Positions 1 through 57,037 of a stretch of DNA of 57,037 nucleotides are shown here, piece by piece. The translations under genes and the position numbers were made by a program. Source of the stretch: Candidatus Aminicenantes bacterium (lineage in GTDB: Bacteria; Acidobacteriota; Aminicenantia; Aminicenantales; UBA4085); contig JAFGEN010000159.1 in NCBI GenBank assembly GCA_016931595.1, forward strand, positions 1 through 57,037, written 5' to 3'. Within the stretch, counting starts at the first letter, position 1; each line of letters begins with the position of its first letter. The notes under the pieces were generated by a model. It saw only the letters and a program-made list of their open reading frames with translations. It had not been told where the DNA came from and made no database searches.

Positions 1-2
1 CC

Positions 3-134
3 GTCGAGATGGAAACCATCCGCGGGCTCAAGTGTGAAACCCTGGAGGCCCGGGCCGTCTGCCGCGGCTGCGGAACGAGTCACGAAATCTCCTTCTGCCT
101 GCCGGAAATCCGGGGTCAAACCCGCCGTTCATGA
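3..134 (+). CDS. 3' end of a CDS that begins upstream of the window (partial, function unknown)
   Basis: Frame open from the window edge, reading ...VEMETIRGLKCETLEARAVCRGCGTSHEISFCLPEIRGQTRRS, with TGA at 132-134. The Cys-rich tail (CxxC) might be a zinc ribbon but is too short to assign. Confidence 0.3.
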   Translation, partial: VEMETIRGLKCETLEARAVCRGCGTSHEISFCLPEIRGQTRRS

Positions 135-167
135 CTCAGGGCAAACGCCCCCTCCCCCATTTTCAAC

Positions 168-201
168 TTGACATTTACTGAAAAACCACACAAAATTGTG
201 T
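168..201 (+). promoter_or_regulatory. Candidate sigma70-type promoter with an overlapping 6-2-6 palindrome
   Basis: TTGACA 168-173, 17-nt spacer, CAAAAT 191-196. Inverted repeat ACACAA-AA-TTGTGT at 188-201 sits on the -10 region. Lies in an AT-rich stretch upstream of the 311 gene. Confidence 0.35.
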
Positions 202-310
202 AAATTAAGATGCAGTACCATATATCTTGTGTCTTTTTAAGGAGAAGGACGCCGTCCGGCATCCCTGACAAGGTGTTCATTCGCCTCCCGACGCCAGCCG
301 CCAACACCCC

Positions 311-3300
311 ATGAATCCACCCTTCGAATGCACCCTGGCCGTTCCTTCCACGCGGCCGAGGGCGTTGATCGTCGACGGCCGCCCGGGCCGTCTGGCCGCC
401 TTCCTGTCGACGATGAACGGCTGCGCCGAGGTGTTCCCCGCCAGAAGCGCCATGGAAGCCTTCTATTGGGCCGAAAAACTCGGCTCTCTCGACTGTCTCA
501 TCCTTCATGATCCCGCGGCCTTGACCGCCGCCCCTCTCGATTTCATCCGGATGCTTCTTGCGGCTCTGAAAAAAACCGACCGGATGATCAAACTCATCGT
601 TGCCGGGCCCGAGGAAGCCGAGGCCTTGAAAAATTCGATCTTAGTCGGGGCCGAGGACATCATCCTCCAAGGCCCGGTCGAGATCGAGGACTTCGTCCTC
701 GAAGTCCGGCGGCTGATCGCCCGCCTTGCCCGGGAAAAACGGTCTCTCCTCCGCGTTCCCATGTCCGAAGAGAGGCCGGTTCGGGTCGAGATCGGCGGAG
801 CCGACGGCCCCGCCGTTCTTCGCGACCTCAGCGAAACCGGAATGTTCCTTCAGACGGCCGCGCGGCTTGAAATCGGAACGGCACGACCTTTTCTTCTCCG
901 CATTTCCGACGACGAGGTTTGCCGGGTGGAAGGGATCGTTGTTCGCTCGGAAAAGGGCGAGGGCGGAATCGGGATCGCCTTCCGGCCGACGGACGACGAG
1001 GCCCGAAAAAGAATCTTCGCCCGGCTGGCCGAAGCCGTGTCCCCCAAGGACCTGGCCGAGCTCAAGCGGCGCTATCCCAAGTTGAACACCTCGGAAATGG
1101 TGGCGTTCCCCTCCTTCGAGAAAATCCTGGAGCTTCTCGAGGAAGCCCGGCGGGTAAAAACCGAAATCACCGCTCTCCCGGCCCATGCCCGGAAACCGGC
1201 AACCCTGACCCTCGAGCGGATCGACCCCGGGCGGACCTGCCTTCTCACCGGAAAGGACCTCGGGGTCCGGTTTAAAACCGGCGACTCGGTGTTCATGTCT
1301 TTTCAGTTCGGTTACGCCACTTATAACTTTGAAACCACGGTCCGAAGGATCGATGACGACGGAACCCGCCTCGAGTGCTTCTTCCCCCGGATCCTGTTCT
1401 ATTCGGAAAAGCGGTCCCTGAAACGGGAGGCCCCGCTATCCGGGCTTCGCCTGGAACTTGTCCTTCCGCCTCCGTTTCAGGCCGAGATCACCGGACCGAT
1501 CGTCGACGTTTCGGACACCGGGGCCAGTTTCCTGGCCGACGGCGGATCGCTCGCTCTCCTCCCCGGCACCCCGGTCGGCCCGATTCGGATCTATGACAAC
1601 GGACGGCTCGTCCGCGAGGAAAAGGGCGAAGTCCGGAACGTCGTCCGCGTCGGCGACAATGGTTGTTCCGGTTATCGCTACGGCCTCCAATTCGGGATCG
1701 GCCGTTTGAGCCTCCAGACCATCCATCCTCACCGGCGGAGCACCGATGCCCCGGCCGCCGCGGATGAAGCCGCCGCGCTTTCCGACCCCGGTCTACCGGC
1801 CGCCCTGAAGGCCCTCTCCCACCGGCCGCCGACGGTTGTCCGGCTGGAAAACGGACGGGGCGAAGAAATCGTCGGCCTCCTGAATTCCTCCGCTCCCCTG
1901 GACGAAGAACCCGTCCCCGTCGTCCTGATTCCTCCGGCTTTCGGCAAAACGAAGGAAACACTGTTCGGCCTGGCCTTGACCCTTGTCGAGAATTTTCATC
2001 GGGCCGGCCGGCCGCTGGCCGTTTTCCGTTACGACGGCATCCGCCGCAAGGGAGAAAGCCACAAGGACCCGGAGGCCTCTGAGCCGCCGCTGGAAATGGC
2101 CAACGCCAGCCTCAGCCAGGGAGCCGACGACATCCGGGCCGTCCTCGACTGGCTGGCCGCCAACCCGACGCTCAAGGCCGGGCCGGTCATTCTCGTGACC
2201 TTCTCGCTCTCCGCCCTGGAGGCCCGGATCGCCCTTCGGGACGAGGCCCTCCGCCGCCGCGTCCAGTACTGGATCGCCTGCATGGGAACGCTCGAGTTCC
2301 GGGACCTGATGAACAAGGTCAACTGCGGACTCGACCTTCTCGAGCAGCACCAGTTGGGGATCGACCTCGGAATCATCCCCATCCTGGGCAATCTCGTCCG
2401 GATGCGGCATTACGCCGCCGATGTCGTGGCCTCCGGCGTGGCCACCCTCGACCAGGCCCGGGAGGACATGCGCAGGATCAACCTCCCCATCACCTGGATT
2501 TACGGCAAGCACGACAACTGGGTCAAGGCGGAGTTCGTCCGGGACGTCATGAGCATCAAGGCCGACGCCCCCAGGGAGGTTCTTTCCGTCCCCTTGGGCC
2601 ACAATGCCCGGACTTCGGAAGAAGCCCTCCGCCTGTTCGGGACGATTACGTCCCTCGCCCATCGCTTCCTTCACGGGACGATGATCGAAACCGTCATCCC
2701 GGACAGTCAAAACCTCGAGTACATGCGACGGGCGGAGAAAGACCGCCTCCCCGCCCGCAATCTCAAGAATAAGAAATCCTACTGGACCCAATACCTTGTC
2801 GGGAAGAACGACCTTCTCGGATTCGATACGATGGCCCTGTCGGACGACTACCGCGGACTCATGGAGGATCAACGGACGGCCCTCGAGTTGATGCCGAAAG
2901 ACCGCTTCCTCGACCTCGGCGGCGGCACGGGCAACTTCGTCGAACACCTCATCCGGGCCGGGGACAAGTTCCCGGCCCGGGCCGTCCTGGCCGACCTAAT
3001 TCCCGAAGCCCTGGAGCGGGCCTGCCGCAAGCTGACCGCCCGGGCCCCGTTCCTCAAAGAGGAGGGCCGCCTCAAAGCCATCGTCCTCGACGCCGAGATG
3101 AACCGGTTCATCCCGGTCCGCCGGTTCCTGGCGGGTGAAATCGGCCGCTTCGAGGAGCTGGCCGATCAGGTCGAAAACCTGTCCCTGCCTTCGGCCGTTC
3201 GTATCGACGGAGCTTACTCGCCGGACCTGCACCGGATTCTCCGGGGCCGGGACGTCACCGCGGAAAAGGAACGCCGTCTGAAAGGCGAATTCGAGCTGGC

Positions 3301-3859
3301 CGAGTACCGGATGATCCGCGATTTCAACCTGGCCGCCCGCCACGTTTTACGGCTGGCCCCCGGCCGCCCGGTCTTCCGTAAACTATCGTTCCCCGGCGGC
3401 CTCGAGGCCCCCGAGCATCTTCCTTTCGCCGACGGAAGCTTCTCCAAGGTTCTGATGAGCCTGGTCCTCTCCTATCTTTTCAATCCGGTCGAAACGCTCC
3501 GGGAGGTTCACCGGATCATTGCCCCGGGCGGCCGCCTGGTCGTCTCGAGCATGCGCCCGGACACCGATGCCTCCGGCCTGTTCACCCGTCTCCTGGACAA
3601 GGTCGAATCCATGCCGGAAAGCGCCTTCCCCGCCCCCTGGCCGAAGGCCCGGCTTCTCGATTCGATGCGCTCCTTTCTCAACGACGCCCAAGCCCTGGTC
3701 GACCTGGAGGAAGCCGGAACGTTCGATTTCTTCGACCCGGACAAATTGGCCGCCCTTCTGGAAACCTCGGGATTCGAGAGCGTCCGGACCATCCCCTCCT
3801 TCGGAAATCCTCCGCAAGGATATATTATCGTCGCCAAACCGAGGGACGTCCATGGCTGA
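311..3859 (+). CDS. Multidomain signalling enzyme: receiver-like domain + two PilZ domains + alpha/beta-hydrolase + class I SAM methyltransferase
   Basis: 1182-aa ORF. Receiver-like N-terminus (RALIVDG...DCLILHD). PilZ motifs RSLLR...DLSETG and RSLKR...DVSDTG. Hydrolase triad candidates FSLSA / KHDNW / LGHNA. Methyltransferase motif I LDLGGGTGNF and PGGRLVVSS. Stop overlaps the next start (ATGGCTGA). Confidence 0.8.
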   Translation: MNPPFECTLAVPSTRPRALIVDGRPGRLAAFLSTMNGCAEVFPARSAMEAFYWAEKLGSLDCLILHDPAALTAAPLDFIRMLLAALKKTDRMIKLIVAGPEEAEALKNSILVGAEDIILQGPVEIEDFVLEVRRLIARLAREKRSLLRVPMSEERPVRVEIGGADGPAVLRDLSETGMFLQTAARLEIGTARPFLLRISDDEVCRVEGIVVRSEKGEGGIGIAFRPTDDEARKRIFARLAEAVSPKDLAELKRRYPKLNTSEMVAFPSFEKILELLEEARRVKTEITALPAHARKPATLTLERIDPGRTCLLTGKDLGVRFKTGDSVFMSFQFGYATYNFETTVRRIDDDGTRLECFFPRILFYSEKRSLKREAPLSGLRLELVLPPPFQAEITGPIVDVSDTGASFLADGGSLALLPGTPVGPIRIYDNGRLVREEKGEVRNVVRVGDNGCSGYRYGLQFGIGRLSLQTIHPHRRSTDAPAAADEAAALSDPGLPAALKALSHRPPTVVRLENGRGEEIVGLLNSSAPLDEEPVPVVLIPPAFGKTKETLFGLALTLVENFHRAGRPLAVFRYDGIRRKGESHKDPEASEPPLEMANASLSQGADDIRAVLDWLAANPTLKAGPVILVTFSLSALEARIALRDEALRRRVQYWIACMGTLEFRDLMNKVNCGLDLLEQHQLGIDLGIIPILGNLVRMRHYAADVVASGVATLDQAREDMRRINLPITWIYGKHDNWVKAEFVRDVMSIKADAPREVLSVPLGHNARTSEEALRLFGTITSLAHRFLHGTMIETVIPDSQNLEYMRRAEKDRLPARNLKNKKSYWTQYLVGKNDLLGFDTMALSDDYRGLMEDQRTALELMPKDRFLDLGGGTGNFVEHLIRAGDKFPARAVLADLIPEALERACRKLTARAPFLKEEGRLKAIVLDAEMNRFIPVRRFLAGEIGRFEELADQVENLSLPSAVRIDGAYSPDLHRILRGRDVTAEKERRLKGEFELAEYRMIRDFNLAARHVLRLAPGRPVFRKLSFPGGLEAPEHLPFADGSFSKVLMSLVLSYLFNPVETLREVHRIIAPGGRLVVSSMRPDTDASGLFTRLLDKVESMPESAFPAPWPKARLLDSMRSFLNDAQALVDLEEAGTFDFFDPDKLAALLETSGFESVRTIPSFGNPPQGYIIVAKPRDVHG

Positions 3860-6374
3860 CCGGGACCAGAGCCTGTTCGAACGGCTGGGACAGGAATACG
3901 ACCTGCACGGGCGGACCATCCGGGTCATCGTTTTCAGCGCCATCCTTTACACCTCGTTCCTTCTCCTCGATTGGATCTTCGCCCGGGAAAACTTCGTCGA
4001 GTTCCTTATCATCCGCCTGGTCGTGCTGGCCGTCCACGCCGCCCTGTTCGCCTACCTCAGCCGGATCAAAACCAACCAGGGCGCCGAGAACGTCGCCGTC
4101 ATCCTGACGATCGTCGACGTGGCCGGAATCGCCCTGATGATCCAGATCCTGGGCGGATACGAAACGGCCTATGTCCAGGGCCTCTACCTGATCATCATGG
4201 GGATCGTCGTCATCGTCCCCTTGCGCTTCCGTACGACAATCGCCCTTTACGCCCTGATCTGGGCCAGCTACGCCGTTCCCGGGTTCTTCCGCTCCCCGGC
4301 CGACGGCAAGGCCGCGTTCGCCAACCTCTTTTTCCTCTCGGCCTTGATCATCCTGGGAATCCTCGGCTCATCCATCATGGAAAGCATCCGCAAGCGGGAA
4401 CTGGCCGGACGGATGAAGCTGGAGAAAGCCACCGCCCAGCTCCAGGAATCCAATGAAAAGTTGAAAACCATCGACCACGCGAAAATGCAGTTTTTCGCCA
4501 ACGTCAATCACGAGCTGCGCACGCCCCTCACTCTCATGCTCGCCCCGATTCCGCCGATGATCCAGGAGCGGATGGGTCCGGTCACCGACCTCCAGAGAGA
4601 GACTCTCGAATCCATCCGGCAAAACGGCTACCGCCTCCTCAAGCTCATCAACAACCTCCTCGACCTCAACAAGCTCGAGGCCGGCCGGCTGCGGCTTCGG
4701 CCGAAAACGCTGAATTTCGATGAATATGTCGAAAGCATCCTCTCCTCGGTCAAGGTCCTGGCCGACCAGAAGGGGATCAGCCTGTTTTTTCAGCACCCGC
4801 TGGCCCCGGTCGAGCTGACGATCGACCCCGACCAGTTCGAAAAAGTCGTCCTCAACCTTCTTTCCAACGCCTTGAAATTCACTCCGGAAAACGGGCGGGT
4901 GACCCTTTACCTCGAGGAAAAGCCTGAAAGCGTCCTCTTGACAGTGGAGGATACGGGGGCGGGCGTCCCGGCCAACATGCTGGATGCCGTTTTCGACCGG
5001 TTCCGGCAGGTGGAAGGCCCGGCCGGCAGAGCCCAGCCGGGTACCGGCATCGGGCTGGCCTTGGCCAAGGAAATCGTCTCTCTCCACGGAGGGATCATCC
5101 GGGTCGAAAGCGAACTCGACGAGGGCTCCCGGTTTATCGTCGAACTTCTGAAGGGGACGGGCCATTTCAGCGAGGAAATTATGGACCGCCGCCAGATCGA
5201 TCAGCCGGTCGCATACCGGAAGCGCGAGACCGACGGCCACCGGGAAGGCATCCAAGTCCAGGATATTCTCTCCAATACCCGGGACATCCAGCTGGCCGAC
5301 CTGGAAAAAATGGACTTCGACCCCGTCGAGGCGGCCAAGGAGCGGAACCACGACTTCCAGGTCCTGGTGATCGACGACAGCCCGGAGGTGTTGAAGCTCA
5401 TGCACCTCCTCCTCCACGAAGACTTCGACCTGGACTTCGCCCTGTCCGGCGAGGACGGAATCCGGATTCTCCACGACCGCGGACCCGACCTGGTCCTTAG
5501 CGACGTCATGATGCCGGGAATGGACGGCCACGAGCTTTGCCGGCGGATCAAGTCCGACCCGGCCATCAAGCATATCCCCGTTCTCTTGGTGACCGCCCGC
5601 TCGGCTTCCGAGATGCTGGCCGCCGGCATGGAATCCGGGGCCGACGATTACATCATCAAGCCGTTCAATGCCGTCGAGCTCAAGGCCCGGATCCGGTCCC
5701 ATCTCCGAATGCGCCAAGTCGAGGCCGAGCTGGCCCTGGCCAACCGCAACCTCAAGATGAGGACCGACGACCTCGTCGAACGCCAGCGGACGCTGTTCAT
5801 CTCGATGGTCAAATCGCTGGTTTCGGCCCTCGAGGCCAAGGATTTCTACACCCGGCACCATTCGGCCCGGGTCACCGACTTCTCGCTCCGAATCGCCCGT
5901 CGCATGGGCTTCGGCGAGCGGGAGCTGGCCGACCTGGAACTGGCCGGCCTGCTTCACGACATCGGAAAAATCGGCGTCCCCGAAAACATCCTCAACAAGC
6001 CCGGCCCGCTGACGGCCGCCGAGTACAAGGCGATCATGGACCACCCCGTCTTCGGCGAAAGCATCCTCAAACCGGTCGTCGAGCTGAACCAGATCGCCAA
6101 GATCGTCCGCTGTCACCATGAGAAATACGACGGCACCGGATATCCCGACGGGCTGAAAGGCCTGGAAATTCCCCTCGGAGCCCGGATCATGACCGTCGCC
6201 GATGCCTACGACGCCATCACATCCAAGCGGCCTTACCGCGGCGAGGAATCCCACCATTATGCGGTCAAGGAAATCATCCGCTGCTCCGGAACCCAGTTCG
6301 ACCCCGAGGTCATCCAGCATTTCATGGAGGTGGCCCGGGAGTTCGCGGTCAACAACGGCATCATTCGGGCCTGA
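3852..6374 (+). CDS. Hybrid sensor histidine kinase / receiver with C-terminal HD-GYP domain (c-di-GMP phosphodiesterase type)
   Basis: ATG 3852 overlaps the upstream TGA (3857-3859); the track ORF start at 3519 is an out-of-gene extension. Multi-helix hydrophobic N-terminus. H-box FFANVNHELRTPL. N/G boxes LLSNALKFT, EDTGAGV, GTGIGLALAKE. Receiver VLVIDDSPEV...LVLSDVMMPGMDG...DYIIKPF. HD-GYP motifs LLHDIGKIGVP and HHEKYDGTGYP. Confidence 0.9.
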   Translation: MADRDQSLFERLGQEYDLHGRTIRVIVFSAILYTSFLLLDWIFARENFVEFLIIRLVVLAVHAALFAYLSRIKTNQGAENVAVILTIVDVAGIALMIQILGGYETAYVQGLYLIIMGIVVIVPLRFRTTIALYALIWASYAVPGFFRSPADGKAAFANLFFLSALIILGILGSSIMESIRKRELAGRMKLEKATAQLQESNEKLKTIDHAKMQFFANVNHELRTPLTLMLAPIPPMIQERMGPVTDLQRETLESIRQNGYRLLKLINNLLDLNKLEAGRLRLRPKTLNFDEYVESILSSVKVLADQKGISLFFQHPLAPVELTIDPDQFEKVVLNLLSNALKFTPENGRVTLYLEEKPESVLLTVEDTGAGVPANMLDAVFDRFRQVEGPAGRAQPGTGIGLALAKEIVSLHGGIIRVESELDEGSRFIVELLKGTGHFSEEIMDRRQIDQPVAYRKRETDGHREGIQVQDILSNTRDIQLADLEKMDFDPVEAAKERNHDFQVLVIDDSPEVLKLMHLLLHEDFDLDFALSGEDGIRILHDRGPDLVLSDVMMPGMDGHELCRRIKSDPAIKHIPVLLVTARSASEMLAAGMESGADDYIIKPFNAVELKARIRSHLRMRQVEAELALANRNLKMRTDDLVERQRTLFISMVKSLVSALEAKDFYTRHHSARVTDFSLRIARRMGFGERELADLELAGLLHDIGKIGVPENILNKPGPLTAAEYKAIMDHPVFGESILKPVVELNQIAKIVRCHHEKYDGTGYPDGLKGLEIPLGARIMTVADAYDAITSKRPYRGEESHHYAVKEIIRCSGTQFDPEVIQHFMEVAREFAVNNGIIRA

Positions 6375-6389
6375 TCGGCCCCTTCCGGG

Positions 6390-7265
6390 ATGAAAACCGC
6401 ACAATCCGCCGTGGCGGCCGGGATTATCTGGTTGATCGTCGCCTGGACGCCGGCTTGCCGGGAAGGACGGACCCAGGATAAGCCGGAAAGCGGGCTGGTC
6501 CCGCACATCGCCGAAAAACCGCTCCCCGAAAACAAAACAATCGAATCGCGATTTCCCGCCCCGCCGGGCTTCGAACGGATTCCGGCCGAGCCGGGATCCT
6601 TCGCCGCCTATCTCCGGGGTCTTCCGCTTAAGCCGCAAGGCGCGGAGGTCAGGCTGTTCGACGGAAGGGTCAAGTCCGCCGCGGGCGTCTATGCCGCGGT
6701 GGTCGACCTGCCGATCGGCAACCGGGACCTCCACCAATGCGCCGACGCCGTCATCCGCCTTCGGGCCGAATACCTGTTCGCGGCGGGGCGCCCGGACGAC
6801 ATCCGCTTCCATTTCACCAACGGCTTCGAGGCCGCTTACTCCCGCTGGAGACGGGGGGAGCGGATTTCGGCGGGCCGCGACGGCGTCCGATGGACGGGCG
6901 CGGTGCGGACGGAACCGGATGACGGAACATTCCGGGGTTACCTGGAAACGGTCTTCGCTTACGCCGGGACGGCTTCTCTGGCCGCCGAGCTTGACGACGC
7001 GGCGGGAGACGACCCCGAGATCGGGGATGTCTTCATCCGGGGCGGACACCCCGGCCACGCCGTCATCGTCGTTGATAAGGCCTCAGACTCGCAAACCGGC
7101 CGGAGCGTTTTCCTCCTGGCTCAAAGCTACATGCCGGCCCAGGATATCCAGGTGCTGGTCAATCCGAACGAGGCCCGATTGAGCCCGTGGTACGCAGCGG
7201 GATTCGGGGACGTCCTGCAAACACCGCAGTGGACGTTCACCTCGGCCGAGAAAAAACGCTTTTGA
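6390..7265 (+). CDS. Putative exported/lipoprotein of unknown function (possibly DUF4846-like; tentative)
   Basis: Starts 15 nt after the kinase stop. N-terminal hydrophobic segment ending in Cys (IIWLIVAWTPAC). No catalytic motif recognised. The family guess is from memory only. Confidence 0.55.
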   Translation: MKTAQSAVAAGIIWLIVAWTPACREGRTQDKPESGLVPHIAEKPLPENKTIESRFPAPPGFERIPAEPGSFAAYLRGLPLKPQGAEVRLFDGRVKSAAGVYAAVVDLPIGNRDLHQCADAVIRLRAEYLFAAGRPDDIRFHFTNGFEAAYSRWRRGERISAGRDGVRWTGAVRTEPDDGTFRGYLETVFAYAGTASLAAELDDAAGDDPEIGDVFIRGGHPGHAVIVVDKASDSQTGRSVFLLAQSYMPAQDIQVLVNPNEARLSPWYAAGFGDVLQTPQWTFTSAEKKRF

Positions 7266-7277
7266 TCGGGACAGCCT

Positions 7278-9272
7278 TTACTTGACCCCGCTCCGTTCCA
7301 GGGCCATGTTCATCTTTTCGAGAAAGACGTCTTTCGATTCGAACCCCGTCCCTCGAAGCTCGGAGATCTCGGTCCCGTCGGGTTTGAGAAAGATCAGGGT
7401 CGGGACCCCTCGAACATTGTACTTCCGGTAAAATTCCTTCACCTTCGGGTCCGACCCCGAGGTCAGGTCGGTCTTGAGCATGACGAATTTGCGGGAGGCG
7501 GCGACGACCTCGGGCTGGTTGAAGGTCATCTTGTCCAGCTCTTTGCAGGGGATGCACCACTCGGCGAAGGAGTCGATAAAGACCGGCTTTCCGGCCTCGA
7601 CCGCTTCGGCCAGGGCCTCCTCGCTGTACGGTTGCCAGGCGATGACATCGGCCGCGAGGCCGCCTGCGGCCGCGGTCCTGGCAGCGATCGTTTCGTCGAG
7701 ATATTCCTGCACGCCCTGGACGGCGAAGACCAGAGCCAGGGCGAGAAAGACGATGCCGACGAGGACCCGGATATAAGGAAAAACCTTGCCCGCCGTTTTC
7801 GTCGGCTCGATCCAGCCCATGTAAATCCCGGCGATCAGCATGACCAGGGCCAGGGTGAACTGGTAGTAGAGGACGTTGGGGAAGAGCGACTTGAGGAAGT
7901 AAGCGGCCATGGCGATGAGAATGAACCCAAAAATCTTCCGGACCCAGACCATCCATGCCCCCGACCGCGGGAGCTTGTTCAGGCTTCCCGAGAAGATGCC
8001 CAGGATGAGGAATGGGACGCCCAATCCCAGGGCCAGGACGAAGAACAGCGAAAAGCCCAGGACGACGCTGCCCCGGTTCCCGACGTACGTCAGGAGGCCC
8101 AGGACGAACGGTCCGATGCAGGGCGCGGCGACAATCCCCACGGTCAGGCCCATGAGGATCGTTCCGAGGTAGCCTTTCTGGCTGCCGCCGGCCAGCCTGT
8201 TGAGAAAGCCGGGCATCCTGAACTCGTAGACGTCGAACATGCTGAGGGACAGGACGATCATGATCACGGCGATGACGATCAGGACGGGCGGATAGGTCAG
8301 GGCCGCCCCGAACAATCCGCCGGTGAAGGCGGCGATGACGCCCAGGATCGAATACGTCAAGGCCATGCCCAGGACGTAGAGGATGGCGTGAAGGACCACG
8401 CCGCCTTTCTTTCCCTCGGCCTGGCCGCCGAAATAGCTGATCGTAATGGGGATGATCGGGTAAATGCAGGGGGTCAGGTTGAGGGCCAGCCCGCCGAGAA
8501 AAACCAGGACGAACATGACGGGGAGGCCCTTGCCTTCGAAGGGGGACTCCTCGGTTGACGGAGGAGTTGAAGGTTCCGCCCGGGGAGCGGCGGGGATCTC
8601 GGAAACAGCCGGTTCTCCGGTTTGAGGCTCGGATTTTTCCGATTCCTTGGCCGGAGCCTCGGCTTGAGGCTTTGCCTCGCTTTTCTCGGCCTGGATTCCG
8701 GCCGGGGGCTTCTCTTCGGTCTTTCTGGCCGGTTCATCGGCGGGTGCGGTCTTGACCTTGGGTTGTGCGGTGTCAGGCGGAACCGCGGGACTCCCGCCCT
8801 CGACTTTCACGACTTTCATGAAAGGAACATCTGTCGGGGGCAGGCAGGACATGTCGTCGCAGGCTTGGTAACCGAGAGAACCTTCGACGGCGAACTCCGA
8901 CCCGGCAAAATCGGCCGCCACGGTCAGTTCGGCGGTGATTTTCACCGTGCCTTCGTAAATCGAGAGTGGATTCTCCGATAGGCCGAGCTTCCGCATTTCT
9001 CCCCTGGGAAAGATGATCCGTCCGGCCTTGACTCCGGCCGGAACCTTGAGGTCCAGGGTCGTGGCGATGAGGTAATCCTCAGACGGCTGGTCGGACTGGA
9101 TGTGGTACGGCGGCCGGATGGAGACCTCGAGGGTCACGACCGCGGTTTGGCCGGCCTTGAAGACCTCGACCGAGGGGATCACCTTCACGGCGACGATTTC
9201 GTCCTGGGCCTGGGAGAAGGCGGCCGGAACGAGAATTGCCAGGGCGAGCACGGTGCAGAACCATCGTTTCAT
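7278..9272 (-). CDS. dsbD: Thiol:disulfide interchange protein DsbD-like (periplasmic N-domain, CcdA/DsbD membrane core, C-terminal thioredoxin)
   Basis: Start trimmed to ATG 9272 (AGGAG 8 nt upstream; signal peptide MKRWFCTVLALAILVPAAFSQA). N-domain GYQACDDMSCLPP. Membrane core LNLTPCIYPIIP and AAPCIGPF. Thioredoxin motif FAEWCIPCK. Confidence 0.85.
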   Translation of the reverse strand: MKRWFCTVLALAILVPAAFSQAQDEIVAVKVIPSVEVFKAGQTAVVTLEVSIRPPYHIQSDQPSEDYLIATTLDLKVPAGVKAGRIIFPRGEMRKLGLSENPLSIYEGTVKITAELTVAADFAGSEFAVEGSLGYQACDDMSCLPPTDVPFMKVVKVEGGSPAVPPDTAQPKVKTAPADEPARKTEEKPPAGIQAEKSEAKPQAEAPAKESEKSEPQTGEPAVSEIPAAPRAEPSTPPSTEESPFEGKGLPVMFVLVFLGGLALNLTPCIYPIIPITISYFGGQAEGKKGGVVLHAILYVLGMALTYSILGVIAAFTGGLFGAALTYPPVLIVIAVIMIVLSLSMFDVYEFRMPGFLNRLAGGSQKGYLGTILMGLTVGIVAAPCIGPFVLGLLTYVGNRGSVVLGFSLFFVLALGLGVPFLILGIFSGSLNKLPRSGAWMVWVRKIFGFILIAMAAYFLKSLFPNVLYYQFTLALVMLIAGIYMGWIEPTKTAGKVFPYIRVLVGIVFLALALVFAVQGVQEYLDETIAARTAAAGGLAADVIAWQPYSEEALAEAVEAGKPVFIDSFAEWCIPCKELDKMTFNQPEVVAASRKFVMLKTDLTSGSDPKVKEFYRKYNVRGVPTLIFLKPDGTEISELRGTGFESKDVFLEKMNMALERSGVK

Positions 9273-9416
9273 GCTGATAACTCCTGCGGAAAAAACGGGG
9301 GGATTATAGCATATCTCCAGGAAATGTCGGTTGAACGCCCCCGGGGCGGATGATAAAATCCGGGGACGCCGGGGCGATTGACCGCTCCGGCCGCCCCCCG
9401 AGGAAAGGACGGCCGC

Positions 9417-10388
9417 ATGATCCCTTATGACCGCTCGGAAGCCCTTCGGGCCGAATACCGGTCCCGGATCAACCGGGTCATCGACTATATCGACCGGAAT
9501 ATCGGCCGCGAGCTCCGGTTGGAGGAGCTGGCCCGGACGGCCAATTTCTCCCGGTATCACTTCCACCGGATCTTCGGCGCCCTGACGGGTGAGACGCTCA
9601 ACGCGTTCATCCAGCGGCGGCGGGCGGAGCTTGCGGCCGGGGCCTTGATCGTCCATCCAAAGTCAACCATCACCGAGATCGCCCTGGAATACGGGTACTC
9701 GGGCTCGGACGTCTTCGCCCGGGCATTCAAGGAGCGGTTCGGGATGAGCGCCTCGGAATGGCGGGCCGGGGGGAGCGAAGCCTGGCGCAAGAACCGCCAA
9801 GCAAAAGGCAAGCCCGGTCAAACGGAGGGCAAGATCGGCCAAGAATTTTCGACGGTCCTGGACGATGATGAGGGCGATCGAATCTCATCCAGGAGGTCCT
9901 TCATGGACAAGTCGAAGTTCAAAGTCGAAGTCAGGGAGGTTCCGGCCCTCACGGTCGCTTACGTCCGGCACGTCGGACCGTTTCCGGAAATGAAGCGGGC
10001 CTACGACAAGCTGATGCAATGGGCCGGGCCGCGCGGGCTGCTGCGGTTCCCGGAAACGAAGGTTCTCGGGATCTATCACGATAATCCGGAAATCACCGAG
10101 ACGGACAAGCTCCGTTCCGATGCCTGCATCACCGTGCCGCCCGAGACCAAGGTCGAAGGCGAAGTCGGGAAAATGACCGTCCCCGGCGGATTGTTCGCCG
10201 TGGCCTATGCCGAAGTCGGAGTCAACGAATTCGGCGAAGCCTGGAACGCCCTGATGCGCGATTGGCTGCCGGGCAGCGGCTATCAGCCCGACGACCGGAT
10301 GTGCTACGAGCTCTGTCTCAACGACCCCAAGGATCATCCGGAAGGGAAGTTCATCATCGAAATTCACGAGCCCATCCGCCCGCTGTAG
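9417..10388 (+). CDS. AraC-family transcriptional regulator with GyrI-like effector-binding C-terminal domain
   Basis: ATG 9417 preceded by GAGGAAAGGA. AraC HTH stretches FSRYHFHRIFGALTGE and EIALEYGYSGSDVFARAFKERFGMS. ~150-aa C-terminal domain of GyrI/SOUL type. Divergent from dsbD. Confidence 0.85.
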   Translation: MIPYDRSEALRAEYRSRINRVIDYIDRNIGRELRLEELARTANFSRYHFHRIFGALTGETLNAFIQRRRAELAAGALIVHPKSTITEIALEYGYSGSDVFARAFKERFGMSASEWRAGGSEAWRKNRQAKGKPGQTEGKIGQEFSTVLDDDEGDRISSRRSFMDKSKFKVEVREVPALTVAYVRHVGPFPEMKRAYDKLMQWAGPRGLLRFPETKVLGIYHDNPEITETDKLRSDACITVPPETKVEGEVGKMTVPGGLFAVAYAEVGVNEFGEAWNALMRDWLPGSGYQPDDRMCYELCLNDPKDHPEGKFIIEIHEPIRPL

Positions 10389-10420
10389 GCTCGGAATTTT
10401 TGTTTTATACAAAATATCAA

Positions 10421-10619
10421 GGCCGGATCGCTTATTTCAAAAATGGACGATAAAGAAACTGCGGTCGCATGAAATGCCTCCCGCCAGCCGCGGGAACCAG
10501 TCCCGTCGGTTCCCCCCGAGGCGGGGCCCCCCTCCGCTATGCGGCTTCTGGGAGGCATTCCCCGCGACCACAGAGTCCGCGCTCAATAAATGTGATTTTT
10601 AGAATAAGCGATCCGGTCC
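10421..10619. repeat. ~200-bp nested inverted-repeat element (MITE-like or structured RNA) in a convergent intergenic region
   Basis: Outer arms GGCCGGATCGCTTATTTCAAAAAT (10421-10444) and ATTTTTAGAATAAGCGATCCGGTCC (10595-10619) pair in ~22 of 25 positions. Inner arms GCGGTCGCATGAAATGCCTCCC (10461-10482) and GGGAGGCATTCCCCGCGACCAC (10550-10571). Central hairpin GGGAACC/GGTTCCC (10492-10514). Confidence 0.55.
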
Positions 10620-10702
10620 TGATTACTCCTTCAGCCGTCGGCAAAAACAAGATTTCAATCAAGCCAACGCGCAAACAACATCCGGGCCTCGTGATTTCGA
10701 TT

Positions 10703-11371
10703 TCAGGAGAAGGGAAAGAAGAGGAAGACGGCCAGGTCCCAGAGAGTATGGCTCACGGCGCAAAGGAGCGCCGAGCCGGTCCGGAGATAAAGGAATCCCC
10801 AGAAAACACCGCAGACGGCGGCAGCGAGAATCAGCATCGGATTGGCCGAACCGAGGTGGACGGCTATGTAAAGTGCGGTCGCGGCGGCAAAACCGCGCCC
10901 CGGGCCGAACCGGGCCGAGAAACGCCGCTGGAGAAATCCACGCCAAAACAACTCCTCCCCGGGCCCGATGACGAGAGTCAGAAGCAGGCCGATGCGAAGG
11001 GTTGACGCGCCGCCCTTGAACTCATAGACCGAGGAGATACCGAGCGCGGCAAAGGGAAACAGAGACCGGGAGGCCGCGTTCCCGACGAAAAAGAGGGCGT
11101 AAAGAGCGACAGCAGAAACCGCTCCCAATAGGATTTTCCGGCCCGGACCGCTCTGGAGATCGGCCCGAAGCAAGGGGGGAAAGGACCGGTCCAGCATGAC
11201 GCCCATTCCAACGAGAAGAACCAGGATTCCGCCCATCAGCCACCAGAAATCGAGCGGCCCGATTCCGTGGAAAATGAACAAGGGGACGAAAAGGAGGACG
11301 GCGACGGGCGCCAGACAAATCGGGGCCAGGTTACTCATTACCTCGATCTTCAAAGGAGAATATTGGGCCAT
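10703..11371 (-). CDS. CPBP-family (CAAX-type) intramembrane glutamic protease
   Basis: Polytopic 222-aa protein with motif GEELFWRGFLQRR (EExxxR) and His motifs YIAVHL and AVSHTLWD. Confidence 0.8.
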   Translation of the reverse strand: MAQYSPLKIEVMSNLAPICLAPVAVLLFVPLFIFHGIGPLDFWWLMGGILVLLVGMGVMLDRSFPPLLRADLQSGPGRKILLGAVSAVALYALFFVGNAASRSLFPFAALGISSVYEFKGGASTLRIGLLLTLVIGPGEELFWRGFLQRRFSARFGPGRGFAAATALYIAVHLGSANPMLILAAAVCGVFWGFLYLRTGSALLCAVSHTLWDLAVFLFFPFS

Positions 11372-11411
11372 GATCTTTGGGCCCCTGTTTTTGAATTATT
11401 GGCGCCTGATT

Positions 11412-12347
11412 TCATCCCAACACATACGCGATCCACAGCCCGGCGGTGTAAAGCAGGCCGAAGTGGAGGTTGTATTTCGCCGTGGCCCCGTCGAGGATGA
11501 CGAAGTCCATCGGCCGGGCCGGCCGGTGCCGCTTCCGAGCCCGGCCCCAGAGCGTCAAGGCCTCGGGGAGCGCGGCCAGGGTGACGAGACACGTCCAGGG
11601 AAGGCGCGGGAGGCCGAAGTGGATGAGCGGGAGGACGGCGAACAACACGACCAGGAACTGGCTGCCGAAGAGGAGGAAGGCGTAGTACCGAAGCGAACCG
11701 CGGTCGCCGAGGAGACCGGCAAAGGTCCTCACCCTCCGCTCCGAATCCGTGGCGATGTCCCGCCAATTGTTGGCATGAAGAATTCCGCTGACGAGCATGG
11801 CCATCGGGATCGTCCAGACGACCGGAAGCCAGCTGCCGCGGCCCGTTTGAACGATCCAGGCGCCGAGAGCCCCCAGGATTCCGAAATCCAGGAACACGGC
11901 CGCGTCGCCCAGGGAGTGGGCCTTGAGCAGAGTGTAGACGGCGCCGATCAACACTCCGACGCCGCCGACGGCCAGGAGAATACAGCTTGTCCGCCACGCC
12001 AGAACGAGGCCCAAAACGATGCCGACGGCGAACAGGAAGACCGCCGCGCGCGCCACTTGGCGCTCCGACAGCCAGCCGCGAACAATCGCCCCGCTGACCG
12101 GCGTCACCCGGGTATCCAGCCCGTGTTTAAAGTCGAAAACATCGCTGAGCATATTGGCCGCCGAGTGGAGGACAACCATCGCCAGAAAGGCTCCCCCGAA
12201 CAAAAGGACGTTCAGCCGGGCCCCATCTATAACGACGGCCAGGCTTGTGCCGAAGATCACGGGCATCGTCGAGGCGGGAAGGGCCCAAGGGCGGGCGGCG
12301 GTCAGCCATTTCCGGACCGGCGAGGGGTCTGTTTCCGCAAATTCCAT
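11412..12347 (-). CDS. UbiA-family aromatic prenyltransferase, MenA-like
   Basis: Start trimmed to ATG 12347 (MEFAETDPSPVRKWLTAARPWALPAS...). Asp-rich motifs NMLSDVFDFKHGLD and NNWRDIATD. Multiple TM helices. 40 nt upstream of the CPBP gene on the same strand. Confidence 0.75.
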   Translation of the reverse strand: MEFAETDPSPVRKWLTAARPWALPASTMPVIFGTSLAVVIDGARLNVLLFGGAFLAMVVLHSAANMLSDVFDFKHGLDTRVTPVSGAIVRGWLSERQVARAAVFLFAVGIVLGLVLAWRTSCILLAVGGVGVLIGAVYTLLKAHSLGDAAVFLDFGILGALGAWIVQTGRGSWLPVVWTIPMAMLVSGILHANNWRDIATDSERRVRTFAGLLGDRGSLRYYAFLLFGSQFLVVLFAVLPLIHFGLPRLPWTCLVTLAALPEALTLWGRARKRHRPARPMDFVILDGATAKYNLHFGLLYTAGLWIAYVLG

Positions 12348-12429
12348 GGGGGAATTATACTGGATTCCGGGGGAAAAGCATGTTATAGTCCCTATCGAAT
12401 CGCTCGACTCTTCCGAAAGGAGGCCGCCG

Positions 12430-13674
12430 ATGTCCAAAGACCGCTCTTTCCTCGACCGACGCCAATTCCTCAAAAACGGGTTCCTGGGAGTCGCCGGAGC
12501 AAGCGCCCTGGCCGCCGTCCCGGCCGCCCTGAAAGGCGGGCAGCAAGCCGCCGCTCCCGCCGCGGCTGCGGCCAAAGCGACGGCCGACTTCATCCGCCGG
12601 CCCCTGGGAAATACCGGGATCAAGCTCCCGGTCGTCTCCATGGGAGTGATGAATTCAAACAACGAAAACCTGATCCAGGCCGCCCTCGACAGCGGCATCG
12701 TCCATCTGGACACGGCCCACGGTTACCAGCGCGGGACAAACGAGGGGGCCATCGGGAAGGTCCTCAAGGGCCGCCCCCGCGACTCCTATTTCATCGCGAC
12801 CAAAGTCCAGGGCGAGCCCCGCGACCGCCGGACGGGGACGTTCTCGGCTGAAACCAAGGCCGAGCCGTTCCTGGAAAAAGTCGACCTGAGCCTCCAGCGC
12901 CTAGGTTTGGACTACGTCGATATCATGTACCTCCACAACGTCTCGAACCGGGACTCGGTCCTCTTCGAACCCCTCATGGGCGCCTTGCAAAAAATCAAGA
13001 AGGAAGGCAAGGCCCGCTTCATCGGGGTGACCACCCACAGCAACGAACATGATGTCGTCCGGGCGGCGACCGAGGCAAAAGTCTACGATGTGGTCCTCGT
13101 CAGCTACAATTTCCGCAAGACCAATTTGGCCGAACTCGACCCGGCCATCGCCGACGCGGCCAAGGCCGGCCTCGGCGTCATCGCCATGAAAACCCAGGCC
13201 GGCGGATTCTGGGACCGGGAAAAAACCGACCCGATCAACATGAAGGCGGCCTTGAAGTGGGCCCTAAGCAACCCCAACATCACCACGGCTATTCCCGGCT
13301 GCACCGCGTTCGACCAGCTGACACTCAACCTCGAGGCCATGACCGACATCAAGCTGACCGATAAGGAGAAAGCCGACCTCCGTCTGGGCGGAGAGGACCA
13401 CGGCGGAGGGCTCTACTGCCAGGGCTGCCAGGCCTGTCTCCCCCAATGTCCGAAGGGTCTCCCGCTTCCCGACCTGATGCGGAGCTACATGTACGCCTAC
13501 GGGTACCGGAACCTCGGCACGGCTTACGACCTGGTCGGCGACCTGGGCGTCGGAACCGACCCCTGCGCCGATTGCGGCGCGTGCGCGGTCAAGTGCACGA
13601 TGGGCTTCGACGTCCGGGCCCGGGTGACAACGATCGCCCAGCTCCAGGCCGCCCCGGCCGAGCTCTTCGGCTGA
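12430..13674 (+). CDS. Aldo/keto reductase with twin-arginine signal and C-terminal Fe-S (ferredoxin-like) Cys clusters
   Basis: ATG 12430 with GAAAGGAGG upstream. Tat motif DRRQFLKNGFLGVAGASALAAVPA. AKR stretches HLDTAHGYQ and DYVDIMYLHN. Cys clusters CQGCQACLPQCP and CADCGACAVKC. Confidence 0.8.
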   Translation: MSKDRSFLDRRQFLKNGFLGVAGASALAAVPAALKGGQQAAAPAAAAAKATADFIRRPLGNTGIKLPVVSMGVMNSNNENLIQAALDSGIVHLDTAHGYQRGTNEGAIGKVLKGRPRDSYFIATKVQGEPRDRRTGTFSAETKAEPFLEKVDLSLQRLGLDYVDIMYLHNVSNRDSVLFEPLMGALQKIKKEGKARFIGVTTHSNEHDVVRAATEAKVYDVVLVSYNFRKTNLAELDPAIADAAKAGLGVIAMKTQAGGFWDREKTDPINMKAALKWALSNPNITTAIPGCTAFDQLTLNLEAMTDIKLTDKEKADLRLGGEDHGGGLYCQGCQACLPQCPKGLPLPDLMRSYMYAYGYRNLGTAYDLVGDLGVGTDPCADCGACAVKCTMGFDVRARVTTIAQLQAAPAELFG

Positions 13675-13728
13675 TCAATCGCCGCTCATCATTCGAGGGT
13701 TGAGTAACCTGGCCCCGGATTCCGTCGC

Positions 13729-15063
13729 CTATTTTTCTTTCGCCGGGAGGGGCTTCATCCTCTTGTTGATCCCGTAAACAACCAGTCCGAGGGCCGTCAA
13801 GCCGAGGCCGGCCAGCGATTCCTTCGGACGATAGAGAAGCCCGTAGACCAGGATGTAAACGTGGATCGCCAGAAAGGCGAGGGGCACCCACGGATAACCG
13901 ATCGTCCTGTAGGAGCGGGGAAGGTCCGGACGCTTTTTCCGCATGATCATCACCCCAAGGACCGTCATGAAGGTGAAGATGTTGAGGGTGAAGCCGATGA
14001 AGACGATGACTTGCTCGAATGTCGATGTGACGATGTAGAAAACGGAGAGGAGGCCCTGGACGACGATGGCCAAGGCCGGGATGTCCTTTTTTGTCGTCTT
14101 CCCCAGCCGCCGGAAGAGGCGGTAGTCCTCCCCGAGAACCCGCGAAATTCTCGGCCCGGCGATGATCATCGCGCTGATGCTGGAGAGAAGGAGGAAGGCG
14201 ATGATCCCGCCCATCAGCCGCCCCCCGACGCTCCCGAAGACCCGGTCGGCGAACACATACCCGACCTCGAGCTTTCCGGCCAGTTCGGCGATGGGAACGG
14301 TTCGAAGGAAGACGAAATTGAGAAGCACATACAAGACGATGACGATCAGCGTCCCGCTGATCAGGCTCTTGGGCAGGTTCTTCTGAGGACAATCGATCTC
14401 CCCGGCGCAGTAAGCCGCGGCGTTCCAACCGGAATAGCTGAACGTCACAAAAAACATCGAGACGGCGAACGCCGGGCTGAGAATATCACTCCAAGCCTTG
14501 GCCGAGGGGGCGAAGGACATCCCGGCCGACTTGCCCAGGACCAGGCCCAGGGCGACGATCAAGACGATGAAGATGACCTTGAATATCGTGATGACGTTCT
14601 GGAACCGGGCGCCGAGGTTCTTGTCCAGGCTGTGAACAGCGGTCACGGCGGCGACAACGGCGATGGCCGTCACAGAGGAGGTCGACAGTCCGAGGAAGCC
14701 CGGCTGCTCCTGAAGCGACAGGGCGCTTCCGAGGTACCGGCCCAACCCCATGGCCGCGGCCGCCACGGGTGCGGCGAACCCGACAAGGAATGAGATCCAG
14801 CCGGCCAGGAAACCGACGGCCGGATGGAACATCTCGGACAGAAAGTGGTATTCCCCGCCGCTTCTGGGGAACATGACCGCGGCCTCCGAATATGTCAGAG
14901 CCCCGAACAGGGCGATGGCCCCGCCCACGATCCAGAGGAGGAGGAGAGCCGAACCGGAGGTGATCCCGGCCGCCTGGAATCCGAGACTGGTGAAGACGCC
15001 CGTTCCGACCATATTGGCTACGACCAGGGCGGTGGCAGTGGTGAGGCTGAATGTGTTTTTCAT
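13729..15063 (-). CDS. APC-superfamily amino-acid permease
   Basis: Start trimmed to ATG 15063 (MKNTFSLTTATALVVANMVGTGVFTSLGFQ). ~12 hydrophobic helices. The start overlaps the upstream stop (ATGA at 15060-15063). Confidence 0.85.
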   Translation of the reverse strand: MKNTFSLTTATALVVANMVGTGVFTSLGFQAAGITSGSALLLLWIVGGAIALFGALTYSEAAVMFPRSGGEYHFLSEMFHPAVGFLAGWISFLVGFAAPVAAAAMGLGRYLGSALSLQEQPGFLGLSTSSVTAIAVVAAVTAVHSLDKNLGARFQNVITIFKVIFIVLIVALGLVLGKSAGMSFAPSAKAWSDILSPAFAVSMFFVTFSYSGWNAAAYCAGEIDCPQKNLPKSLISGTLIVIVLYVLLNFVFLRTVPIAELAGKLEVGYVFADRVFGSVGGRLMGGIIAFLLLSSISAMIIAGPRISRVLGEDYRLFRRLGKTTKKDIPALAIVVQGLLSVFYIVTSTFEQVIVFIGFTLNIFTFMTVLGVMIMRKKRPDLPRSYRTIGYPWVPLAFLAIHVYILVYGLLYRPKESLAGLGLTALGLVVYGINKRMKPLPAKEK

Positions 15064-16226
15064 TTTTTCACGATGGAGAGCAAGGCGACCTTTTTCGTCC
15101 CCCAATGATAACCGATGGGGAAGGGCAGGGACTTGGCCCTTCCCGGCTCCTCGAACGCCGCCTGCAGGTCCGGCTGGTCGAGGTTTTTGAAGTCGGCCAC
15201 CGGCGGGGCATAGGTTCCATACAAGCGAACATCCCATTTCTCCGGCTTGAAATGCCGGAAGGGAATTCCCGTATCGTCCTGGAGGATGTACCGGCTTCGG
15301 GCCAGGACAAGCTCCCGGATTCGGGAAAATTCCCGGTAATGCATTAAATACGATGCGGACTTGACGAACGTTGTCTCGAAGGGCAGACCCTGGAGATACA
15401 GGTCGAGCGGCGTTCCCTCTCCAAAGGCCTTGTTTTCCAAATCGCAGGAAATGTAGGACATGTCCCGCGGAACGCTCGTCCCTTCGGCGAAGAACGCAAT
15501 GCGGACGCCGAACGGCCGGCGCCGTTTCCGCTGTTCGCCCGGATAGGGGCTTTCGACCGCCGCCCCCTTTTCCGAAATCTCCAGACGCCGGACCGACGAG
15601 ATCGTGTAACCGCTCCTCTTCAGAAAAAAACACAGGATCGGAAGAACACCGTCGACCTTGTCGTCGGCCAGCTCGGCGTTCATGTTTTTCGTGATGAAGT
15701 AGCTCTTTTTGAAGAAATCTTCGAGCGCGTCCTGAACGCTGAGGATGTAACGGGCGGCTTTCTCCGCCTCGGACGCCTGGAATTCGGGCATCCGCCCGAC
15801 AAACTCCAGGCCGAGGAGAAGGTAATGAGCCGCTCCGGGATAAAGAACGAGCGGCGTCAACCCGTCGGGCCCGCCGAAGGGATAAAAGAGCGTCGCCGCG
15901 GCCGCCCGGGACTCGGCGATTTCCCGCTCGGCCCAGGTCCGGATCGGCCCCAGCCGGGCGGATTCCATCGCCGCCCATTGTTCTTCCAGGGCGGCGGCGT
16001 ACGCCCGGTACTCATCCGTTTCCTGGAACTCCATGTAGGGCGCCGTCCGGCAAGGCCGGCCCGCTAAAAACGAGGCGATCTCGTCGTAAACCGGGTCGAC
16101 GGGAAGGCCTCGGACCGGGCTCTCCGCTTGCGGCCGCACATCGGCTTGGCCGGATAATCCGGCCGCACACACGGCCGCCCAGGCAGCCGCCGCGAACACA
16201 ATCAAACGGGTTCGTCTCTGCTTCAT
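15060..16226 (-). CDS. Secreted protein of unknown function
   Basis: ATG 16226 gives MKQRRTRLIVFAAAAWAAVCAAGLSGQA (signal-peptide-like). A TTG at 16259 is an alternative start. Contains FYPFGGPDG but no family recognised. Translationally coupled to the permease. Confidence 0.6.
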   Translation of the reverse strand: MKQRRTRLIVFAAAAWAAVCAAGLSGQADVRPQAESPVRGLPVDPVYDEIASFLAGRPCRTAPYMEFQETDEYRAYAAALEEQWAAMESARLGPIRTWAEREIAESRAAAATLFYPFGGPDGLTPLVLYPGAAHYLLLGLEFVGRMPEFQASEAEKAARYILSVQDALEDFFKKSYFITKNMNAELADDKVDGVLPILCFFLKRSGYTISSVRRLEISEKGAAVESPYPGEQRKRRRPFGVRIAFFAEGTSVPRDMSYISCDLENKAFGEGTPLDLYLQGLPFETTFVKSASYLMHYREFSRIRELVLARSRYILQDDTGIPFRHFKPEKWDVRLYGTYAPPVADFKNLDQPDLQAAFEEPGRAKSLPFPIGYHWGTKKVALLSIVKK

Positions 16227-16354
16227 CGATGATCCAGGGCCGGAAAAATCGGTTTTCAACCCTTGCCCGAAATCCGGGTGAACGCGTCATCATAAGATAC
16301 TCGAGGAGAAAAAGCGAATTCCAAACGGGAGGTCGGGATGTTCGGCGGGAACGC

Positions 16355-18034
16355 TCAGCCCGCCGCCGGCTTCGGCTTCTTGATGATCACAAGCGTCCGG
16401 TCGTCCTCGGGATCTCCTCCCCCCGAAAACTCCCTGAGGGCGGTGAAGATGTCGGCCAGGATGTCCTCGGCGCATTTCCCGGCCGAGCCCCGGACGGATT
16501 TGATCACGCCTTCCACCCCGAATTCCTCTCCGGCCGCATTCCGGCTTTCGGTGATTCCGTCGGTATAGAGGATGAGAACATCGCCGGAACCCAGGGTGAC
16601 CCGGCCTTCCCCGTATTCGAGCCCGGCCAGCATGCCCAGGGCCATCCCCGTTCCTTCGAGCGGCCGGGTGACGCCGGAGGCGGCCAGGTGCAGCGGGGGA
16701 TTATGGCCGGCGTTGACGTAGCGAAAACCGCCGTCGGCGGGATTGAGCTCCCCATAAAAAAAGGTGATGAACACGTTCGGGGCCGAGCTTCGGAAAATGA
16801 ATTCGCTCAGCTTATGGGCCAGTTCTCCCGGGGCCACCCCCGGCCGGGCCTCCGACTGAAGGGCGGCTCGAAGCGAGGCCATGAGGAGCGAGGCGCTGAC
16901 GCCCTTGCCGGCGACATCGGCGATCGTCAGTCCGAGGCGGCCGTCGGCCAGGGAGATGAAATCAAAGTAGTCCCCGCCCACGTGCAGCGACGGAATCGAC
17001 TCGGCTGAAATCTCGAAATCCCTGCAGACCGGAAAGTCCTTGGGCAGCAGGCCCCGCTGGATTTCGGCGGCCAGGCGGAGCTCCCGCTCCAGGCGCTCGC
17101 GGGCCTGGACATCCTCGACCATTCGGGCGTTTTCAATTTTAACGGCGGCCAAGTTGGCCAGAAGCGTCAGGAGCCGGAGATCTTCCTCGGTGAACGGCTC
17201 CCGGCTCGAAACCCGCTCGGCGCAGACGACTCCCAGCGTCTCCTTCTCGGTCTCCAGGGGAACGCACATCGCCGAATGAAGGCCCATGTCGATGATGCTC
17301 TGGCGGTCGGCAAAGCGCGGGTCCTCGGCCGCGTCGGATGTCAAGACGGACAGTTTCCGGGAAGCGGCCATTTCGACCAGCCCCCGGCTGATCTGCATCC
17401 GGCTCTTCTGCAAGTGGGGATTACTGACCCTGACGGCCCGGGGGACAAGCGTATCGGGGTCGTCGTCCTCCATGAGGAACAGGGCCCCGCGGTCCATCGG
17501 AAGGTGAGAGGAGATCAGGTTCATGATATATTCGAGCAGCTCCTGGAGGGGCTTGTGAATCAGGAGAGCCCGACTGACCTCGTTCATGACGACAAGAAGC
17601 CGGTCGTCCCCGGGAGGCCTTTTTTCCGGCCCCAGAGGCCGCAGCCCGGCGTCCGTGCTCCGGCTGACGATATCGCGCGACGGGAGAGCCGTGCTGACCC
17701 TGACTGAAAGTCTCGGAGAATCAGTGATCTCGACGGCCTCCGTCCAGGGCCGGTCGAAGCAAATGCGGACCGCGCCGATTGAAATTTCGTCCCCCGGGAC
17801 GAGAAGAACGGGTTCGACCACCCGGAGCCCGTTGATCATGGTGCCGTTCTTACTCCCGGCGTCCTCCACGGTCCAACCCCGGGACGTTCTCTTGATCCGG
17901 GCGTGGCGGCTGGAGATGTAGGCGTCGGGCAATCGGACATCGGCATCGACGGCCCGGCCGAGGACGATTTCGTCCTTCTCCAGAACAACGGAAAACGACG
18001 GCGCTTGTTTTGGATACACATAAAGCGTCGACAT
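16355..18034 (-). CDS. FHA-GAF-PP2C (SpoIIE/RsbU-type) serine phosphatase
   Basis: ATG 18034 with GAGGTGA upstream. FHA stretch GRAVDADVRLPDAYISSRHARI...GSKNGTMING. Central GAF-like region. PP2C motifs HVGGDYFDF and LYTDGITE. Confidence 0.85.
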   Translation of the reverse strand: MSTLYVYPKQAPSFSVVLEKDEIVLGRAVDADVRLPDAYISSRHARIKRTSRGWTVEDAGSKNGTMINGLRVVEPVLLVPGDEISIGAVRICFDRPWTEAVEITDSPRLSVRVSTALPSRDIVSRSTDAGLRPLGPEKRPPGDDRLLVVMNEVSRALLIHKPLQELLEYIMNLISSHLPMDRGALFLMEDDDPDTLVPRAVRVSNPHLQKSRMQISRGLVEMAASRKLSVLTSDAAEDPRFADRQSIIDMGLHSAMCVPLETEKETLGVVCAERVSSREPFTEEDLRLLTLLANLAAVKIENARMVEDVQARERLERELRLAAEIQRGLLPKDFPVCRDFEISAESIPSLHVGGDYFDFISLADGRLGLTIADVAGKGVSASLLMASLRAALQSEARPGVAPGELAHKLSEFIFRSSAPNVFITFFYGELNPADGGFRYVNAGHNPPLHLAASGVTRPLEGTGMALGMLAGLEYGEGRVTLGSGDVLILYTDGITESRNAAGEEFGVEGVIKSVRGSAGKCAEDILADIFTALREFSGGGDPEDDRTLVIIKKPKPAAG

Positions 18035-18044
18035 CGATCTCACC

Positions 18045-20471
18045 TCATTTCATCGATTTCAGGATCCGCCGGGCGGCCCGGGCTTTCTCGACCTGAGGCG
18101 CGTCTTCCAGCAGGGGGAGGATGATCTCCTTGACAGCCATCGGAAGGACATTTTCCAAAAGCTCCAGGGCGTAGTCCACGGCCCGCTTCGTTCCCTCGGT
18201 ATAGTTCTGCAGGGCTTGGCTGATGTCCGCATGGGGATAAATCAAGCCGAGAAGGAGGAACAACGGCCGGAAATTGCGACTCGGAGCCGCCCGGTTTTCG
18301 GCGTCCCGGCAGGCGCCCTCGACCCAGCAGCGGACTTCCGGCATGATGTCGCGCTCCCGAAACTTGATGCGTTCGTTGCGGGTCCGGAGCTTGAACAGCG
18401 CCTCGATCACCGCTTCGTGAACCTCGGAATCGCGCCGGCGGAGCTGCCGGACCAGGGCCTCGGCCGCCCGGGGCGTTCCGATCTCGGCCAGGACGAAGGG
18501 CAGGGCCTGCCGGACGGCCCGGTCGGCCCGAAAATCGGCCAGCCAGACACGAAGGACAGTTACGGCCTTGTCGCTGTAAGCGGCCAGAGCCTCGCCCGCC
18601 CGGTCGCTGACCGAGGGACGACCCAGGTGGGGTACGATCAGGGGAAGGTATTCGCGTTTTTTCAACCGCCCGGCGCTTTCCAGGGCGTATTGAACCACAC
18701 CCGGCGACTCGTGCCTCAGCAGGAGGGTCAGATTTTCGGTCAGGGGGGCGTCGGCCGGCATCATGCCCAGGGCTTTGGCCACTTCCATCTGGTCGACCTC
18801 CCGGGCGGGGGCCGCGTCGCCGGCGATCGCGTCGAAGGACGGCCGCATGATATTCTGGTAGGCGTCCAAGGCCAGGACTTCCCGGACGGTCACATCGATC
18901 GGCTCCTTGTCGGAAGGCTCCGACCAGTCGGGGCCGAGGGCCTCGGAATCGGCATCGAGCAGCGTATCGAGGGCCGAAGCCCGGACCTCGGCCGACTTGT
19001 CCGACAGGACCTGGCGGAGCTCGGGGGTCAGCTTTTCAGCCCTCAGGAGGTCGAACAGGTTGTAAGCGTAAAGAACGGAGCTCCGCTCCCGGCTTTCCAG
19101 GAGGTCCAGCAACTGCTTGGCCGTCTCCGGCCGGGCCTGCTCCCGGACGAGGCGCTCGGCGTCAGGGCGCGAGGGGACGAGATTTTCCCGGATTGCCGGC
19201 AGGTAGCGCCGCCCGATCCGGGCGAGGATTAAAAACCACACGACGACGATGGCAATCGTCACCAGGCTCATCCGGGCGGCGGGAAAGGCCAGCACGATTC
19301 CAAAGACAACCTGGAGGAGGCTGGCCAGGGCCTCGCCGGTCTTGCTGACAAACATGTCGATCGTCATTTTGGCCTTGGCCTTGATGTCCTGGGGAACCGG
19401 AATGTAGAGTAGCTCCCGGGTGGCTTGGCTGAAGGTGTGGGTCAGGCTCTTGTCCGCGCCTTTCATGAAGATCGCCCAGGAGGCAAACCCGGCCGCCGGC
19501 AGGAGGAAGAACGCCGCCGATCCGGCCGCCAGGAAAATCGGCATCACGAACAAGGCCGCCCGGACGCCCAAAGCCTGGATCGCCCGGTTTGCCAGGAGTG
19601 AATTCAGGAGCCATGAAACGACCAGGACACCGACGGAAAAAACAGCCAGAAAGGATGTCCGCCGGGCCTCTTCATTTTCGAAGGCGGCTTTGACCGCCAG
19701 ATTGAATTGAAAATCGATCATCGTCGAGGCAGCCAGGGCGACGACGATTAGGGCGGCCAGGAGACGAAGATAAGGTTTCCCGGCAACGGTCCGGAAACCG
19801 TCACGGAAATCCGGCGGCCGGCCTGATGCGGCGGCCGGAGCGGAGGGGGCCTGCCGGACCGCAGCCCGGACAAAGACCGTTCCGGCCAGGTAGAACACCA
19901 GGCCGAGGAGGATGAGGTTTCGCGCCGGCATCAGGCGGGAAAGGAACACGACGATGACGGAACCGCAGATGCCTCCCAGAAGGCCCCCGCTGACAAAAAA
20001 ACTGACCAGGTGCTTGGCCCGCCGCGGCGGACAGACGGACCCGACAACGACCCAAAACTGCGTGACGGAAGCCAGGACAAAGATTTCCAGCCAGAACCAG
20101 TAAAGGGCCGGAACAATCGACCGGCCCGGACCGAGGTCGCGGGTCAGCCAGAACAGGAAGAAAAAGGCGGAGGTTCCAAGGGCGAAAAGCCACCGGGTCA
20201 GGGACAGGTAGGCCCGGCGGTCGAGAGAGCGGATTTTTTTCGTGTTCCAGGCCGCAAAGACACCGGTCAGAACCGCCGAGACGAAATAGACGAGCGGCAG
20301 GGAGCCCTTGGTCAGCCCCAAGCCGAGGAACAGCGAGGTCTTCGAAACCTTGGAGACGTAGATCGAGGCCATCAGGAAGAAAAAGTGGGCGAAGAGATAC
20401 CCGACAACCCGCTCCTCCCCGGCCTGAACAGGGGCAAATCGCCGGAGAAAGAATCCGAAGCGGCCTTTCAT
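18045..20471 (-). CDS. TLC/NTT-like (ATP:ADP antiporter family, MFS fold) transporter fused to a C-terminal HEAT-like repeat domain
   Basis: ATG 20471 (MKGRFGFFLRRF...); a TTG at 20489 is also possible. N-terminal ~430 aa polytopic, starting EERVVGYLFAHFFFLMASIYVSK. C-terminal ~350 aa of helical repeats (SAEVRASALDTLL, ESPGVVQYALESAGRL, DRAGEALAAY, VRQALPFVLAEIG). The family call is by resemblance only. Confidence 0.55.
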   Translation of the reverse strand: MKGRFGFFLRRFAPVQAGEERVVGYLFAHFFFLMASIYVSKVSKTSLFLGLGLTKGSLPLVYFVSAVLTGVFAAWNTKKIRSLDRRAYLSLTRWLFALGTSAFFFLFWLTRDLGPGRSIVPALYWFWLEIFVLASVTQFWVVVGSVCPPRRAKHLVSFFVSGGLLGGICGSVIVVFLSRLMPARNLILLGLVFYLAGTVFVRAAVRQAPSAPAAASGRPPDFRDGFRTVAGKPYLRLLAALIVVALAASTMIDFQFNLAVKAAFENEEARRTSFLAVFSVGVLVVSWLLNSLLANRAIQALGVRAALFVMPIFLAAGSAAFFLLPAAGFASWAIFMKGADKSLTHTFSQATRELLYIPVPQDIKAKAKMTIDMFVSKTGEALASLLQVVFGIVLAFPAARMSLVTIAIVVVWFLILARIGRRYLPAIRENLVPSRPDAERLVREQARPETAKQLLDLLESRERSSVLYAYNLFDLLRAEKLTPELRQVLSDKSAEVRASALDTLLDADSEALGPDWSEPSDKEPIDVTVREVLALDAYQNIMRPSFDAIAGDAAPAREVDQMEVAKALGMMPADAPLTENLTLLLRHESPGVVQYALESAGRLKKREYLPLIVPHLGRPSVSDRAGEALAAYSDKAVTVLRVWLADFRADRAVRQALPFVLAEIGTPRAAEALVRQLRRRDSEVHEAVIEALFKLRTRNERIKFRERDIMPEVRCWVEGACRDAENRAAPSRNFRPLFLLLGLIYPHADISQALQNYTEGTKRAVDYALELLENVLPMAVKEIILPLLEDAPQVEKARAARRILKSMK

Positions 20472-20496
20472 CGGCTGGGCCTTCCCCAAGCCCGGC

Positions 20497-20844
20497 TCAG
20501 CTTTTTATAAAGCTCGCGAGGGCTTTCTCCTCATTGTCCTGGATATCCAGGACCCGGGTCAGCTGGGTGACTTGAAAGACCAGGAAGAGGCGGGGCGATA
20601 TGCCGGCCAGCTTCAGCCGCCCGCCGGAGTTTTGGGTCGAAATATAGCTGGCCAGGATCTCGCCGATGCCGAAGCTGTCGATGAACGGGACCTTGGCGAA
20701 ATTCATCAGGATGTCGCGCCGGCCTTCTTCCAATTCTTCCTTGACGTGCTGGTGGAGGGAAACGCCGGGCGCGTCCGAACGTCGGATCTCGCCCTCCAGG
20801 TCAAAGACGACGATATTCTCCCGGTCCCGCTTGGTAATCAGCAT
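20497..20844 (-). CDS. STAS-domain anti-sigma-factor antagonist (SpoIIAA/RsbV-like)
   Basis: 115 aa. Typical FIDSFGIGEIL motif (DSxG phosphorylatable Ser) and C-terminal LKLAGISPRLFLVFQVTQL. Confidence 0.85.
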   Translation of the reverse strand: MLITKRDRENIVVFDLEGEIRRSDAPGVSLHQHVKEELEEGRRDILMNFAKVPFIDSFGIGEILASYISTQNSGGRLKLAGISPRLFLVFQVTQLTRVLDIQDNEEKALASFIKS

Positions 20845-20865
20845 GCACTGGCCTCTTTTTTCAAT

Positions 20866-20894
20866 ACAGTATCGGAACCCGGCGGGGATGTCAA
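20866..20894 (-). promoter_or_regulatory. Candidate sigma70 promoter of the STAS/NTT-HEAT/PP2C operon
   Basis: On the minus strand: TTGACA (20894-20889), 17-nt spacer, TACTGT (20871-20866), then AAGAGG RBS and ATG 20844. Confidence 0.5.
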
Positions 20895-20910
20895 ATGAGA
20901 ACGCTTCTCC

Positions 20911-20941
20911 TTGACTATGCCCGGCCCGAAAGGCATATTAA
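20911..20941 (+). promoter_or_regulatory. Candidate promoter of the phosphatase/kinase-like/NTT operon
   Basis: TTGACT 20911-20916 followed at 17-19 nt by CATATT / TATTAA (20934-20941). The -10 is imperfect. Confidence 0.35.
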
Positions 20942-20963
20942 GAGCCGAGGAGAGGGTTCCGGC

Positions 20964-22103
20964 ATGCCGAGAAGGAGCGAAGCGTCATCCCGGCTGAGAC
21001 GCCTTCGTCCGACTGCGGCTCTCGCTTTGCTCGCCGCCCTTCCGTTTCTCTGTCACTGCTCCCACCGGACCGATATCGCCGTTATCGCTCCGTCCCCGGC
21101 CGGCTCGAGTCCATCCCTGGAAACAACGCCCTTTCCCCCGGCGCCCTATCCGGAGCGCGGCCGGCCCTGCGTCTTCACGGGAGTCGAAACAATCGTCGCC
21201 GTCGGCGACATCCACGGCGCTTACGACGCGTTTGTCGATATCCTGAAAACGATGGGCTTGGTCGACCGCCATCTCCGCTGGACGGGAGGCCGGACGCATC
21301 TCGTCCAGATGGGCGACGTGATGGACCGGGGGCCAAAAGCCCGGGCCGTCATCGACCTCATCCGCCGCCTGGAACGGGAAGCCGAGGAGGACGGGGGAGC
21401 CGTCCATATGCTTCTCGGAAACCACGAAGAGATGAACATCCTCGGCTATTCCTTCGAAACCAAGGGATACGTCACTCCCGAGCAATTCCGCGATTTTCTT
21501 CCCTCCCGGCTCCGAGACCGGAAGGACGCCGAATTCCAGTCCCAGGCCCCCACCTACCAAGAATACAACCGGCTCTGGCAGGAATATATGGACGGCAACC
21601 CCCAGGCCCGGGACCTCTATACCAACACGTTCAACCGAACCTACGGGAGGTGGCTCGCCGGCCGTCCCGTCGTCATCAAGATCAACGACACCGTGTTCGT
21701 CCACGGCGGCCTGACCGAGGCCCTTTCGGTGCTATCCTGCGAGACGATCAATGCCTCGCTCTCTCTCGAATTGGAGCGATACCTGCGGAAAGAGGATTTC
21801 GATTGGGCCTGGATTTACCAGCCCCGGGGCCCGCTCTGGTATCGCGACCTCGCCCTGACCCCCGAGGAGACTCTTCGCGATGAAGTCGACCGCATCCTGG
21901 CCAACCTGAAGGCCCGGGCGATCGTCATCGGCCACTCCCCCGCCCCGGCCTATGGCCTGAATCCCCTCCGGGGCCGGTTCGGGGGCAAGGTTTGGACGAT
22001 CGACACCGGCATCTGGATGAAAGACGGCGGAACGCGGTCCGCCCTGGTTATTAAAAACGATGAAATCCGGTTGATCATGATCGGAAAGGGAGAGGAGAGG
22101 TAG
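20964..22103 (+). CDS. Exported PPP-family (calcineurin-like) metallophosphatase, Ser/Thr-phosphatase type
   Basis: ATG 20964. N-terminal RLRRLRPTAALALLAALPFLCHC signal-like segment. Motifs GDIHG, GDVMDRG, GNHE, VFVHGG, IGHSP. Confidence 0.85.
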   Translation: MPRRSEASSRLRRLRPTAALALLAALPFLCHCSHRTDIAVIAPSPAGSSPSLETTPFPPAPYPERGRPCVFTGVETIVAVGDIHGAYDAFVDILKTMGLVDRHLRWTGGRTHLVQMGDVMDRGPKARAVIDLIRRLEREAEEDGGAVHMLLGNHEEMNILGYSFETKGYVTPEQFRDFLPSRLRDRKDAEFQSQAPTYQEYNRLWQEYMDGNPQARDLYTNTFNRTYGRWLAGRPVVIKINDTVFVHGGLTEALSVLSCETINASLSLELERYLRKEDFDWAWIYQPRGPLWYRDLALTPEETLRDEVDRILANLKARAIVIGHSPAPAYGLNPLRGRFGGKVWTIDTGIWMKDGGTRSALVIKNDEIRLIMIGKGEER

Positions 22104-22107
22104 GAAA

Positions 22108-22944
22108 ATGAGCAAAAGAAGGATAAGGCATCTCGTCTTCGGACTTCTCGTCGCCGGCCTGATTCCGGCCGGGGCGGCGGGCGGGCAAGCTCCCCGGGAG
22201 CCCCAAACAGCCAAGGAGATCGAAGCGTTCCTGAGTTCGGCCCGCGTCGCCTCCGTGGAAAAGGATGCCGAGATGGGGCGATCCCTCCCCTGGCGGGTGA
22301 CCCTTGATGACGGAGAGTTCCAGGCCCGGGCCATGTTCAAGTACATCGACCGCCGGACCGTCCAGTCCTCGCGCCACAGTTACCGGTACGAATTGGCCGC
22401 CTACGACTTCAGCCGCCTCCTTGACCTGGAGATCGTTCCTCCCGTCGTCCTTCGGGACATCGAGGGGTCGCCCGGAAGCCTTCAGTGGTACGCCGAGAAC
22501 TGCCGAAGCGAGCGCGACCGCCGCCGGCTCAACCTGGCTCCTCGCGAACTCGAAGCCTTCCTCCACAGACTCGAAATCGTCCAGATTTTTGAGGCGTTGG
22601 TGAACGACGATTGCGGCGACCAGGACGACACGCTCATTCACAAGGATTCCTGGGAAATTTGCCGGGTCGACTTCTCGGCAGCTTTCCGCCCGTCCCCCTC
22701 TCTTTCCACCGGCTGCCTCGTCCGGCGGTGCTCCCGAACGCTGTTCCACCGGCTCGAAGATTTGAAGCGCCCGGTGATCGCCAACCGGATGAAGCCCTAC
22801 CTGAACGGACAGGAAATCGACGCCCTCTTTCGAAGAGTCCGTCAATTCATCGACCTCATCAAGAACGAAATCCGGGACAAGGGCGAAGCCGCCGTCCTGT
22901 TCGATTTGAAAAATCCGGAGCCGCGGGGAGCGGGCCATGACTGA
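22108..22944 (+). CDS. Signal-anchored PI3/4-kinase-fold protein, paralogue 1 (divergent catalytic loop)
   Basis: Starts 4 nt after the phosphatase stop. N-terminus MSKRRIRHLVFGLLVAGLIPAGAAG. Motifs AMFKY, YELAAYDFSRLLDLEIVPP, ALVNDDCGDQDDTLI and RVDFSAAF align with paralogue 2. Confidence 0.5.
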   Translation: MSKRRIRHLVFGLLVAGLIPAGAAGGQAPREPQTAKEIEAFLSSARVASVEKDAEMGRSLPWRVTLDDGEFQARAMFKYIDRRTVQSSRHSYRYELAAYDFSRLLDLEIVPPVVLRDIEGSPGSLQWYAENCRSERDRRRLNLAPRELEAFLHRLEIVQIFEALVNDDCGDQDDTLIHKDSWEICRVDFSAAFRPSPSLSTGCLVRRCSRTLFHRLEDLKRPVIANRMKPYLNGQEIDALFRRVRQFIDLIKNEIRDKGEAAVLFDLKNPEPRGAGHD

Positions 22945-24340
22945 ACAGGCCGGCGGATCACCCCGCCGTCCGTCCCCGGCCGCCTCAGCGGCCGCCGGTT
23001 TTCTCCGGATGTTCACGGTCATCCGTCCGGAGGAAACGGCCAAGGCCCTCCTCCTCGCCCTGAACAGTTTTTTGATCATCTTCGGCTATTACCAGATCAA
23101 GGCCGTCCGGGAAGGGCTTCTTCTGGCCGCCCACCCGGCCTCGGTCAAAAGCTACCTGGCCATTCCCCAGGCGTTCCTTCTGATATTCGTGATCAAGGCG
23201 TTTTCCCGGGTTTCCTCCAAAGTCCCCCGGCATGTGCTGATCGCCTGGGTCTCGCTGTTCGCCGCCTCCAACCTCCTGGTCTTCATCCTCCTCCACGCCG
23301 CGGGCGTATCCGTCGCCGTCATCGGCCTGGCGTTCTTCATCTGGATCGGGATGTACAATCTCCTCATCCCGGCCCAGTTCTGGGGATTCGCCAACGATCT
23401 ATACGATGAAGCCCAGGGCAAACGGATTTTCCCGCTGATCGCCCTCGGGGCCTCGCTAGGCGGCGTGGCCGGACCGATCGTGGCTCGCCAGCTCATCCCC
23501 CATCTGGGCTCCTACGGGATGATGGCCGTGACGGCGGCCCTCCTGGGCCCCGCCGTCTGGCTGACTTGGAGAATCCATGCCCTTGACCTGCGCGAACATA
23601 GGCGGCTGACGGGCGAAAAGACACCGGCTCAAGCAGCTCCGCTCCAAGCGAAAGGCGGATTCCGGCTGATCTTCACCAGCCGATACCTCCTCCTGATCGC
23701 CCTCATGATGGGCCTCTACAACTTCATCAATGCCCTGGGCGAATATATGTTTTCCGCCCTTCAACAGGAGGTCGCCCTGCGGGAACTGGCGACGGCGGCC
23801 GGCGGCGGGATGGACCTTCAGAAATACATCGGCGTCGCCTTCGCCGGTTATCAATCGCTCGGCAACACAATCGGCCTGTTGATCCAGCTCTTCCTCGTAT
23901 CCCGGATCTTCCGCTGGGTGGGCGTCGCCGGAGCTCTCCTGTTCCTCCCCGTCATCGCCCTGGGCGGCTACGGCTATGCCGCCTTCGGCGCCTCTCTCCT
24001 CCTCTTGAAGTGGATCAAGTCGGTCGAAAACGGCACGGATTATTCGCTGATGAAGACGACCCGATCGGCCCTTTTCCTCGTCACCAGTCGGGAGGAAAAG
24101 TACAAGGCTCAGGCGGCGATCGAAACGTTTTTCGTCCGCGGAGGAGACACGCTCTGCGCCGCCGCGGTTTGGCTGGGGACCGGCGCCCTGGCCTTTTCCA
24201 TCAGGGGCTTCGCGGCTCTCAACGCCGCCGCCGTCATCATCTGGATCGGGCTTTGCCTGTTGATCATCAAGGAATACAAGAGAGTCAAGGCTGCCCGGGA
24301 AGCCGCCCGGATCCCGGCGACCGACGGACCGAGCGAATGA
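22937..24340 (+). CDS. TLC/NTT-like (ATP:ADP antiporter family, MFS fold) transporter
   Basis: ATG 22937 overlaps the upstream stop (ATGACTGA). 467 aa, about 12 hydrophobic helices. N-terminal EETAKALLLALNSFLIIFGYYQIKAVREGLLLA parallels the 18045-20471 paralogue. The family call is by resemblance only. Confidence 0.55.
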   Translation: MTEQAGGSPRRPSPAASAAAGFLRMFTVIRPEETAKALLLALNSFLIIFGYYQIKAVREGLLLAAHPASVKSYLAIPQAFLLIFVIKAFSRVSSKVPRHVLIAWVSLFAASNLLVFILLHAAGVSVAVIGLAFFIWIGMYNLLIPAQFWGFANDLYDEAQGKRIFPLIALGASLGGVAGPIVARQLIPHLGSYGMMAVTAALLGPAVWLTWRIHALDLREHRRLTGEKTPAQAAPLQAKGGFRLIFTSRYLLLIALMMGLYNFINALGEYMFSALQQEVALRELATAAGGGMDLQKYIGVAFAGYQSLGNTIGLLIQLFLVSRIFRWVGVAGALLFLPVIALGGYGYAAFGASLLLLKWIKSVENGTDYSLMKTTRSALFLVTSREEKYKAQAAIETFFVRGGDTLCAAAVWLGTGALAFSIRGFAALNAAAVIIWIGLCLLIIKEYKRVKAAREAARIPATDGPSE

Positions 24341-24374
24341 CAACCCGGCTTGGGACCGGGGAGGAGGACCCATC

Positions 24375-25205
24375 ATGAGCAAAGCGAAAAAGAGGATTTT
24401 TGCGCTGGCGGTTCCGGCGGCCCTGGCCGTCATCCTTGCAGCTCAATTCAACCCGGATGAAATCAGTCGGGACAGGGATTGGGAAGAGTTTCTGTCGAAG
24501 GCCGAGATGACCGTGGAAAAGCAGATGACCGGTCCGGGAGCCGTCACCAATCCGTACAAAATGCTTTTGGAAATGGACGGCCGGAAGCGCTTCGCCGCCT
24601 GGAAAAATCCCCAGGGACGGATGGGGGGAGCCATGGAAGGCTGGATGTGGGAAATCGCCGCCTACCGGCTCGACCGCTGGCTCGGCCTGAACATGGTCCC
24701 CGTGACGATCGAACGGCGTTTTCGGGAAAACAGGGGTTCGCTCCAGCTCTGGGTCGAGGGGACGTTCCCCTACCTGGAGATCATGGAAGGCCGGACCAAG
24801 ATGCCGGGCGGAATGAAGGGCGTTCTCCTCAACCGCCAGGTCTATCTCCAAAGAGCCTTTGACGACCTGATCTACAACGAAGACCGCCATGCCAACAACA
24901 TCCTGATCACCGACGACTGGAGAATGATTCTCATCGACCATTCCCGTTCGTTTCGGACATCGAAGGCCTCGCTGACCACCCTGCTTTACAACCCAAAAAG
25001 CCGAACCCATCCGGGGACCATCTCCGCCCTGCCGTCGGCATTCGTCGAGAAGTTAAAAGCGCTGACCCCGGAGATCGTCCGGACGATCGTCGAATCTTAT
25101 CTGACCAAGAAAGAAATCGAGGCGGTCATGGTCCGCCGCGATTTGATTCTGAAGGAAATCGACCGGTTGATCGCCCTCAACGGGAAAGCCCAGGTTCTTT
25201 ATTGA
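24375..25205 (+). CDS. Signal-anchored PI3/4-kinase-fold protein, paralogue 2 (canonical DRHxxN loop)
   Basis: GGAGGAGG RBS. N-terminus MSKAKKRIFALAVPAALAVILAAQ. Motifs FAAWK, WEIAAYRLDRWLGLNMVPV, LIYNEDRHANNILI and ILIDHSRSF resemble type-II PI4K / PI3-4-kinase catalytic and activation segments. Confidence 0.6.
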   Translation: MSKAKKRIFALAVPAALAVILAAQFNPDEISRDRDWEEFLSKAEMTVEKQMTGPGAVTNPYKMLLEMDGRKRFAAWKNPQGRMGGAMEGWMWEIAAYRLDRWLGLNMVPVTIERRFRENRGSLQLWVEGTFPYLEIMEGRTKMPGGMKGVLLNRQVYLQRAFDDLIYNEDRHANNILITDDWRMILIDHSRSFRTSKASLTTLLYNPKSRTHPGTISALPSAFVEKLKALTPEIVRTIVESYLTKKEIEAVMVRRDLILKEIDRLIALNGKAQVLY

Positions 25206-25620
25206 AGACCTTGCGAAGGACGAGGACATTTTCCCCGCCTTCGCGCCTGTAAGTCAGCTCGTCGGAAAACGTCCGGACCAGGTGAACCCCCAGGCCGCCT
25301 ATTTTCCTGCCTCCAAGGATGTCGTCCAAGGCCGGCGGCGGAGCCGCCAGCGGATTGAAGGGGACGCCGCGATCGCGGATCTCCAGGTAAACCGATTCAG
25401 GCTCCGGCCGGACGGTCAAACGAATCTCCCCGGCCGCGGCAGGATACCCGTAGCGGACAATATTCACGAGGATTTCAAAAAGCGCCAGGTCGAGTTGAAA
25501 CAGGCTTTCGCCGTCGAGGGGCCCTTCCCGCAACCGTCCTTTCAGGAACAGCCGGGCCCGGTCGATCTCGCCCAGTTCGGCGGGAATCGTTAGGCTGTCC
25601 GGCCCTTCGTCCGCGCTCAT
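25177..25620 (-). CDS. RsbW/SpoIIAB-like anti-sigma serine kinase (HATPase_c)
   Basis: 147 aa. N-box EILVNIVRYG, G1 IRDRGVPFNP, G2 GGLGVHLV. The 3' end overlaps the convergent 24375-25205 gene by 29 nt. Its start overlaps the stop of the GT9 gene lying upstream of it on the minus strand (ATGA). Confidence 0.8.
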   Translation of the reverse strand: MSADEGPDSLTIPAELGEIDRARLFLKGRLREGPLDGESLFQLDLALFEILVNIVRYGYPAAAGEIRLTVRPEPESVYLEIRDRGVPFNPLAAPPPALDDILGGRKIGGLGVHLVRTFSDELTYRREGGENVLVLRKVFNKEPGLSR

Positions 25621-26582
25621 CGCTTTCTCGTTATACCATAAAACGAGCCCGGAATCCGAACGGACGGGAACCGGGAAAGAACCGAGTCGACGGAAATATC
25701 CCGGACGTCGGGGGCCTCGAGCGTTTCGATCATCCCGTAAGGGCGCCAGGCCTTGATGAATTCCGACCGGAAGACGGCCAGGCCCGGAGTTCCGAGGGCC
25801 GCGGCCAAGTGGGTGATGCCGGAATCATTCCCGAAATAAGCCGCCGCGCCGGAAATGAGGGCGGCCAAAGAGAGGAGGGACGGTCGGTCAAGGAGAATCC
25901 AGCCGGGAGGAAAGGCGAAAGATGACCACTCGATCCGAATGGCCGATTCGGCCTCCCCGAGAACAACCGCCCCGGAAAATCCGTTTCCGGCCATGGCCCC
26001 GATGACCTCCCGAAACCGCTCCCCAGGCCAACGCTTGGCCTGGCCGCCGCCGCCGGGATGAACGACGGCATACGCCCGGGACAGGGACGCAGCCGACCCG
26101 GGAAGCGGCGCCGAAGGAGGCGCGAGCCGGGAGCAAACCTCGAACGAATCCATTGGACGCCCCGTTTCTCCGCAGAAGGAGGACGTTTTCTCGAAAAATT
26201 GCCGTGAAAGGGGCTGACCGGAGAGCGGGCCGGCTCGGACGGCCAGGACCGGCCTTTCAGGCCGGAGAGCCGCCATCCCTTCGATGAACCCTTCGGCTGA
26301 ATTCGAATGGAACCAGCCCGCAACTAAAGCGGCCTCGGATAAAACGGCCGGAACGGCCGGGCTCGGACCGGAAAGGCAGGCCCAGGCAAAATTCCCTATA
26401 TCCTCGACCTCATCGACGACCCCCGCTTTCAGAAAAAGGCTGCCGTAGACACGGTGCGAAACCAAGGTCAGGCGGGCCTCGGGGAAGACGGACCGAAGAA
26501 GACGGAGCGACGGCCCGGCGACCAGCAGGTCGCCCAAACCGCCCCGTCGGACGGCTACGATCGAACCCGGATTAACCTGCAT
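25617..26582 (-). CDS. Glycosyltransferase family 9 (heptosyltransferase-like)
   Basis: RRGGLGDLLVAGPSL near the N-terminus and GNDSGITHLAAALGTP near the C-terminus. Confidence 0.8.
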   Translation of the reverse strand: MQVNPGSIVAVRRGGLGDLLVAGPSLRLLRSVFPEARLTLVSHRVYGSLFLKAGVVDEVEDIGNFAWACLSGPSPAVPAVLSEAALVAGWFHSNSAEGFIEGMAALRPERPVLAVRAGPLSGQPLSRQFFEKTSSFCGETGRPMDSFEVCSRLAPPSAPLPGSAASLSRAYAVVHPGGGGQAKRWPGERFREVIGAMAGNGFSGAVVLGEAESAIRIEWSSFAFPPGWILLDRPSLLSLAALISGAAAYFGNDSGITHLAAALGTPGLAVFRSEFIKAWRPYGMIETLEAPDVRDISVDSVLSRFPSVRIPGSFYGITRKR

Positions 26583-26778
26583 GATTCAAAAAATTTTATA
26601 CGAACCTTGCGAGTCGGGGCCAGCCGATATGACCGCATTTGCTGCGATAAAAGGGGGGAGAATGCCGGCTGTGTTTAACAGCAGAAAAGGGAAAATATTG
26701 GTATTAGGAAGGATGTAGGTTTTCTCCAGCCGGCACAAGAAAACATTGAATGCATTATAGTCGCGATCGAAAAGAAAA

Positions 26779-27471
26779 TCAAGACTCTTTTTCGGGGGTC
26801 CTGGGAAGGCCCTTCTTCTCGATATGGTGCTTGATCGTCTTGCCCTTGACCATGTAGATGACGTCCTCGGCAACGTTGGTCGCGTGATCGGCCATCCGTT
26901 CCAGGTTTCGGCTGACGAGAATCAGGGCGACCGCGCGCTGAATGTTGCGGGAGTCCTGCATCATGAAGGTCAGGAGCTCCCGGAAAATCTGATCGTCCAG
27001 GGCATCGACCTCATCATCCCGGATGCAGACGTCCCGGGCCAGGGCTTCATCCCTGTTGATGAAGGCATCGATAGAGTCACGGACCATGGCCTGGGCCGCC
27101 CGGGCCATCCGGGGAATGTCGATCAGGGGCTTGAGCAGGGGCAGGCGGGCCAGGTCCAGGGCCAGTTCGGCGACGTTGACCGCCAGGTCGCCCATCCGTT
27201 CCAGGTCGCCGCTGATTTTCATGGCTGAGGTGATGAACCGAAGGTCGCCGGCCATCGGCTGGCGGAGGGCCAGGAGCCGCATGCAGGTCTCGTCGACCTC
27301 GACGTCGAGAAGATTGATGTTTTCCTCGATTTTCAGGACTTCCCGGGCCGGCTCTTCCTTCTGGTCCTTCAGGGCCTCGATGGCCAAGGACAAGGCATCC
27401 TCAACCGAGGCGGCCATCCGCAGGAGTCGTTCCTTGAGAAATTGCAGTTCTTCGTCGAATACGCGTTCCAT
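26779..27471 (-). CDS. phoU: Phosphate signalling complex protein PhoU
   Basis: Start trimmed to ATG 27471 (GAAGGAG RBS). Two PhoU repeats with DLERMGDLAVNVAE and NLERMADHATNVAED. Confidence 0.9.
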   Translation of the reverse strand: MERVFDEELQFLKERLLRMAASVEDALSLAIEALKDQKEEPAREVLKIEENINLLDVEVDETCMRLLALRQPMAGDLRFITSAMKISGDLERMGDLAVNVAELALDLARLPLLKPLIDIPRMARAAQAMVRDSIDAFINRDEALARDVCIRDDEVDALDDQIFRELLTFMMQDSRNIQRAVALILVSRNLERMADHATNVAEDVIYMVKGKTIKHHIEKKGLPRTPEKES

Positions 27472-27634
27472 GTGGGCTCCTTCCCGGCCATTTTCGGATA
27501 TTCGACCCGTTTTGGCAATAGTCCCGGGAAAATAGGCCGGGTCCGCCTCAGAATCACCGATTCCTGTTAAGTCGGGATGAATAAACCATGAATTCTTCCT
27601 GAAACCGGCCATTTTTTTCTAATGGGCGATTCCC

Positions 27635-27663
27635 TTGACAGAATTCCAACCCCTTTCTATAAT
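27635..27663 (+). promoter_or_regulatory. Consensus sigma70 promoter upstream of pstS
   Basis: TTGACA 27635-27640, exactly 17 nt spacer, TATAAT 27658-27663. ATG of pstS is at 27692. Confidence 0.7.
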
Positions 27664-27691
27664 TCCATCTCAAATCCCATATTGATTCCGT

Positions 27692-28603
27692 ATGGAGACC
27701 ACTGTGAGGACGAAGGAGGAGCGGGCCCCTATCCGGACTGGGCTTCGAGCCTTCATCATTATGGGAGCCGTCCTGCTTGCGGCCGCGGCCTGCGGAAGAC
27801 GGCCATCCGGCTCCTCGGGAGGCACAGCCCTTCAAATCAAGGGCTCCGACACCATGGTGAACCTCGGGCAGGCCTGGGCCGAAGCGTTCAACAAGCTCCA
27901 TCCGGAAATCAATATCGCCGTCACGGGGGGAGGCTCCGGGACGGGAATCGCCGCAATTTTCAACCAAACCTGCGACGTCGCCGAATCCTCCCGCGGCCTG
28001 GAGGAGAAGGAACTCCAGGCGGCCGAGACGGCCGGATTCGTCATCCATGAGACCATCGCCGCCCTCGACGGGATCGTCGTGGTCGTCCATCCGTCCAACC
28101 CCGTCTCCGCCCTGACCATGGAGGAGCTTCGGGAAATTTTCATGGGACGCGTCAAGCGCTGGACCGCGTTCGGCGGCGAGGACCGGCCGATCGTCCTCCT
28201 CTCCCGCGAGGTCAACTCCGGCACCCACATCTTCTTCAAGGAGCATGTTCTCCGCCGGGGCAAAAGCAAGGGCCCGGAAGAATTCGCTCCGGCCGCCCTG
28301 ATGATGCCTTCCTCTTATGCCATCGCCGAGGAAACTTCCCGAAACGAAAACGCCATCGGCTATTACGGGCTCGGATACATCAGCCCCCGCCAGAAGGTCC
28401 TGGCCGTGGCCACGGACGCTCATACCCCGGCCGTCGCCCCGACGATCGAATCCATCAGGGCCAACACCTATCCGATTTCCCGGCCCCTCTATTTCTTCAC
28501 CCGCGGGGAACCGTCCGGGACAGTCAAAGCCTTCCTCGACTTCGCCCTCTCTCCCGCCGGCCAGGACATCGTCAGAGCCATCGATTTCGTCCCAGTCAAA
28601 TGA
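27692..28603 (+). CDS. pstS: Phosphate ABC transporter substrate-binding protein PstS
   Basis: Lipoprotein-like signal GAVLLAAAAC. GSDTMVNLGQAWAEAF and SREVNSGTH stretches typical of PstS. Confidence 0.9.
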   Translation: METTVRTKEERAPIRTGLRAFIIMGAVLLAAAACGRRPSGSSGGTALQIKGSDTMVNLGQAWAEAFNKLHPEINIAVTGGGSGTGIAAIFNQTCDVAESSRGLEEKELQAAETAGFVIHETIAALDGIVVVVHPSNPVSALTMEELREIFMGRVKRWTAFGGEDRPIVLLSREVNSGTHIFFKEHVLRRGKSKGPEEFAPAALMMPSSYAIAEETSRNENAIGYYGLGYISPRQKVLAVATDAHTPAVAPTIESIRANTYPISRPLYFFTRGEPSGTVKAFLDFALSPAGQDIVRAIDFVPVK

Positions 28604-29481
28604 AGCTTCCGTCGCGCCGGCTCCGCGAATTCCTGATCGAAAAGCTCATTTTTCTCAGCGGGATCGCCTCCGTCGTTTTCGTTGTCTTGATCTTCATCTT
28701 CCTTCTCAGGGAGGGCGTTTCCGTCCTGAAAACAACCTCCCTCGGATCCTTCCTGGGCGGACATTTCTGGTATCCCATCTCCACCCCGGCCAAGCTGGGG
28801 ATTCTCCCCCTGATTCTCGGGTCGCTCATGGTCACGGCCGGGGCGATCGCGATCGCCGTTCCGCTCGGCATCGCGGCCGCATTCTACATCGCCGAGGTGG
28901 CCCCGAAGCGCCTCCGGACGGTCCTGAAATCCTGCGTCGAGGTCCTCGCGGCCATCCCCTCGGTCGTCCTCGGATTTCTGGGCATCACCGTCCTGGTCCC
29001 GTTCCTGAAAAGCGTCTTCAACCTGCCGACCGGGCTGACCGCTTTTTCCGGTTCTATTATGCTGGCCTTCATGGCCCTGCCGACGATCATCACGATCTCG
29101 GAGGACGCGATCAACGCCGTCCCGCGCGAGTATAAGGAAGGGGCCCTTGCCCTCGGGGCAACCCACTGGCAGACGCTCTTCCGGGTCGTCATCCACGGGG
29201 CCCTGCCGGGGATCATCGCCGCGGCCATGCTCGGCATCGGCCGGGTCTTCGGCGAAACGATGGCCGTCATGATGGTCACCGGGAACGCGGCCGTCATCCC
29301 CCAATCCCTGTTCGAGCCCGTCCGGACCCTGACCGCGACCATCGCCGCGGAGATGGGCGAGGCGGCCAAGGGCAGCGCCCATTACTTCGCCCTCTTCGCC
29401 GTCGGGATCGTCCTGTTCGTCATCAGTTTCGCCATCAACCTGACCGCCGATATCCTCCTGAACCGGGGCAAGAAGAAATGA
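28600..29481 (+). CDS. pstC: Phosphate ABC transporter permease PstC
   Basis: ATGA overlap with pstS. Polytopic. Conserved loop ALGATHWQTLFRVVIHGALPGI. Confidence 0.9.
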   Translation: MKLPSRRLREFLIEKLIFLSGIASVVFVVLIFIFLLREGVSVLKTTSLGSFLGGHFWYPISTPAKLGILPLILGSLMVTAGAIAIAVPLGIAAAFYIAEVAPKRLRTVLKSCVEVLAAIPSVVLGFLGITVLVPFLKSVFNLPTGLTAFSGSIMLAFMALPTIITISEDAINAVPREYKEGALALGATHWQTLFRVVIHGALPGIIAAAMLGIGRVFGETMAVMMVTGNAAVIPQSLFEPVRTLTATIAAEMGEAAKGSAHYFALFAVGIVLFVISFAINLTADILLNRGKKK

Positions 29482-30320
29482 AGCGCGAAGACAAACGGCA
29501 GAACATCGGCTTCGGCGCGCTGCTGGCGGCCACGCTCCTGGTCGTCATCCCGGTCCTGGCCATCGTCGTTTTAATCGTCGCCAAGGGCTGGGGGGCCCTG
29601 TCCTGGGAATTCCTGTTCTCCATGCCCCGTGACGGGATGCGGGCCGGCGGGATTTTCCCGGCCATCGTCGGGACGATTTACCTGGTTTTCATCTCGCTGA
29701 TTTTCGCCCTTCCGATCGGGGTGATGGCCGCGATCTATCTTTCCGAATACGCCAAGGACAACGCCCTGACCCGGGTCATCAACCTGGCCATCATCAACCT
29801 GGCCGGCGTGTCGTCGGTCGTCTTCGGCCTGTTCGGGCTGAGCCTGTTCGTCGTGTTCCTGAAGTTCGGCGTCTCCATCATTTCCGGAGCCCTGACCCTG
29901 GGAATCATGACCCTTCCGGTCATCATCACCACGACCCGGGAGGCGCTACGTTCGGTTCCGGCCTCTTACCGGGAAGTCAGCTTTTCCCTGGGCGCCTCGC
30001 GCTGGCAGACCGTTCGGCACGCCGTTTTGCCCCGGGCGCTTTCGGGCATCCTGACCGGAGCGATCCTCAGCGTCGGCCGGGTGGCCGGAGAAACCGCCCC
30101 GATTCTCTTCACCGTGGCCGCGTTTTATCTGCCCAATCTCCCGACAGGATTATCCGATCAGGCCATGGCTTTGCCCTATCATCTCTACGTCATCACCACC
30201 CAGATTCCGGGCATCCCCGAGTCATTCCGCTACGGGACGGCCCTCGTCCTTATCGGTTTTGTCCTGGTGATGAACATCATCGCCACCGTCATCCGGTCGA
30301 AAGCGGGAAAGAAGCGATGA
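29478..30320 (+). CDS. pstA: Phosphate ABC transporter permease PstA
   Basis: ATGA overlap with pstC. Loop SLGASRWQTVRHAVLPRALSGI. Confidence 0.9.
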   Translation: MKREDKRQNIGFGALLAATLLVVIPVLAIVVLIVAKGWGALSWEFLFSMPRDGMRAGGIFPAIVGTIYLVFISLIFALPIGVMAAIYLSEYAKDNALTRVINLAIINLAGVSSVVFGLFGLSLFVVFLKFGVSIISGALTLGIMTLPVIITTTREALRSVPASYREVSFSLGASRWQTVRHAVLPRALSGILTGAILSVGRVAGETAPILFTVAAFYLPNLPTGLSDQAMALPYHLYVITTQIPGIPESFRYGTALVLIGFVLVMNIIATVIRSKAGKKR

Positions 30321-31084
30321 ACACGGCGGGCGAGAAGGTCAAGTTGTCGGTGCGCGGCCTGGCCGTTTCTTACAGCGCCGCATCCGCTCTCAGAAGCCTC
30401 GACTTGGATATCGTCGCCGGGGAGATCCTCAGCATCATCGGACCCTCCAACTCCGGGAAGACTTCGTTCCTCCGCAGCCTGAACCGGATGAACGAGCTTC
30501 ACCCCCACGCGCGTACATCCGGGACCATCCTCCTGGACGGCGTCGATATCGTCCGGGAGATATCGGCTGAATCGCTTCGAAAAAGAATCGGGATGATTTT
30601 CGCCATGCCCGTGCCTCTGCCCTTGTCCATCCGGGATAACATCACCTACGGACCACGAATGGCCGGGGTCCGGGACACCCGGACGCTCGACGCCCTGGTC
30701 GAGGAAAGCCTACAGGCCGCCTATCTCTGGGACGAAGTCAAGGACCGGCTGGACATGTCCGGGCAGAAGATTTCCGGCGGCCAGCAGCAGCGGCTGTGCA
30801 TCGCCCGCACCTTGGCCCTCAAGCCCGACGTGATTCTCTACGACGAGCCCTGCTCCGGCCTGGACCCGCTATCGACGGCCAAGGTCGAGGAGTCGATGCT
30901 CGAGCTCCGCAAGAGCCATACCCTCGTCCTGGTGACCAACAACACCAAGCAGGCGGCCCGGGTCGGAACCCGGACGGCCTTCTTCCTGATGGGCGAGATG
31001 GTTGAAATCGGCCCGACCGAAAAAATCTTCACCGCCCCGGCCGACAAGAGGACGGAAGACTATATCGTCGGACGGTTTGGATGA
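30317..31084 (+). CDS. pstB: Phosphate ABC transporter ATP-binding protein PstB, copy 1 (atypical Walker A, Q-loop and H-loop)
   Basis: ATGA overlap with pstA. Walker [11 protein letters not shown]-loop position reads GMIFAMP, signature SGGQQQRL, Walker B ILYDEP, H-loop position reads VTNNTKQA. C-terminal [10 protein letters not shown]. Confidence 0.9.
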
Positions 31085-31088
31085 GCCA

Positions 31089-31871
31089 GTGAACGAAACG
31101 ACCGGTCTGGAACACGCAGCCCCCGTCCTCGAGGTCCGCGGGCTCAACCTCTGGTATGGGGACTTCCAGGCCCTGATCGACGTGTCCGCCTCGTTCCGGC
31201 CGCGGACGATCACCGCCCTGATCGGCTCCTCGGGCTGCGGGAAGTCCACGCTTCTCCGCTGCCTCAACCGGATGAACGACCTGATCGACGACGTCCGGAT
31301 CGAGGGCGAGATTCTCTACAACGGGAAAAACATCCGGCGAAGGGACTGCTCGCTGACGGTTCTTCGCAAGAGCGTCGGGATGGTTTTTCAGCGGCCCAAC
31401 CCGTTTCCCCTGAGCGTCTATGAAAACATCGCCTTCGGTCCCCGCGTCCACCGGATGGCTTCGGGAACGAACCTCGACGCCAGGGTCGAGGAAAGCCTTC
31501 GGGCGGTCAATCTCTGGGATGAACTCAAAGACAGGCTGAGGAAAAGCGCCCTGTCTCTCTCGCTCGAGCAGAAGCAGAGACTTTGCATCGCCCGTCTCGT
31601 GGCCGTCGAGGCCGAGGTTCTGCTCATGGACGAGCCCTGCTCGACCCTGGACCCCATGGCCACGATGAAGGTCGAGGAGCTGATGCACCGGCTCAAGGAG
31701 CGCTACACCATCGTCATCGTCACCCACAACATGCAGCAGGCCGCTCGGGTTTCCGAAGAGACCGGGTTCATGCTGCTGGGCGAGCTGGTCGAGTTCGGCC
31801 GGACGACCGATATCTTCACCCGTCCGGCCGACAAGCGGACGGAAGACTACATCACCGGCCGCTTCGGATGA
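31089..31871 (+). CDS. pstB: Phosphate ABC transporter ATP-binding protein PstB, copy 2 (degenerate signature motif)
   Basis: Probable GTG start at 31089 (a TTG at 31077 is also in frame). Walker [11 protein letters not shown]-loop GMVFQRP, signature position reads LSLEQKQRL, Walker B LLMDEP, H-loop VTHNMQQA. C-terminal [10 protein letters not shown]. Confidence 0.85.
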
Positions 31872-31897
31872 GGCCGGGACGTCCAAGCGCGGTTTTT

Positions 31898-31939
31898 AAA
31901 GCGGGGCAAAAGGTCGAAAACGCGGCCCCGCTTTTATTT
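31898..31939. terminator. Rho-independent, potentially bidirectional terminator between pstB2 and the convergent gene
   Basis: AAAGCGGGGC (31898-31907) pairs with GCCCCGCTTT (31925-31934). Followed by TTTTATTT and preceded by TTTTTAAA. Confidence 0.75.
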
Positions 31940-33013
31940 GAAGGGAGAATGAAAGCGGACAATCTCTGTGTTTTCTTTCACGCCGAAAACCTCGCCCCGG
32001 TCATTCACGGCGAACGGCATATTGATGTCCGCGGGAATCTGAAGGACCGCCTCCTGTCGCCCGTCGAGCGAATAGACGAGCGCGTCAACAGCCTTGCGTT
32101 TGACATTGGGCGTGAACAGATAAAGTTTCCGACTGGGAGAAAGGACGGGGATGAAAGTCAGAATCGACCCGCCCGGATTTTTTTTTACGCTTTCCTCGGC
32201 GCGTTTCCGAAGAGCCGTCCGGAAGTCTTTATCGCCGACGTCGAATCGGGTGATTTCCCGCCCGTCCGGCCGCAAAACAAAAGCCTTGAGGGCTAAATTC
32301 GAGACGACGACGATATCATCGTTCTCGGCGATCATCATCGGTAAAAACTTATCCATCAAAAACCGCGCGGCGGCGGGGTTCGCCTTGAGGAAAGGATCGC
32401 CGAAATGGAATGCTTCCGAAAAGAAGGTCCTTGAAGGATTCTCCCCCCTGAACCGATAAACGGAAATCAACTCGGGACCGTCGGAGACGAGAAGCAGTTC
32501 GCCCGTTGCGCCGACGACCGGGGTGCCGACCCTGAACTTCGTCTCCATGGAATCGAGGAACTTGCCCGAACGGTCGAAGCGCAGAATACGGGAGGCTCCA
32601 TAGCTCGAGCTCGCATAGAGAAACCCGTCGTTGCCGACGGAGATATTCAGCGACACTCCGCTGTCTCCCAAAAACTCGCCGGGACCTTGCCCCCGGCATC
32701 CGAACGATTTGACGAATCCTCCCTTGGAATCCAATTTGAAAACCTTGCCCCAGCCGCGGTCGGCGACAAAAAGGGCGCCGTCGGCGTCGAAACACAGGCT
32801 GTCGATATCCCAGAAATAATCATCGGGTCCCGGCCCGCACTTGGCGGAGATTTCTCCGGCCGGCTGGAGAAGGATCGTCGGTGTTCCCTTCCCCTCGTCC
32901 GTCTTCTCAAATCCTCGAAGACCCGGGGTCAGGACGATGGAGAGCATCCCGATTCCCGCGATAAGACTCAAACCCATCCCTGCCTGCCGACATTCAGCCC
33001 TCTTTCTTTTCAT
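31934..33013 (-). CDS. NHL-repeat / six-bladed beta-propeller protein with N-terminal signal anchor
   Basis: N-terminal GLSLIAGIGMLSIVL. Repeats such as FDADGALFVADRGWGKVFKLDSKGGFVKSFG and GNDGFLYASS. Confidence 0.6.
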   Translation of the reverse strand: MKRKRAECRQAGMGLSLIAGIGMLSIVLTPGLRGFEKTDEGKGTPTILLQPAGEISAKCGPGPDDYFWDIDSLCFDADGALFVADRGWGKVFKLDSKGGFVKSFGCRGQGPGEFLGDSGVSLNISVGNDGFLYASSSYGASRILRFDRSGKFLDSMETKFRVGTPVVGATGELLLVSDGPELISVYRFRGENPSRTFFSEAFHFGDPFLKANPAAARFLMDKFLPMMIAENDDIVVVSNLALKAFVLRPDGREITRFDVGDKDFRTALRKRAEESVKKNPGGSILTFIPVLSPSRKLYLFTPNVKRKAVDALVYSLDGRQEAVLQIPADINMPFAVNDRGEVFGVKENTEIVRFHSPFK

Positions 33014-33106
33014 TCTTCCCCCCTATTCTTTTTTGCGGAGACAAGGATCGGGACGCGATCCTCCCCTCCCCGCTATCCCAATCTGAATGAATCCGGTTAA
33101 AACAGG

Positions 33107-34324
33107 TTAAGCCGACATTTTCCTCACGGCTTGCGACAGGCGCTTGACGCCCTCGACGATCTGCTCCCGGGTCGGAAACGAGAAGTTGACCCGCATGTGG
33201 TTGCGCTGGACACGGCCTTTCGGATAAAACGCCTCTCCGGGGATGAAGGCCACCTTTTCCTGAATGGCCAGTCGAAGAAGCTCGGCCGTATCGATTTTTT
33301 CAGGCACCGTGACCCAAAGGAAAAGGCCTCCCTCGGGCTTGGTCCACGTGACGCCCATTTCCGGCGGGAAATTTTCCTCCATGGCCCCGAGGAAAAAGCG
33401 GAGCTTTTCCGTGTAGTATTCCCGGGACTTGCGGAAATGGGCTTCCACATCGTATTCCCGAAGGAAGGCCGTGCAGAGGTCCTGGTTGAATTTCGGGGTG
33501 TTGAGGAGGTTGGCGCTCTTGATGAAATGGAACTTCTCGACGACGGCGGCCGGGCCGATGTTGAAGCCGACCCGAAGGCCGGGGCAGAGGATCTTGGAGA
33601 AGGTGTATAAGCCGATCACGTTCCCGCGGTTTTCGTCCAGGGAAAAGATCGAGGGGACGCGTTCGCCCCGGTACCGGAGATCCCGGTAGGGGCTGTCCTC
33701 GACGAGCGGCAGCCCGTACTTCACCGCCAGGGCCAGGACGGCCCGCCTCTTTTCCAGGCTCATGGTGATGCCGGAGGGATTCTGGAAATCCGGAACGACA
33801 TAGATGAACTTGGGTTTTCGGCCCCGCTCGATCGACTCCTCGATCGCCGCGGCCAGGCCCTCGACGTTAGACCCGTCTTCCTCGATATCGACGGAGGCGT
33901 AGGCCGGGTCTTCCATCTCGAAGGCGGCCAGGGCCCCGCCGAAGGTGGGCAGGTCGGTCACGATGACGTCTCCGGGGCTGAGAAACAGCCGGCCGACCAG
34001 GTCCAGGCCGTGCTGGCCCGAAGTGGTGATGACGACGTTTTCCGGGCTGAGGCGGATTCCGTCCCGGCCCAGAAAATCGATGATCGCCTCGATCAGGGAC
34101 TTTTCGCCCGGGACCGCCGAATACTGGAGGGCCTCCCGGCAGCCTTCCCGAAGGGACCTGTCGGCCGCCGCCCGGATGAACTCGTTGGGGAAGACATCCG
34201 GACTGGGCAATCCCCCGGCAAAAGAGATGATGTCCGGGTCCTTGAGAAGAGACAGCGTCTTTCCGATCGAATACCCCTCGAACGTTTTCATGAACGGAGT
34301 GAACAGGGACTCCATCTGGCTCAT
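33107..34324 (-). CDS. PLP-dependent aminotransferase, class I/II
   Basis: Start trimmed to ATG 34324 (GAGGGAG RBS). PLP-lysine motif YTFSKILCPGLRVGF. NPSG and PGEAF stretches. Confidence 0.85.
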   Translation of the reverse strand: MSQMESLFTPFMKTFEGYSIGKTLSLLKDPDIISFAGGLPSPDVFPNEFIRAAADRSLREGCREALQYSAVPGEKSLIEAIIDFLGRDGIRLSPENVVITTSGQHGLDLVGRLFLSPGDVIVTDLPTFGGALAAFEMEDPAYASVDIEEDGSNVEGLAAAIEESIERGRKPKFIYVVPDFQNPSGITMSLEKRRAVLALAVKYGLPLVEDSPYRDLRYRGERVPSIFSLDENRGNVIGLYTFSKILCPGLRVGFNIGPAAVVEKFHFIKSANLLNTPKFNQDLCTAFLREYDVEAHFRKSREYYTEKLRFFLGAMEENFPPEMGVTWTKPEGGLFLWVTVPEKIDTAELLRLAIQEKVAFIPGEAFYPKGRVQRNHMRVNFSFPTREQIVEGVKRLSQAVRKMSA

Positions 34325-34373
34325 CAGGTTCTCCCTCTCCGGCCCATCCGGGCCGCTTGCCGCGGGCCGGGGC

Positions 34374-34706
34374 TCAAGCCTTTGTTTTGTAGCGGCCGGC
34401 GTCGGCGAACACATCCATGACGAACACCCGGGTCCGGAACTCGGCCCCGTGGACGACCCCCTCCGGGATAAAATACCGGTCGCCCTTGCGGTACACGGCA
34501 GTTTCGCCGCCGATCGTCAGGGCCATCTCTCCGTCGATCATCAAGCCCCACTGGGCGCAATGGGAATGCGGGGGGACCTGGGCGCCTTTTTCGATATCGA
34601 AAAAAACGACCTGGTTGTTCTCCCCCTGGAGAAGCCGGCCGCGGATGCCCGGAAGGGGGGTGTCGATCTCGGGCAGGCTCTCGAACATTTCCGGATAGAC
34701 GTTCAT
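34374..34706 (-). CDS. Cupin-domain protein
   Basis: ATG 34706 with GAGGAG RBS. Cupin motifs GAQVPPHSHCAQWGLMIDGE and GDRYFIPEGVVHG. Confidence 0.8.
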   Translation of the reverse strand: MNVYPEMFESLPEIDTPLPGIRGRLLQGENNQVVFFDIEKGAQVPPHSHCAQWGLMIDGEMALTIGGETAVYRKGDRYFIPEGVVHGAEFRTRVFVMDVFADAGRYKTKA

Positions 34707-34719
34707 TGTCTTCTCCTCT

Positions 34720-35955
34720 TCACGCCCGGGTGGAAATCCGGGCGAACTTCGCTTCGGTGCCCTTGCGCATGATGTCCTTGGCGTCCCGGTCGCAGCGCAG
34801 GCACTTGTGGTAGAGAACATCGCCGATCAGGCCCGCCTTGTCCTTTCTTTCGGCGTCGGAGAGGAAATACGCCTCCATCGTATCGTACGGCCGGGACGTG
34901 CCGTCGCTTTCGTACTTGATGGTCAGGTCACAGCCTGCCTCGAACACCCGGTGGGCGCTTTCCGTCCAGTCGAAATCGGCCCGGCCCAGGTCGGGGTTGA
35001 TCCGCAGGTGGGCGGCCAGGGAGATATGGGGCAGCCCGGATTCCCGAAGCTCCCGGTCGCACTGGACGAACGTTTCGGCCGTGGCCGCATTGCCGATGTT
35101 GATCTCGTAGATGGGCGTCGTCCCGTCGTCCCGGAGGTATTCCTTGACGATGTTCATCAGCATCCGAAGCTGGACGGCATTCTGGGTGGACAGCAGCATC
35201 GAGATCTTGAAGGACAAAGCCGGGATTTCCCGGGCATAGCAGCAGGCGGCCACGATCGTCGACCAGCTCGGGTTGAGGAAAAAGGACGCGCCCGTTTCCA
35301 AGGCCGCCCGGGTGATGCCGTCGAGGTAGACGAGATGGTTGTTGTTGCCGATTTCGACGCCGCCGAGGTTGCCGAAGCCCGTGCCCTGGTTTTTGAGCTT
35401 GATCTGGCTGAGCCCGTTGCCGACGTCGAGCCGTTCGAACGTCTCCCCGGTGATTTTTTCGATTCTCCGGAACCGCTCTTCGGGAAGAGGAGTTCCGATG
35501 AGGTTGGTCGAGCAGAATTTGCTGGCCCCGAGGACGTTCTCGGTGATGGCCAAAGTGGCCGTTAAATTGCCCGAATAGACGTAATCCTCGGTCATCGGAA
35601 CGACCGAGATCATCTCGGCGGGCAGCAGCGCGTCGCCTTGATCGCTCAGCCGTTTCAAGGCCTCGACCGTCACCCGGGCGCCCTGGAAGCCGGACACCTG
35701 GGTTGTGCACACACCCTCCCGGGTCTTTTTGATCCCTTCCTTGGCGATGAAATCCTCGACCTTGGGCAGCGTTTTGGCCGCCGCTTCCGCTTGTTCCAGA
35801 AGGCCTCCCCAGCCTTTATCCCCGGCCGCTTTTTTCCGGGTATCATAAATCCCGAGGTCCTTGATTTTTCGGGAGATTTCGGCCCCGCCGCCGTAGGATT
35901 CCCTCAAGGCCTCGATGGCTTTCAGGTCTTTCGGGGACAAAAAGGGGAAATGCAT
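34720..35955 (-). CDS. Conserved-looking cytoplasmic protein of unknown function (411 aa), first gene of the cupin/aminotransferase operon
   Basis: AGGAGA RBS 5 nt before ATG 35955. No signal peptide or TM segment. No motif I can assign to a family. Confidence 0.7.
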   Translation of the reverse strand: MHFPFLSPKDLKAIEALRESYGGGAEISRKIKDLGIYDTRKKAAGDKGWGGLLEQAEAAAKTLPKVEDFIAKEGIKKTREGVCTTQVSGFQGARVTVEALKRLSDQGDALLPAEMISVVPMTEDYVYSGNLTATLAITENVLGASKFCSTNLIGTPLPEERFRRIEKITGETFERLDVGNGLSQIKLKNQGTGFGNLGGVEIGNNNHLVYLDGITRAALETGASFFLNPSWSTIVAACCYAREIPALSFKISMLLSTQNAVQLRMLMNIVKEYLRDDGTTPIYEINIGNAATAETFVQCDRELRESGLPHISLAAHLRINPDLGRADFDWTESAHRVFEAGCDLTIKYESDGTSRPYDTMEAYFLSDAERKDKAGLIGDVLYHKCLRCDRDAKDIMRKGTEAKFARISTRA

Positions 35956-36127
35956 GGGACTCTCCTAACCTGGATTATGTACGAGTCGAGATGGCTGCAG
36001 TTGCGAGGCGTGAAGGGTGACGCTGTGCTGGTCGCACTGCGAACCCTTCGTAACGAAGCAAATGCGGCCATATCGGCTCGCCCGAAGGGTAAATCCTCAT
36101 ATTTTCTATCTTATATAAAACAAAAAA
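35956..36127 (-). promoter_or_regulatory. Structured ~165-nt 5' leader with mutually exclusive helices (candidate riboswitch/attenuator)
   Basis: Plus-strand GAAGGGT (36012-36018), ACCCTTC (36043-36049) and GAAGGGT (36084-36090): the middle segment can pair with either flank. A further helix is GCAGTTGCGA (35997-36006) / TCGCACTGC (36032-36040). Confidence 0.4.
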
Positions 36128-36155
36128 ATTATAAGAATTTTAAAAGATTTATGAA
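36128..36155 (-). promoter_or_regulatory. Candidate promoter for the 35955 operon
   Basis: On the minus strand: TTCATA (36155-36150), 16-nt spacer, TATAAT (36133-36128), inside the only strongly AT-rich stretch of this region. Confidence 0.4.
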
Positions 36156-36489
36156 TAATCCAGGCTAAGTGGTGCGGTGAACAAAAGGGCGGGGAATATC
36201 GGCAACCGGATACACGCCGCCCGGCCGGTCGGACCGTCCGTCGCTGCGCGTTGCCCATCCTCATGAAGAAAACTTTGCCGCTCGATTCTCCGGCGGACCG
36301 GGTCATCCCCGCGGACCGCCCACCGTTTATAACATAGGCCGGAGAAGCGGTCAAATAACAGCGGAACGAGGAGGAAAACCGGGTGGACTCCCACCCGCCG
36401 ATATGCTAAATTGGGGAGCCTGCGCGCAAAGACCGCCCGCCCGTCGGGCGGATCCGACCGTCGGCCGAATCCCCTGAAAGGCGGCGTTT

Positions 36490-37119
36490 ATGACCTTCGA
36501 CTTCCTTCGGATCCTCGTCCTGGTTTCCGCGGGCCTGAGCCTGGCAGCGCTGTCCGCCATGGCTGTCCGGGCCTTCGGATTCGGACGACCCCGTTACCTC
36601 TCCCGGCCGCAGGGCCGCACCGGAAAGGGCGTCGTTTACGCGTTCGGCCGGGGCATGGTCGAGAAAGAAAGCGTAACACTGCACCGGCCGACGTTTTTCG
36701 GAGGCATTGCCTACCACGGTGCGATCTTCGTCGGGTTCGCCTATCTCTTCTGGCATGTCTTCCGGATCCCGGCCGCGCCTCCCGTCTGGTTTTTCCCCCC
36801 CGTGCTCCTCGGCGGGACGTTGATCGGCCTGGCCCTTCTCGTCAAGAGGATCAAAAGCCCCCATCTGCGCAAGTTGAGCTGCCCGGACGATTTTTTCGCC
36901 AATGTCCTGGTCGACCTGTTCCTGGCCGCCGCCTTCCTTCACACGATGATCCCGGCTTTGGAAACGGCGTTCTTCATCCTGTCCGTCGTTCTTTTCCTCT
37001 ACGTCCCCATCGGAAAAATCCGCCATTGCTTTTTCTTTTTCTATACCCGGATGGTGTTCGCCGTCCATTTCGGGCGCCGGGGAGCCCTGCCCGGCACGTC
37101 CCGGGAGATCCGGTCATGA
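36490..37119 (+). CDS. NarI/DsrM-like membrane protein (putative b-type cytochrome subunit)
   Basis: 209 aa, about 5 TM helices with conserved-looking His residues (AYHGAIF, FLHTMIP). Stop overlaps the next start (ATGA 37116-37119). Confidence 0.5.
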   Translation: MTFDFLRILVLVSAGLSLAALSAMAVRAFGFGRPRYLSRPQGRTGKGVVYAFGRGMVEKESVTLHRPTFFGGIAYHGAIFVGFAYLFWHVFRIPAAPPVWFFPPVLLGGTLIGLALLVKRIKSPHLRKLSCPDDFFANVLVDLFLAAAFLHTMIPALETAFFILSVVLFLYVPIGKIRHCFFFFYTRMVFAVHFGRRGALPGTSREIRS

Positions 37120-38468
37120 CAACGCCCACGCCTAAAACGGACGCCCTGGAAGAACGGCTCAACAGCCTGACCGACGACGACTTGTCCAATATCCTGGCCG
37201 AGCTGCGCCGCCGCTTCGGCGCGGCCGAAGCCTCCGCGGCCCAGACCTGCATCCGCTGCGGCCTGTGCGGACAGGCCTGCCATTACTTCCTGACAGACCC
37301 GAACCTGAAGAACCTGCCGGTCTACAAGCTGAACCTGGTGCTGGCCGTCTACAAGGCCCATTTCCTGGGTGAGGGGAAAGTTCTGGGGTCCTGGATCGGA
37401 GCCCGGAAACTCGACCGGGAGATGGTCCGGGAATGGGTCGACTCCCTTTTCGGTCGATGCTCCGGCTGCGGCCGGTGCACCGTCAATTGCACATCCGGAA
37501 TCAACATCGGGGGAATCATCCGGGCCGCCCGGGGCGCCCTGGCCTCAGCCGGCCTCGTTCCTCCCGAACTCCAGTCCACGGTCATGCTCGCCGTCGAGCA
37601 GGGCAACAACATGGGCATCCCGCGGCTGGACTGGCTGGACACCCTGGAATGGATCCAGGAAGAGTTGAGGAACGAAACCGGAGACCCGGACGCCCGTGTC
37701 CCGGTCGATGTGCCGGGCGCGAATATCCTTTATTCCGTCAATCCCCGCGAGCCCAAATTTTTCCCGCTTTCGCTCCTGGCCGCGGCCAAGATGTTCTATG
37801 CGGCCGGGGAGTCTTGGACGTTTTCATCCGATTATTACGATGTCACCAATTACGGCCTTTATTCCGGCGACAACGCCCATGCCGGCCTCCTGTCCGACCG
37901 CCTGTACCAGGCGGCCGACCGGCTCAAGGCCGGGACCCTGATTTTGGGCGAATGCGGACACGGATTCAATTCCAACCGCTGGGAAGCGCCGGAGTGGCTC
38001 AGGAAAACTCCGCCGGTCCCGGTTGAAAGCGTCCTCGAGCTGGCCGAAAGGTATGTTCGAAACGGCCGGATCACGCTCGACCCGTCCCGAAACGCCAAGC
38101 GGGTCACCCTTCACGACCCCTGCAACCTCGTCCGCCTGGGCGGCATTGTCGAGGCCCAGCGCTTCCTCCTTAAAAGCGCCGTGTCCGATTTCGTCGAAAT
38201 GACCCCCAACCGCCAGAAAAACTACTGCTGCGGCGGGGGCGGGGGGCAGCTTTCGATGACCCGGTACGCCCGGCGGCGCCTGGACGCAGGCAGGCTCAAA
38301 GCCGACCAAATCAAGGAAACCGGGGCCAAGATCGTCGTCGCTCCCTGCCACAATTGCATCGACCAGCTGATGGACCTGAACCGTGAGTATAAACTGGGAG
38401 TCGAAGTGAAGACCGTGGTGGAGGTCCTGGCCGAGGCGATCGTCCTGCCGAAGAAGGCCGAGGCCTAA
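37116..38468 (+). CDS. HdrD/DsrK/GlpC-like Fe-S protein with CCG domains
   Basis: Start trimmed to ATG 37116. Fe-S motifs CIRCGLCGQACHY and CSGCGRCTVNC. Cys-rich CCG-type motifs HDPCNLVR, NYCCGGGGG and VAPCHNC. Confidence 0.8.
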   Translation: MTTPTPKTDALEERLNSLTDDDLSNILAELRRRFGAAEASAAQTCIRCGLCGQACHYFLTDPNLKNLPVYKLNLVLAVYKAHFLGEGKVLGSWIGARKLDREMVREWVDSLFGRCSGCGRCTVNCTSGINIGGIIRAARGALASAGLVPPELQSTVMLAVEQGNNMGIPRLDWLDTLEWIQEELRNETGDPDARVPVDVPGANILYSVNPREPKFFPLSLLAAAKMFYAAGESWTFSSDYYDVTNYGLYSGDNAHAGLLSDRLYQAADRLKAGTLILGECGHGFNSNRWEAPEWLRKTPPVPVESVLELAERYVRNGRITLDPSRNAKRVTLHDPCNLVRLGGIVEAQRFLLKSAVSDFVEMTPNRQKNYCCGGGGGQLSMTRYARRRLDAGRLKADQIKETGAKIVVAPCHNCIDQLMDLNREYKLGVEVKTVVEVLAEAIVLPKKAEA

Positions 38469-38507
38469 AGATTCCGATTTCCGGCTCGGCTCAAAGGCGA
38501 AGAATTA

Positions 38508-38549
38508 TTGACGTGACATATTCCGATAAATTTGATATACATTATCGGA
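38508..38549 (+). promoter_or_regulatory. Candidate promoter/operator upstream of the thioredoxin-like gene
   Basis: TTGACG 38508-38513 / GTGACA 38513-38518. 8-bp perfect inverted repeat TCCGATAA (38522-38529) / TTATCGGA (38542-38549) with an AT-rich 12-nt spacer containing TATACA. A further ATTCCGAT copy at 38471-38478. Confidence 0.4.
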
Positions 38550-38565
38550 TGAAAAGGAGACAACC

Positions 38566-40125
38566 ATGAAAAAATCGCCGCTGACATCCGTTCTCGGGGC
38601 CTTTGTCCTCCTGGCCCTGGCCGCTGCATTGACCTTCGCGATTCAAGCCGGAGGACAAACGCGCCCGCCCGAATACAACGAAATCGTCGCCGCCCAGAAA
38701 ATCGCCGACCCGGCTGCAAGGTTGAAGGAATTCGAGCGGCTGAAAGCCGCCTACCCCCAAAGCGCCATGATGGGCACGATCGACGGCAATATCTACGGAA
38801 TCAAGCTCGAGATGGCCGAAACCCTGGAAACCGTCCTCCAATTGCAGAGGGGCGACCTCGGCAAGGGGGAAGGATTCATGAAGTGGATGTCCTACTTCGG
38901 CGCGGCGACGGATCTCGTCGACCACGACAAGTTGGAAAAGTTCGACAAGGCCGGCGTCTTGAAAGCCGTCCAGGCGTATAAGGCCGAGGGTGACAAGCTC
39001 CTGTCCGACCCGAGCCTCATCCAATCCCTTCCCGAAGCCCAGCGTCCGTACGCGCTCGATTATGCCAAGCGGTTCCACGTCACCCTAGCCATGGCCCAGT
39101 TGAACGCCGGCCAAGCGGCCGCGGCCGCCTCCTCGCTGGAGGCCTATAAAGCAGCCGGCGGCGCTTCCGACAGCGCCTATCATTTCGCCCTGGCCGAAGC
39201 CTCTGCCCGGCTGAATAAGAAAGCCGAGGCCCTCGAGGGCTATCTGAACGCGGCCGTCGAAAACCACGCTGACGCCACGGACAAGGCCAAGGCGGCCTGG
39301 ATCGCGCTCAAGGGTTCCGAAGAGGGCTTTGCCGCCGCCCTCGAAGCCAAGCAGAAAGAACTGCCGTACCATCCGGCCGCATTCCAAGCCCCGGCCGAAT
39401 GGAAGGGAAAGACCGTCCTGGCCGAGATCTTCACCGGCTCGGAGTGTCCTCCCTGCGTCGGCGCCGACTTGGGCTTCGACGGACTGATCGAATCCGTGCC
39501 GTCGAAGTATCTGGCTATTCTCGAATACCACCTTCCGATTCCCCGGCCCGACCCCATCATGAACCCGGCCACGGGCGCCCGCCAGGCTTTTTACGGCGTC
39601 AGAAGCACGCCTTCGACGTTTTTCGACGGGGAGGCAAAGTACGGCGGCGGCGGCGGACGGGGCAACGCGGAAAATAAGTACAAGCAATACCTGGGCGAGA
39701 TCATGTCCCGGCTCGGCCAAGCGCCGGTCTTGACCCTCAAAGCCGAGGCCGTTCTCTCCGGCGACAAGGTCGAGGTCAAGGCGATCGTCGACAAACCCGC
39801 GCCGGGGGCCGAAATCCACATCGCCCTCGTCCAGGGTGAAGTCCCCTACAAAGGCAGCAACGGGATTCTCTTCCACAAGATGGTCGTCAGGGACATCCGT
39901 ACGGTCGCGCCTGAATCGCCCAAGGCCGTTTTCGACCTGAGCGCTTCGGAACAGGCCACGGACGCGTATCTGACGGAATTCGAAAAGACCTATACCCGGG
40001 TCCCGAACTTCAAATGGGCCGAGCGGCATTTTAAAATCAGCCGGAACGGGCTGAAAGTCGTCGTCTTCGCCCAGGATTCTCAAACCAAGAAGGTTCTGAA
40101 CGCCGTCACGGTCGGGGTGAGATAG
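38566..40125 (+). CDS. Secreted protein with helical (TPR-like) N-half and thioredoxin-like C-half carrying a CPPC motif
   Basis: AAGGAGA RBS. Signal peptide MKKSPLTSVLGAFVLLALAAALTFA. FTGSECPPCVGADLGF redox-type CxxC. Confidence 0.6.
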   Translation: MKKSPLTSVLGAFVLLALAAALTFAIQAGGQTRPPEYNEIVAAQKIADPAARLKEFERLKAAYPQSAMMGTIDGNIYGIKLEMAETLETVLQLQRGDLGKGEGFMKWMSYFGAATDLVDHDKLEKFDKAGVLKAVQAYKAEGDKLLSDPSLIQSLPEAQRPYALDYAKRFHVTLAMAQLNAGQAAAAASSLEAYKAAGGASDSAYHFALAEASARLNKKAEALEGYLNAAVENHADATDKAKAAWIALKGSEEGFAAALEAKQKELPYHPAAFQAPAEWKGKTVLAEIFTGSECPPCVGADLGFDGLIESVPSKYLAILEYHLPIPRPDPIMNPATGARQAFYGVRSTPSTFFDGEAKYGGGGGRGNAENKYKQYLGEIMSRLGQAPVLTLKAEAVLSGDKVEVKAIVDKPAPGAEIHIALVQGEVPYKGSNGILFHKMVVRDIRTVAPESPKAVFDLSASEQATDAYLTEFEKTYTRVPNFKWAERHFKISRNGLKVVVFAQDSQTKKVLNAVTVGVR

Positions 40126-40151
40126 AGGCGCTTTTCGTCGTTATCTTCAGG

Positions 40152-40180
40152 TTGACCCGGCCCCGGGCATCGGATACAAT
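40152..40180 (+). promoter_or_regulatory. Candidate sigma70 promoter
   Basis: TTGACC 40152-40157, 17-nt spacer, TACAAT 40175-40180. ATG at 40204. Confidence 0.6.
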
Positions 40181-40203
40181 TCCGGCTCTTTAACGGGAAC
40201 CCG

Positions 40204-42789
40204 ATGCCGGTCGAATATCAGCCCGAGACCATACGCAATTTGGAGGCGGTGTTCTCCGCCCAGGGCGTGGTCCGTCCGTTCCGCCGCGGCCGCTACGAGG
40301 CCGGAACGGTCTTGGATTACGAGGTCCGCGGAATCCTGCCGGACGGCCGGGCCCGTATCTCCCTGGAAATCCTCAAGTTTGTCGGCGGCGGTTTCGCCGG
40401 CCAGGTTTACAAGGTCACCCCGCGCTCGATCGAAGCGATCGAGGGCCGGGTGGAAGGCCTGGAGGCCGGCCGCGTCTTCGCCCTCAAAATTCTGATTCCC
40501 CCGTCCGGATTCAGTGTTCGGATTCGGAACCTCTTCTACGGCCTCGGTTTTCAAGCGCCGTTTTCCCTCCAATCCCTGGCCGCCGCCGGCCGCTCCCAGG
40601 CCCTCTGGCAGAAATTCATCCGCCGGGCCGCCCGGGTCGAATTCAGCCGGGATGACGCCGTCGCCGACGTCATCGGGACCCTCCGCGACACGCGCCTGGG
40701 AAGCTACGGCGAGCTGATCGAATGGGTCGACGGGAGGATGTGGCGGTTCGAGGTCGACGACGACCTCGACGCCCGCCGGAGCTGGAAACCGGGAGAGCCC
40801 GGGGACGCACTGGGCTCGCCCGAGTATCGGACCAAGCGCGAGTTCATGAAGCGTCTGGTCGCGATGATGCGGCGGATGGGAGCGACGGAGTTGGCCCGCC
40901 AGTACGAATGGTGGTCGCTCAAAAGCCAGCCCAACGCGATGAAGCGAACAGCCTCCGACCCCGACCCGCGGGCCGGCTTGACGGCGGTCGATTTCCGGGC
41001 CGGGATGGCCTTGATGCCCTTCAATCCCCAGTGCCCGGTCGACTTCAAGCTGATTCTCCAAGGGATCGGCCGAGGCCGTTTCGTCCAATTCGACAAGGGC
41101 GATTTCCGAAAGCTTGAAGACTATCTCGACGATCACAAGGCCGCCTTCGCCGATCTTCGGCCGGCTTTCGAAGAGCTGAAGAGGGAAGACGCGGCTTATC
41201 GCGACTCCCTAATCGACTGGACATATCACCATGTCCGGCTCTTCAGCCTTCGGCTCCGCCGCCGGATCATGGCCGGGTTCCGCGAGGGCTGGCGGGTCCG
41301 GAACGTGACCGACGACCGGGCCGATGCCGTCCTGAAGAAAAGCGGGCTCCTCTCCTTCCTCTTTCTGACGGCCCCCTGGCTCGCCTTGGCCACCCCGGCC
41401 TTGCTGATCTTCGCCTGGCCGGGGCGTGTGTGGTGGAAGTATCCGCTCTGGCTGCTCCCTCTCCTCCTGGCGCCGTTCGTCCGGAGAATTTGGGGCCGGG
41501 GTGACCTACGCCGCCATTACGGCCGGATGATCGGAAGCCCCCGCTATTTCCTCAAGGCGGGACGAGCCCGAATCGCCGAAGCGATGGTCCGCTGGGTCCG
41601 GGCCGGTCGGGCTTCGGAGGAACGGGCTCTTAAAATCGCCGGCGCGCCCTGGCGGTACTACGTTCAGCTTCCGCTCTCGATCCTGCCGCCGGGCCTTCAC
41701 CGCTTTCTCACCGAAAAGACCTATTTTAAAGAGCGGATCAGGGCGATGTTCGTCCAGCCGGTACGGCTTCTCGTCCATGCGGCCGAACGCGAAAAGTGGA
41801 TGATTGAAATGATCGACCAGGGCCGGGAAAACGGCCTCCTGACCGAGCCCGAAGCCGAACGGATCAAGGGGCAGGTGAAAGAACCGTTCATCCAAAAATA
41901 CCTGAAAAGCCTGGCCGTCCACATGGCCACCCTGTTCGTCTCGGAGACGGTCTTTCTCATCACAGCCGTCGTCTATGTTCTGGCCCATCCGGACCTATCC
42001 TGGTCGGCGGCGACGCTTCGGGCCGGGATCATCATCGCCGCCCTGAACCTGCTTCCGATTTCTCCCGGGTCGCTTGTCCGGGGCTTTTACGTCATCGGCC
42101 TGATGATCAAGGAGCGGAACTTCAAGGATTATAATATCGCCTTCGGGGTCAGCTTTCTCAAGGTCCTCGGCTACCTGGCCTTCCCCATCCAGATGGCGTA
42201 TCGATATCCAGACCTGGCCCGGTTCATGGCCGGCCATTGGGCCAACGAAGCCGTCCACCGGGTTCCGATTTTCGGAGAAAAGGGGGCCTGGCTGGAACAT
42301 TTCGTTTTCGACTCATTCTATAATTTCCCCCTGACCCTGCGCCGTCGGATACGGATCCGGGCCGAAAAACGGGCCGGGGAGAAAAAGCGCGGGGGGACGA
42401 CTCTTGTTATTGTTCTAGCCGCAGCCGCTCTTATCGGGGCTCTCGTTTACGGCTTCGCCGCCGTCTCGGGCGGCCCGCCGGCGTTCCGCCGGATGTGGGG
42501 CCTGGGCATCTGGGTTCCGTTTTTCGCCGGAGCGATGATCGCTCGGACGGCTTCGGGCTTGCGAATGGGGCAGCGGGTCGTTCGGGGCATGATCGGCGGA
42601 GCCGTCATCGGCCTGTTTGCAGGAATTGCGCCTTATGTTCAAGCCCTCACTCCATTTTTTGGGACGGCCATAGTCGAAGCGGGCGCGCCGTTCGGCCTGG
42701 CCCTGGCTAAGTCTGGAGTCGGGATGTTCCTCTTGTTTGGAGTCCTTGGTCTGGCCGGAGCCGTGATCGCCGAGACGCGCAAGCCTTGA
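40204..42789 (+). CDS. Atypical protein-kinase-like (ABC1/UbiB- or RIO-like) domain fused to a large polytopic membrane domain
   Basis: Gly-rich loop VGGGFAGQVYKV, Lys motif VFALKIL, hinge-like ELIEWVDG, loop WWSLKSQPNAMKR, DFG-like AVDFRAG. These are followed by more than 8 hydrophobic helices. Confidence 0.5.
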   Translation: MPVEYQPETIRNLEAVFSAQGVVRPFRRGRYEAGTVLDYEVRGILPDGRARISLEILKFVGGGFAGQVYKVTPRSIEAIEGRVEGLEAGRVFALKILIPPSGFSVRIRNLFYGLGFQAPFSLQSLAAAGRSQALWQKFIRRAARVEFSRDDAVADVIGTLRDTRLGSYGELIEWVDGRMWRFEVDDDLDARRSWKPGEPGDALGSPEYRTKREFMKRLVAMMRRMGATELARQYEWWSLKSQPNAMKRTASDPDPRAGLTAVDFRAGMALMPFNPQCPVDFKLILQGIGRGRFVQFDKGDFRKLEDYLDDHKAAFADLRPAFEELKREDAAYRDSLIDWTYHHVRLFSLRLRRRIMAGFREGWRVRNVTDDRADAVLKKSGLLSFLFLTAPWLALATPALLIFAWPGRVWWKYPLWLLPLLLAPFVRRIWGRGDLRRHYGRMIGSPRYFLKAGRARIAEAMVRWVRAGRASEERALKIAGAPWRYYVQLPLSILPPGLHRFLTEKTYFKERIRAMFVQPVRLLVHAAEREKWMIEMIDQGRENGLLTEPEAERIKGQVKEPFIQKYLKSLAVHMATLFVSETVFLITAVVYVLAHPDLSWSAATLRAGIIIAALNLLPISPGSLVRGFYVIGLMIKERNFKDYNIAFGVSFLKVLGYLAFPIQMAYRYPDLARFMAGHWANEAVHRVPIFGEKGAWLEHFVFDSFYNFPLTLRRRIRIRAEKRAGEKKRGGTTLVIVLAAAALIGALVYGFAAVSGGPPAFRRMWGLGIWVPFFAGAMIARTASGLRMGQRVVRGMIGGAVIGLFAGIAPYVQALTPFFGTAIVEAGAPFGLALAKSGVGMFLLFGVLGLAGAVIAETRKP

Positions 42790-42790
42790 T

Positions 42791-43228
42791 TTACTGAAAT
42801 CGAGCCACCTCGATCCCGAATAAGCGGAAAAACTGCCGGCTGTAAAGGCCGAATTCTTCGTTCTGGAAAACCCACCGGCCCCCGAGTTTTTCGAAGCTGC
42901 CGCCCCAACCGGTCGCTAGGATATAAGCGCGGGTTTTGCCCAGGACGACTTTTTCGATCGCCGGCCGGGTCATTGAAGGCGAAGGCGCCATGTTCTTTTC
43001 CCCCGGGAGGTCGTGTCCCAGGACGGCCTCATAGAGTTTTTTATCCCCGGAAATCAGGGATTCCCAGATCCCGTCGAACGCGGCTTCCGGAGTCGAATAC
43101 TTCGTCTGATACTCGGGCCCAAAAAACGCGGGATTGAATTGAAGGCTTCGGGCCGAAATGACGACGACCACAAGGCCGAGAATCAGAAGATAGACCGCGG
43201 TCATAAAAATCAGTTTCGGCTTTCTCAT
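42791..43228 (-). CDS. Membrane-anchored hypothetical protein
   Basis: 145 aa. N-terminal anchor LIFMTAVYLLILGLVVVVI. Stop lies 1 nt from the convergent stop at 42789. Confidence 0.55.
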   Translation of the reverse strand: MRKPKLIFMTAVYLLILGLVVVVISARSLQFNPAFFGPEYQTKYSTPEAAFDGIWESLISGDKKLYEAVLGHDLPGEKNMAPSPSMTRPAIEKVVLGKTRAYILATGWGGSFEKLGGRWVFQNEEFGLYSRQFFRLFGIEVARFQ

Positions 43229-43368
43229 TTCACATCCCTTTGTCGCTATTTTATGCGAATGGAGAGTCGCTCTTCAAGTTTCATTCCTTCCTCAAATCGA
43301 TCGACCGGCGGTGGGGGGCTGCCGCCATCTCGACTCGTGTATAATGCAGGAAATATGCAAGAACATAT

Positions 43369-43397
43369 TTGACATACGAAGGCGAATTGTCTAGAAT
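43369..43397 (+). promoter_or_regulatory. Candidate sigma70 promoter of the MFS gene
   Basis: TTGACA 43369-43374, 17-nt spacer, TAGAAT 43392-43397. CGAAGGCG/CGCCTTCG inverted repeat brackets the -10. Confidence 0.6.
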
Positions 43398-43481
43398 TTC
43401 CGCCTTCGCTCGGGGTATCCTGCATCATTGACGCCTCCCGCCTCGTCCGGAGAACACCGCAATCATTAAGGAATTCATAAG

Positions 43482-44819
43482 ATGAAAAAGGGTTGGATTG
43501 TCGTCCTGGCGGGTCTCGGCATCAATCTGGCCCTGGGCGTTCTCTACGCCTGGAGCATGTTCAGCAAACAGCTGACGGAGGCGGTCGAAAACGGAGGATT
43601 CGGCTGGTCGCGGACCACAGCCACCCTGCCCTACACGATCGCAATCGCCTTTTTCGCCCTAATGATGGTGCCCGCCGGCCGTCTCCAGGACAAGCTCGGT
43701 CCAAGATTGACGGCCACAATCGGCGCGGTTTTGATCGGGGCCGGCCTGATCGTAGCCGGCTTCGGCCGGGCCGACCTCGCCTGGCCGATCCTGCTCGGTT
43801 TCGGCCTCATGGCCGGAACAGGCATCGGCCTCGGATACGCGGCCGCTACCCCGGCCGCGGTCAAGTGGTTCGGACCGGAGAAAAAAGGCATGATCACCGG
43901 GATTGTCGTCGCCGGGTTCGGCCTGGCCCCGGTTTACATCGCCCCCCTTTCCAAATCGCTCCTCGCTTCCCAGGGCATCGGCGGCGCCTTCCGCACGCTG
44001 GGATTCATCTTCCTGGCGATCGCCGGACTTTCGGCCCAATTCCTGGTCAATCCGAAGCCGGGACAGGCCCGGGCTTCCTCCTCCCCCAATAAATCGAAGA
44101 AAGCCAAGCGGCCTCCGCTGGCCGACGCAACCTGGAAGGAGATGATCCGGACCCCGAAGTTCTGGTCGCTCTACCTGCAATTCGCCTGCGGGGCGACAGC
44201 CGGACTCATGGTCATCGGCCACATCGCCAAAATCGTTTCCTCCCAGTCCGGAGGCGCCATTCAAGCCGGATTTCTCTTCGTCGCCCTCATGGCAGTCTTC
44301 AACGCCGGAGGCCGGGTCGCGGCCGGAATGGTTTCCGACATCATCGGCCGGGTGGCGACGATGATCATCGTCTTCATCGTCCAGGCTTCGGTCATGTTCT
44401 TCTTCGACCAGTTTACGACCGCGGGAGGATTCCTATTCGGAGCGGCCCTCGTCGGGTTCAATTACGGGTCCTGTCTGTCGCTGTTTCCGGCGACCGCGGC
44501 CGATTACTGGGGGACGAAAAACCTGGGTCTCAATTACGGTATCCTGTTCACGGCCTGGGGTGTGGGGGGCGTGTTCGGGCCCAGCCTGGCCGGTATGATC
44601 GCCGACTCCACGGGAAGCTACGCCAAGGCTTACCAGGTTTCGGGCGCACTCCTGCTATTCGCCTCGTTGCTGGCGGTCTGGAGCCACATGAGCCTCTCGT
44701 TCAAGCTGGCCGACAAGCAGCTTGTCATCACCCTTGGCCGCCGCTCCGCGGCCGGAGAGAACGAGCCGGAGAAACATTCCGGGTCCGAAGACCCGACCGC
44801 CCGCCTCAACGCATCCTGA
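43482..44819 (+). CDS. MFS transporter, oxalate/formate antiporter (OFA)-like
   Basis: N-terminus MKKGWIVVLAGLGINLALGVLYAWSMF is typical of the OFA family. 12 TM with a central basic loop. Confidence 0.7.
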   Translation: MKKGWIVVLAGLGINLALGVLYAWSMFSKQLTEAVENGGFGWSRTTATLPYTIAIAFFALMMVPAGRLQDKLGPRLTATIGAVLIGAGLIVAGFGRADLAWPILLGFGLMAGTGIGLGYAAATPAAVKWFGPEKKGMITGIVVAGFGLAPVYIAPLSKSLLASQGIGGAFRTLGFIFLAIAGLSAQFLVNPKPGQARASSSPNKSKKAKRPPLADATWKEMIRTPKFWSLYLQFACGATAGLMVIGHIAKIVSSQSGGAIQAGFLFVALMAVFNAGGRVAAGMVSDIIGRVATMIIVFIVQASVMFFFDQFTTAGGFLFGAALVGFNYGSCLSLFPATAADYWGTKNLGLNYGILFTAWGVGGVFGPSLAGMIADSTGSYAKAYQVSGALLLFASLLAVWSHMSLSFKLADKQLVITLGRRSAAGENEPEKHSGSEDPTARLNAS

Positions 44820-44834
44820 AAAATCCAGGCTGCG

Positions 44835-46322
44835 TCACGGCGAGGGCTCGTCCCCGATCCGCCGCGCCTGCGTCTGTCCGTCGATCAGCATGAAGGCGAC
44901 CTTCCCGTCCGATCCCTTGAGGAACGCCAGGCGGGTTTCATTCACCATCTCGAAGAAACGGTTGTCCGCCTCCGGATAAAGCTCGATTTTCTGCGGCCCG
45001 TCAAGGATGAACAGGGTCTCACCCTGGAGAACGACCTTGACGGTCCGGCCCGGCCGAAGTTCATATCTCCCGGCATACACGGAAAGAATCTCCGGGGCGA
45101 CGCGGACGACGGTCTTTTCGACGGGCCCGTAAGCCGGCCACTGATACTCCCGGGCGATCGAACGGAGGATTTCCCGGCCCAAGCCTCCGCCCTGGTCGCC
45201 GTTGGTCATGACGACGGCCCCCCGCCCTTCGGCGAAGAACGCCGTCATCAGGCACTTGAACCCCTCGTTGGAACCGCCGTGGCCGAAGGTCGCCGCCGGC
45301 CCGAGCCGCTCCAAAGACAAGCCCAGGCCGTAGCCGGGTTTGACCGGGGTGGTCATCAGTCGGGCCGTTTCAACCGAGATGACCTTCGAATTCCCGGCGA
45401 GGGCTCTTCGGATTTCGAGGAGAAAGCGGGCCAAGTCCGTCGGGGTCGTCCAGAGCCCGGCCGCGGCCATCTCGGGATATGTATGGAAAAGGCCGGGAAC
45501 GGGTTTGCCGTTGGAATAATGGGCCGTTGCAGCTTCTCCGCGCCGGCCCACGGGCAAGGGCTGTTCGTAGGTGCTGCGGGTCATCCCGACGGGCTCGAGA
45601 ACGAGCTCGGAAAGAAGGGCGGGAAAGGCTTTCCCCGAGGTCTCGGACATGAGAAGCTGCATGACCGTGAAGCCTCCTCCCGAATAGCGGTTGATTCTGC
45701 CCGGAACGACATCGACCCGGACCGGGGCGCTGTTGGCCGGTTTTTCGCCGTCCAGGACCTGGACGACGGAAGGCACGGGGGCCTCGGCCGGATAGCCGCC
45801 GAAGCCGTGGACGGTCAAGCCCGCGGTATGGCTCAGAAGGCGCCTTAGGGTGACCTTTTCCGTCTTGGTGAATTCGTTCTCCGGGACTTTCCAGGATTTC
45901 AACCGGTGATTGACGTCCTCATCCAAGGCCAGATCTCCCCGCTCGACCAGCCGCATCGCTCCCAGGGCGGCCACCGATTTGCTGATGGAGGCGGCCTGGA
46001 AAAGCGTCTGCGGCGTAACGGGTGTCGTCGTTCCGGCCTCCAGAACGCCGTAGCCTTTGGCCCACTCGATCGCATCGCCGTTGATCACCGCGATGCTGAC
46101 GCCGGGGACATTCAGCGCGGCCATTCGCTCGGCCAGGGAAGAGAGGGGGAGCGGACGGCCGGCGATCGTGAAAGAGGGCAGGAGCCCGTTTTCAACCCGG
46201 GCGATCCGGTCGTTGAGAGCTGTTCGGCGGACGTTCGGCTCGAGTGACAACGAGTCGGCCGCGGACAGGAACACGGTAAAAACAGCAATCCCGATGGCGT
46301 ATCGAAGAACGGCTTTATTCAA
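44835..46322 (-). CDS. Serine hydrolase of the beta-lactamase/PBP fold with C-terminal extra domain
   Basis: TTG start at 46322 supported by AAGGAG 6 nt upstream. Signal-like N-terminus. SxxK motif ASISKS and YSN motif. Confidence 0.8.
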   Translation of the reverse strand: MNKAVLRYAIGIAVFTVFLSAADSLSLEPNVRRTALNDRIARVENGLLPSFTIAGRPLPLSSLAERMAALNVPGVSIAVINGDAIEWAKGYGVLEAGTTTPVTPQTLFQAASISKSVAALGAMRLVERGDLALDEDVNHRLKSWKVPENEFTKTEKVTLRRLLSHTAGLTVHGFGGYPAEAPVPSVVQVLDGEKPANSAPVRVDVVPGRINRYSGGGFTVMQLLMSETSGKAFPALLSELVLEPVGMTRSTYEQPLPVGRRGEAATAHYSNGKPVPGLFHTYPEMAAAGLWTTPTDLARFLLEIRRALAGNSKVISVETARLMTTPVKPGYGLGLSLERLGPAATFGHGGSNEGFKCLMTAFFAEGRGAVVMTNGDQGGGLGREILRSIAREYQWPAYGPVEKTVVRVAPEILSVYAGRYELRPGRTVKVVLQGETLFILDGPQKIELYPEADNRFFEMVNETRLAFLKGSDGKVAFMLIDGQTQARRIGDEPSP

Positions 46323-46371
46323 AGAGACTCCTTTTCAGGCCGGCCGGCCGTGGGCTTTTCCTCATCGAGAA

Positions 46372-47352
46372 TCATACTTGTTTTTTTTGATTGTGGAAAT
46401 CGGCCCAGCACTTCAACCCGAAAAGCGGCCGGGCATTCTTGACGGCCGAGACGACGGCTCTCTCCATGACCCGGGCCGACAACATGCCGAGAACGCTCAG
46501 GTCCGCCTCCACCCGGCCCGTGGCCAGGGCAAAGATGGTATCCCCGTCGTACTGGGAATGGGCCGGGCGCATGGCCCTGGCGTACCCGTCGTGGGCCAAG
46601 GAGGCCAACTTGGAGGCCTGAGATTTGGTCAAAACGGCATTGGCGGCGATGACTCCGAGAGTTGTGTTTCCGGCGAAACAATTGTTCCTTCCGGCCTTGA
46701 ATTCGGACATGGCCTCTTCCGTGTCGGCGACCGCCGTCCGATCTTCTTTGAGAAGGCCGGCCAGACGCTCCCCGGTTTCCGGGTCGACGACGTCGCCCAG
46801 GCAGTTGACCGCGACCAACGCCCCGATTTTCAAGGGTCCGACTTGAACGGCGGCGCATCCCAGGCCGCTTTTCATGGACCGGGCCATTCCCGAAATCTTT
46901 CCGACCGTCGCTCCGGCCCCGGCCCCGACATTCCCCTCCGGACATTCCCCTTTCTCCGCGTTTCGGCAGGCCCGATATCCCATGGCCGCGTCCGGCCGGA
47001 CGCGATGGTCGCCGACGGCCAGGTCGAACAAAACCGCGCCGCAGACGATCGGGACCCGGGTCACCTGGACATCGAAACCGACTTTTCTTTCCTCCAGATA
47101 GCGCATCACTCCCGACGCCGCGTCGAGGCCGAAGGCGCTGCCTCCGGCTAAAACGACCGCATGGATCTTGTCCACGAGGTTGACGGGGGCGAGAAGGTCG
47201 GTCTCGCGCGTTCCCGGGGCGCCGCCCCGAACGTCCACCCCGGCCGTCGCCCCGTTTTCGCAAATGACGACCGTGCAGCCCGTTCCGGCCTCCAGGTTGT
47301 GGGCATGTCCGACCTTCAGTCCTTCAATATCGGAAAAAGAAATCGGCTGCAT
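46372..47352 (-). CDS. P1/S58-family peptidase (DmpA-type L-aminopeptidase/D-esterase)
   Basis: ATG 47352 with GGAGG RBS. GTGCTVVICENGATAGVDVRGGAPGTRETDLL is typical of DmpA/S58. Confidence 0.8.
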   Translation of the reverse strand: MQPISFSDIEGLKVGHAHNLEAGTGCTVVICENGATAGVDVRGGAPGTRETDLLAPVNLVDKIHAVVLAGGSAFGLDAASGVMRYLEERKVGFDVQVTRVPIVCGAVLFDLAVGDHRVRPDAAMGYRACRNAEKGECPEGNVGAGAGATVGKISGMARSMKSGLGCAAVQVGPLKIGALVAVNCLGDVVDPETGERLAGLLKEDRTAVADTEEAMSEFKAGRNNCFAGNTTLGVIAANAVLTKSQASKLASLAHDGYARAMRPAHSQYDGDTIFALATGRVEADLSVLGMLSARVMERAVVSAVKNARPLFGLKCWADFHNQKKQV

Positions 47353-47452
47353 ACGAAGCCTCCTCGACCGGGTGTTCTCTTTCAGGCCGGACACATACGG
47401 GCGTCGGCTCTATCATAACACGTCTTGCGCCCGCGCCGGGGCTTGTACGGCG

Positions 47453-47481
47453 TTGACAGGACCGCCGCCCAATGTCATGAT
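47453..47481 (+). promoter_or_regulatory. Promoter/operator motif copy 1 (TTGACAG-N10-CCAATGTCATGAT)
   Basis: TTGACA 47453-47458, 17-nt spacer ending CCAATGT, CATGAT 47476-47481. Near-identical to 48547-48575. Confidence 0.5.
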
Positions 47482-47517
47482 TTCGGCGATACGGATGGAA
47501 CATGTCCGGGAGGACCC

Positions 47518-48510
47518 ATGAGACGCCTGCTCTCCCTCATCCTTCTCGTCGGCCTGGCCTCGATCAACGTTTCACCCGAGGACAGCCGGCCGCTCCGCTG
47601 GTACAAGGGCAATACCCATACCCACACCCTCAACAGCGACGGCGACGTCGCTCCCGATGAAGCCGTCCGCTGGTACCGCGGGCACGGCTACCACTTCCTG
47701 GTCCTGTCCGACCATAATTTTCTGACGGATACGGCCGGGCTGAACGCCGTATTCGGAGCCGAAGGGAAATTCCTTCTCATCCCGGGGGAAGAAATCACCG
47801 ACGAGTTCGAAAAACTTCCGGTCCACATCAACGGACTCGGACTCCGGCGGCTCGTCGAGCCTCGGGGCGGGACAAGCGTCGCGGACGCGATCCAACGGAA
47901 CGTCGAGGCCATCCGCAAAGCAGGGGGCCTGCCCCACTTCAACCACCCGAATTTTGTCTGGGCGGCCGGCGCGGCCGACCTCAAGGGGATCAAGGGCCTC
48001 CGGCACTTCGAAATTTTCAACGGCCACCCCCAGGTCAACAATCTCGGCGGCGGCGGCTTTCCGGGGACCGAAGAGATCTGGGATGGCGTCCTCTCCTCCG
48101 GCCAATTGCTTTACGGCCTGGCCACGGACGATACCCACAATTTCAAAGCCCCGGGGGAAGCCGGAAAAGCCTGGCCCGGACGCGGCTGGATCATGGTTCG
48201 GGCCGCCCGGCTGACCGCCGTGGATCTCCTTCAAGCCATCGAACGCGGAGATTTCTATTCTTCGACCGGAGTGATCCTGAAGGATTACCAGGCCGGCGAA
48301 AGGGAGATCCGAATCACGATCGCCGAAACGGGCAAAACCAAGCACGCCGTCCGGTTCATCGGCAAGGGCGGCGCGGTTCTGGCCGAAACGTTCGACAATC
48401 CGGCCGTTTATACGTTCAAGGGCGACGAGCTTTACGTCCGGGCGAAAGTCATCGATTCCAACGGCCTGGTCGCCTGGACCCAGCCGGTCTTTCCCGAAAG
48501 CCGGCGTTAA
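47518..48510 (+). CDS. Exported PHP-domain (CehA/McbA-like) metallohydrolase
   Basis: ATG 47518 with GGGAGGA RBS. Signal peptide MRRLLSLILLVGLASI. KGNTHTHTLNSDGD His-rich PHP motif. Confidence 0.7.
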   Translation: MRRLLSLILLVGLASINVSPEDSRPLRWYKGNTHTHTLNSDGDVAPDEAVRWYRGHGYHFLVLSDHNFLTDTAGLNAVFGAEGKFLLIPGEEITDEFEKLPVHINGLGLRRLVEPRGGTSVADAIQRNVEAIRKAGGLPHFNHPNFVWAAGAADLKGIKGLRHFEIFNGHPQVNNLGGGGFPGTEEIWDGVLSSGQLLYGLATDDTHNFKAPGEAGKAWPGRGWIMVRAARLTAVDLLQAIERGDFYSSTGVILKDYQAGEREIRITIAETGKTKHAVRFIGKGGAVLAETFDNPAVYTFKGDELYVRAKVIDSNGLVAWTQPVFPESRR

Positions 48511-48546
48511 TGATCCGCAACAGGTCGTGAAAAAGTCTCCGGCTCA

Positions 48547-48575
48547 TTGACAGCCCGGCCGGCCAATGTCATCAT
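48547..48575 (+). promoter_or_regulatory. Promoter/operator motif copy 2 (TTGACAG-N10-CCAATGTCATCAT)
   Basis: TTGACA 48547-48552, 17-nt spacer ending CCAATGT, CATCAT 48570-48575. Confidence 0.5.
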
Positions 48576-48629
48576 CTCCCCATTATGCCCGGCAGGTAAG
48601 ATCGCAATTTCCGGGCAGAAGGAGGCATC

Positions 48630-51101
48630 ATGAAACGTTCTTTGACTTTTCTCCTCGTGATCGGCCTGGCGGCCTTCTCGGCTCTGGCTCAGGTTCCGAC
48701 CAAGCCGCCCCAGGACGCTAAACCCCCGCAAGAGATGAAACCCCCGGCCGACCAGCCCAAGCCGTACGATACTGTCGTGACGGAGGATTTCAAGACCCAG
48801 ACGGGCGTCTTTAAAACCCATACAGCCAAGGGCAAGCTTCTTCTGGAGATCCCTCCGGCCGAACTCGGCCGCGATTTTCTCCTCGTTATCCAAATCAAGG
48901 GAAGCCCCAGCGCTTCGAGCTACCCCGGCCAGTCCGTCGACGACATGGTCGTCCGCTGGGAGCTCCGGGAGAACAAGGTCCTGCTGAAAGCGGTTTCCTA
49001 CGCCAATATCGCCGACCCGAACGATTCGATCAAGAAGGCCGTCGATATGATGAACACGCCGACGATCATGATGGCCTTCAACATCGAGGCCCTGGCCGCC
49101 GACGGCTCCCCGGTCATCGACGCCACGAAACTATTCACCTCGGACGTCAACGAGATCCCGGTCAAAAAACGGGTGAGCGGTCAGAACATCGACGGCTCCC
49201 GGACCTTCCTGGAAAAAGTCCGGGTCTTCCCCCTCAACCTCAACGTCGAGGCTCTGCAAACGTTCAACCCCAAGCCCGCCGTCCCGCCGGCCGGGTTTCC
49301 TCCCCAGTACCTCGATATGCTGCCGTCCCCGCCGAGCCCGACGGCTCTCGTCCATTATTCGTTCGTCAAACTTCCGGAAAAACCGATGATGGGCCGCCTC
49401 TATGACGACCGGGTGCCATATTTCACCCACAGCCATACCGATTACAGCCGGCCCGACCATGAGACCGTGGTCCGCCGGTTCGTCGCCCGGTGGCGCCTGG
49501 AGAAGAAGGACCCCAAGGCGGCAAAAAGCGAGCCGGTCAAACCCATCGTCTTTCATATCGACCCGGCTACCCCCAAGAAATGGGTTCCTTACATCAAGAG
49601 GGCCATCGAGGCCTGGCAGCCGGCCTTCGAAGAAGCCGGTTTCCTCAAGGCGATTGTCGCCAAGGAAGCGCCGTCACCCCAAGAAAACCCCGACTGGTCA
49701 GCCGACGATGCCCGGGTTTCCTGCATCCGTTGGGTTCCCTCGACAACGGCCAACGCCATGGGGCCGCATGTCTCCGACCCTCGGAGCGGCGAAATCCTGG
49801 AAGCCGACGTCGAGATCTACCACAACGTCCAGCAGCTGGCCCGCGACTGGTACTGGGTCCAGAGCGGACCGCTCGACCCCCGGGCCAAGACCCTGCCGCT
49901 TCCCGATTCCGTCATGGGCGATATCCTCGAATATATCGTCACCCACGAGGTCGGCCACTCCCTGGGCCTTCCCCATAACTTCAAGGCTTCCGCGCTCTAC
50001 ACGATCGAACAGATTCGGGATAAAAACTGGGTCAAGAAGAACAGCCATGTGCCGACCCTGATGGACTACAGCCGCTTCAACTACGTCGCCCAGCCGGAAG
50101 ACGGCATCGACCCCAAGGACCTGATTCCCAAAATCGGCCCTTATGACGTCTTCTCCATCAAGTGGGCTTATACGCCCATCCCCTCGGCCAAAACGCCCGA
50201 CGAGGAGAATCCGGTCCTCAACGAGTGGTGCAAAGCCCAGGACAAAACCCCCTACCTCCGCTTCAGCACAGCCGGAACGCGCGGCACGGACCCCGGCGAG
50301 CAGTCCGAGGCCGTGGGGGACATCGACGCGGTCAAAGCCACGACCCTCGGCTTCAAAAACCTCAAGCGGGTCATAGATATGCTCCCCGACGCCGTCCTCA
50401 AACCCGGTGAGAACTACGACCAGTTCACCCACATGTACGACGCCGTCTGGAACCAGGCCCGCCTCGAGACCGGCCATGTGGCCAATATCATCGGCGGGTA
50501 CGACAGCGAGCCGAAAGTCGGCCCGGCCGAGGGCCTCCGCTTCACCCCGCTGTCCCGGGCCCGCCAGGCGGACGCCGTGGCCTTCTTGAACGAGAACGTC
50601 TTCAAGACGCCGGAATGGCTTATCCCGGCCGACATCCTGCGGAAAATCGAACCGTCGAGCGGCCAGGCGCGCATCTTGGCCCTGCAACAGGCCGTCCTGA
50701 ACAACATGCTGAGCCCGGCCCGCCTCAACCGTCTCCAGGAGCACGAGGCCATTCTCGACGGCCAGGCCTACACCGCCCCCCAGCTTCTCTTCGACCTCCG
50801 CGGCGGCATTCTGACGGAACTTTTGACGGCCGCCCCCACTGTCGTCGACCCCTACCGACGGAACCTTCAGCGGGCCTACATCGACCTGCTCGGCGCACGC
50901 CTTGCGCCGGCCGCGGCGGCCGGAAGCGCATCAGCCGCGGCCGCTCCCAAGGATGACAGCCGCGGGGCGATCCGGGCCGAGTTGAAAACGATCCGGGAAC
51001 TTCTCGCCCGGACAGTTCCCTCGACCAAGGACGCGGCGACCAAAAACCACTGGAACGACCTCCTCGACCGGATCGCCCAGATCCTCGAGCCGAACAAGTA
51101 A
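48630..51101 (+). CDS. Secreted zinc-dependent metalloprotease (DUF4953/DUF5117-type)
   Basis: GGAGG RBS. Signal peptide MKRSLTFLLVIGLAAFSALA. Zn motif HEVGHSLGLPHNF. Confidence 0.85.
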   Translation: MKRSLTFLLVIGLAAFSALAQVPTKPPQDAKPPQEMKPPADQPKPYDTVVTEDFKTQTGVFKTHTAKGKLLLEIPPAELGRDFLLVIQIKGSPSASSYPGQSVDDMVVRWELRENKVLLKAVSYANIADPNDSIKKAVDMMNTPTIMMAFNIEALAADGSPVIDATKLFTSDVNEIPVKKRVSGQNIDGSRTFLEKVRVFPLNLNVEALQTFNPKPAVPPAGFPPQYLDMLPSPPSPTALVHYSFVKLPEKPMMGRLYDDRVPYFTHSHTDYSRPDHETVVRRFVARWRLEKKDPKAAKSEPVKPIVFHIDPATPKKWVPYIKRAIEAWQPAFEEAGFLKAIVAKEAPSPQENPDWSADDARVSCIRWVPSTTANAMGPHVSDPRSGEILEADVEIYHNVQQLARDWYWVQSGPLDPRAKTLPLPDSVMGDILEYIVTHEVGHSLGLPHNFKASALYTIEQIRDKNWVKKNSHVPTLMDYSRFNYVAQPEDGIDPKDLIPKIGPYDVFSIKWAYTPIPSAKTPDEENPVLNEWCKAQDKTPYLRFSTAGTRGTDPGEQSEAVGDIDAVKATTLGFKNLKRVIDMLPDAVLKPGENYDQFTHMYDAVWNQARLETGHVANIIGGYDSEPKVGPAEGLRFTPLSRARQADAVAFLNENVFKTPEWLIPADILRKIEPSSGQARILALQQAVLNNMLSPARLNRLQEHEAILDGQAYTAPQLLFDLRGGILTELLTAAPTVVDPYRRNLQRAYIDLLGARLAPAAAAGSASAAAAPKDDSRGAIRAELKTIRELLARTVPSTKDAATKNHWNDLLDRIAQILEPNK

Positions 51102-51124
51102 TCCCTCTCGGCAACGATCGATTC

Positions 51125-51161
51125 GGCCTCCCCCTCGAGACAGAGGGGGAGGCCGTTTTTT
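51125..51161 (+). terminator. Rho-independent terminator
   Basis: Perfect 12-bp stem GGCCTCCCCCTC (51125-51136) / GAGGGGGAGGCC (51143-51154), 6-nt loop, then GTTTTTT. Confidence 0.85.
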
Positions 51162-51252
51162 ATCGTCCTTCGTCAAGCGAAATTCTTGAATCTCGCGCGT
51201 CGTTTGGAGACAATAGAGCCCGCGTCGATGACCCGCAGAAAGGGAGAACAAC

Positions 51253-52374
51253 ATGGTTAGCCGCATCATTCTGTTATCAACCGTCCTCCTGGGCCCGGTC
51301 CTCGGCCTCGGGCAATCCATTCCGGGGACCGTCGATGACGCTCGGATGAAGGCCGTTCTCGAACCCATCCGGGAGAAACACAAGATTCCGGCCCTGGCCG
51401 CGGCCCTGGTGACCGGCCAAGGCCTGGAAGCCGCCGGGGCCGTCGGCGTCCGCAAAGCCGGCACGGACATTCCCGTCACGATCGAAGACCTTTGGCATCT
51501 CGGCTCGGATACAAAGGCCATGACGGCCGCCATGATCGGGGCCCTGGTCGAACGTGGGATCCTGAAATGGGATGCCGCTCCGGCCGACCTTTTCCCCGAC
51601 CTTCCGGAGTCGGCTTCGGCGGCCATGAAGAAGGCGACCCTGCTCCATCTTCTGGCTCACCGGGCCGGACTTCCGGGGAATCTCCCCTGGGGTTTAATCC
51701 GGCGCACCGAAACGATTCGGGGTCAGCGTCTGGCGGCGATCAAGGCCGCCGGCGGCTTGAAGATCGCCGTCGATTTACCGGCTCCGTTCCTTTATTCCAA
51801 CCTCGGATTCGTGATCGCCGGGGCGATGGCCGAGAAAGCGGTCGACGCGTCCTGGGAAGACCTGATGAGGTCCTATCTTTTCGAACCGCTCGGGATGACC
51901 GGGGCCGGGTTCGGAGGAACGGGAACGCCTGGACAAATCGACCAGCCCTGGCCGCATTTCGAAAACGGAAAACCGACGGAAACAAACGGTCCCGACACGG
52001 ATAATCCCCCTGTGATCGGCCCGGCCGGCACAATCCACTGCCGCTTGTCCGACTGGGCGAAGTTCATTGCCGACCAGCTCCGGGGCGCGCGCGGAGAGCC
52101 GGCCCTGTTGAAGGCTGAAACATACCGGCGGCTGCACACGCCGCCTTTTTCCGGACCGTACGCCCTCGGTTGGGCCTCCGTCGATCTCGACTGGGCCGGC
52201 GGACGGACCTTGACCCATGACGGCAGCAACAGCATGAACTACTGCTCGGCCCATGTGGTTCCGGAGAACAATTACGCCGTTCTCGTTGTCACCAACCAGG
52301 GCGGCGAAGCCGCCCGATCGGCCTGCGGCGAGGCCTCCAGGGAGATCGTTCGGATATTCCGAAACGTCAAATAG
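51253..52374 (+). CDS. Serine hydrolase of the beta-lactamase (class C-like) fold
   Basis: Signal-like N-terminus. SxxK motif GSDTKAM, YSN motif YSNLGF, HDGSN in the KTG position. Confidence 0.8.
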   Translation: MVSRIILLSTVLLGPVLGLGQSIPGTVDDARMKAVLEPIREKHKIPALAAALVTGQGLEAAGAVGVRKAGTDIPVTIEDLWHLGSDTKAMTAAMIGALVERGILKWDAAPADLFPDLPESASAAMKKATLLHLLAHRAGLPGNLPWGLIRRTETIRGQRLAAIKAAGGLKIAVDLPAPFLYSNLGFVIAGAMAEKAVDASWEDLMRSYLFEPLGMTGAGFGGTGTPGQIDQPWPHFENGKPTETNGPDTDNPPVIGPAGTIHCRLSDWAKFIADQLRGARGEPALLKAETYRRLHTPPFSGPYALGWASVDLDWAGGRTLTHDGSNSMNYCSAHVVPENNYAVLVVTNQGGEAARSACGEASREIVRIFRNVK

Positions 52375-52377
52375 CCT

Positions 52378-53901
52378 TTATTTCGTCACCCGAACCAGGA
52401 TGACGCCTCGGGGATTGACCCTGGCGGCGTATGTATCCCTGAAATTCCCCAGATTTTTCTGCCGCCACAGGTCGCGGACTCCGGCCTTCCCGGAAAATCC
52501 CAGGTCCCGGAAGGAAATGGAAACGTCCTTGGGAGTGACGCCGAGATTGAACAGGCCGACCGCCCTCGAACCGTCTTCCAGCTCCTTGACCATGACCATC
52601 TCGTCGGGGGTCTTGCGAATGATCCGGCCCTGTTTTCCCAGCGCGTCCTGGTCGATCTCGATCACCTCGTTGTTGCACAGGATGTTCAACGTGAAGTCGT
52701 CGAGCTTGCTCATGTCTCCGGAGAAGATCAAGGGGGCGGCCATCAGGCACCACATCGACATGTAGGTGTACTGCTCGTCCCCGGTCAGGGGAGTCGGACG
52801 CTGTTCGCCGGTGTTGCCGACCCAGCCGATCAGGATGTAGTCCGGGTCGTTCCATTGCCCGGGTTTGGCCTGGGCGAAGTGTCCGGCATTCGACAAACCG
52901 ATTTTCAGGAATCCGGGCAGGGTATCCGAGGCCTCGTTTCCGAGGTCGCCCGTCGTCCGCCAGCAGTTGCCGCCCACGCTCCCGCCCCACTCCCAGACGT
53001 TGCTCATCCCGTACTGGCAAAGGTTGTAGACGATGTCGCGGCTCTGTTTTTTCAGGATGTCGCCCATCAGCTTGTACGGCTTCATGGCTTTTTCCCGGTC
53101 CTCCCCGGCCGCCGTGTCGCCGTATGAACACCAGTCGTACTTGAGGAAGTCGAAGCCCCATGCGGCGAACGTCGACGCGTCGAGCTCCTCGTAACCCTGG
53201 GATCCGACATAGCCGGCGCAGGTCCAAGGGCCGGGGGACGTGTACAGCCCTGCCCGGAGTCCCTTGCCGTGGATGAAATCGACCATGCCCTTGATGTCGG
53301 GAAACTTGGCGTTCGGGAGAATCACGCCTTTCCCGTCACGGTAAGGCGTTTCACCCTTTTTTTTCATCCAGCAGTCGTCGATGTTCACGTACATGTAGCC
53401 GTAATCGGCCATGCCGGAGGCGATCATCGTCTCGGCCGCCTCGCGCATATGCTTCTCGGTGATCCCTTCGTAATGGATGTACCAGTCGTTCCAACCCATC
53501 GGCGGAGTCAGGGCCAGGGTGTCGCCGACGACCAGAACAAATTCCCTCTCGGCCGAGCCCTTGTCGTTTCGGGCGGCAAAGGTCATCGGGTACCGGCCGG
53601 CCGCCGCCGGGGCGGTCCCGGTGATGATCCCGGACGCCGCATCGACGGCCAAGCCGCCGGGCAGGCCCTTCACGGCGAACGAAATCGGCCGTTCGCCGGT
53701 GCAGGGAATCCGGTAGAGAAACGGCCGGCCGGGCCGGACGCCGAACACCTTCGGGCCGTTGATGTTCGGCTCCGGGCCGGGCTTCGGCGTCAGGATGACC
53801 TTCGACCGGTCGGCGGCCTGGGGAGCCGCGGCCGGGGAGGCAACCGAAAGGACCGAAAAGGCGCCCATGAGAGCCGCCGTCAGAATCCATCGTTTGTTCA
53901 T
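52378..53901 (-). CDS. Glycoside hydrolase family 27 alpha-galactosidase-like enzyme with N-terminal Ig-like domain
   Basis: AAGGAGA RBS. Signal peptide. PPMGWNDWY, YVNIDDCW and FLKYDWC motifs. Confidence 0.85.
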   Translation of the reverse strand: MNKRWILTAALMGAFSVLSVASPAAAPQAADRSKVILTPKPGPEPNINGPKVFGVRPGRPFLYRIPCTGERPISFAVKGLPGGLAVDAASGIITGTAPAAAGRYPMTFAARNDKGSAEREFVLVVGDTLALTPPMGWNDWYIHYEGITEKHMREAAETMIASGMADYGYMYVNIDDCWMKKKGETPYRDGKGVILPNAKFPDIKGMVDFIHGKGLRAGLYTSPGPWTCAGYVGSQGYEELDASTFAAWGFDFLKYDWCSYGDTAAGEDREKAMKPYKLMGDILKKQSRDIVYNLCQYGMSNVWEWGGSVGGNCWRTTGDLGNEASDTLPGFLKIGLSNAGHFAQAKPGQWNDPDYILIGWVGNTGEQRPTPLTGDEQYTYMSMWCLMAAPLIFSGDMSKLDDFTLNILCNNEVIEIDQDALGKQGRIIRKTPDEMVMVKELEDGSRAVGLFNLGVTPKDVSISFRDLGFSGKAGVRDLWRQKNLGNFRDTYAARVNPRGVILVRVTK

Positions 53902-53914
53902 CGTTTCTCCTTCA

Positions 53915-55408
53915 TCAAGCGGTCCGCTCCCGCTCGATCTGTTCCAGCGTTTTTCCCTTTGTTTCCCGAAGAAAGGCGGCCATCATGACCAGGCCGAAGG
54001 CGCAAATGCCGGCATAGATCCAGAAGGTCGAGGACGTTCCCACAATCGTTTTTAAAATCGGAAAGGTGTAGGTCAGGATGAAACAGGCCAGCCACAGGGA
54101 CCCGACCGCGACCGACATGGCCGCTCCGCGGATGCGGTTGGGGAAAATTTCGGAGATGAGAACCCAGGTGACCGGGGCCAAGGACATGGCATACGTCGCG
54201 ATCGCCGCCAGGACCAGGGCCAGGAAAAGATATGGAGAGAGGGCCGAACCGGCCTCCTTGAGGCGGTAGGCCCAGCCGATCGCCAGATAGATCGCGGCCA
54301 GGCCTCCGAAGCCGAAGATCATCAGCGGCTTCCGGCCGAGCCGGTCGACCAGGAAGAGGGCCACGAAGGTGAAAAGGAAGTTGACTGAACCGGTGGCGAC
54401 GATGCTCGTCAGCGTGTCGTTCATGTCGAAGCCGGCCCGGGTGAAGATCTCGCCGGCATAGTTGAAGATCACATTGATCCCGGAAAACTGCTGAAGCACG
54501 GCCAGCAGGCAGCCGAACAGGAGAATCGGGGTCATCCGCCGGGAGAACAGCTCGCGGAACCGGGCTTTTTCGGCATCGCCGCCCAGGGTGGCCTTGATCT
54601 CCCCCGCCGCCCGAAGGGCATAGCCCTCACCGCCCATCCGGCTCAAGACCTCGAGGGCGCGCGCCTCCCGGCCCGCCTTCGACAGCCAGCGCGGGCTTTC
54701 CGGGACAAAAAAAGAGCCGGCCAGGAAGACCGCGGCCGGGACGGCGCAGGCGGCGAACATCCAGCGCCATCCCGTCGTCGCGTTCCAGGACAGGGCGAAC
54801 TGCTCGGGAGACAGGCCGGCCGGAACCGGCCGGGCGATGAGCCAGTTTGCGAACTGGGCGGCCAGGATCCCGATCACGATCGTCAGCTGGTTCACGGCCA
54901 CCAACAGTCCCCTTTTTTCCGCCGGGGCCACCTCGGAGATGTACATCGGAGAAACCGCCGAAGCAAGGCCGATGCTGAGTCCGCCGAGAATCCGCCAGGC
55001 GATGAAGCCGCCGAAGGTCCCGACGAAGGCAATGCCGAGCGAGGAGACGACAAAATTGGCCGCCGCGGCGATCAGGACCGGCTTGCGGCCGAACCGGTCG
55101 CTGAGCGTTCCGGCCAGCAACGCTCCGGCCAGGCAGCCGAGCAGGGCGCAGCTCTGGGCCCACCCCACCGGGGAAAGGGCGTTGGCCCAGATTCGCTGCC
55201 CGACCGTCGCGTCCGCGGCGACGATCGCGGCCGTATCCGTCAGCCGAAAAAACGCCTCGTAGAATTTCGCCGCCCCGCCGATCACGACCCAGTCGTAGCC
55301 GAAGAGGAGACCTCCCAGCGCGGCCACGGCCGAAATCGTCCAGACATATTTCATATTCAGGCCGGTCGGGGCCTTGTTCCCGTCCGATTGGGGAGCCTCC
55401 GCGATCAT
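53915..55408 (-). CDS. Sugar-porter-family MFS transporter
   Basis: ATG 55408 (1-nt TGATG overlap with the upstream stop). Motifs LSDRFGRKPVLI, PESPRWL and LRETKGKTLEQIE. Confidence 0.9.
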   Translation of the reverse strand: MIAEAPQSDGNKAPTGLNMKYVWTISAVAALGGLLFGYDWVVIGGAAKFYEAFFRLTDTAAIVAADATVGQRIWANALSPVGWAQSCALLGCLAGALLAGTLSDRFGRKPVLIAAAANFVVSSLGIAFVGTFGGFIAWRILGGLSIGLASAVSPMYISEVAPAEKRGLLVAVNQLTIVIGILAAQFANWLIARPVPAGLSPEQFALSWNATTGWRWMFAACAVPAAVFLAGSFFVPESPRWLSKAGREARALEVLSRMGGEGYALRAAGEIKATLGGDAEKARFRELFSRRMTPILLFGCLLAVLQQFSGINVIFNYAGEIFTRAGFDMNDTLTSIVATGSVNFLFTFVALFLVDRLGRKPLMIFGFGGLAAIYLAIGWAYRLKEAGSALSPYLFLALVLAAIATYAMSLAPVTWVLISEIFPNRIRGAAMSVAVGSLWLACFILTYTFPILKTIVGTSSTFWIYAGICAFGLVMMAAFLRETKGKTLEQIERERTA

Positions 55409-56679
55409 CAAGCGGACCCTGACCGGAATTTCCGGACTGTTTCGAACAGGGCCATCAGGTTGTCCAACGGCGTGCCGGCGACAACATTATGGATCGCGTT
55501 GAAGACATACCCGCCTCCCTCGCCGAAGATCCGAACCCGCTCTTCGACTTCGGCCCGGACCTGGTCCGGTGTGCCGAAGGGAAGGGTTTTCTGTGTGTCC
55601 ACGCCCCCGCCCCAGAACACGATTCGGCTTCCATACTTTTTCTTGAGCTCGGCCGGGTCCATGCCGGCGGCCGAACACTGGACGGGATTGAGAATGTCGA
55701 AACCGGCTTCGATGACCGCCGGCAGGAGCGGCTCGATTCCGCCGCAGCAGTGCATGAACGTCTTCCAGCCGGTGTTCTCGTGAATCCAGCCGTTGACCTT
55801 TTGCTGATAAGGCAGAAAAAGGTCCCGGTACTGCCGGACCGAGCAGAACGGCCCGTTCTGCGCGCCGAAATCCGTCCCGTTGGTCTGGATGATGGAAATC
55901 CGTTCGCCGACGGCCCGGTGGAGCTTCTTGAGGTTCTCCACCGCGATCTCGGCCTGGCGGGCGAACACGCTCTTGATGTACTCCGGCCGAAGGACCAGGC
56001 TGACGTACCATTCCTCGATGTCCCGAATGCCCCGGGGGTTTTTGAGCGAGACGCCCGGGACAAGGGCGATGTCGCCGAACGTCAGGCCGCCGAAGGTGCA
56101 AAAGAGAGCCTTGTCTGTTCCGGCATGAAGCCGGCCGGCTTCATGCCGAAGGTGCTCGATCTCCGCATCGGAAACCGGACCGAATTCCTCCAGGTTGTCC
56201 CTGAAGTCCAGGCGCGCTTCGTCCAGGGGCTCCTGGCGGATGACCGCGTCGAAAAAATGGCCGCCGGCCGGCATCCGGCCGCTGGGCGGAATGGTCCTGT
56301 CGCCGCCGGGATACTGGAAGAGATCGCCGTTGTCAGCATAAGCCGTGTTGAAGTCGATCGGGACGAGAACCGGAGTGCCGTCGGCCAGCCGCCACTCCTT
56401 GAAGTCGACGGACGGGTAACCGAACATCGTCCCTGTCCCGGCCAGGGAGACGGTGTCCGAGCCGATCCACTCGCAAAGGTCGGGCTCGATTTCACCGAGC
56501 ATCTGGTAGACTTCAACGACTTTCACCGGCGTCCCCGGCGGATCCAGGCCGAGCCGCTGCCGGAGCTTGTAGACCAGGCTTACGGCGATGCCCGTCTGGA
56601 ATCCGCCGCCGAAATCGCAGGGAAGGATGTCGGGCGGACGGTGAGAGAGGGCGGCCGAGATCCGCTCCCGGGAATTCAT
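55408..56679 (-). CDS. Uroporphyrinogen-decarboxylase (URO-D)-family protein
   Basis: N-terminus MNSRERISAALSHRPPDILPCDFGG and overall length resemble URO-D/MtaA-like TIM-barrel proteins. Call is from resemblance only. Confidence 0.55.
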   Translation of the reverse strand: MNSRERISAALSHRPPDILPCDFGGGFQTGIAVSLVYKLRQRLGLDPPGTPVKVVEVYQMLGEIEPDLCEWIGSDTVSLAGTGTMFGYPSVDFKEWRLADGTPVLVPIDFNTAYADNGDLFQYPGGDRTIPPSGRMPAGGHFFDAVIRQEPLDEARLDFRDNLEEFGPVSDAEIEHLRHEAGRLHAGTDKALFCTFGGLTFGDIALVPGVSLKNPRGIRDIEEWYVSLVLRPEYIKSVFARQAEIAVENLKKLHRAVGERISIIQTNGTDFGAQNGPFCSVRQYRDLFLPYQQKVNGWIHENTGWKTFMHCCGGIEPLLPAVIEAGFDILNPVQCSAAGMDPAELKKKYGSRIVFWGGGVDTQKTLPFGTPDQVRAEVEERVRIFGEGGGYVFNAIHNVVAGTPLDNLMALFETVRKFRSGSA

Positions 56680-56786
56680 AGCCGCAGTTTATTCTTGCTC
56701 CGCCGGCCTGTCAATTTTCCGGGGATTCTGTTTCATCTCTTCCGGCCGGGGAGAGAACCCGCGGGAATCATCCTGGAAATCATCCG

Positions 56787-57037
56787 TCAACCCCGATTCG
56801 GAATGCGTTTCTTGAGACGGAGAATGCGCCCATACGAACGCTCGATCCGGGCGATGGAAATCGTTCCATCCGTCGCGGCTTCTTTCAGGATTCCGGCGGC
56901 GGTCCGGGCGATCTCGGGGTCGAAGACGGAATTGTTGGCGAACGTCAGGATATCCACGCCGGCGTTCACCGCCCGGAGGATCGCCTCCTTCAGGCCGAAG
57001 TTGGCCGAGACGGCTTTCATCTGCATATCGTCGGAGA
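56787..57037 (-). CDS. Glycoside hydrolase family 3 (NagZ-like), C-terminal part; 5' end lies beyond the window
   Basis: Frame open to the window edge, reading ...SDDMQMKAVSANFGLKEAILRAVNAGVDILTFANN (GH3 SDDLxMKA-type segment). TGA at 56787-56789. Confidence 0.65.
   Translation of the reverse strand, partial: SDDMQMKAVSANFGLKEAILRAVNAGVDILTFANNSVFDPEIARTAAGILKEAATDGTISIARIERSYGRILRLKKRIPNRG

Follow-up and report, generated by a model that had tools for sequence, protein, structure and literature searches.

Background

Several described systems share individual elements with the gene analysed here. YcgR, PlzD (VCA0042), PP4397 and MrkH are stand-alone c-di-GMP receptors with two domains (PilZN-PilZ), which serve as adaptors and have the flagellar motor or DNA as their target. 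LuxD of Vibrio harveyi (1THT, PF02273) is a single-domain myristoyl-ACP thioesterase/acyltransferase that is encoded in the lux operon and feeds a fatty-acid reductase. In the Xanthomonas Rpf/DSF system, the DSF signal synthase RpfF, a crotonase-fold enzyme without a methyltransferase domain, acts on acyl-ACP, and RpfC is a multi-transmembrane hybrid kinase. The methyl-adding and ester-cleaving activities of CheR and CheB operate in one pathway, and CheB does not have the alpha/beta-hydrolase fold. The PilZ protein MapZ binds CheR and controls this methyltransferase (bioRxiv 10.1101/814665). The RpfG-type phosphorelay has a REC-HD-GYP output (bioRxiv 10.1101/2021.11.05.467447). In Ralstonia, the quorum-sensing operon phcBSRQ (PMC8578825) encodes the methyltransferase PhcB, which makes methyl 3-hydroxymyristate, and the sensor kinase PhcS, which detects it.

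Here we describe an uncharacterised protein of 1182 aa from an uncultured Aminicenantes bacterium, encoded in a stretch of 57,037 nt (the window). From the N- to the C-terminus it consists of a degenerate receiver, a PilZ domain, a YcgR-like module (PilZN plus PilZ), an alpha/beta hydrolase, and a class I methyltransferase with a helical insertion (Table 1). A preliminary description, made from the sequence alone, could not match this combination to any described protein. We likewise found no description of an architecture of PilZ, hydrolase and methyltransferase in the literature, and sources name the protein only generically. The protein is not singular; it belongs to a large family.

Results and discussion

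Architecture and conservation of the gene

The open reading frame has a GC3 of 0.79, compared with 0.62 overall. Because it has 47 full-length homologues at 48% to 84% identity, it is a genuine gene and not a chance high-GC reading frame. The fusion and domain order first proposed are borne out: all five domain calls stand, with Pfam supporting the PilZ, methyltransferase and Acyl_transf_2/LuxD assignments and Foldseek the YcgR-like module, and a residue check located each quoted motif at its place. The motifs for c-di-GMP binding and the residues of the two active sites are preserved in this protein and in the homologue alignments, in which the motif pair of each PilZ domain, the Ser632/Asp735/His764 triad and the SAM motif show no or almost no variation. 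The same architecture recurs in other genomes, and a wider family extends beyond it. The hydrolase-methyltransferase unit forms at least 338 clusters at 50% identity and is almost always fused to PilZ. All organism labels recovered for the family are those of MAGs, from Aminicenantes/Acidobacteriota and from Myxococcota, including Bradymonadales.

Table 1 Features of the enzyme gene and of the adjoining kinase gene, numbered from the first nucleotide of the window
Feature	Position (nt)	Strand	Basis
Whole gene: REC-like / PilZ / PilZN-PilZ / LuxD-like hydrolase / class I methyltransferase, 1182 aa	311..3859	+	ORF, Pfam, 47 full-length homologues, AF2 models
Degenerate receiver (REC-like), residues 16-140	356..730	+	(beta-alpha)5 in model, N-terminal alignment, residue check
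PilZ domain 1, residues 142-243; RxxxR (R144, R148), DxSxxG (D172-G177)	734..1039	+	Pfam best stretch 148-237; motifs conserved in 38 homologues
YcgR-like module, residues 262-465: PilZN-like beta-barrel (262-358) and PilZ 2 (362-465)	1094..1705	+	Foldseek, motif conservation
LuxD-like alpha/beta hydrolase (acyl-thioester hydrolase/acyltransferase type), residues 505-792	1823..2686	+	Pfam Acyl_transf_2, 1THT, Foldseek, triad
Triad codons Ser632; Asp735; His764	2204-2206; 2513-2515; 2600-2602	+	Alignment to LuxD
Class I SAM-dependent methyltransferase, residues 797-1182, with N-terminal helical extension 797-858	2699..3856	+	Pfam Methyltransf_11/23/25/31/12, Foldseek, pLDDT ~90
Helical methyltransferase insertion of 100 aa, residues 933-1032	3107..3406	+	A5 gap analysis, model helices 934-1012, split Pfam matches
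Partner gene: 840-aa hybrid kinase, HisKA-HATPase, REC, HD-GYP	3852..6374	+	Sequence, Pfam

The receiver-like N-terminus of the preliminary description holds at the level of fold, a (beta-alpha)5 arrangement in the AF2 model, but not at the level of phosphorylation residues. The phospho-acceptor position is His66 instead of Asp, the acidic pair reads VDG and lacks its second Asp, and the Thr/Ser and Lys positions are Ala and Gly, respectively. The protein has no match to PF00072 in the Pfam search, whereas many homologues do; the acceptor Asp is retained in homologues P0023, P0024, and P0042-47, and the acidic pair also in P0023 and P0024. Judged by these residues, the domain is a pseudo-receiver in the clade of the Aminicenantes protein.

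Both PilZ domains are recovered by PF07238, in two stretches (65 bits, cut-off 22.5, E 8e-18), and 26 of 36 diverse family members match this profile. The first carries EKRSLLR (142-148) and DLSETG (172-177); the second carries EKRSLKR (366-372, with R368 and R372) and DVSDTG (399-404, D399-G404). The RxxxR and [D/N]xSxxG motifs are intact in both domains among 38 homologues, conservation of R368, R372, and G404 reaches 90% or more in the wide family at 27% to 50% identity, and the YcgR-like motifs are invariant in 20 Myxococcota-type proteins of the 820-aa class. The best Foldseek matches of residues ~262-465 are PP4397, MrkH, YcgR, and VCA0042/PlzD, over about 204 to 224 columns that span both of their domains (probability 1.00 for 3kyf, 5y6f, 5kgo, and 2rde; target TM 0.36 to 0.54, in a region of moderate model confidence), and, as in those proteins, the linker between the two domains holds RxxxR and the PilZ barrel holds DxSxxG. 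The two-barrel fold thus agrees with the YcgR-like N-domain and second PilZ domain first suggested, but the N-domain has no counterpart at the profile level, as no Pfam family for PilZN or the YcgR N-domain matches the protein at E<=1. Unlike these adaptors, the module is fused to a two-enzyme unit of 680 aa and, in the Aminicenantes clade, preceded by a further PilZ domain and the pseudo-receiver. From its motifs, the PilZ region is predicted to bind c-di-GMP, which may either activate or inhibit the enzyme. A functional link of PilZ with the enzyme is supported by a split form in two loci (L078 and L079), where a separate PilZ gene of 282 to 285 aa lies immediately upstream of a PilZ-less hydrolase-methyltransferase gene.

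A LuxD-like hydrolase joined to a methyltransferase

The closest solved relative of the hydrolase is LuxD, by sequence and by fold. PF02273 matches at 28.2 bits (gathering score 20.3) and also matches 7 of 36 diverse relatives. LuxD (1THT) is the only significant sequence match in the PDB, with E 7e-4 for the single sequence and 5e-7 for the profile (next match 0.008), and it ranks first in Foldseek (TM 0.82, E 7.5e-14). The SLSA nucleophile motif and an FRYD motif are shared with LuxD. The Ser-Asp-His triad proposed earlier is present in TFSLSA (Ser632), KHDNW (Asp735), and LGHNA (His764); it aligns with S114/D211/H241 of LuxD in HMMER alignments and is invariant in every family alignment (A1, A2, A4, and A5). 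Orthology with LuxD is excluded by the NCBIfam LuxD equivalog, with which the protein scores 27 bits (cut-off 420). In contrast to LuxD, the hydrolase domain is fused to methyltransferase and PilZ domains, and there are no lux genes. The hydrolase had also been viewed as a potential methyl-ester-removing enzyme; with LuxD nearest by profile and structure, it is not methylesterase-like, and that role is less well supported.

Since identity to LuxD is only 18% to 20%, and cinnamoyl and feruloyl esterases, chlorogenic-acid esterases, and lipases come shortly behind it among the structural matches (TM 0.74 to 0.80), the substrate could be an oxygen ester. A non-lipid ester (e.g., hydroxycinnamoyl or another aromatic or polar compound) might then be cleaved and the released acid or alcohol methylated, with c-di-GMP and the kinase purely regulatory. 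The many charged residues that are invariant in the wide-family alignment (K548, E549, R573, D575, E582, D607, and R639) would suit a polar or protein substrate just as well, and the Foldseek neighbours of the methyltransferase, Coq5, MitM, and PsoF, act on quinones and natural products. We nevertheless consider this reading very unlikely: LuxD is by a wide margin the sole relative detectable by sequence, genes near family members encode fatty-acyl-AMP ligases, ACPs, and a pump for hydrophobic or amphiphilic compounds, and the protein is cytoplasmic, as no signal peptide or transmembrane segment is visible in its sequence.

The methyltransferase carries motif I (LDLGGGTGNF, 867-876, with LDLGGGTG at 867-874), Asp895, Asp927, and PGGRLVVSS (1072-1080, with PGGRLV at 1072-1077). 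The GxGxG glycines (G870/G872/G874) are invariant across the family and D895 is conserved. Five Pfam methyltransferase families (Methyltransf_11/23/25/31/12) score above their cut-offs, with E values down to 6e-12 and a split match. An insertion after motif I had been noted; it is present, about 60 residues past the motif, between LDAE (Asp927) and LPF (1037-1039), but measures 100 aa instead of ~120, and it is absent in the ~820-aa Myxococcota-type relatives. In the AF2 model of residues 505-1182 (pLDDT 91.1, pTM 0.87), the hydrolase and methyltransferase are predicted with confidence to pack as one catalytic unit.

Family-level profiles give only generic matches to small-molecule methyltransferases, far under any family cut-off. 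BioC (TIGR02072) identity is rejected, as the score of 22.7 bits is far below the cut-off of 185, and the BioC matches (22.7 and 25.6 bits) do not exceed the UbiE, ArsM, or CpaM scores. These weak matches, the pairing of a class I methyltransferase with an alpha/beta hydrolase as in BioC/BioH, and the ACP and acyl-AMP ligase neighbours in some classes would suit a masking scheme, in which the methyltransferase caps the free carboxyl end of a dicarboxylic acyl chain on its carrier as a methyl ester for extension or tailoring, the hydrolase unmasks it later, and c-di-GMP controls the flux. Its probability appears slight: besides the low BioC score, BioH has no match in the protein at E<=1, the loci examined share no conserved biotin or fatty-acid synthase genes near the enzyme, and the scheme would not account for the strict linkage with a sensor kinase and exporter.

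Genomic neighbourhood and partner kinase

A gene for an HAE3/MMPL RND exporter adjoins the enzyme gene in 36 of 51 loci and lies between the enzyme and kinase genes in 25 to 27 loci. Other classes have genes of acyl activation nearby. One locus (L087) has the order enzyme, AMP-ligase, ACP, MASE8-HK-REC-HD-GYP, and in another (L082) a gene of the acyl-CoA/AMP-ligase type is accompanied by genes for an ACP and a B12 radical-SAM enzyme. Two more (L084 and L085) combine a radical-SAM gene with an AMP-binding ligase of the NCBIfam fatty acyl-AMP ligase subfamily type (E 6e-133; 444 bits, under the 600-bit cut-off), and in L077 and L073 a radical-SAM gene and an AMP-ligase gene lie upstream. Genes for an acyl-CoA dehydrogenase, a type III PKS, KAS III, and a GDSL lipase surround the locus of P0056. 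The 57-kb window itself contains no MMPL, acyl-AMP ligase, or ACP genes. The context as a whole points to acyl-carrier or lipid chemistry together with a membrane kinase, and not to a CheR/CheB-style cycle; the exporter, fatty-acyl-AMP ligase, ACP, and B12 radical-SAM neighbours make a cycle of methyl addition and removal less well supported.

The kinase gene, which starts with the ATG at 3852, overlaps the end of the enzyme gene (stop codon 3857-3859) by 8 nt, and the two genes are translationally coupled. The kinase begins with a hydrophobic sensor of six transmembrane segments (counted by eye), in which the MASE8 match is weak, whereas it is confident in the kinases of relatives. Pfam identifies HisKA, HATPase_c, Response_reg, and HD_5 (the last with E 8e-40), and the HD-GYP motifs are present as HDIGK (residue 702) and GYP (residue 763). 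In 57 of 58 loci, the enzyme gene is followed downstream, in the same orientation, by the gene of a multi-transmembrane (MASE8-like) kinase with the same transmembrane sensor. The pairing is also found, with overlapping stop and start codons, in all three Aminicenantes loci as well as the window, and further in L078, L079, L080, L086, and L087. In Myxococcota-type loci the kinase is followed by a REC-GAF-kinase, and the L078 locus ends in a lone REC gene. Some family members have no adjacent kinase.

The preliminary description had proposed c-di-GMP-gated reversible methylation. Both catalytic centres are indeed conserved, but the hydrolase is not of methylesterase type and the context leans toward acyl chemistry. 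In its CheR/CheB-like form, the methyltransferase would esterify a carboxyl group of a protein or small molecule, perhaps of the partner kinase, the hydrolase would remove the ester, and c-di-GMP would set the balance. The presence of both conserved centres within one chain and the near-obligate pairing with one particular sensor kinase, whose gene overlaps that of the enzyme in the window, are consistent with such a switch, and opposing activities are common in single signalling proteins. PilZ control of a methyltransferase also has a precedent in MapZ and CheR1, with the difference that MapZ acts in trans. We regard the switch as quite unlikely, because neither CheR (PF01739) nor CheB methylesterase (PF01339) is among the Pfam matches at E<=1, profile searches gave no LCMT or BioH match either, and the hydrolase is nearest to an acyl-ACP thioesterase. 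Moreover, a lipid-type exporter gene sits between enzyme and kinase in many loci, operonic acyl-AMP ligases and ACPs have no role in protein methylation, and the adjacent kinase is missing in some members.

Proposed function and signalling

We tentatively propose, at somewhat less than an even chance, that the protein processes acyl groups in two steps under the control of c-di-GMP: an acyl group would be removed from a carrier thioester, and either this group or its acceptor would be methylated. In the mechanism that we infer, including its acyl-thioester substrate, methylation target, order of reactions, and any product sensing by the kinase, c-di-GMP would bind the YcgR-like PilZN-PilZ module, and in the Aminicenantes clade also the extra PilZ domain, and alter the activity of the rigid hydrolase-methyltransferase unit. 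The LuxD-type hydrolase would take a fatty-acyl or similar group off a carrier-protein or CoA thioester as acyl-Ser632, from which it would be released or transferred. The fused methyltransferase would then use SAM to methylate the freed acid, in the simplest case to a methyl ester, or an acceptor. An acyl-ACP/CoA thioesterase or acyl-transfer activity would be consistent with the ACP and acyl-AMP ligase neighbours in relatives. Since loading of ACP followed by hydrolysis would be wasteful, transfer or on-carrier tailoring may be the real chemistry. A hydrophobic product would act at or in the membrane, in keeping with the HAE3/MMPL exporter in the same operon of many relatives. The enzyme would work with its co-translated multi-transmembrane hybrid kinase, and with HD-GYP c-di-GMP phosphodiesterase as the output of the window kinase, the pair could form a loop around c-di-GMP.

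Two described systems resemble this arrangement in part. The loci resemble phcBSRQ in operon logic alone, with a methyltransferase-type enzyme, a membrane sensor kinase, and REC-containing kinase or REC proteins in that order, and by analogy a thioesterase with a methyltransferase would, like PhcB, yield a methyl ester of a fatty acid. Phc, however, is not known to have PilZ/c-di-GMP input or HD-GYP output, and the comparison indicates a possible mode of working, not membership. As in the Rpf/DSF system, an enzyme predicted to cleave acyl thioesters stands beside a multi-transmembrane hybrid kinase, with a REC-HD-GYP phosphodiesterase at the end of the phosphorelay. Unlike in Rpf/DSF, the enzyme here is an alpha/beta hydrolase that itself bears putative c-di-GMP sensors, and REC-HD-GYP is fused to the kinase.

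An extension of the proposed mechanism, which we think unlikely, is that enzyme and kinase form a self-contained circuit of Phc/DSF type for cell-cell or membrane signalling, known so far solely from uncultured Acidobacteriota and Myxococcota. In such a circuit, c-di-GMP would directly gate the synthesis of a methylated signal derived from fatty acids, HAE3/MMPL would export it, the MASE8-like kinase would sense it, and in Aminicenantes the HD-GYP domain would degrade c-di-GMP and close the feedback. The near-constant adjacency of the kinase suggests that this family represents an undescribed link of c-di-GMP with lipid-type chemistry.

Domain architecture of the enzyme

The window encodes a 1182-aa protein (here termed the enzyme) that joins receiver-like and PilZ domains to an alpha/beta hydrolase and a class I methyltransferase (see table below). 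Its coding sequence has a GC3 of 0.79, compared to 0.62 for the window, and 47 full-length homologues (48-84% identity) carry source labels of Candidatus Aminicenantes or Acidobacteriota metagenome-assembled genomes (MAGs). The window is likewise one complete contig (57,037 bp) from a MAG of this kind. A chance ORF was considered as an explanation and rejected. All statements on the enzyme draw on its sequence and structural models and on the order of genes in MAGs. A preliminary description had called PilZ domains and a methyltransferase from the translation; each motif that it quoted is present in the enzyme where it was placed, and Pfam likewise recovers two PilZ stretches (E 8e-18) and a split class I methyltransferase. 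Pfam also matches Acyl_transf_2 (LuxD family) with 28.2 bits, above its gathering score of 20.3. Domain borders were taken from AF2 models and alignments; the helical insertion that breaks the methyltransferase core is missing in shorter relatives.

Features of the enzyme (residue numbers), of the window, and of three related loci (nucleotide positions)
Feature	Location	Strand	Basis or remark
Enzyme gene	311..3859	+	1182 aa
REC-like domain	residues 16-140		models and alignments
PilZ 1	residues 142-243		models and alignments
PilZN-like barrel	residues 262-358		models and alignments
PilZ 2	residues 362-465		models and alignments
Disordered linker	residues about 466-504		models and alignments
Alpha/beta hydrolase	residues 505-792		models and alignments
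Helical extension	residues 797-858		models and alignments
Methyltransferase core, broken by helical insertion	residues 860-1182		models and alignments
Helical insertion	residues 933-1032		alignment
Partner kinase gene	3852..6374	+	840 aa
DUF4846 protein	6390-7265	+	E 5e-91
FHA-GAF-SpoIIE protein	16355-18043	-	PP2C-type phosphatase
TLC/HEAT protein	18045-20489	-	813 aa
ORF	38566-40125	+	519 aa
ORF	40204-42789	+	861 aa
L001, diguanylate cyclase	16166-18235		HisKA_7TM-PAS-GAF-GGDEF
L042, SixA-like phosphatase	14532-15041		His_Phos_1
L078, split operon	10498-13921		PilZ/enzyme/kinase/REC

In its clade, the receiver of the enzyme is degenerate, with His66 at the phospho-acceptor position and VDG in place of the acidic pair, and it lacks the conserved Thr and Lys. 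Since the acceptor Asp is kept in some homologues (P0023, P0024, and P0042-47), together with the acidic pair in P0023 and P0024, a working receiver is probably the ancestral state. Within the enzyme, residues 262-465 have the strongest fold matches to PDB entries (Foldseek), namely PP4397, MrkH, YcgR, and PlzD, which are two-domain PilZN-PilZ c-di-GMP receptors. Both PilZ domains retain RxxxR and [D/N]xSxxG in all 38 of 38 aligned homologues, and the c-di-GMP-binding motifs do not vary among 20 proteins from a shorter, 820-aa class. By sequence and predicted structure, the sensor half is a PilZ family member with a YcgR-like fold and is predicted to bind c-di-GMP.

Relationship of the catalytic half to LuxD

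Ser632, Asp735, and His764 of the hydrolase and the SAM motif G870/G872/G874 are invariant in four alignments (the Aminicenantes set, 36 relatives at 27-50% identity, 53 hydrolase domains, and a mixed set of 52 sequences). Against all PDB sequences, the sole match of the hydrolase is LuxD (1THT), the myristoyl-ACP thioesterase/acyltransferase of Vibrio harveyi, with an E value of 7e-4 for the single sequence; for the family profile this becomes 5e-7, with the next match at 0.008. In both of these alignments, the three hydrolase residues align with S114/D211/H241, the catalytic triad of LuxD. The first full-length AF2 model had pLDDT <50 at residues 660-677 and 711-766, corresponding to the hydrolase lid and catalytic loops, and was not used for this domain. 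A model of residues 505-1182 from a deeper alignment, in which the C-terminal half of the window protein was aligned to full-length homologues, reached a pLDDT of 91.1 and a pTM of 0.87, which predicts a single rigid unit of hydrolase and methyltransferase (the catalytic unit). A Foldseek search with this model ranked LuxD first (E 7.5e-14, TM 0.82), followed by cinnamoyl/feruloyl esterases, the DcsB thioesterase, and lipases. Judged by sequence and model, the hydrolase belongs distantly to the LuxD family, with predicted acyl-thioester activity.

In Foldseek, the methyltransferase is similar to small-molecule enzymes, among them Coq5, MitM, and PsoF, and NCBIfam models match it only far below their cut-offs; it is predicted to be a generic class I enzyme. 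The CheR/CheB and BioC/BioH pairs, to which the enzyme had been likened, were both rejected as family assignments, as Pfam and NCBIfam give no match to CheR, CheB, or BioH in the enzyme and its NCBIfam score for BioC is far below the cut-off.

Family size and taxonomic distribution

The same architecture was sought elsewhere, as initially proposed, by using residues 500-1182 to scan a set of 1.84 billion representative proteins, which revealed a large family (338 clusters at 50% identity, E<=1e-30). Its members fall into classes of about 820 aa (YcgR-like module, hydrolase, and methyltransferase without the insertion), about 1040-1100 aa (one additional PilZ), about 1150-1200 aa (additional N-terminal domains), and about 735 aa (no PilZ); one class alone comprises 439 clusters at 90% identity. 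A profile search with a diverse alignment returned the Aminicenantes set again, with only one new sequence. Pfam PilZ is matched by 26 of 36 diverse members. Of the PilZ-less proteins, two were looked up, and each is preceded by a separate PilZ gene encoding 282-285 aa, a split arrangement that argues for PilZ and enzyme being functionally linked. In locus L078, several genes for transposases and integrases lie after the split operon, which suggests that the module may move between genomes. A tblastn search of PLSDB for plasmid copies returned only generic methyltransferase fragments.

The 74 loci from GTDB species representatives are all from MAGs, with 53 labeled Myxococcota or Deltaproteobacteria, 3 Acidobacteriota or Thermoanaerobaculia, and 12 "uncultured Spirochaet*" (L010, L011, L023, L024, L035, L042, L045, L046, L052, L066, L069, and L070). 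L042, L045, and in part L035 have the gene order of Myxococcota/Myxococcales loci (for example, L042 compared to L040 and L047). As at least some of these loci share Myxococcota gene order, their Spirochaet* labels are probably wrong. Further family members are labeled Bradymonadales and Nannocystis. The source names of the proteins are only "PilZ domain-containing" or "methyltransferase domain-containing".

Partner kinase and gene neighborhood

Directly downstream, and overlapping the end of the enzyme gene by 8 nt, lies the gene of a hybrid kinase with six predicted TM segments, HisKA-HATPase, REC, and HD-GYP (HDIGK and GYP are present). The enzyme-kinase pair recurs in 3 of 3 Aminicenantes loci examined, and the upstream genes vary among them. 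A DUF4846 gene directly past the kinase gene in the window is absent from that position in these three loci. In one of these three relatives (L001), a diguanylate cyclase follows the pair, so that a c-di-GMP maker, breaker, and receptor are grouped side by side.

For a wider census, ORFs were called and clustered in the 74 loci, and the first 230 kinase residues served as query for the TM sensor. This sensor lies downstream and on the same strand as the enzyme in 57 of the 58 loci with enough sequence, directly after the enzyme in 30 and after a gap of ~2.3 kb in 27. At least 25 of these 27 gaps are filled by an HAE3/MMPL-type RND transporter, which adjoins the enzyme in 36 of 51 loci, lying between it and the kinase in 25 and divergently upstream in 11. 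In the Myxococcota class, a second kinase module takes the place of HD-GYP at the end of the kinase, and a REC-GAF-kinase is often next. One Myxococcota partner kinase shares 32% identity with the window kinase over the TM, kinase, and REC regions. The sensor matches MASE8 confidently in some relatives; for the window kinase this match (E 0.07) gives no confident assignment. In one Myxococcota subclade (L042 and relatives), a SixA-like histidine phosphatase is encoded two genes past the kinase, and ParB/Noc-like and DsbA-like proteins and a sulfotransferase are also encoded downstream.

Loci of other classes have additional, acyl-carrier genes beside the enzyme: an AMP-ligase, ACP, and MASE8-HK-REC-HD-GYP in L087; a ligase, ACP, and B12 radical-SAM in L082; and a small ORF, radical-SAM, and AMP-binding ligase in L084/L085. 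The top NCBIfam match of this last ligase is fatty acyl-AMP ligase (E 6e-133), with 444 bits, below the 600-bit cut-off. L083 has a B12 radical-SAM, L077 and L073 have radical-SAM and ligase genes upstream, and the locus of homologue P0056 encodes an acyl-CoA dehydrogenase, type III PKS, KAS III, and GDSL lipase. Relatives of the MMPL, ligase, and ACP genes were not found in the 57 kb of the window.

Elsewhere in the window are another multi-domain signaling regulator (FHA-GAF-SpoIIE) and a protein in which HEAT repeats are combined, unusually, with a partial match to the TLC ATP/ADP-transporter. Two adjacent ORFs of 519 and 861 aa have a GC3 of 0.78 and no Pfam match at E<=1e-5. No tRNA, Rfam family at gathering score, or notable tandem repeat was found in the 57-kb window, and PADLOC returned only generic motif matches there, so that nothing points to a defense system.

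Possible function

We tentatively prefer a reading, somewhat short of even odds, in which the LuxD-type/methyltransferase unit carries out c-di-GMP-switched acyl processing and methylation. Binding of c-di-GMP to the YcgR-like module would switch the catalytic unit, in which Ser632 would take over an acyl group from a carrier thioester; this group would then be released or transferred, and the product or acceptor methylated with SAM. The exporter and intramembrane sensor that accompany the enzyme suggest that its product is hydrophobic. Because a receiver is missing from the 820-aa class, the general enzyme-kinase link cannot be phosphotransfer to the enzyme; the possibilities are that the kinase senses the product, that the enzyme modifies the kinase, or mere co-regulation. 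The main rival is the cycle of methyl addition and removal initially proposed, with the kinase itself as a possible target. It would fit the strict enzyme-kinase pairing and the predicted presence of both activities in one chain, but it leaves the LuxD relationship, the exporter, and the ligase and ACP genes unexplained, and we consider it unlikely. Under c-di-GMP-switched acyl processing, the HD-GYP output of the kinase in Aminicenantes would feed back on the ligand sensed by the enzyme.

The system most alike in working may be Ralstonia phcBSRQ, an analogy at the level of operon logic. Xanthomonas Rpf/DSF appears similar as well; there, a synthase that cleaves acyl-ACP has a multi-TM hybrid kinase and a REC-HD-GYP protein as partners. 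In phcBSRQ, the fatty-acid methyl ester produced by a methyltransferase is sensed by the kinase of the next gene (PMC8578825), and the RpfG logic of Rpf/DSF has also been described (bioRxiv 10.1101/2021.11.05.467447). In the known coupling of PilZ to a methyltransferase, MapZ acts in trans, on CheR (bioRxiv 10.1101/814665). In agreement with the preliminary description, which could match the architecture to no described protein, a literature search found no paper describing this domain combination. We rate the enzyme as a putative PilZ effector whose enzymatic output is new and whose kinase partner is conserved.

Most PilZ outputs known so far are motors, polysaccharide synthases, transcription factors, or protein partners. 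A YcgR-like sensor joined to a LuxD-type hydrolase and a methyltransferase would bring lipid or acyl-carrier chemistry among the direct targets of c-di-GMP, and this family could also add diffusible-signal production to them. The enzyme is also a candidate source of a ligand for the MASE8-like membrane sensor domain, for which we know of none. The family, which comprises at least 338 clusters (50% identity), is abundant in environmental phyla that have been little studied.

Follow-up and report, generated by a model that had tools for sequence, protein, structure and literature searches.

What does a partner switch control when its genes enclose that of a transporter? The three-protein phospho-switch of STAS protein, kinase and PP2C phosphatase normally controls a sigma factor. 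Such a set is encoded in a contig from a Candidatus Aminicenantes MAG, a class of uncultured sediment bacteria, and the whole stretch of 57,037 nucleotides (the window) was analyzed. The order on the minus strand is STAS, a transporter of 808 residues with an NTT/TLC membrane domain and C-terminal HEAT repeats (NTT-HEAT), and an FHA-GAF-PP2C phosphatase, with an RsbW-type kinase gene 4.3 kb off. Positions 15060-25620 form a single conserved Aminicenantes gene cluster with the following features.

15060 to 16259, minus strand: U399, predicted exported, highly conserved accessory protein downstream of the phosphatase gene; signal-like N-terminus in 100% of orthologues
16355 to 18034, minus strand: FHA-GAF-PP2C (SpoIIE-type) phosphatase (SpoIIE match 4.4e-50), predicted STAS-P phosphatase and signal input
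18045 to 20471, minus strand: NTT-HEAT transporter, 808 aa when read from ATG 20471 (a TTG at 20489 opens the mechanical ORF)
19179 to 20471, minus strand: its membrane domain, residues 1 to about 431, with about 12 helices in an NTT/MFS fold (AF2 helices 20-431)
18048 to 19166, minus strand: its cytoplasmic HEAT-repeat domain, residues about 436-808 (HEAT_2 7.8e-11), the proposed docking surface
20497 to 20844, minus strand: single-domain STAS protein of the SpoIIAA/RsbV type, 115 aa (PF01740 2.9e-13)
20845 to 20894, no strand assigned: short intergenic region from which the STAS and exported-enzyme operons diverge, containing a perfect TTGACA (minus strand, 20889-20894)
20895 to 22103, plus strand: MPE402, predicted exported PPP-family metallophosphatase, divergent from STAS (Metallophos 6e-15); likely start near 20964
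22108 to 22944, plus strand: U278, predicted exported kinase-like protein, a pseudokinase-like paralogue of U276 (22-28% identity)
22937 to 24340, plus strand: TLC467, second NTT/TLC transporter, without HEAT (TLC 6.7e-11; TIGR00769 3e-11)
24375 to 25205, plus strand: U276, predicted exported FAM20/PI4K-II-like kinase-like protein with the full catalytic residue set
25177 to 25620, minus strand: RsbW-type GHKL serine kinase, 147 aa (HATPase_c_2 6.9e-26), predicted STAS kinase

The cluster and its predicted switch proteins

Domain searches returned the four switch and transporter genes with the coordinates and domains that an earlier note on this DNA had given them, the kinase 4.3 kb away included. 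The gaps of 25 nt (STAS/NTT-HEAT) and 10 nt (NTT-HEAT/PP2C) are also as described there, provided that ATG starts are used. The interval of 4.3 kb that separates the kinase gene from STAS had been taken as mere spacing, which was wrong, since it holds four genes of the same conserved cluster, for the second NTT, the two predicted exported kinase-like proteins and the predicted exported PPP-family phosphatase. These genes alter the likely physiological meaning of the link between switch and transporter. Export signals are predicted and conserved on U276, U278, MPE402 and U399, and are absent from STAS, RsbW and PP2C. As read from its sequence, the cluster combines a predicted cytoplasmic phospho-switch with NTT-type transporters and exported phospho-transfer enzymes. 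Since the consensus scan of 20845-20894 scored no full promoter, promoter function in this divergent region is only inferred.

The STAS protein scored 56.1 bits against TIGR00377 (anti-sigma factor antagonist), above the cut-off of 53.45. Its motif DSFGIG occupies residues 56-61 (within FIDSFGIG), and the predicted phospho-acceptor Ser57 aligns with phospho-Ser58 of SpoIIAA (1th8, 4.7e-10) and is invariant among 59 orthologues, giving a single-domain STAS protein with a conserved phosphorylatable residue. It is the best-conserved component, with a median pairwise identity of 76%, versus 59% for PP2C and 41% for RsbW. The phosphatase comprises FHA (residues 26-90, 1e-18), GAF (166-303, 3e-20) and SpoIIE/PP2C (367-555) domains, and the metal-binding motifs GGDYFD, DVAGKG, TDGITE and DDRT are kept intact across 69 orthologues.

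The RsbW-like kinase gave weak RsbW and RsbA matches and missed all NCBIfam RsbW/SpoIIAB (anti-sigma) equivalog cut-offs. It is genetically linked to STAS, also in four rearranged loci (L006, L059, L092, L085) and, fused to PP2C, in L095. The kinase gene overlaps with a GT9 gene that is translationally coupled to it, and the GT9-RsbW order recurs. The set shares with SpoIIAA-SpoIIAB-SpoIIE and RsbV-RsbW-RsbU the STAS phospho-Ser, the small GHKL serine kinase and the PP2C/SpoIIE phosphatase with N-terminal sensors. However, the window and most relatives lack a linked sigma factor gene, a transporter gene lies between the STAS and phosphatase genes, and the kinase, below every anti-sigma equivalog cut-off, is usually encoded 4-7 kb from STAS, behind the exported-enzyme operon.

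Transporters and exported enzymes

NTT-HEAT is 100% identical to NCBI JW843_05985, and its Pfam matches are TLC (8.2e-11, above the gathering score) and HEAT_2. Its family profile aligned with Chlamydia NTT1 (9j3n) over residues 5-424 (3.6e-24) and with AtNTT1 (1e-13), so that homology to characterized NTTs extends across the membrane domain. The AF2 model shows an NTT-like 12-helix fold, for which the top Foldseek matches were 9j3m, 9j3n and 9j3l (AtNTT1, CpNTT1; E 1.5e-8, TMt 0.70), followed by general MFS transporters. The HEAT-like C-terminal domain of the earlier note was confirmed by HEAT_2, by profile matches to alphaRep/HEAT proteins (down to 2.6e-19) and by the model, which consists entirely of paired helices beyond about residue 436, with pLDDT of about 90 from residue 535. 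Many residues of this domain are invariant, including SSVLYAxNLFDL at 460-475, and the union of NTT domain and C-terminal HEAT in one polypeptide is common to more than 300 close homologues and to thousands of clusters.

Since NTT-HEAT reached 41.8 bits against TIGR00769 (NTP/NDP exchange transporter), far below the cut-off of 387.2, and reads FWVVVG at the FWGFAN motif of canonical NTTs, its substrate is uncertain. TLC467, found in 31 of 42 wide loci and 20% identical to the membrane domain of NTT-HEAT, scored 42.8 bits, also below that cut-off, and retains FWGFAN. Both are, by sequence comparison, divergent NTT members, and the family name does not settle the substrate.

Among the exported enzymes, MPE402 has conserved GDxHG, GDxxDRG and GNHE motifs and an N-terminal hydrophobic, signal-like segment, and its best solved relative is a cold-active protein-tyrosine phosphatase of Shewanella (1v73/2z72, 1e-31). 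It occurs in 35 of the 42 wide loci, fused to a U278-like domain in two (L092 and L095). U399 had no match in Pfam, NCBIfam or PDB searches; it is present in 15 loci, with 61% mean column identity in 14 orthologues.

Single-sequence Pfam searches with U276 and U278 gave no Fam20C match and, for U276 only, a weak PI3_PI4_kinase match, while both single sequences match the SCO1664 family. A joint profile of 41 sequences matched FAM20A (4.7e-9), FAM20B (8.5e-6), FAM20C (1.5e-5) and PI4K-II (5e-3), and FAM20-like genes occur in 35 of the 42 wide loci. The AF2 model of U276 (pLDDT 87.6, pTM 0.85) has a protein-kinase-like fold, with PI4K-IIbeta/alpha and PI3K kinase domains as best Foldseek matches (1.4e-7, at a modest TMq of about 0.48). 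The catalytic set K77, E93, N168/D170/R171 and D188, aligned to FAM20, is conserved in U276 only, whereas the catalytic loop of U278 is degenerate and not conserved among orthologues. An N-terminal signal-like segment, basic and hydrophobic and in U276 followed by a conserved AQF, was found in 97% of U276 and 95% of U278 orthologues. Since the fold of U276 resembles lipid kinases about as much as its sequence resembles FAM20, its substrate class is not fixed by homology.

The comparison with FAM20A/B/C, which use lumenal ATP in the Golgi/ER, goes beyond a profile match that spans the alphaC helix, the catalytic loop and the metal-binding Asp. U276 and U278 form a pair of catalytically complete and degenerate paralogues, as do FAM20C and FAM20A, and a nucleotide transporter gene sits between the two, both with predicted export signals, recalling the FAM20 secretory-pathway system. 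In contrast, the periplasm of a bacterium would here take the place of the Golgi lumen, the mature proteins are far smaller at about 250 aa, PI4K type II and PI3K lead the fold matches of U276, and kinase activity is predicted from sequence and fold.

Gene order in related loci

The arrangement recurs in about 90 related loci at 31-86% identity. The comparison of co-occurrence and synteny that the earlier note had proposed placed STAS directly upstream of NTT-HEAT in 64 of 65 informative loci, down to 31% identity and with gaps of about 10-45 nt, and PP2C downstream of NTT-HEAT in 71 of 73, although these counts are inflated, since every STAS-linked locus comes from one lineage (Aminicenantes/Acidobacteriota MAGs) and shares descent. 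The STAS/NTT-HEAT/PP2C arrangement is not due to chance.

The adjacency of STAS and NTT-HEAT outlasts moves and losses of PP2C and kinase. The order is RsbW-STAS-NTT-HEAT-PP2C in L006, RsbW-sat-cysC-STAS-NTT-HEAT in L085, and STAS-NTT-HEAT-PP2C-RsbW followed by the exported block in L092, whose PP2C-RsbW pair is also found in L059. In L095, FHA-GAF-PP2C-RsbW is one polypeptide, and no second NTT stands beside the exported kinases. In at least 10 loci, the gene directly upstream of STAS encodes a Hanks kinase-TPR protein, and two related NTT-HEAT lineages (L089, L096) are without STAS.

NTT-HEAT proteins are of unknown function, with a known cNBD association (Major, Embley & Williams 2017, PMC5381601), and the literature search found no report of STAS associated with them. 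The window protein is like these NTT-HEAT and NTT-HEAT-cNBD proteins in its NTT/TLC membrane domain, C-terminal HEAT and adjacent small signalling gene, with 25-32% similarity across the NTT part. Its accessory, however, is not a cyclic-nucleotide-binding domain but a STAS protein with a phosphorylatable residue, which has a kinase and a phosphatase of its own. In addition, its subfamily is shorter (about 800-860 versus 920-1200 aa) and usually has two tandem paralogues, whereas the window holds a single copy.

In a distant NTT-HEAT clade (about 30% identical), the same exported partners were found with a cNMP-binding protein in the place of STAS. Such a protein or fused domain accounts for 21 of 63 downstream neighbors, PAS histidine kinases for 14 of 59 upstream neighbors, and NAD synthase occurs in 9 of 63 loci; STAS was not seen among the neighbors surveyed in this clade. 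Metallophos and U276/U278 homologues adjoin NTT-HEAT(-cNBD) in four loci (L111, L171, L162, L167), and the distant loci sharing exported partners have 52-70% GC. Because a cNMP-binding protein occupies the equivalent position, a small cytoplasmic signalling protein beside HEAT is a family-wide theme.

Possible outputs of the switch

The comparative evidence supports a switch that would be dedicated to the transporter. From gene neighborhood and homology we tentatively propose, with a little less than even confidence, that the HEAT domain lets the STAS phospho-switch gate the transporter, which in turn supplies nucleotide to the exported kinases. The RsbW-like kinase would phosphorylate STAS at Ser57 and the FHA-GAF-PP2C phosphatase would remove the phosphate, taking as input a phospho-threonine signal through FHA (many relatives have Hanks kinase genes in the cluster) and a small ligand through GAF. 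One phospho-state of STAS would bind the cytoplasmic HEAT solenoid and gate nucleotide exchange, a job that a cNMP-binding protein or domain may do in other NTT-HEAT lineages. The gated flux would most likely be ATP export (ATP/ADP exchange) to the periplasm, where it may serve the signal-bearing FAM20/PI4K-like kinases, U276 with U278 as pseudokinase-like partner, whose modification the exported PPP phosphatase would undo. The exported kinase-like and phosphatase neighbors suggest regulated ATP delivery outside the cytoplasm. Exporting ATP to a periplasm that leaks through porins would be expensive for the cell, which would count against this mechanism.

Parts of this scheme have precedents. 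Partner switches with outputs other than a sigma factor include SypE/SypA, BtrU/V/W and HsbR/HsbA. HenR/All4160 of Anabaena is a further case (bioRxiv 10.64898/2026.04.08.717354). The outputs of these switches are enzymes, secretion or biofilm regulators, whereas a transporter is proposed here; a membrane transporter as partner-switch output is not described in the literature searched. MlaB, a free-standing single-domain STAS protein in MlaFEDB, regulates its transporter from the cytoplasmic side, with the phospho-Ser-equivalent residue in the interface and weakened binding by a phosphomimetic (PMC7367683). Its partner, however, is an ABC ATPase and it has no known kinase or phosphatase, whereas the present cluster encodes both, and the proposed partner is the HEAT domain of a secondary transporter whose gene adjoins that of STAS. 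In SulP/SLC26 anion transporters, a C-terminal STAS domain is coupled to a secondary transporter (PMC8256260), but it is fused in cis and without known RsbW/PP2C drive, while the present STAS is a separate protein and the transporter C-terminus is HEAT.

A sigma factor encoded elsewhere (group-3 or RpoD) could instead be the output, sequestered by the RsbW-like kinase, with the transporter as co-transcribed cargo or regulon member. We regard this as unlikely. The three proteins do fit the SpoIIAA/SpoIIAB/SpoIIE architecture, and binding of the primary sigma factor by RsbW is reported for Chlamydia (PMC4552016). No sizeable ORF of the window contains a Sigma70 or Sigma54 domain and a six-frame phmmer search of it with an RpoD query returned nothing at E<=10, which upholds the absence of a sigma factor noticed earlier, but this says little because the window covers about 1.3% of a genome of roughly 4.3 Mb. 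Moreover, a gene above the RpoD_Cterm cut-off divergently adjoins STAS in 8 of about 88 loci (L094, L065, L050, L034, L056, L013, L046, L082). Since this adjacency is seen only in some loci, which share one related arrangement, and concerns a housekeeping sigma factor, it could be incidental; a sigma gene is absent from the other loci, about 80 of 88. It further argues against a sigma output that NTT-HEAT is the constant neighbor of STAS even where PP2C and RsbW have moved, and that the RsbW-like protein lies so far below the anti-sigma cut-offs. The earlier idea of a switch acting on the transporter stands in so far as the comparative evidence has it dedicated to the transporter and not merely parked beside it, while its argument from the missing sigma factor is weakened by the eight rpoD neighbors and its view of the 4.3-kb interval was mistaken.

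The neighborhood evidence gives no direction, and it would apply equally if NTT-HEAT were a transceptor whose HEAT domain draws in PP2C, RsbW or STAS as nucleotide flux or occupancy dictates. The output could then be, for example, an enzyme, the second NTT, transcription or the secretion of the exported enzymes. Reversed flow of this kind, which we consider improbable, would suit a phosphatase that already has two sensor domains, a kinase gene on the distal side of the exported-enzyme operon, and the sensor histidine kinases and response regulators frequent beside distant-clade NTT-HEAT genes, which fit a role in a signalling pathway. Yet the cluster has no conserved downstream output besides transporters and exported enzymes, and since the cNBD proteins found elsewhere in the place of STAS sense ligands and so are inputs, flow from regulator to transporter is the simpler reading. 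Slightly less probable again is a link at the level of the pathway, with co-expression for one envelope process (e.g., LPS or glycan modification), no contact between STAS and transporter, and a non-nucleotide cargo or import of scavenged nucleotides. The weak single-sequence TLC/NTT matches, the GT9 gene coupled to RsbW in a recurring order, and the varying nucleotide-related neighbors (sat-cysC in L085, NAD synthase in the distant clade) would agree with it. Against it, the short STAS/NTT-HEAT gaps and near-universal adjacency point to stoichiometric co-production, profile and fold put the membrane domain nearest to bona fide ATP/ADP translocators, and the exported kinase-like enzymes would require an extracytoplasmic nucleotide donor. 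Inherited gene order without functional meaning is very unlikely: the STAS-linked loci all come from the one lineage, as phylogenetic inertia would have it, but the order is kept while protein identity drops to 31-38%, at least five different rearrangements retain the partners together, two independent gene fusions occurred (PP2C-RsbW and phosphatase-U278), and the exported partners recur by NTT-HEAT in the distant clade.

Gating of the transporter by STAS through HEAT may be one case of a wider system, a reading that is speculative and rather unlikely to hold in full. Aminicenantes and some NTT-HEAT-cNBD bacteria would then have regulated extracytoplasmic phosphorylation as a counterpart of the secretory-pathway kinases of Golgi and ER, in which NTT exchangers bring ATP to the periplasm for exported FAM20/PI4K-like kinases, U276 as the active one beside a pseudokinase-like U278, the exported PPP phosphatase reverses the modification, and a STAS switch or, in other lineages, cyclic nucleotide acts on HEAT to turn the ATP supply on and off from the cytoplasmic side. 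If true, it would contradict the textbook view of a periplasm without ATP-dependent chemistry and would give NTT-HEAT proteins their first function.

The partner switch and its transporter

The STAS protein, the NTT-HEAT transporter, the FHA-GAF-PP2C phosphatase (hereafter PP2C) and the RsbW-type kinase reported in the earlier note are real genes with Pfam/NCBIfam matches, and the gaps claimed there also hold (read from the ATG starts, 25 nt between STAS and transporter and 10 nt between transporter and PP2C). The cluster is larger than that note described. The 4.3-kb stretch between STAS and the kinase, treated there as mere distance, is instead an equally conserved, divergently transcribed operon.

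Genes of the cluster in the window (coordinates, strand, product)
15060-16259, minus: U399, very highly conserved protein with a predicted signal peptide following PP2C, 61% mean column identity
16355-18034, minus: PP2C, with domain matches to FHA (26-90), GAF (166-303) and PP2C (367-555)
18045-20471, minus: NTT-HEAT, 808 aa from ATG, TLC and HEAT_2 matches
20497-20844, minus: STAS, 115 aa, PF01740 at 2.9e-13, TIGR00377 anti-sigma-antagonist cut-off passed
20895-22103, plus: MPE402, PPP-family metallophosphatase divergent from STAS
22108-22944, plus: U278, paralogue of U276 with a degenerate catalytic set
22937-24340, plus: TLC467, second NTT without HEAT, 467 aa, keeping the canonical FWGFAN, unlike the NTT-HEAT copy
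24375-25205, plus: U276, paralogue of U278 with a full catalytic set
25177-25620, minus: RsbW-type kinase, HATPase_c_2 at 6.9e-26

The motif DSFGIG occupies residues 56-61 of STAS, where Ser57 aligns to phospho-Ser58 of SpoIIAA (1th8/1auz), and this serine showed no variation among orthologues. No other cluster member is as conserved as STAS, whose median pairwise identity is 76%, versus 59% for PP2C and 41% for the kinase. The absence of a sigma factor across the 57 kb, also claimed previously, holds: a Pfam scan found no sigma-factor domain in any other sizeable ORF of the window, and a six-frame phmmer search with RpoD as query gave no match even at E ≤ 10. Since promoter and terminator scans inside the operon gave nothing above background, the operon structure rests on the short gaps and the conserved gene order.

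NCBI protein JW843_05985 and the window transporter have the same sequence (100% identity). A profile built from 14 members of the family matched Chlamydia pneumoniae NTT1 (9j3n) over residues 5-424 (E 3.6e-24) and AtNTT1 at 1e-13, and its C-terminal part gave matches with E as low as 2.6e-19 to HEAT (alphaRep) proteins, both natural and designed. In the AF2 model (mean pLDDT 73.7), about 12 membrane helices reach up to residue 431, residues 426-532 are all-helical but of low confidence, and 535-808 form a confident helical solenoid; together with the HEAT_2 and alphaRep matches, the solenoid bears out the HEAT-like C-terminal domain proposed from the sequence. The best PDB folds were the ATP/ADP translocators AtNTT1 and CpNTT1 (E 1.5e-8, target TM 0.70), with generic MFS transporters scoring below them. 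The NCBIfam NTT cut-off was widely missed (42 vs 387 bits), and FWVVVG stands at the position of the canonical FWGFAN. The protein is, by its sequence, a divergent NTT whose substrate is only putatively a nucleotide. The invariant, low-pLDDT segment SSVLYAxNLFDL (460-475) was considered as a STAS-specific docking site and rejected, because the clade associated with cyclic-nucleotide-binding domains (cNBD) has the equivalent VLYALxLLE; the motif is the first HEAT repeat, common to the whole family.

NTT-HEAT proteins have been described as a fusion that is monophyletic, widespread and without known function, with a cNBD often encoded next to it or fused (Major, Embley and Williams 2017, PMC5381601). 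An exhaustive HMMER search retrieved 7,381 clusters at 50% identity related to the NTT-HEAT query. To our knowledge, no function has been assigned to these proteins since their description in 2017.

Gene order among Aminicenantes relatives

Window proteins were mapped onto 80 species-level genome loci and 15 more from contig look-ups, whose transporters share 31-86% identity with the window copy. Since a profile scan of genome contigs with the Aminicenantes NTT-HEAT alignment yielded Aminicenantes/Acidobacteriota loci only, cross-phylum synteny was followed through cluster representatives, contig look-ups and then a metagenome scan with distant NTT-HEAT seeds.

The co-occurrence that the earlier note proposed to check was found. 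An automatic count placed STAS directly upstream of the first NTT-HEAT gene in 61 of 65 informative loci; three of the four exceptions (L042, L047, L092) do have STAS, leaving L089 as the sole real one. The PP2C gene lies downstream of NTT-HEAT in 71/73 loci. A tandem NTT-HEAT pair occurs in 73 of 88 loci, and the window's clade has a single copy. All STAS-linked loci belong to one lineage, and STAS is absent from two related NTT-HEAT lineages.

The kinase gene changes place among these loci: the order is GT9-RsbW-STAS-NTT-HEAT-PP2C in L006, and in L092 and L059 the kinase follows PP2C immediately. Locus L095 (12509-14617, plus strand) encodes a single 702-aa FHA-GAF-PP2C-RsbW polypeptide, in which the predicted phosphatase and kinase of the same STAS are joined in one protein. 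Because of this fusion and of linkage that persists through rearrangements, the kinase at 25177-25620 is considered cognate to STAS and PP2C, as had been proposed. In at least 10 loci the gene immediately upstream of STAS encodes a Hanks-type Ser/Thr kinase-TPR protein, a plausible input for the FHA domain of PP2C.

In locus L085 (5196-10394, plus), the order RsbW-ATP sulfurylase-APS kinase-STAS-NTT-HEAT runs on one strand, and PP2C is not nearby. This arrangement ties switch and transporter to PAPS synthesis in one Aminicenantes lineage, and it raises the possibility that the transporter carries an adenine nucleotide different from ATP. In the window, a GT9 (heptosyltransferase-family) gene (25617-26582, minus) shares 4 nt with the start of the kinase gene; GT9 followed by the kinase was seen again in L004, L006, L007 and L014, a coupling that may hint at an envelope-glycan connection.

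Predicted exported enzymes and the distant NTT-HEAT clade

Signal-like N-terminal segments are conserved in 88-100% of the orthologues of U276, U278, MPE402 and U399, and were never found in STAS, kinase or PP2C orthologues. The exported block is present in 35 of the 42 loci with sufficient flank, and TLC467 in 31/42 related loci. The closest solved relative of MPE402 is a Shewanella PPP-family cold-active protein-tyrosine phosphatase (1e-31). A joint U276/U278 profile matched the FAM20A/B/C secretory-pathway kinases (4.7e-9) and type II PI4K (5e-3), with alignments spanning the alphaC helix, the catalytic loop and the metal-binding Asp. For U276, AF2 gave a confident model (pLDDT 87.6, pTM 0.85), whose best fold matches were PI4K-II and PI3K kinase domains (1.4e-7, TMq about 0.48). 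U276 retains Lys77, Glu93, Asn168/Asp170/Arg171 and Asp188, and the catalytic loop is lost in U278. More than 2,000 "hypothetical proteins" make up this family, for which Pfam lacks a dedicated model.

In L092 and L095 the phosphatase is joined to a U278-like domain in one protein; judging by ORF size, L054, L062, L068 and L083 may have this fusion too. U399, with the motifs FYPFGGPD, KSYFITxNM and KSASYLMHY, lies downstream of PP2C in 15 loci and gave no match in Pfam, NCBIfam or PDB sequences.

As seeds, the metagenome scan used distant members of the NTT-HEAT family, about 925-1,200 aa long and sharing about 30% identity with the window transporter. Their immediate downstream neighbours were cNMP-binding proteins (21/63) and NAD synthase (9/63), and upstream stood PAS histidine kinases (14/59), a tandem NTT (9/59) and response regulators (6/59); STAS was not found in these lists of 63 downstream and 59 upstream neighbours. 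Clear homologues of the exported phosphatase lie beside the transporter in 4 of 80 distant loci (GC 52-70%), three of which (L111, L167, L171) also carry U276/U278 homologues there (E 1e-43 to 1e-100 for these assignments).

Distant loci with exported-phosphatase homologues (gene content)
L111: Metallophos - NTT-HEAT - cNBD - U278-like
L162: Metallophos, with a 4-nt overlap with NTT-HEAT
L167: NTT-HEAT, Metallophos and a U276-like gene
L171: NTT-HEAT-cNBD fusion - U278-like - Metallophos

The transporter thus recurs in combination with the phosphatase and the kinase-like protein, both predicted to be exported, while the regulator is swapped, a STAS switch in one case and a cNBD in the other. 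The case for an action of STAS on NTT-HEAT, on which the cNBD presumably acts too, draws its strongest support from this recurrence, which also argues for a transporter role tied to the exported enzymes.

Elsewhere in the window, directly beside the cluster (26779-31871), phoU (minus) and a divergent pstS-pstC-pstA operon with two ABC ATPase genes encode high-affinity phosphate uptake. The region 269-6374 (plus) encodes a 1,182-aa PilZ, acyltransferase-like and methyltransferase protein followed by a hybrid HisKA-HATPase-receiver-HD-GYP protein, a c-di-GMP-related pair unconnected with the STAS/NTT-HEAT cluster. Long ORFs with coding-like GC3 at 34720-35964 (minus), 38536-40125 (plus), 40156-42789 (plus) and 47419-48510 (plus) had zero Pfam matches.

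Proposed mechanism and meaning

From gene content and order, we infer a mechanism in which the STAS switch would gate NTT-HEAT, which in turn would feed the exported enzymes. The RsbW-like kinase would phosphorylate STAS at Ser57, and PP2C, controlled through its FHA (phospho-Thr input) and GAF (ligand input) domains, would remove the phosphate. In one phospho-state, STAS would dock on the cytoplasmic HEAT solenoid and gate exchange. Since exported kinase-like enzymes need an extracytoplasmic nucleotide donor, ATP/ADP exchange into the periplasm would be the simplest physiological reading, and close gating would limit the ATP lost through porins. The stronger reading, in which exported kinases draw on a regulated supply of ATP in the periplasm, is proposed tentatively and is less likely than not.

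The central claim of the earlier note, that the transporter may be the output of the switch, is partly supported: it gains from the regulator swap and from the constant adjacency of STAS and transporter, and is weakened by the rpoD-type gene beside STAS in eight loci. The output may instead be a sigma factor whose gene lies elsewhere: a sigma gene of the housekeeping type, scoring above the RpoD_Cterm cut-off, stands divergently next to STAS in L094 (5863-7410, minus), L065, L050, L034, L056, L013, L046 and L082, and Chlamydia RsbW is reported to bind the primary sigma factor (PMC4552016). Nevertheless, the window and about 80 of 88 loci lack any sigma gene, while the transporter is the constant neighbour of STAS. 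The flow may also be reversed, with the transporter as a transceptor, which is compatible with the same neighbourhood data. Linkage at the pathway level without contact, or merely inherited gene order, is less likely given the short gaps, the gene fusions and the recurrence across clades; chance or inertia is unlikely.

Control of a transporter by STAS has a parallel in MlaB, a free-standing STAS protein that regulates the MlaFEDB transporter with its phospho-site residue in the interface (PMC7367683). No kinase or phosphatase is known for the phosphoregulation proposed for MlaB, whereas the Aminicenantes cluster is predicted from its genes to encode both. Partner switches with non-sigma outputs have also been described (bioRxiv 10.64898/2026.04.08.717354). 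The components are of known kinds (partner switch, NTT-HEAT, PPP phosphatase, atypical kinase fold), and no prior description of their combination was found among the papers searched on Aminicenantes NTT/HEAT, periplasmic ATP/kinases and bacterial FAM20.

NTT-HEAT proteins are common among free-living bacteria and form thousands of sequence clusters. The Aminicenantes gene cluster provides testable hypotheses for their regulation, through docking of a small signalling protein on HEAT, and for their role, as nucleotide supply for exported kinase-like enzymes. Since few small genes define the system, heterologous expression is feasible although the organisms are uncultured. If the mechanism is true, partner switching would reach beyond transcription and enzymes to the direct control of a membrane transporter. 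A regulated periplasmic ATP supply would be highly significant. If the exported proteins are active kinases served by an ATP exchanger, it would be necessary to revise the view that ATP-dependent phosphorylation in bacteria is confined to the cytoplasm.

Follow-up and report, generated by a model that had tools for sequence, protein, structure and literature searches.

How could a kinase work in the bacterial periplasm, which in the textbook view is free of ATP and in which processes are powered via coupling at the inner membrane? The question is raised by four tightly packed plus-strand genes of an uncultured sediment bacterium of the Aminicenantes, which encode a phosphatase, a kinase-like protein (K1), a transporter (T) and a second kinase-like protein (K2). 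They lie in a stretch of 57,037 nucleotides, here called the window.

The phosphatase gene (20964..22103, +) is preceded by the ribosome-binding site GAGGAGAGG; an upstream ATG at 20895 is a second possible start. Its TAG stop is followed by a 4-nt gap before K1 (22108..22944, +), with GGGAGAGGAGAGG upstream. The K1 stop overlaps the start of T (22937..24340, +) at ATGACTGA, and T is separated by 34 nt from K2 (24375..25205, +), which is preceded by GGGGAGGAGGAC. These junctions, read directly, and the open reading frames are as given in a preliminary description of the locus, and the peptides quoted there (FAAWK, EIAAYRLDRWLGLNMVPV, LIYNEDRHANNILI and ILIDHSRSF) as well as the N-terminal stretches were all found in the translations. 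The unit had been delimited as 20964-25205. These genes are part of it, but the conserved unit is larger and additionally includes 16355-20844 and 25177-25620. A PhoU/Pst phosphate-uptake operon is located just downstream within the window.

An exported phosphatase and two kinase-fold paralogues

The phosphatase is a Shewanella-like (Shelph) metallophosphatase of the PPP family. It matches Pfam Metallophos (5e-15) and, in a phmmer search of the PDB, the Shewanella cold-active protein-tyrosine phosphatase, or psychrophilic phosphatase I (PPI; entries 2z72 and 1v73), with 1e-31 across both halves of the catalytic domain. The PPP motifs VGDIHG, MGDVMDRG and LGNHE are intact in the translation, so that the GDxHG, GDxxDRG and GNHE signatures of Shelph phosphatases are present together with the close likeness to PPI. 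There are also weak matches to ApaH and PrpE (ApaH 1.6e-8 and weaker, well under the cut-offs). Since PPP relatives include diadenosine tetraphosphatases, the enzyme may act on nucleotides. The substrate specificity of bacterial PPP enzymes is not predictable from sequence, and the nearest characterised relative is specific for tyrosine (PMC535813). Hence, the role of a Ser/Thr eraser that had been assigned to this protein is not established.

The phosphatase, K1 and K2 each possess an N-terminal export signal. The phosphatase has basic residues and a hydrophobic signal at its N-terminus, and its orthologues share a conserved I(P/Q)C(V)WTG after their signal peptides. K2 carries a cleavable Sec signal peptide with the cleavage site between …ILAA and QF; an n-region with 2-4 K/R, an h-region and cleavage between ...A and QF are found in 46/46 homologues. 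By crude rule-based scripts, signal peptides were called in 106 of 139 family representatives, and one representative has the Tat motif RRRQFLK. The family-wide conservation of export signals, as judged by these scripts, agrees with the earlier prediction that the globular domains face the periplasm. The kinases had further been described as signal-anchored, of which the export signal stands and the anchor does not, since the K2 signal is cleavable at an invariant site. They are thus predicted to be secreted via cleavable signal peptides.

For K2, a secreted protein-kinase-like protein, the AF2 model (pLDDT 89.5, pTM 0.87) has PI4K II beta and alpha as top Foldseek matches (E 4e-8, probability 1.0), with a TM score of ~0.47-0.49 on the query and ~20% identity. 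In the PDB, the K2 profile detects FAM20A (4.4e-5), FAM20C (0.012-0.014) and FAM20B (0.02), aligned over two short stretches only, which comprise the αC-like EIAAY..LD...VPP, the DRH catalytic loop and the IDxxRxF metal loop. Both searches bear out a kinase fold, as proposed previously. The Pfam scores of K2 are below the gathering scores for PI3_PI4_kinase (PF00454; 19.2 vs 27.1 bits), Fam20C (14.9 vs 26.8 bits) and HipA_2; the tandem-K family member P0253 reaches 29.4 bits with the Fam20C model (cut-off 26.8). Among 159 K2-type sequences K77, E93, N168, D170, R171, D188, H189, R191 and F193 are invariant, and the residues expected of a kinase fold (K77, D170-R171-(H/T)172, N/Q175 and D188) are conserved throughout. 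K2 is predicted to be a catalytically active kinase. The family of predicted exported kinases as a whole comprises >4,000 sequence clusters.

K1, likewise exported, is a paralogue of K2 according to hhalign with the K2 family (probability 100, E 6.5e-45). Its catalytic loop has degenerated. The DRH loop is missing and D170 is replaced by Cys in 44 of 61 orthologues, which retain the Lys in 57/61 and the DFG-like Asp in 60/61. K1 has no match in Pfam, including none to PI3_PI4_kinase. Judged by these residues, it is probably a pseudokinase or a nucleotide-binding adaptor. Consequently, although both proteins are kinase-fold paralogues as claimed, the window encodes one predicted active kinase rather than two. 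In ~20 related Aminicenantes species K1 forms the C-terminal part of a fusion protein of ~620 aa with the phosphatase, and such phosphatase-kinase fusions also start with signal peptides.

Two NTT-type carriers and a conserved gene neighbourhood

T belongs to the TLC/NTT family and lacks a HEAT domain. It is an inner-membrane transporter with 12 helices, and K/R residues are abundant at both of its termini and in the central loop. It scores 42.1 bits with Pfam TLC (gathering score 21), and in a search of the whole PDB with the T family profile NTTs were the sole matches (9j3n, 2.4e-10; 9j3j, 7.7e-4). The motifs FWGFAN(D/E)I and K.KAAI(E/D) are common to T and NTTs. With the AF2 model (pLDDT 83), NTT1 from C. 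pneumoniae (CpNTT1) and from Arabidopsis (AtNTT1) occupy Foldseek ranks 1-4 (TM 0.62-0.73, E 1e-10 to 1.5e-8), and generic MFS carriers follow from rank 5 (E ~1e-7). This confirms the suggested resemblance to TLC/NTT rather than to ordinary MFS carriers. With the NTP/NDP exchanger model TIGR00769 (NCBIfam), T remains far below the cut-off (42.8 vs 387.2 bits), and on sequence grounds it is assigned to a distant NTT subfamily and not to the equivalog.

The preliminary description missed a second TLC-family transporter and a set of partner-switching genes, both of which are linked to the cluster. This transporter (NTT-HEAT, 18045..20489, −; 814 aa) combines Pfam TLC (8.2e-11, 41.8 bits) with a C-terminal cytoplasmic HEAT-repeat domain (HEAT_2, 7.8e-11). 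T is nearer to the NTT-HEAT clade (1e-28 to 1e-40) than to the assayed canonical NTTs (2.4e-10), and shares 20% identity over 343 aa with the neighbouring NTT-HEAT (E 5e-8). The architecture of this 814-aa neighbour is exactly the one described, with function unknown, among the NTT-HEAT and NTT-HEAT-cNBD proteins of free-living bacteria by Major, Embley & Williams 2017 (PMC5381601). Neighbouring metallophosphoesterase or kinase genes were not reported there, and a periplasmic hypothesis was not made.

The NTT-HEAT gene is located within an operon, between the genes of a STAS-domain protein (20497..20844, −) and of an FHA-GAF-PP2C phosphatase (16355..18043, −). The STAS protein (Pfam STAS, 2.9e-13) resembles the anti-sigma antagonists RsbV/SpoIIAA and contains FIDSFGIG, with the DSFG motif and its phosphorylatable serine; its gene adjoins NTT-HEAT in both gene arrangements. 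The SpoIIE/RsbU-type PP2C protein (Pfam SpoIIE 4.4e-50, GAF 3.4e-20, FHA 1e-18), whose linkage is conserved, is presumably the phosphatase of the set. An RsbW/SpoIIAB-like serine kinase (25177..25620, −; HATPase_c_2, 6.9e-26) is convergent with K2 and shares 29 nt with its 3′ end; in 56 of 71 loci its gene immediately follows the terminal K2. All three components of a partner-switching set are thus encoded together, and their co-location is conserved. The set resembles RsbV/RsbW/RsbU systems in its STAS protein with the DSxG serine, its HATPase_c_2 kinase and its PP2C phosphatase. It differs from them in that no sigma factor is found in the conserved unit, and the NTT-HEAT gene is inside the operon instead, between the STAS and PP2C genes. 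Both features suggest that the NTT-HEAT transporter is the output of the partner-switching set.

The cluster with its linked NTT-HEAT and STAS/RsbW/PP2C set is conserved in ~80 Aminicenantes species and belongs to the vertically inherited core across the whole class (49-82% identity). Among 54 species-level loci the phosphatase is present in 46, K1 or the fusion in 48, and T in 38, in 37 of these inside the cluster. NTT-HEAT is found within the fetched flanks in 38/54, and either T or NTT-HEAT in 44/54. A nearby TLC gene is lacking at 10 of the 54 Aminicenantes K2 loci, at one fusion locus (L086) and next to a lone Tat-signal K gene (L092). Some relatives encode one or two further K2-type paralogues. 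In distant genomes, including a Lysobacter MAG with a locus of the L087 type, a phosphatase-kinase fusion adjoins an NTT-HEAT(-cNBD) or HEAT-less TLC gene in 8 of 9 loci, mostly with translational coupling, and cNMP-binding or HK/RR proteins accompany NTT-HEAT in place of STAS/RsbW/PP2C. Since TLC genes are rare in each genome, this adjacency is very unlikely to be due to chance. The link between NTT-HEAT and exported phosphatase-kinase proteins at these 8/9 loci appears to be new.

Conservation of the gene order had been put forward as a check, and both the Aminicenantes clusters and the fusions beside NTT genes in distant lineages agree with it. Of the four points on which the preliminary description could have failed (kinase fold, topology, transporter family and gene order), none went against it, and its interpretation as a whole is partly supported. 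Folds, motifs, export signals, transporter family, synteny and fusions are shown for the cluster, and its best explanation is a conserved module for phosphorylation in the cell envelope.

Proposed ATP supply to the periplasm

For this module, the substrate and direction of transport, the activity of the kinases, the nature of their target (a protein, a glycan or a lipid) and the link to regulation are inferred. We propose that the transporter swaps cytoplasmic ATP for periplasmic ADP and thereby fuels the exported kinases, which the phosphatase reverses; in our estimate the scales are evenly balanced on this proposal. K2, and the K2-type paralogues in relatives, would be active kinases secreted by Sec into the periplasm, and the Shewanella-type phosphatase exported alongside them would take the phosphate off again. 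By analogy with the FAM20A pseudokinase, K1 would most likely be an adaptor or regulator. A nucleotide exchanger is proposed because any reaction catalysed by a kinase fold requires a nucleotide as donor, which the periplasm cannot provide by itself. Most likely T, encoded between the kinases, and/or NTT-HEAT would move cytoplasmic ATP out and periplasmic ADP in, and obligate exchange would conserve the adenylate pool. In Aminicenantes the cytoplasmic STAS/RsbW/PP2C proteins probably act through the HEAT domain to gate this supply, a part that may be taken by cNMP-binding or two-component proteins in other lineages. Periplasmic ATP could leak out through porins, which counts against a dedicated supply. 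A system of this kind was not found in the literature.

The transporters may carry something else. T and NTT-HEAT would then move another nucleotide, NAD, a cyclic or dinucleotide or a phosphorylated metabolite as output or partner in signalling, and the exported pair would make, destroy or sense this solute or modify the periplasmic face of the carrier. Known substrates of NTT-family members include all four NTPs, NAD and further nucleotides (PMC5381601), T is far from the assayed NTTs, NTT-HEAT is paired with cytoplasmic signalling proteins (STAS/RsbW/PP2C, elsewhere cNMP-binding or HK/RR), and the phosphatase has a weak similarity to Ap4A hydrolases. However, its match to the protein-tyrosine phosphatase (1e-31) is far closer than that to ApaH, and a kinase fold with invariant Lys/Asp/Asp would still need an extracytoplasmic phosphate donor, which this explanation does not supply. 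We regard it as rather unlikely, though the strongest competitor. A role in nucleotide scavenging is improbable. Here T would import environmental nucleotides, like the NTTs of parasites, after the exported phosphatase and kinase-like proteins had processed extracellular nucleotides or organic phosphate. Aminicenantes are sediment heterotrophs, to our knowledge every characterised NTT is an importer, and the PhoU/Pst operon is close by; yet the Pst linkage was not seen at the other loci examined. Furthermore, the phosphatase would break down the very nucleotides (di- and triphosphates) that NTTs carry, a kinase cannot raise nucleotides without an outside energy donor, and the phosphatase-kinase fusion with a pseudokinase paralogue fits a writer/eraser pair better.

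Among the kinase-fold proteins that bacteria secrete, many serve as effectors in the cytoplasm of target cells, and a signal peptide alone leaves the final destination unfixed. The exported proteins could accordingly act as toxins or effectors on neighbours or hosts and use the ATP of the target, with the transporter linked for regulation or by accident. The conserved cluster contains no secretion-system, immunity or delivery genes, it is a vertically inherited, class-wide core feature, and the translational coupling to an inner-membrane NTT at distant loci would remain unexplained. Such a role is highly improbable.

The proposal of ATP export to secreted kinases can be extended, somewhat more tentatively than for the cluster itself. 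NTT carriers of free-living bacteria, including the widespread NTT-HEAT(-cNBD) proteins, would be regulated ATP/ADP exchangers running outward that power a hitherto unrecognised family of exported kinases together with their partner Shelph phosphatases, and many diderms would possess reversible periplasmic phosphorylation gated by partner-switching, cNMP or two-component inputs. If true, a dedicated ATP supply to secreted kinases would overturn the picture of an ATP-free periplasm for a large bacterial group, and a function would be assigned to the enigmatic transporters of the NTT and NTT-HEAT types in free-living organisms, with an NTT acting as exporter. The mitochondrial carrier is still called the only known ATP exporter in a 2026 preprint (10.64898/2026.03.31.715626). 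The kinases would be a prokaryotic counterpart, possibly a relative, of FAM20-type secretory kinases. The hypothesis is directly testable, since its components are small and soluble, or can readily be expressed, and the Lysobacter-type locus points to culturable carriers.

Comparison with known systems

Type II PI4K (PI4K IIα/β) is the best structural match of K2 and has a DRHxxN-type catalytic loop in common with it. In contrast to these enzymes, K2 has a sub-threshold PI3_PI4_kinase score and is predicted to be secreted and soluble, and a phosphoinositide substrate is not expected in bacteria. The phosphatase shares sequence and motifs with Shewanella PPI, but its gene lies beside that of an NTT carrier, and a kinase-fold domain is encoded alongside it or forms part of the same protein. 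With the ATP:ADP translocases of Chlamydia, Rickettsia and plastids (TCDB 2.A.12; 9j3n, 9j3j-9j3m), T shares the Pfam TLC domain (PF03219), the 12-helix MFS-type fold and the motifs FWGFAN and K.KAAI(D/E). It is only 14-19% identical to them, its host is free-living and makes its own ATP, and the outward direction proposed for ATP is opposite to that of every characterised member.

In the eukaryotic secretory pathway AXER/SLC35B1 is the ATP/ADP exchanger that supplies lumenal ATP to kinases. K2-type proteins resemble FAM20C, FAM20A and FAM20B in that a signal peptide (according to the rule-based scripts) directs proteins of kinase fold into a compartment outside the cytoplasm, and in the pairing of a predicted active kinase with a degenerate paralogue (K2/K1 vs FAM20C/FAM20A). 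The K2 profile aligns to FAM20A/C/B at the EIAAY..LD..VPP, DRH and IDxxRxF elements, in two short stretches, and Foldseek favours PI4K II. The logic is also the same, as a nucleotide exchanger is needed in the membrane of the compartment. K2 is smaller (~250 aa vs >400 for FAM20), remains below the threshold of the Fam20C family (PF06702) and is structurally nearer to type II PI4K; since it has no cysteines, FAM20-type disulfides are not possible. T belongs to the NTT/MFS family and not to SLC35, and the Aminicenantes module has a dedicated PPP phosphatase encoded in it or fused into it.

Composition of the cluster and its exported proteins

The four open reading frames (ORFs) of the preliminary description are present on the + strand and encode a phosphatase (20964–22103), the kinase-fold protein K1 (22108–22944), the transporter T (22937–24340) and the kinase-fold paralogue K2 (24375–25205). 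The junctions are as described (a 4-nt gap, a ATGACTGA overlap and a 34-nt gap with GGGGAGGAGGAC), and all peptide motifs quoted there were found in the translations. The phosphatase could also start further upstream, at the ATG at 20895; the start at 20964 has a GAGGAGAGG ribosome site. The window is a 57-kb contig of a Candidatus Aminicenantes MAG, with P0001 and P0121 (locus tags JW843_06010 and JW843_06005) as identical database proteins. A DsbD homologue encoded at 7278–9656 fits a diderm organism with a periplasm. An Rfam scan of the window returned no RNA families, and consensus-level promoter or terminator matches lay within coding sequence only and were disregarded.

Several other genes of the window were recorded. 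About 1.5 kb downstream of the cluster, 26779–31084 holds a PhoU gene (−) and a gene for a PstS-like phosphate-binding protein (+), after which come three ORFs resembling pstCAB; no other locus examined showed such a linkage. The 1182-aa protein at 311–3859 (+) has an unusual architecture of PilZ, acyltransferase and methyltransferase domains. Two large ORFs, 11196–12851 (+) and 40204–42789 (+), encode 551 and 861 aa with no Pfam match at E ≤ 1e-5. Gene calls near the former are uncertain because it overlaps another 551-aa ORF (12019–13674).

K2 reaches no Pfam or NCBIfam model at threshold, with weak matches to PI3_PI4_kinase (19 bits), Fam20C, HipA_2 and TIGR03843. An AlphaFold2 model built from an alignment of 46 K2 homologues is confident (pLDDT 89.5, pTM 0.87), and its best matches in a Foldseek search of the PDB are the type II PI4-kinases (E 4e-8, probability 1.0, TM ~0.47–0.49, ~20% identity), followed by Vps34 and PI3K. 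Searched against PDB sequences, the K2 profile leads instead to the secretory kinases of the FAM20 group, with FAM20A at the head (4.4e-5) and FAM20C, FAM20B and the C. elegans homologue behind it, in an alignment spanning EIAAY.LD..L....VPP, LI.N.DRH and IDxxRxF. All 159 K2-type sequences, which come from 80 species-level loci, share the residues K77, E93, N168, D170, R171, D188, H189, R191 and F193, and K2-type proteins are predicted to be active.

A reading of both kinase-fold proteins as active kinases was rejected for K1. K1 is a full-length K2 paralogue (hhalign probability 100, E 6.5e-45) in which a variable acidic/Cys stretch replaces the DRH loop. Of 61 orthologues, 44 have Cys in place of the catalytic Asp; the Lys and the DFG-like Asp are retained. 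Thus, K1 is probably a pseudokinase or a nucleotide-binding adaptor. A conserved disulfide was rejected, since several orthologues lack the first Cys of the CxxxxC pair. Tandem double-kinase-domain proteins also occur in the K family, namely P0253 (671 aa) and 'K2-K2' and 'K1-K1' representatives; P0253 is the only member seen above the Pfam gathering scores for Fam20C (29.4 bits) and HipA_2 (29.8 bits).

The phosphatase matches Pfam Metallophos (5e-15) with intact GDIHG, GDVMDRG and GNHE motifs. Among all PDB sequences, by far its best match is the Shewanella cold-active protein-tyrosine phosphatase, or psychrophilic phosphatase I (2z72, 1v73, 2zbm; ~1e-31), the founding member of the 'Shewanella-like' (Shelph) group of PPP phosphatases (PMC535813). 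The proposed role as a Ser/Thr eraser is unproven, since the Shewanella enzyme is Tyr-specific and the specificity of bacterial PPPs is not predictable (PMC535813). The orthologues of about 60 loci all carry an N-terminal signal peptide with a basic and a hydrophobic part, and behind it I(P/Q)C(V)WTG is conserved. A lipoprotein (…LPFLC) was considered and ruled out, because the orthologues carry ordinary signal peptides and the conserved Cys lies within I(P/Q)C(V)WTG, preceded by an acidic residue, and so does not form a lipobox.

Export signals were also found for the kinase-fold proteins, as proposed, although not as membrane anchors. In all 46 database homologues of K2 the N-terminus consists of 2–4 K/R, a hydrophobic core and a small-x-small site before an invariant A|QF(T/K)PEE, which on sequence grounds is a cleavable Sec signal peptide. 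In the wider K family, 106 of 139 full-length representatives pass a crude signal-peptide rule (signal peptides were called by our own rule-based scripts, not SignalP), and one carries the twin-arginine motif RRRQFLK. With the signal peptide removed, all K2 homologues are predicted to begin with an invariant Gln (…A|QF), which is a candidate pyroglutamate site. At locus L090 of another genome a glutaminyl cyclase (PF05096) gene, 13260–14045 (+), follows the TLC gene.

The transporter

T is a true but distant member of the ATP/ADP translocase (NTT) family. Its Pfam TLC score is above threshold (42 bits vs 21), but far below the equivalog-level NCBIfam cut-off (42.8 vs 387). A profile of 46 homologues matches only two proteins among all PDB sequences, both NTTs: C. 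pneumoniae NTT1 (9j3n, 2.4e-10) and Arabidopsis NTT1 (9j3j, 7.7e-4), which share the motifs FWGFAN(D/E)I and K.KAAI(E/D) with T. The four best fold matches of the AF2 model (pLDDT 83) are the four NTT entries (TM 0.62–0.73); the next matches, MdfA, SV2A and further MFS carriers, are weaker by about three orders of magnitude. An ordinary MFS carrier is ruled out by these profile and fold matches. By its K/R counts, T has its N-terminus, central loop and C-terminus on the cytoplasmic side.

Linkage in Aminicenantes and beyond

In species-representative genomes the K2 family is matched 427 times; nearly all of the 80 best matches come from Aminicenantes/Acidobacteriota, with 49–82% identity. The counts that follow are for the 54 loci in which 6 kb or more precede the terminal K2. 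The phosphatase is present in 46 and K1 or a phosphatase-K1 fusion in 48. T lies within the fetched flanks in 38, in 37 of these inside the cluster. T or NTT-HEAT, a second TLC-family transporter with a C-terminal HEAT domain, is found within the flanks in 44, and both in 32. Loci commonly hold one or two further K2-type paralogues, and in ~20 loci phosphatase and K1 form a single polypeptide of ~620 aa.

The unit is larger than the preliminary limits of 20964–25205 and takes in NTT-HEAT and partner-switching genes. In the window, NTT-HEAT (18045–20489, −) lies between STAS (RsbV-like) and FHA-GAF-PP2C genes in one operon (16355–20844, −), and an RsbW-like kinase gene (25177–25620, −) overlaps the 3' end of K2; in 56 of 71 loci such a gene stands convergent to K2. 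The NTT-HEAT operon is attached to the cluster in two arrangements. In one, that of the window, it lies upstream and divergent; in the other it lies downstream, and the order is RsbW, PP2C, NTT-HEAT, STAS. This linkage outlasts rearrangement, which points to functional coupling. Since a sigma factor is absent from the conserved unit, the partner switch may have the transporter as its output.

In several Aminicenantes, though not in the window, a gene for an SdiA-regulated/Phytase-like beta-propeller protein lies inside the cluster on the opposite strand between T and K2 paralogues (L001 5295–6137, L003 6029–6871, L004 6029–6895; all −); its product could be a partner or substrate. A Hanks-type Ser/Thr kinase gene with Tricorn/PD40 beta-propeller domains adjoins one Aminicenantes cluster (L003 1–432, −), and in an unrelated genome of 6.2 Mb a similar gene (L092 11052–13577, +) adjoins a K gene that stands alone and has a Tat signal.

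When 1.84 billion cluster representatives were scanned in full with HMMER, the K family accounted for 4,260 clusters at E ≤ 1e-3 and for 1,817 at ≤ 1e-10; Metallophos-K fusions account for 18 of the top 150. The distant sample comprised nine fusion loci and the lone K gene of L092. It is confined to these because the search with mixed alignment A4 was dominated by Metallophos and gave fusions and stand-alone phosphatases, not lone K proteins. L075 (Polarisedimenticolaceae) was left out for its high GC and many spurious ORFs. Each distant fusion starts with a signal peptide, and its kinase domain retains N.DRNxGN and IDH(T/S)R(S/A)F.

An NTT-family gene lies near the fusion in eight of the nine loci. 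NTT-HEAT follows the fusion after 10 nt in L085 and precedes a cNMP-binding protein and the fusion in L088 and L089. In L091 the order is NTT-HEAT-cNBD, response regulator, histidine kinase, fusion; in L093 and L094 NTT-HEAT-cNBD overlaps the fusion start, and in L090 a HEAT-less TLC gene follows the fusion. The T-family gene of L087 (Lysobacter sp. MAG GCA_050737695.1; 11817–13280, −; 487 aa, no Pfam call, T profile 2.5e-90) and its convergent fusion lie just after secDF, which suggests that culturable Gammaproteobacteria may carry the module. No TLC gene was found near the fusion of L086 or the K gene of L092. TLC-family genes are few per genome, so we infer that this adjacency is far beyond chance. 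The linkage of exported kinase/phosphatase genes to NTT-family inner-membrane carriers and cytoplasmic signalling modules is specific and evolutionarily robust, and the degenerate kinase paralogue is repeatedly fused to the exported Shelph phosphatase.

Proposed nucleotide supply and relation to known systems

In kinase fold, export, grouping of T with NTTs and conserved gene order, the preliminary reading survives. Judged from sequence, the kinase family is exported and predicted to be active. Since kinase-fold catalysis needs a donor and the periplasm has no source, the linked carrier would be the natural supplier of nucleotide. It would swap cytoplasmic ATP for periplasmic ADP, an antiport that would avoid net adenylate loss, and the supply could be gated by the HEAT domain together with STAS/RsbW/PP2C, cNMP-binding or two-component partners. 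ATP export is a well-motivated inference, and we give the mechanism as a whole, carrier-fed ATP for exported kinases, an even chance.

The NTT-HEAT clade is closer to T (1e-28 to 1e-40) than the assayed NTTs are. The carrier might instead move another solute, which the exported pair makes, destroys or senses; we consider this rather unlikely. Nucleotide scavenging by the carrier appears improbable, and a role of the exported proteins as extracellular effectors highly improbable.

The carrier-linked kinase/phosphatase module is real, conserved and, within the scope of our searches, undescribed. The literature searched held nothing relevant on a bacterial periplasmic kinase, an ATP-export system or functional or later work on NTT-HEAT; coverage was incomplete and an earlier description is possible. 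Major, Embley and Williams (2017) reported NTT, NTT-HEAT and NTT-HEAT-cNBD proteins, of unknown function, widely among free-living bacteria and considered ATP uptake or exchange; phosphoesterase or kinase neighbours and the periplasm are absent from their survey (PMC5381601). According to a 2026 preprint, ATP export is known only for the mitochondrial carrier, and NTTs import ATP (10.64898/2026.03.31.715626).
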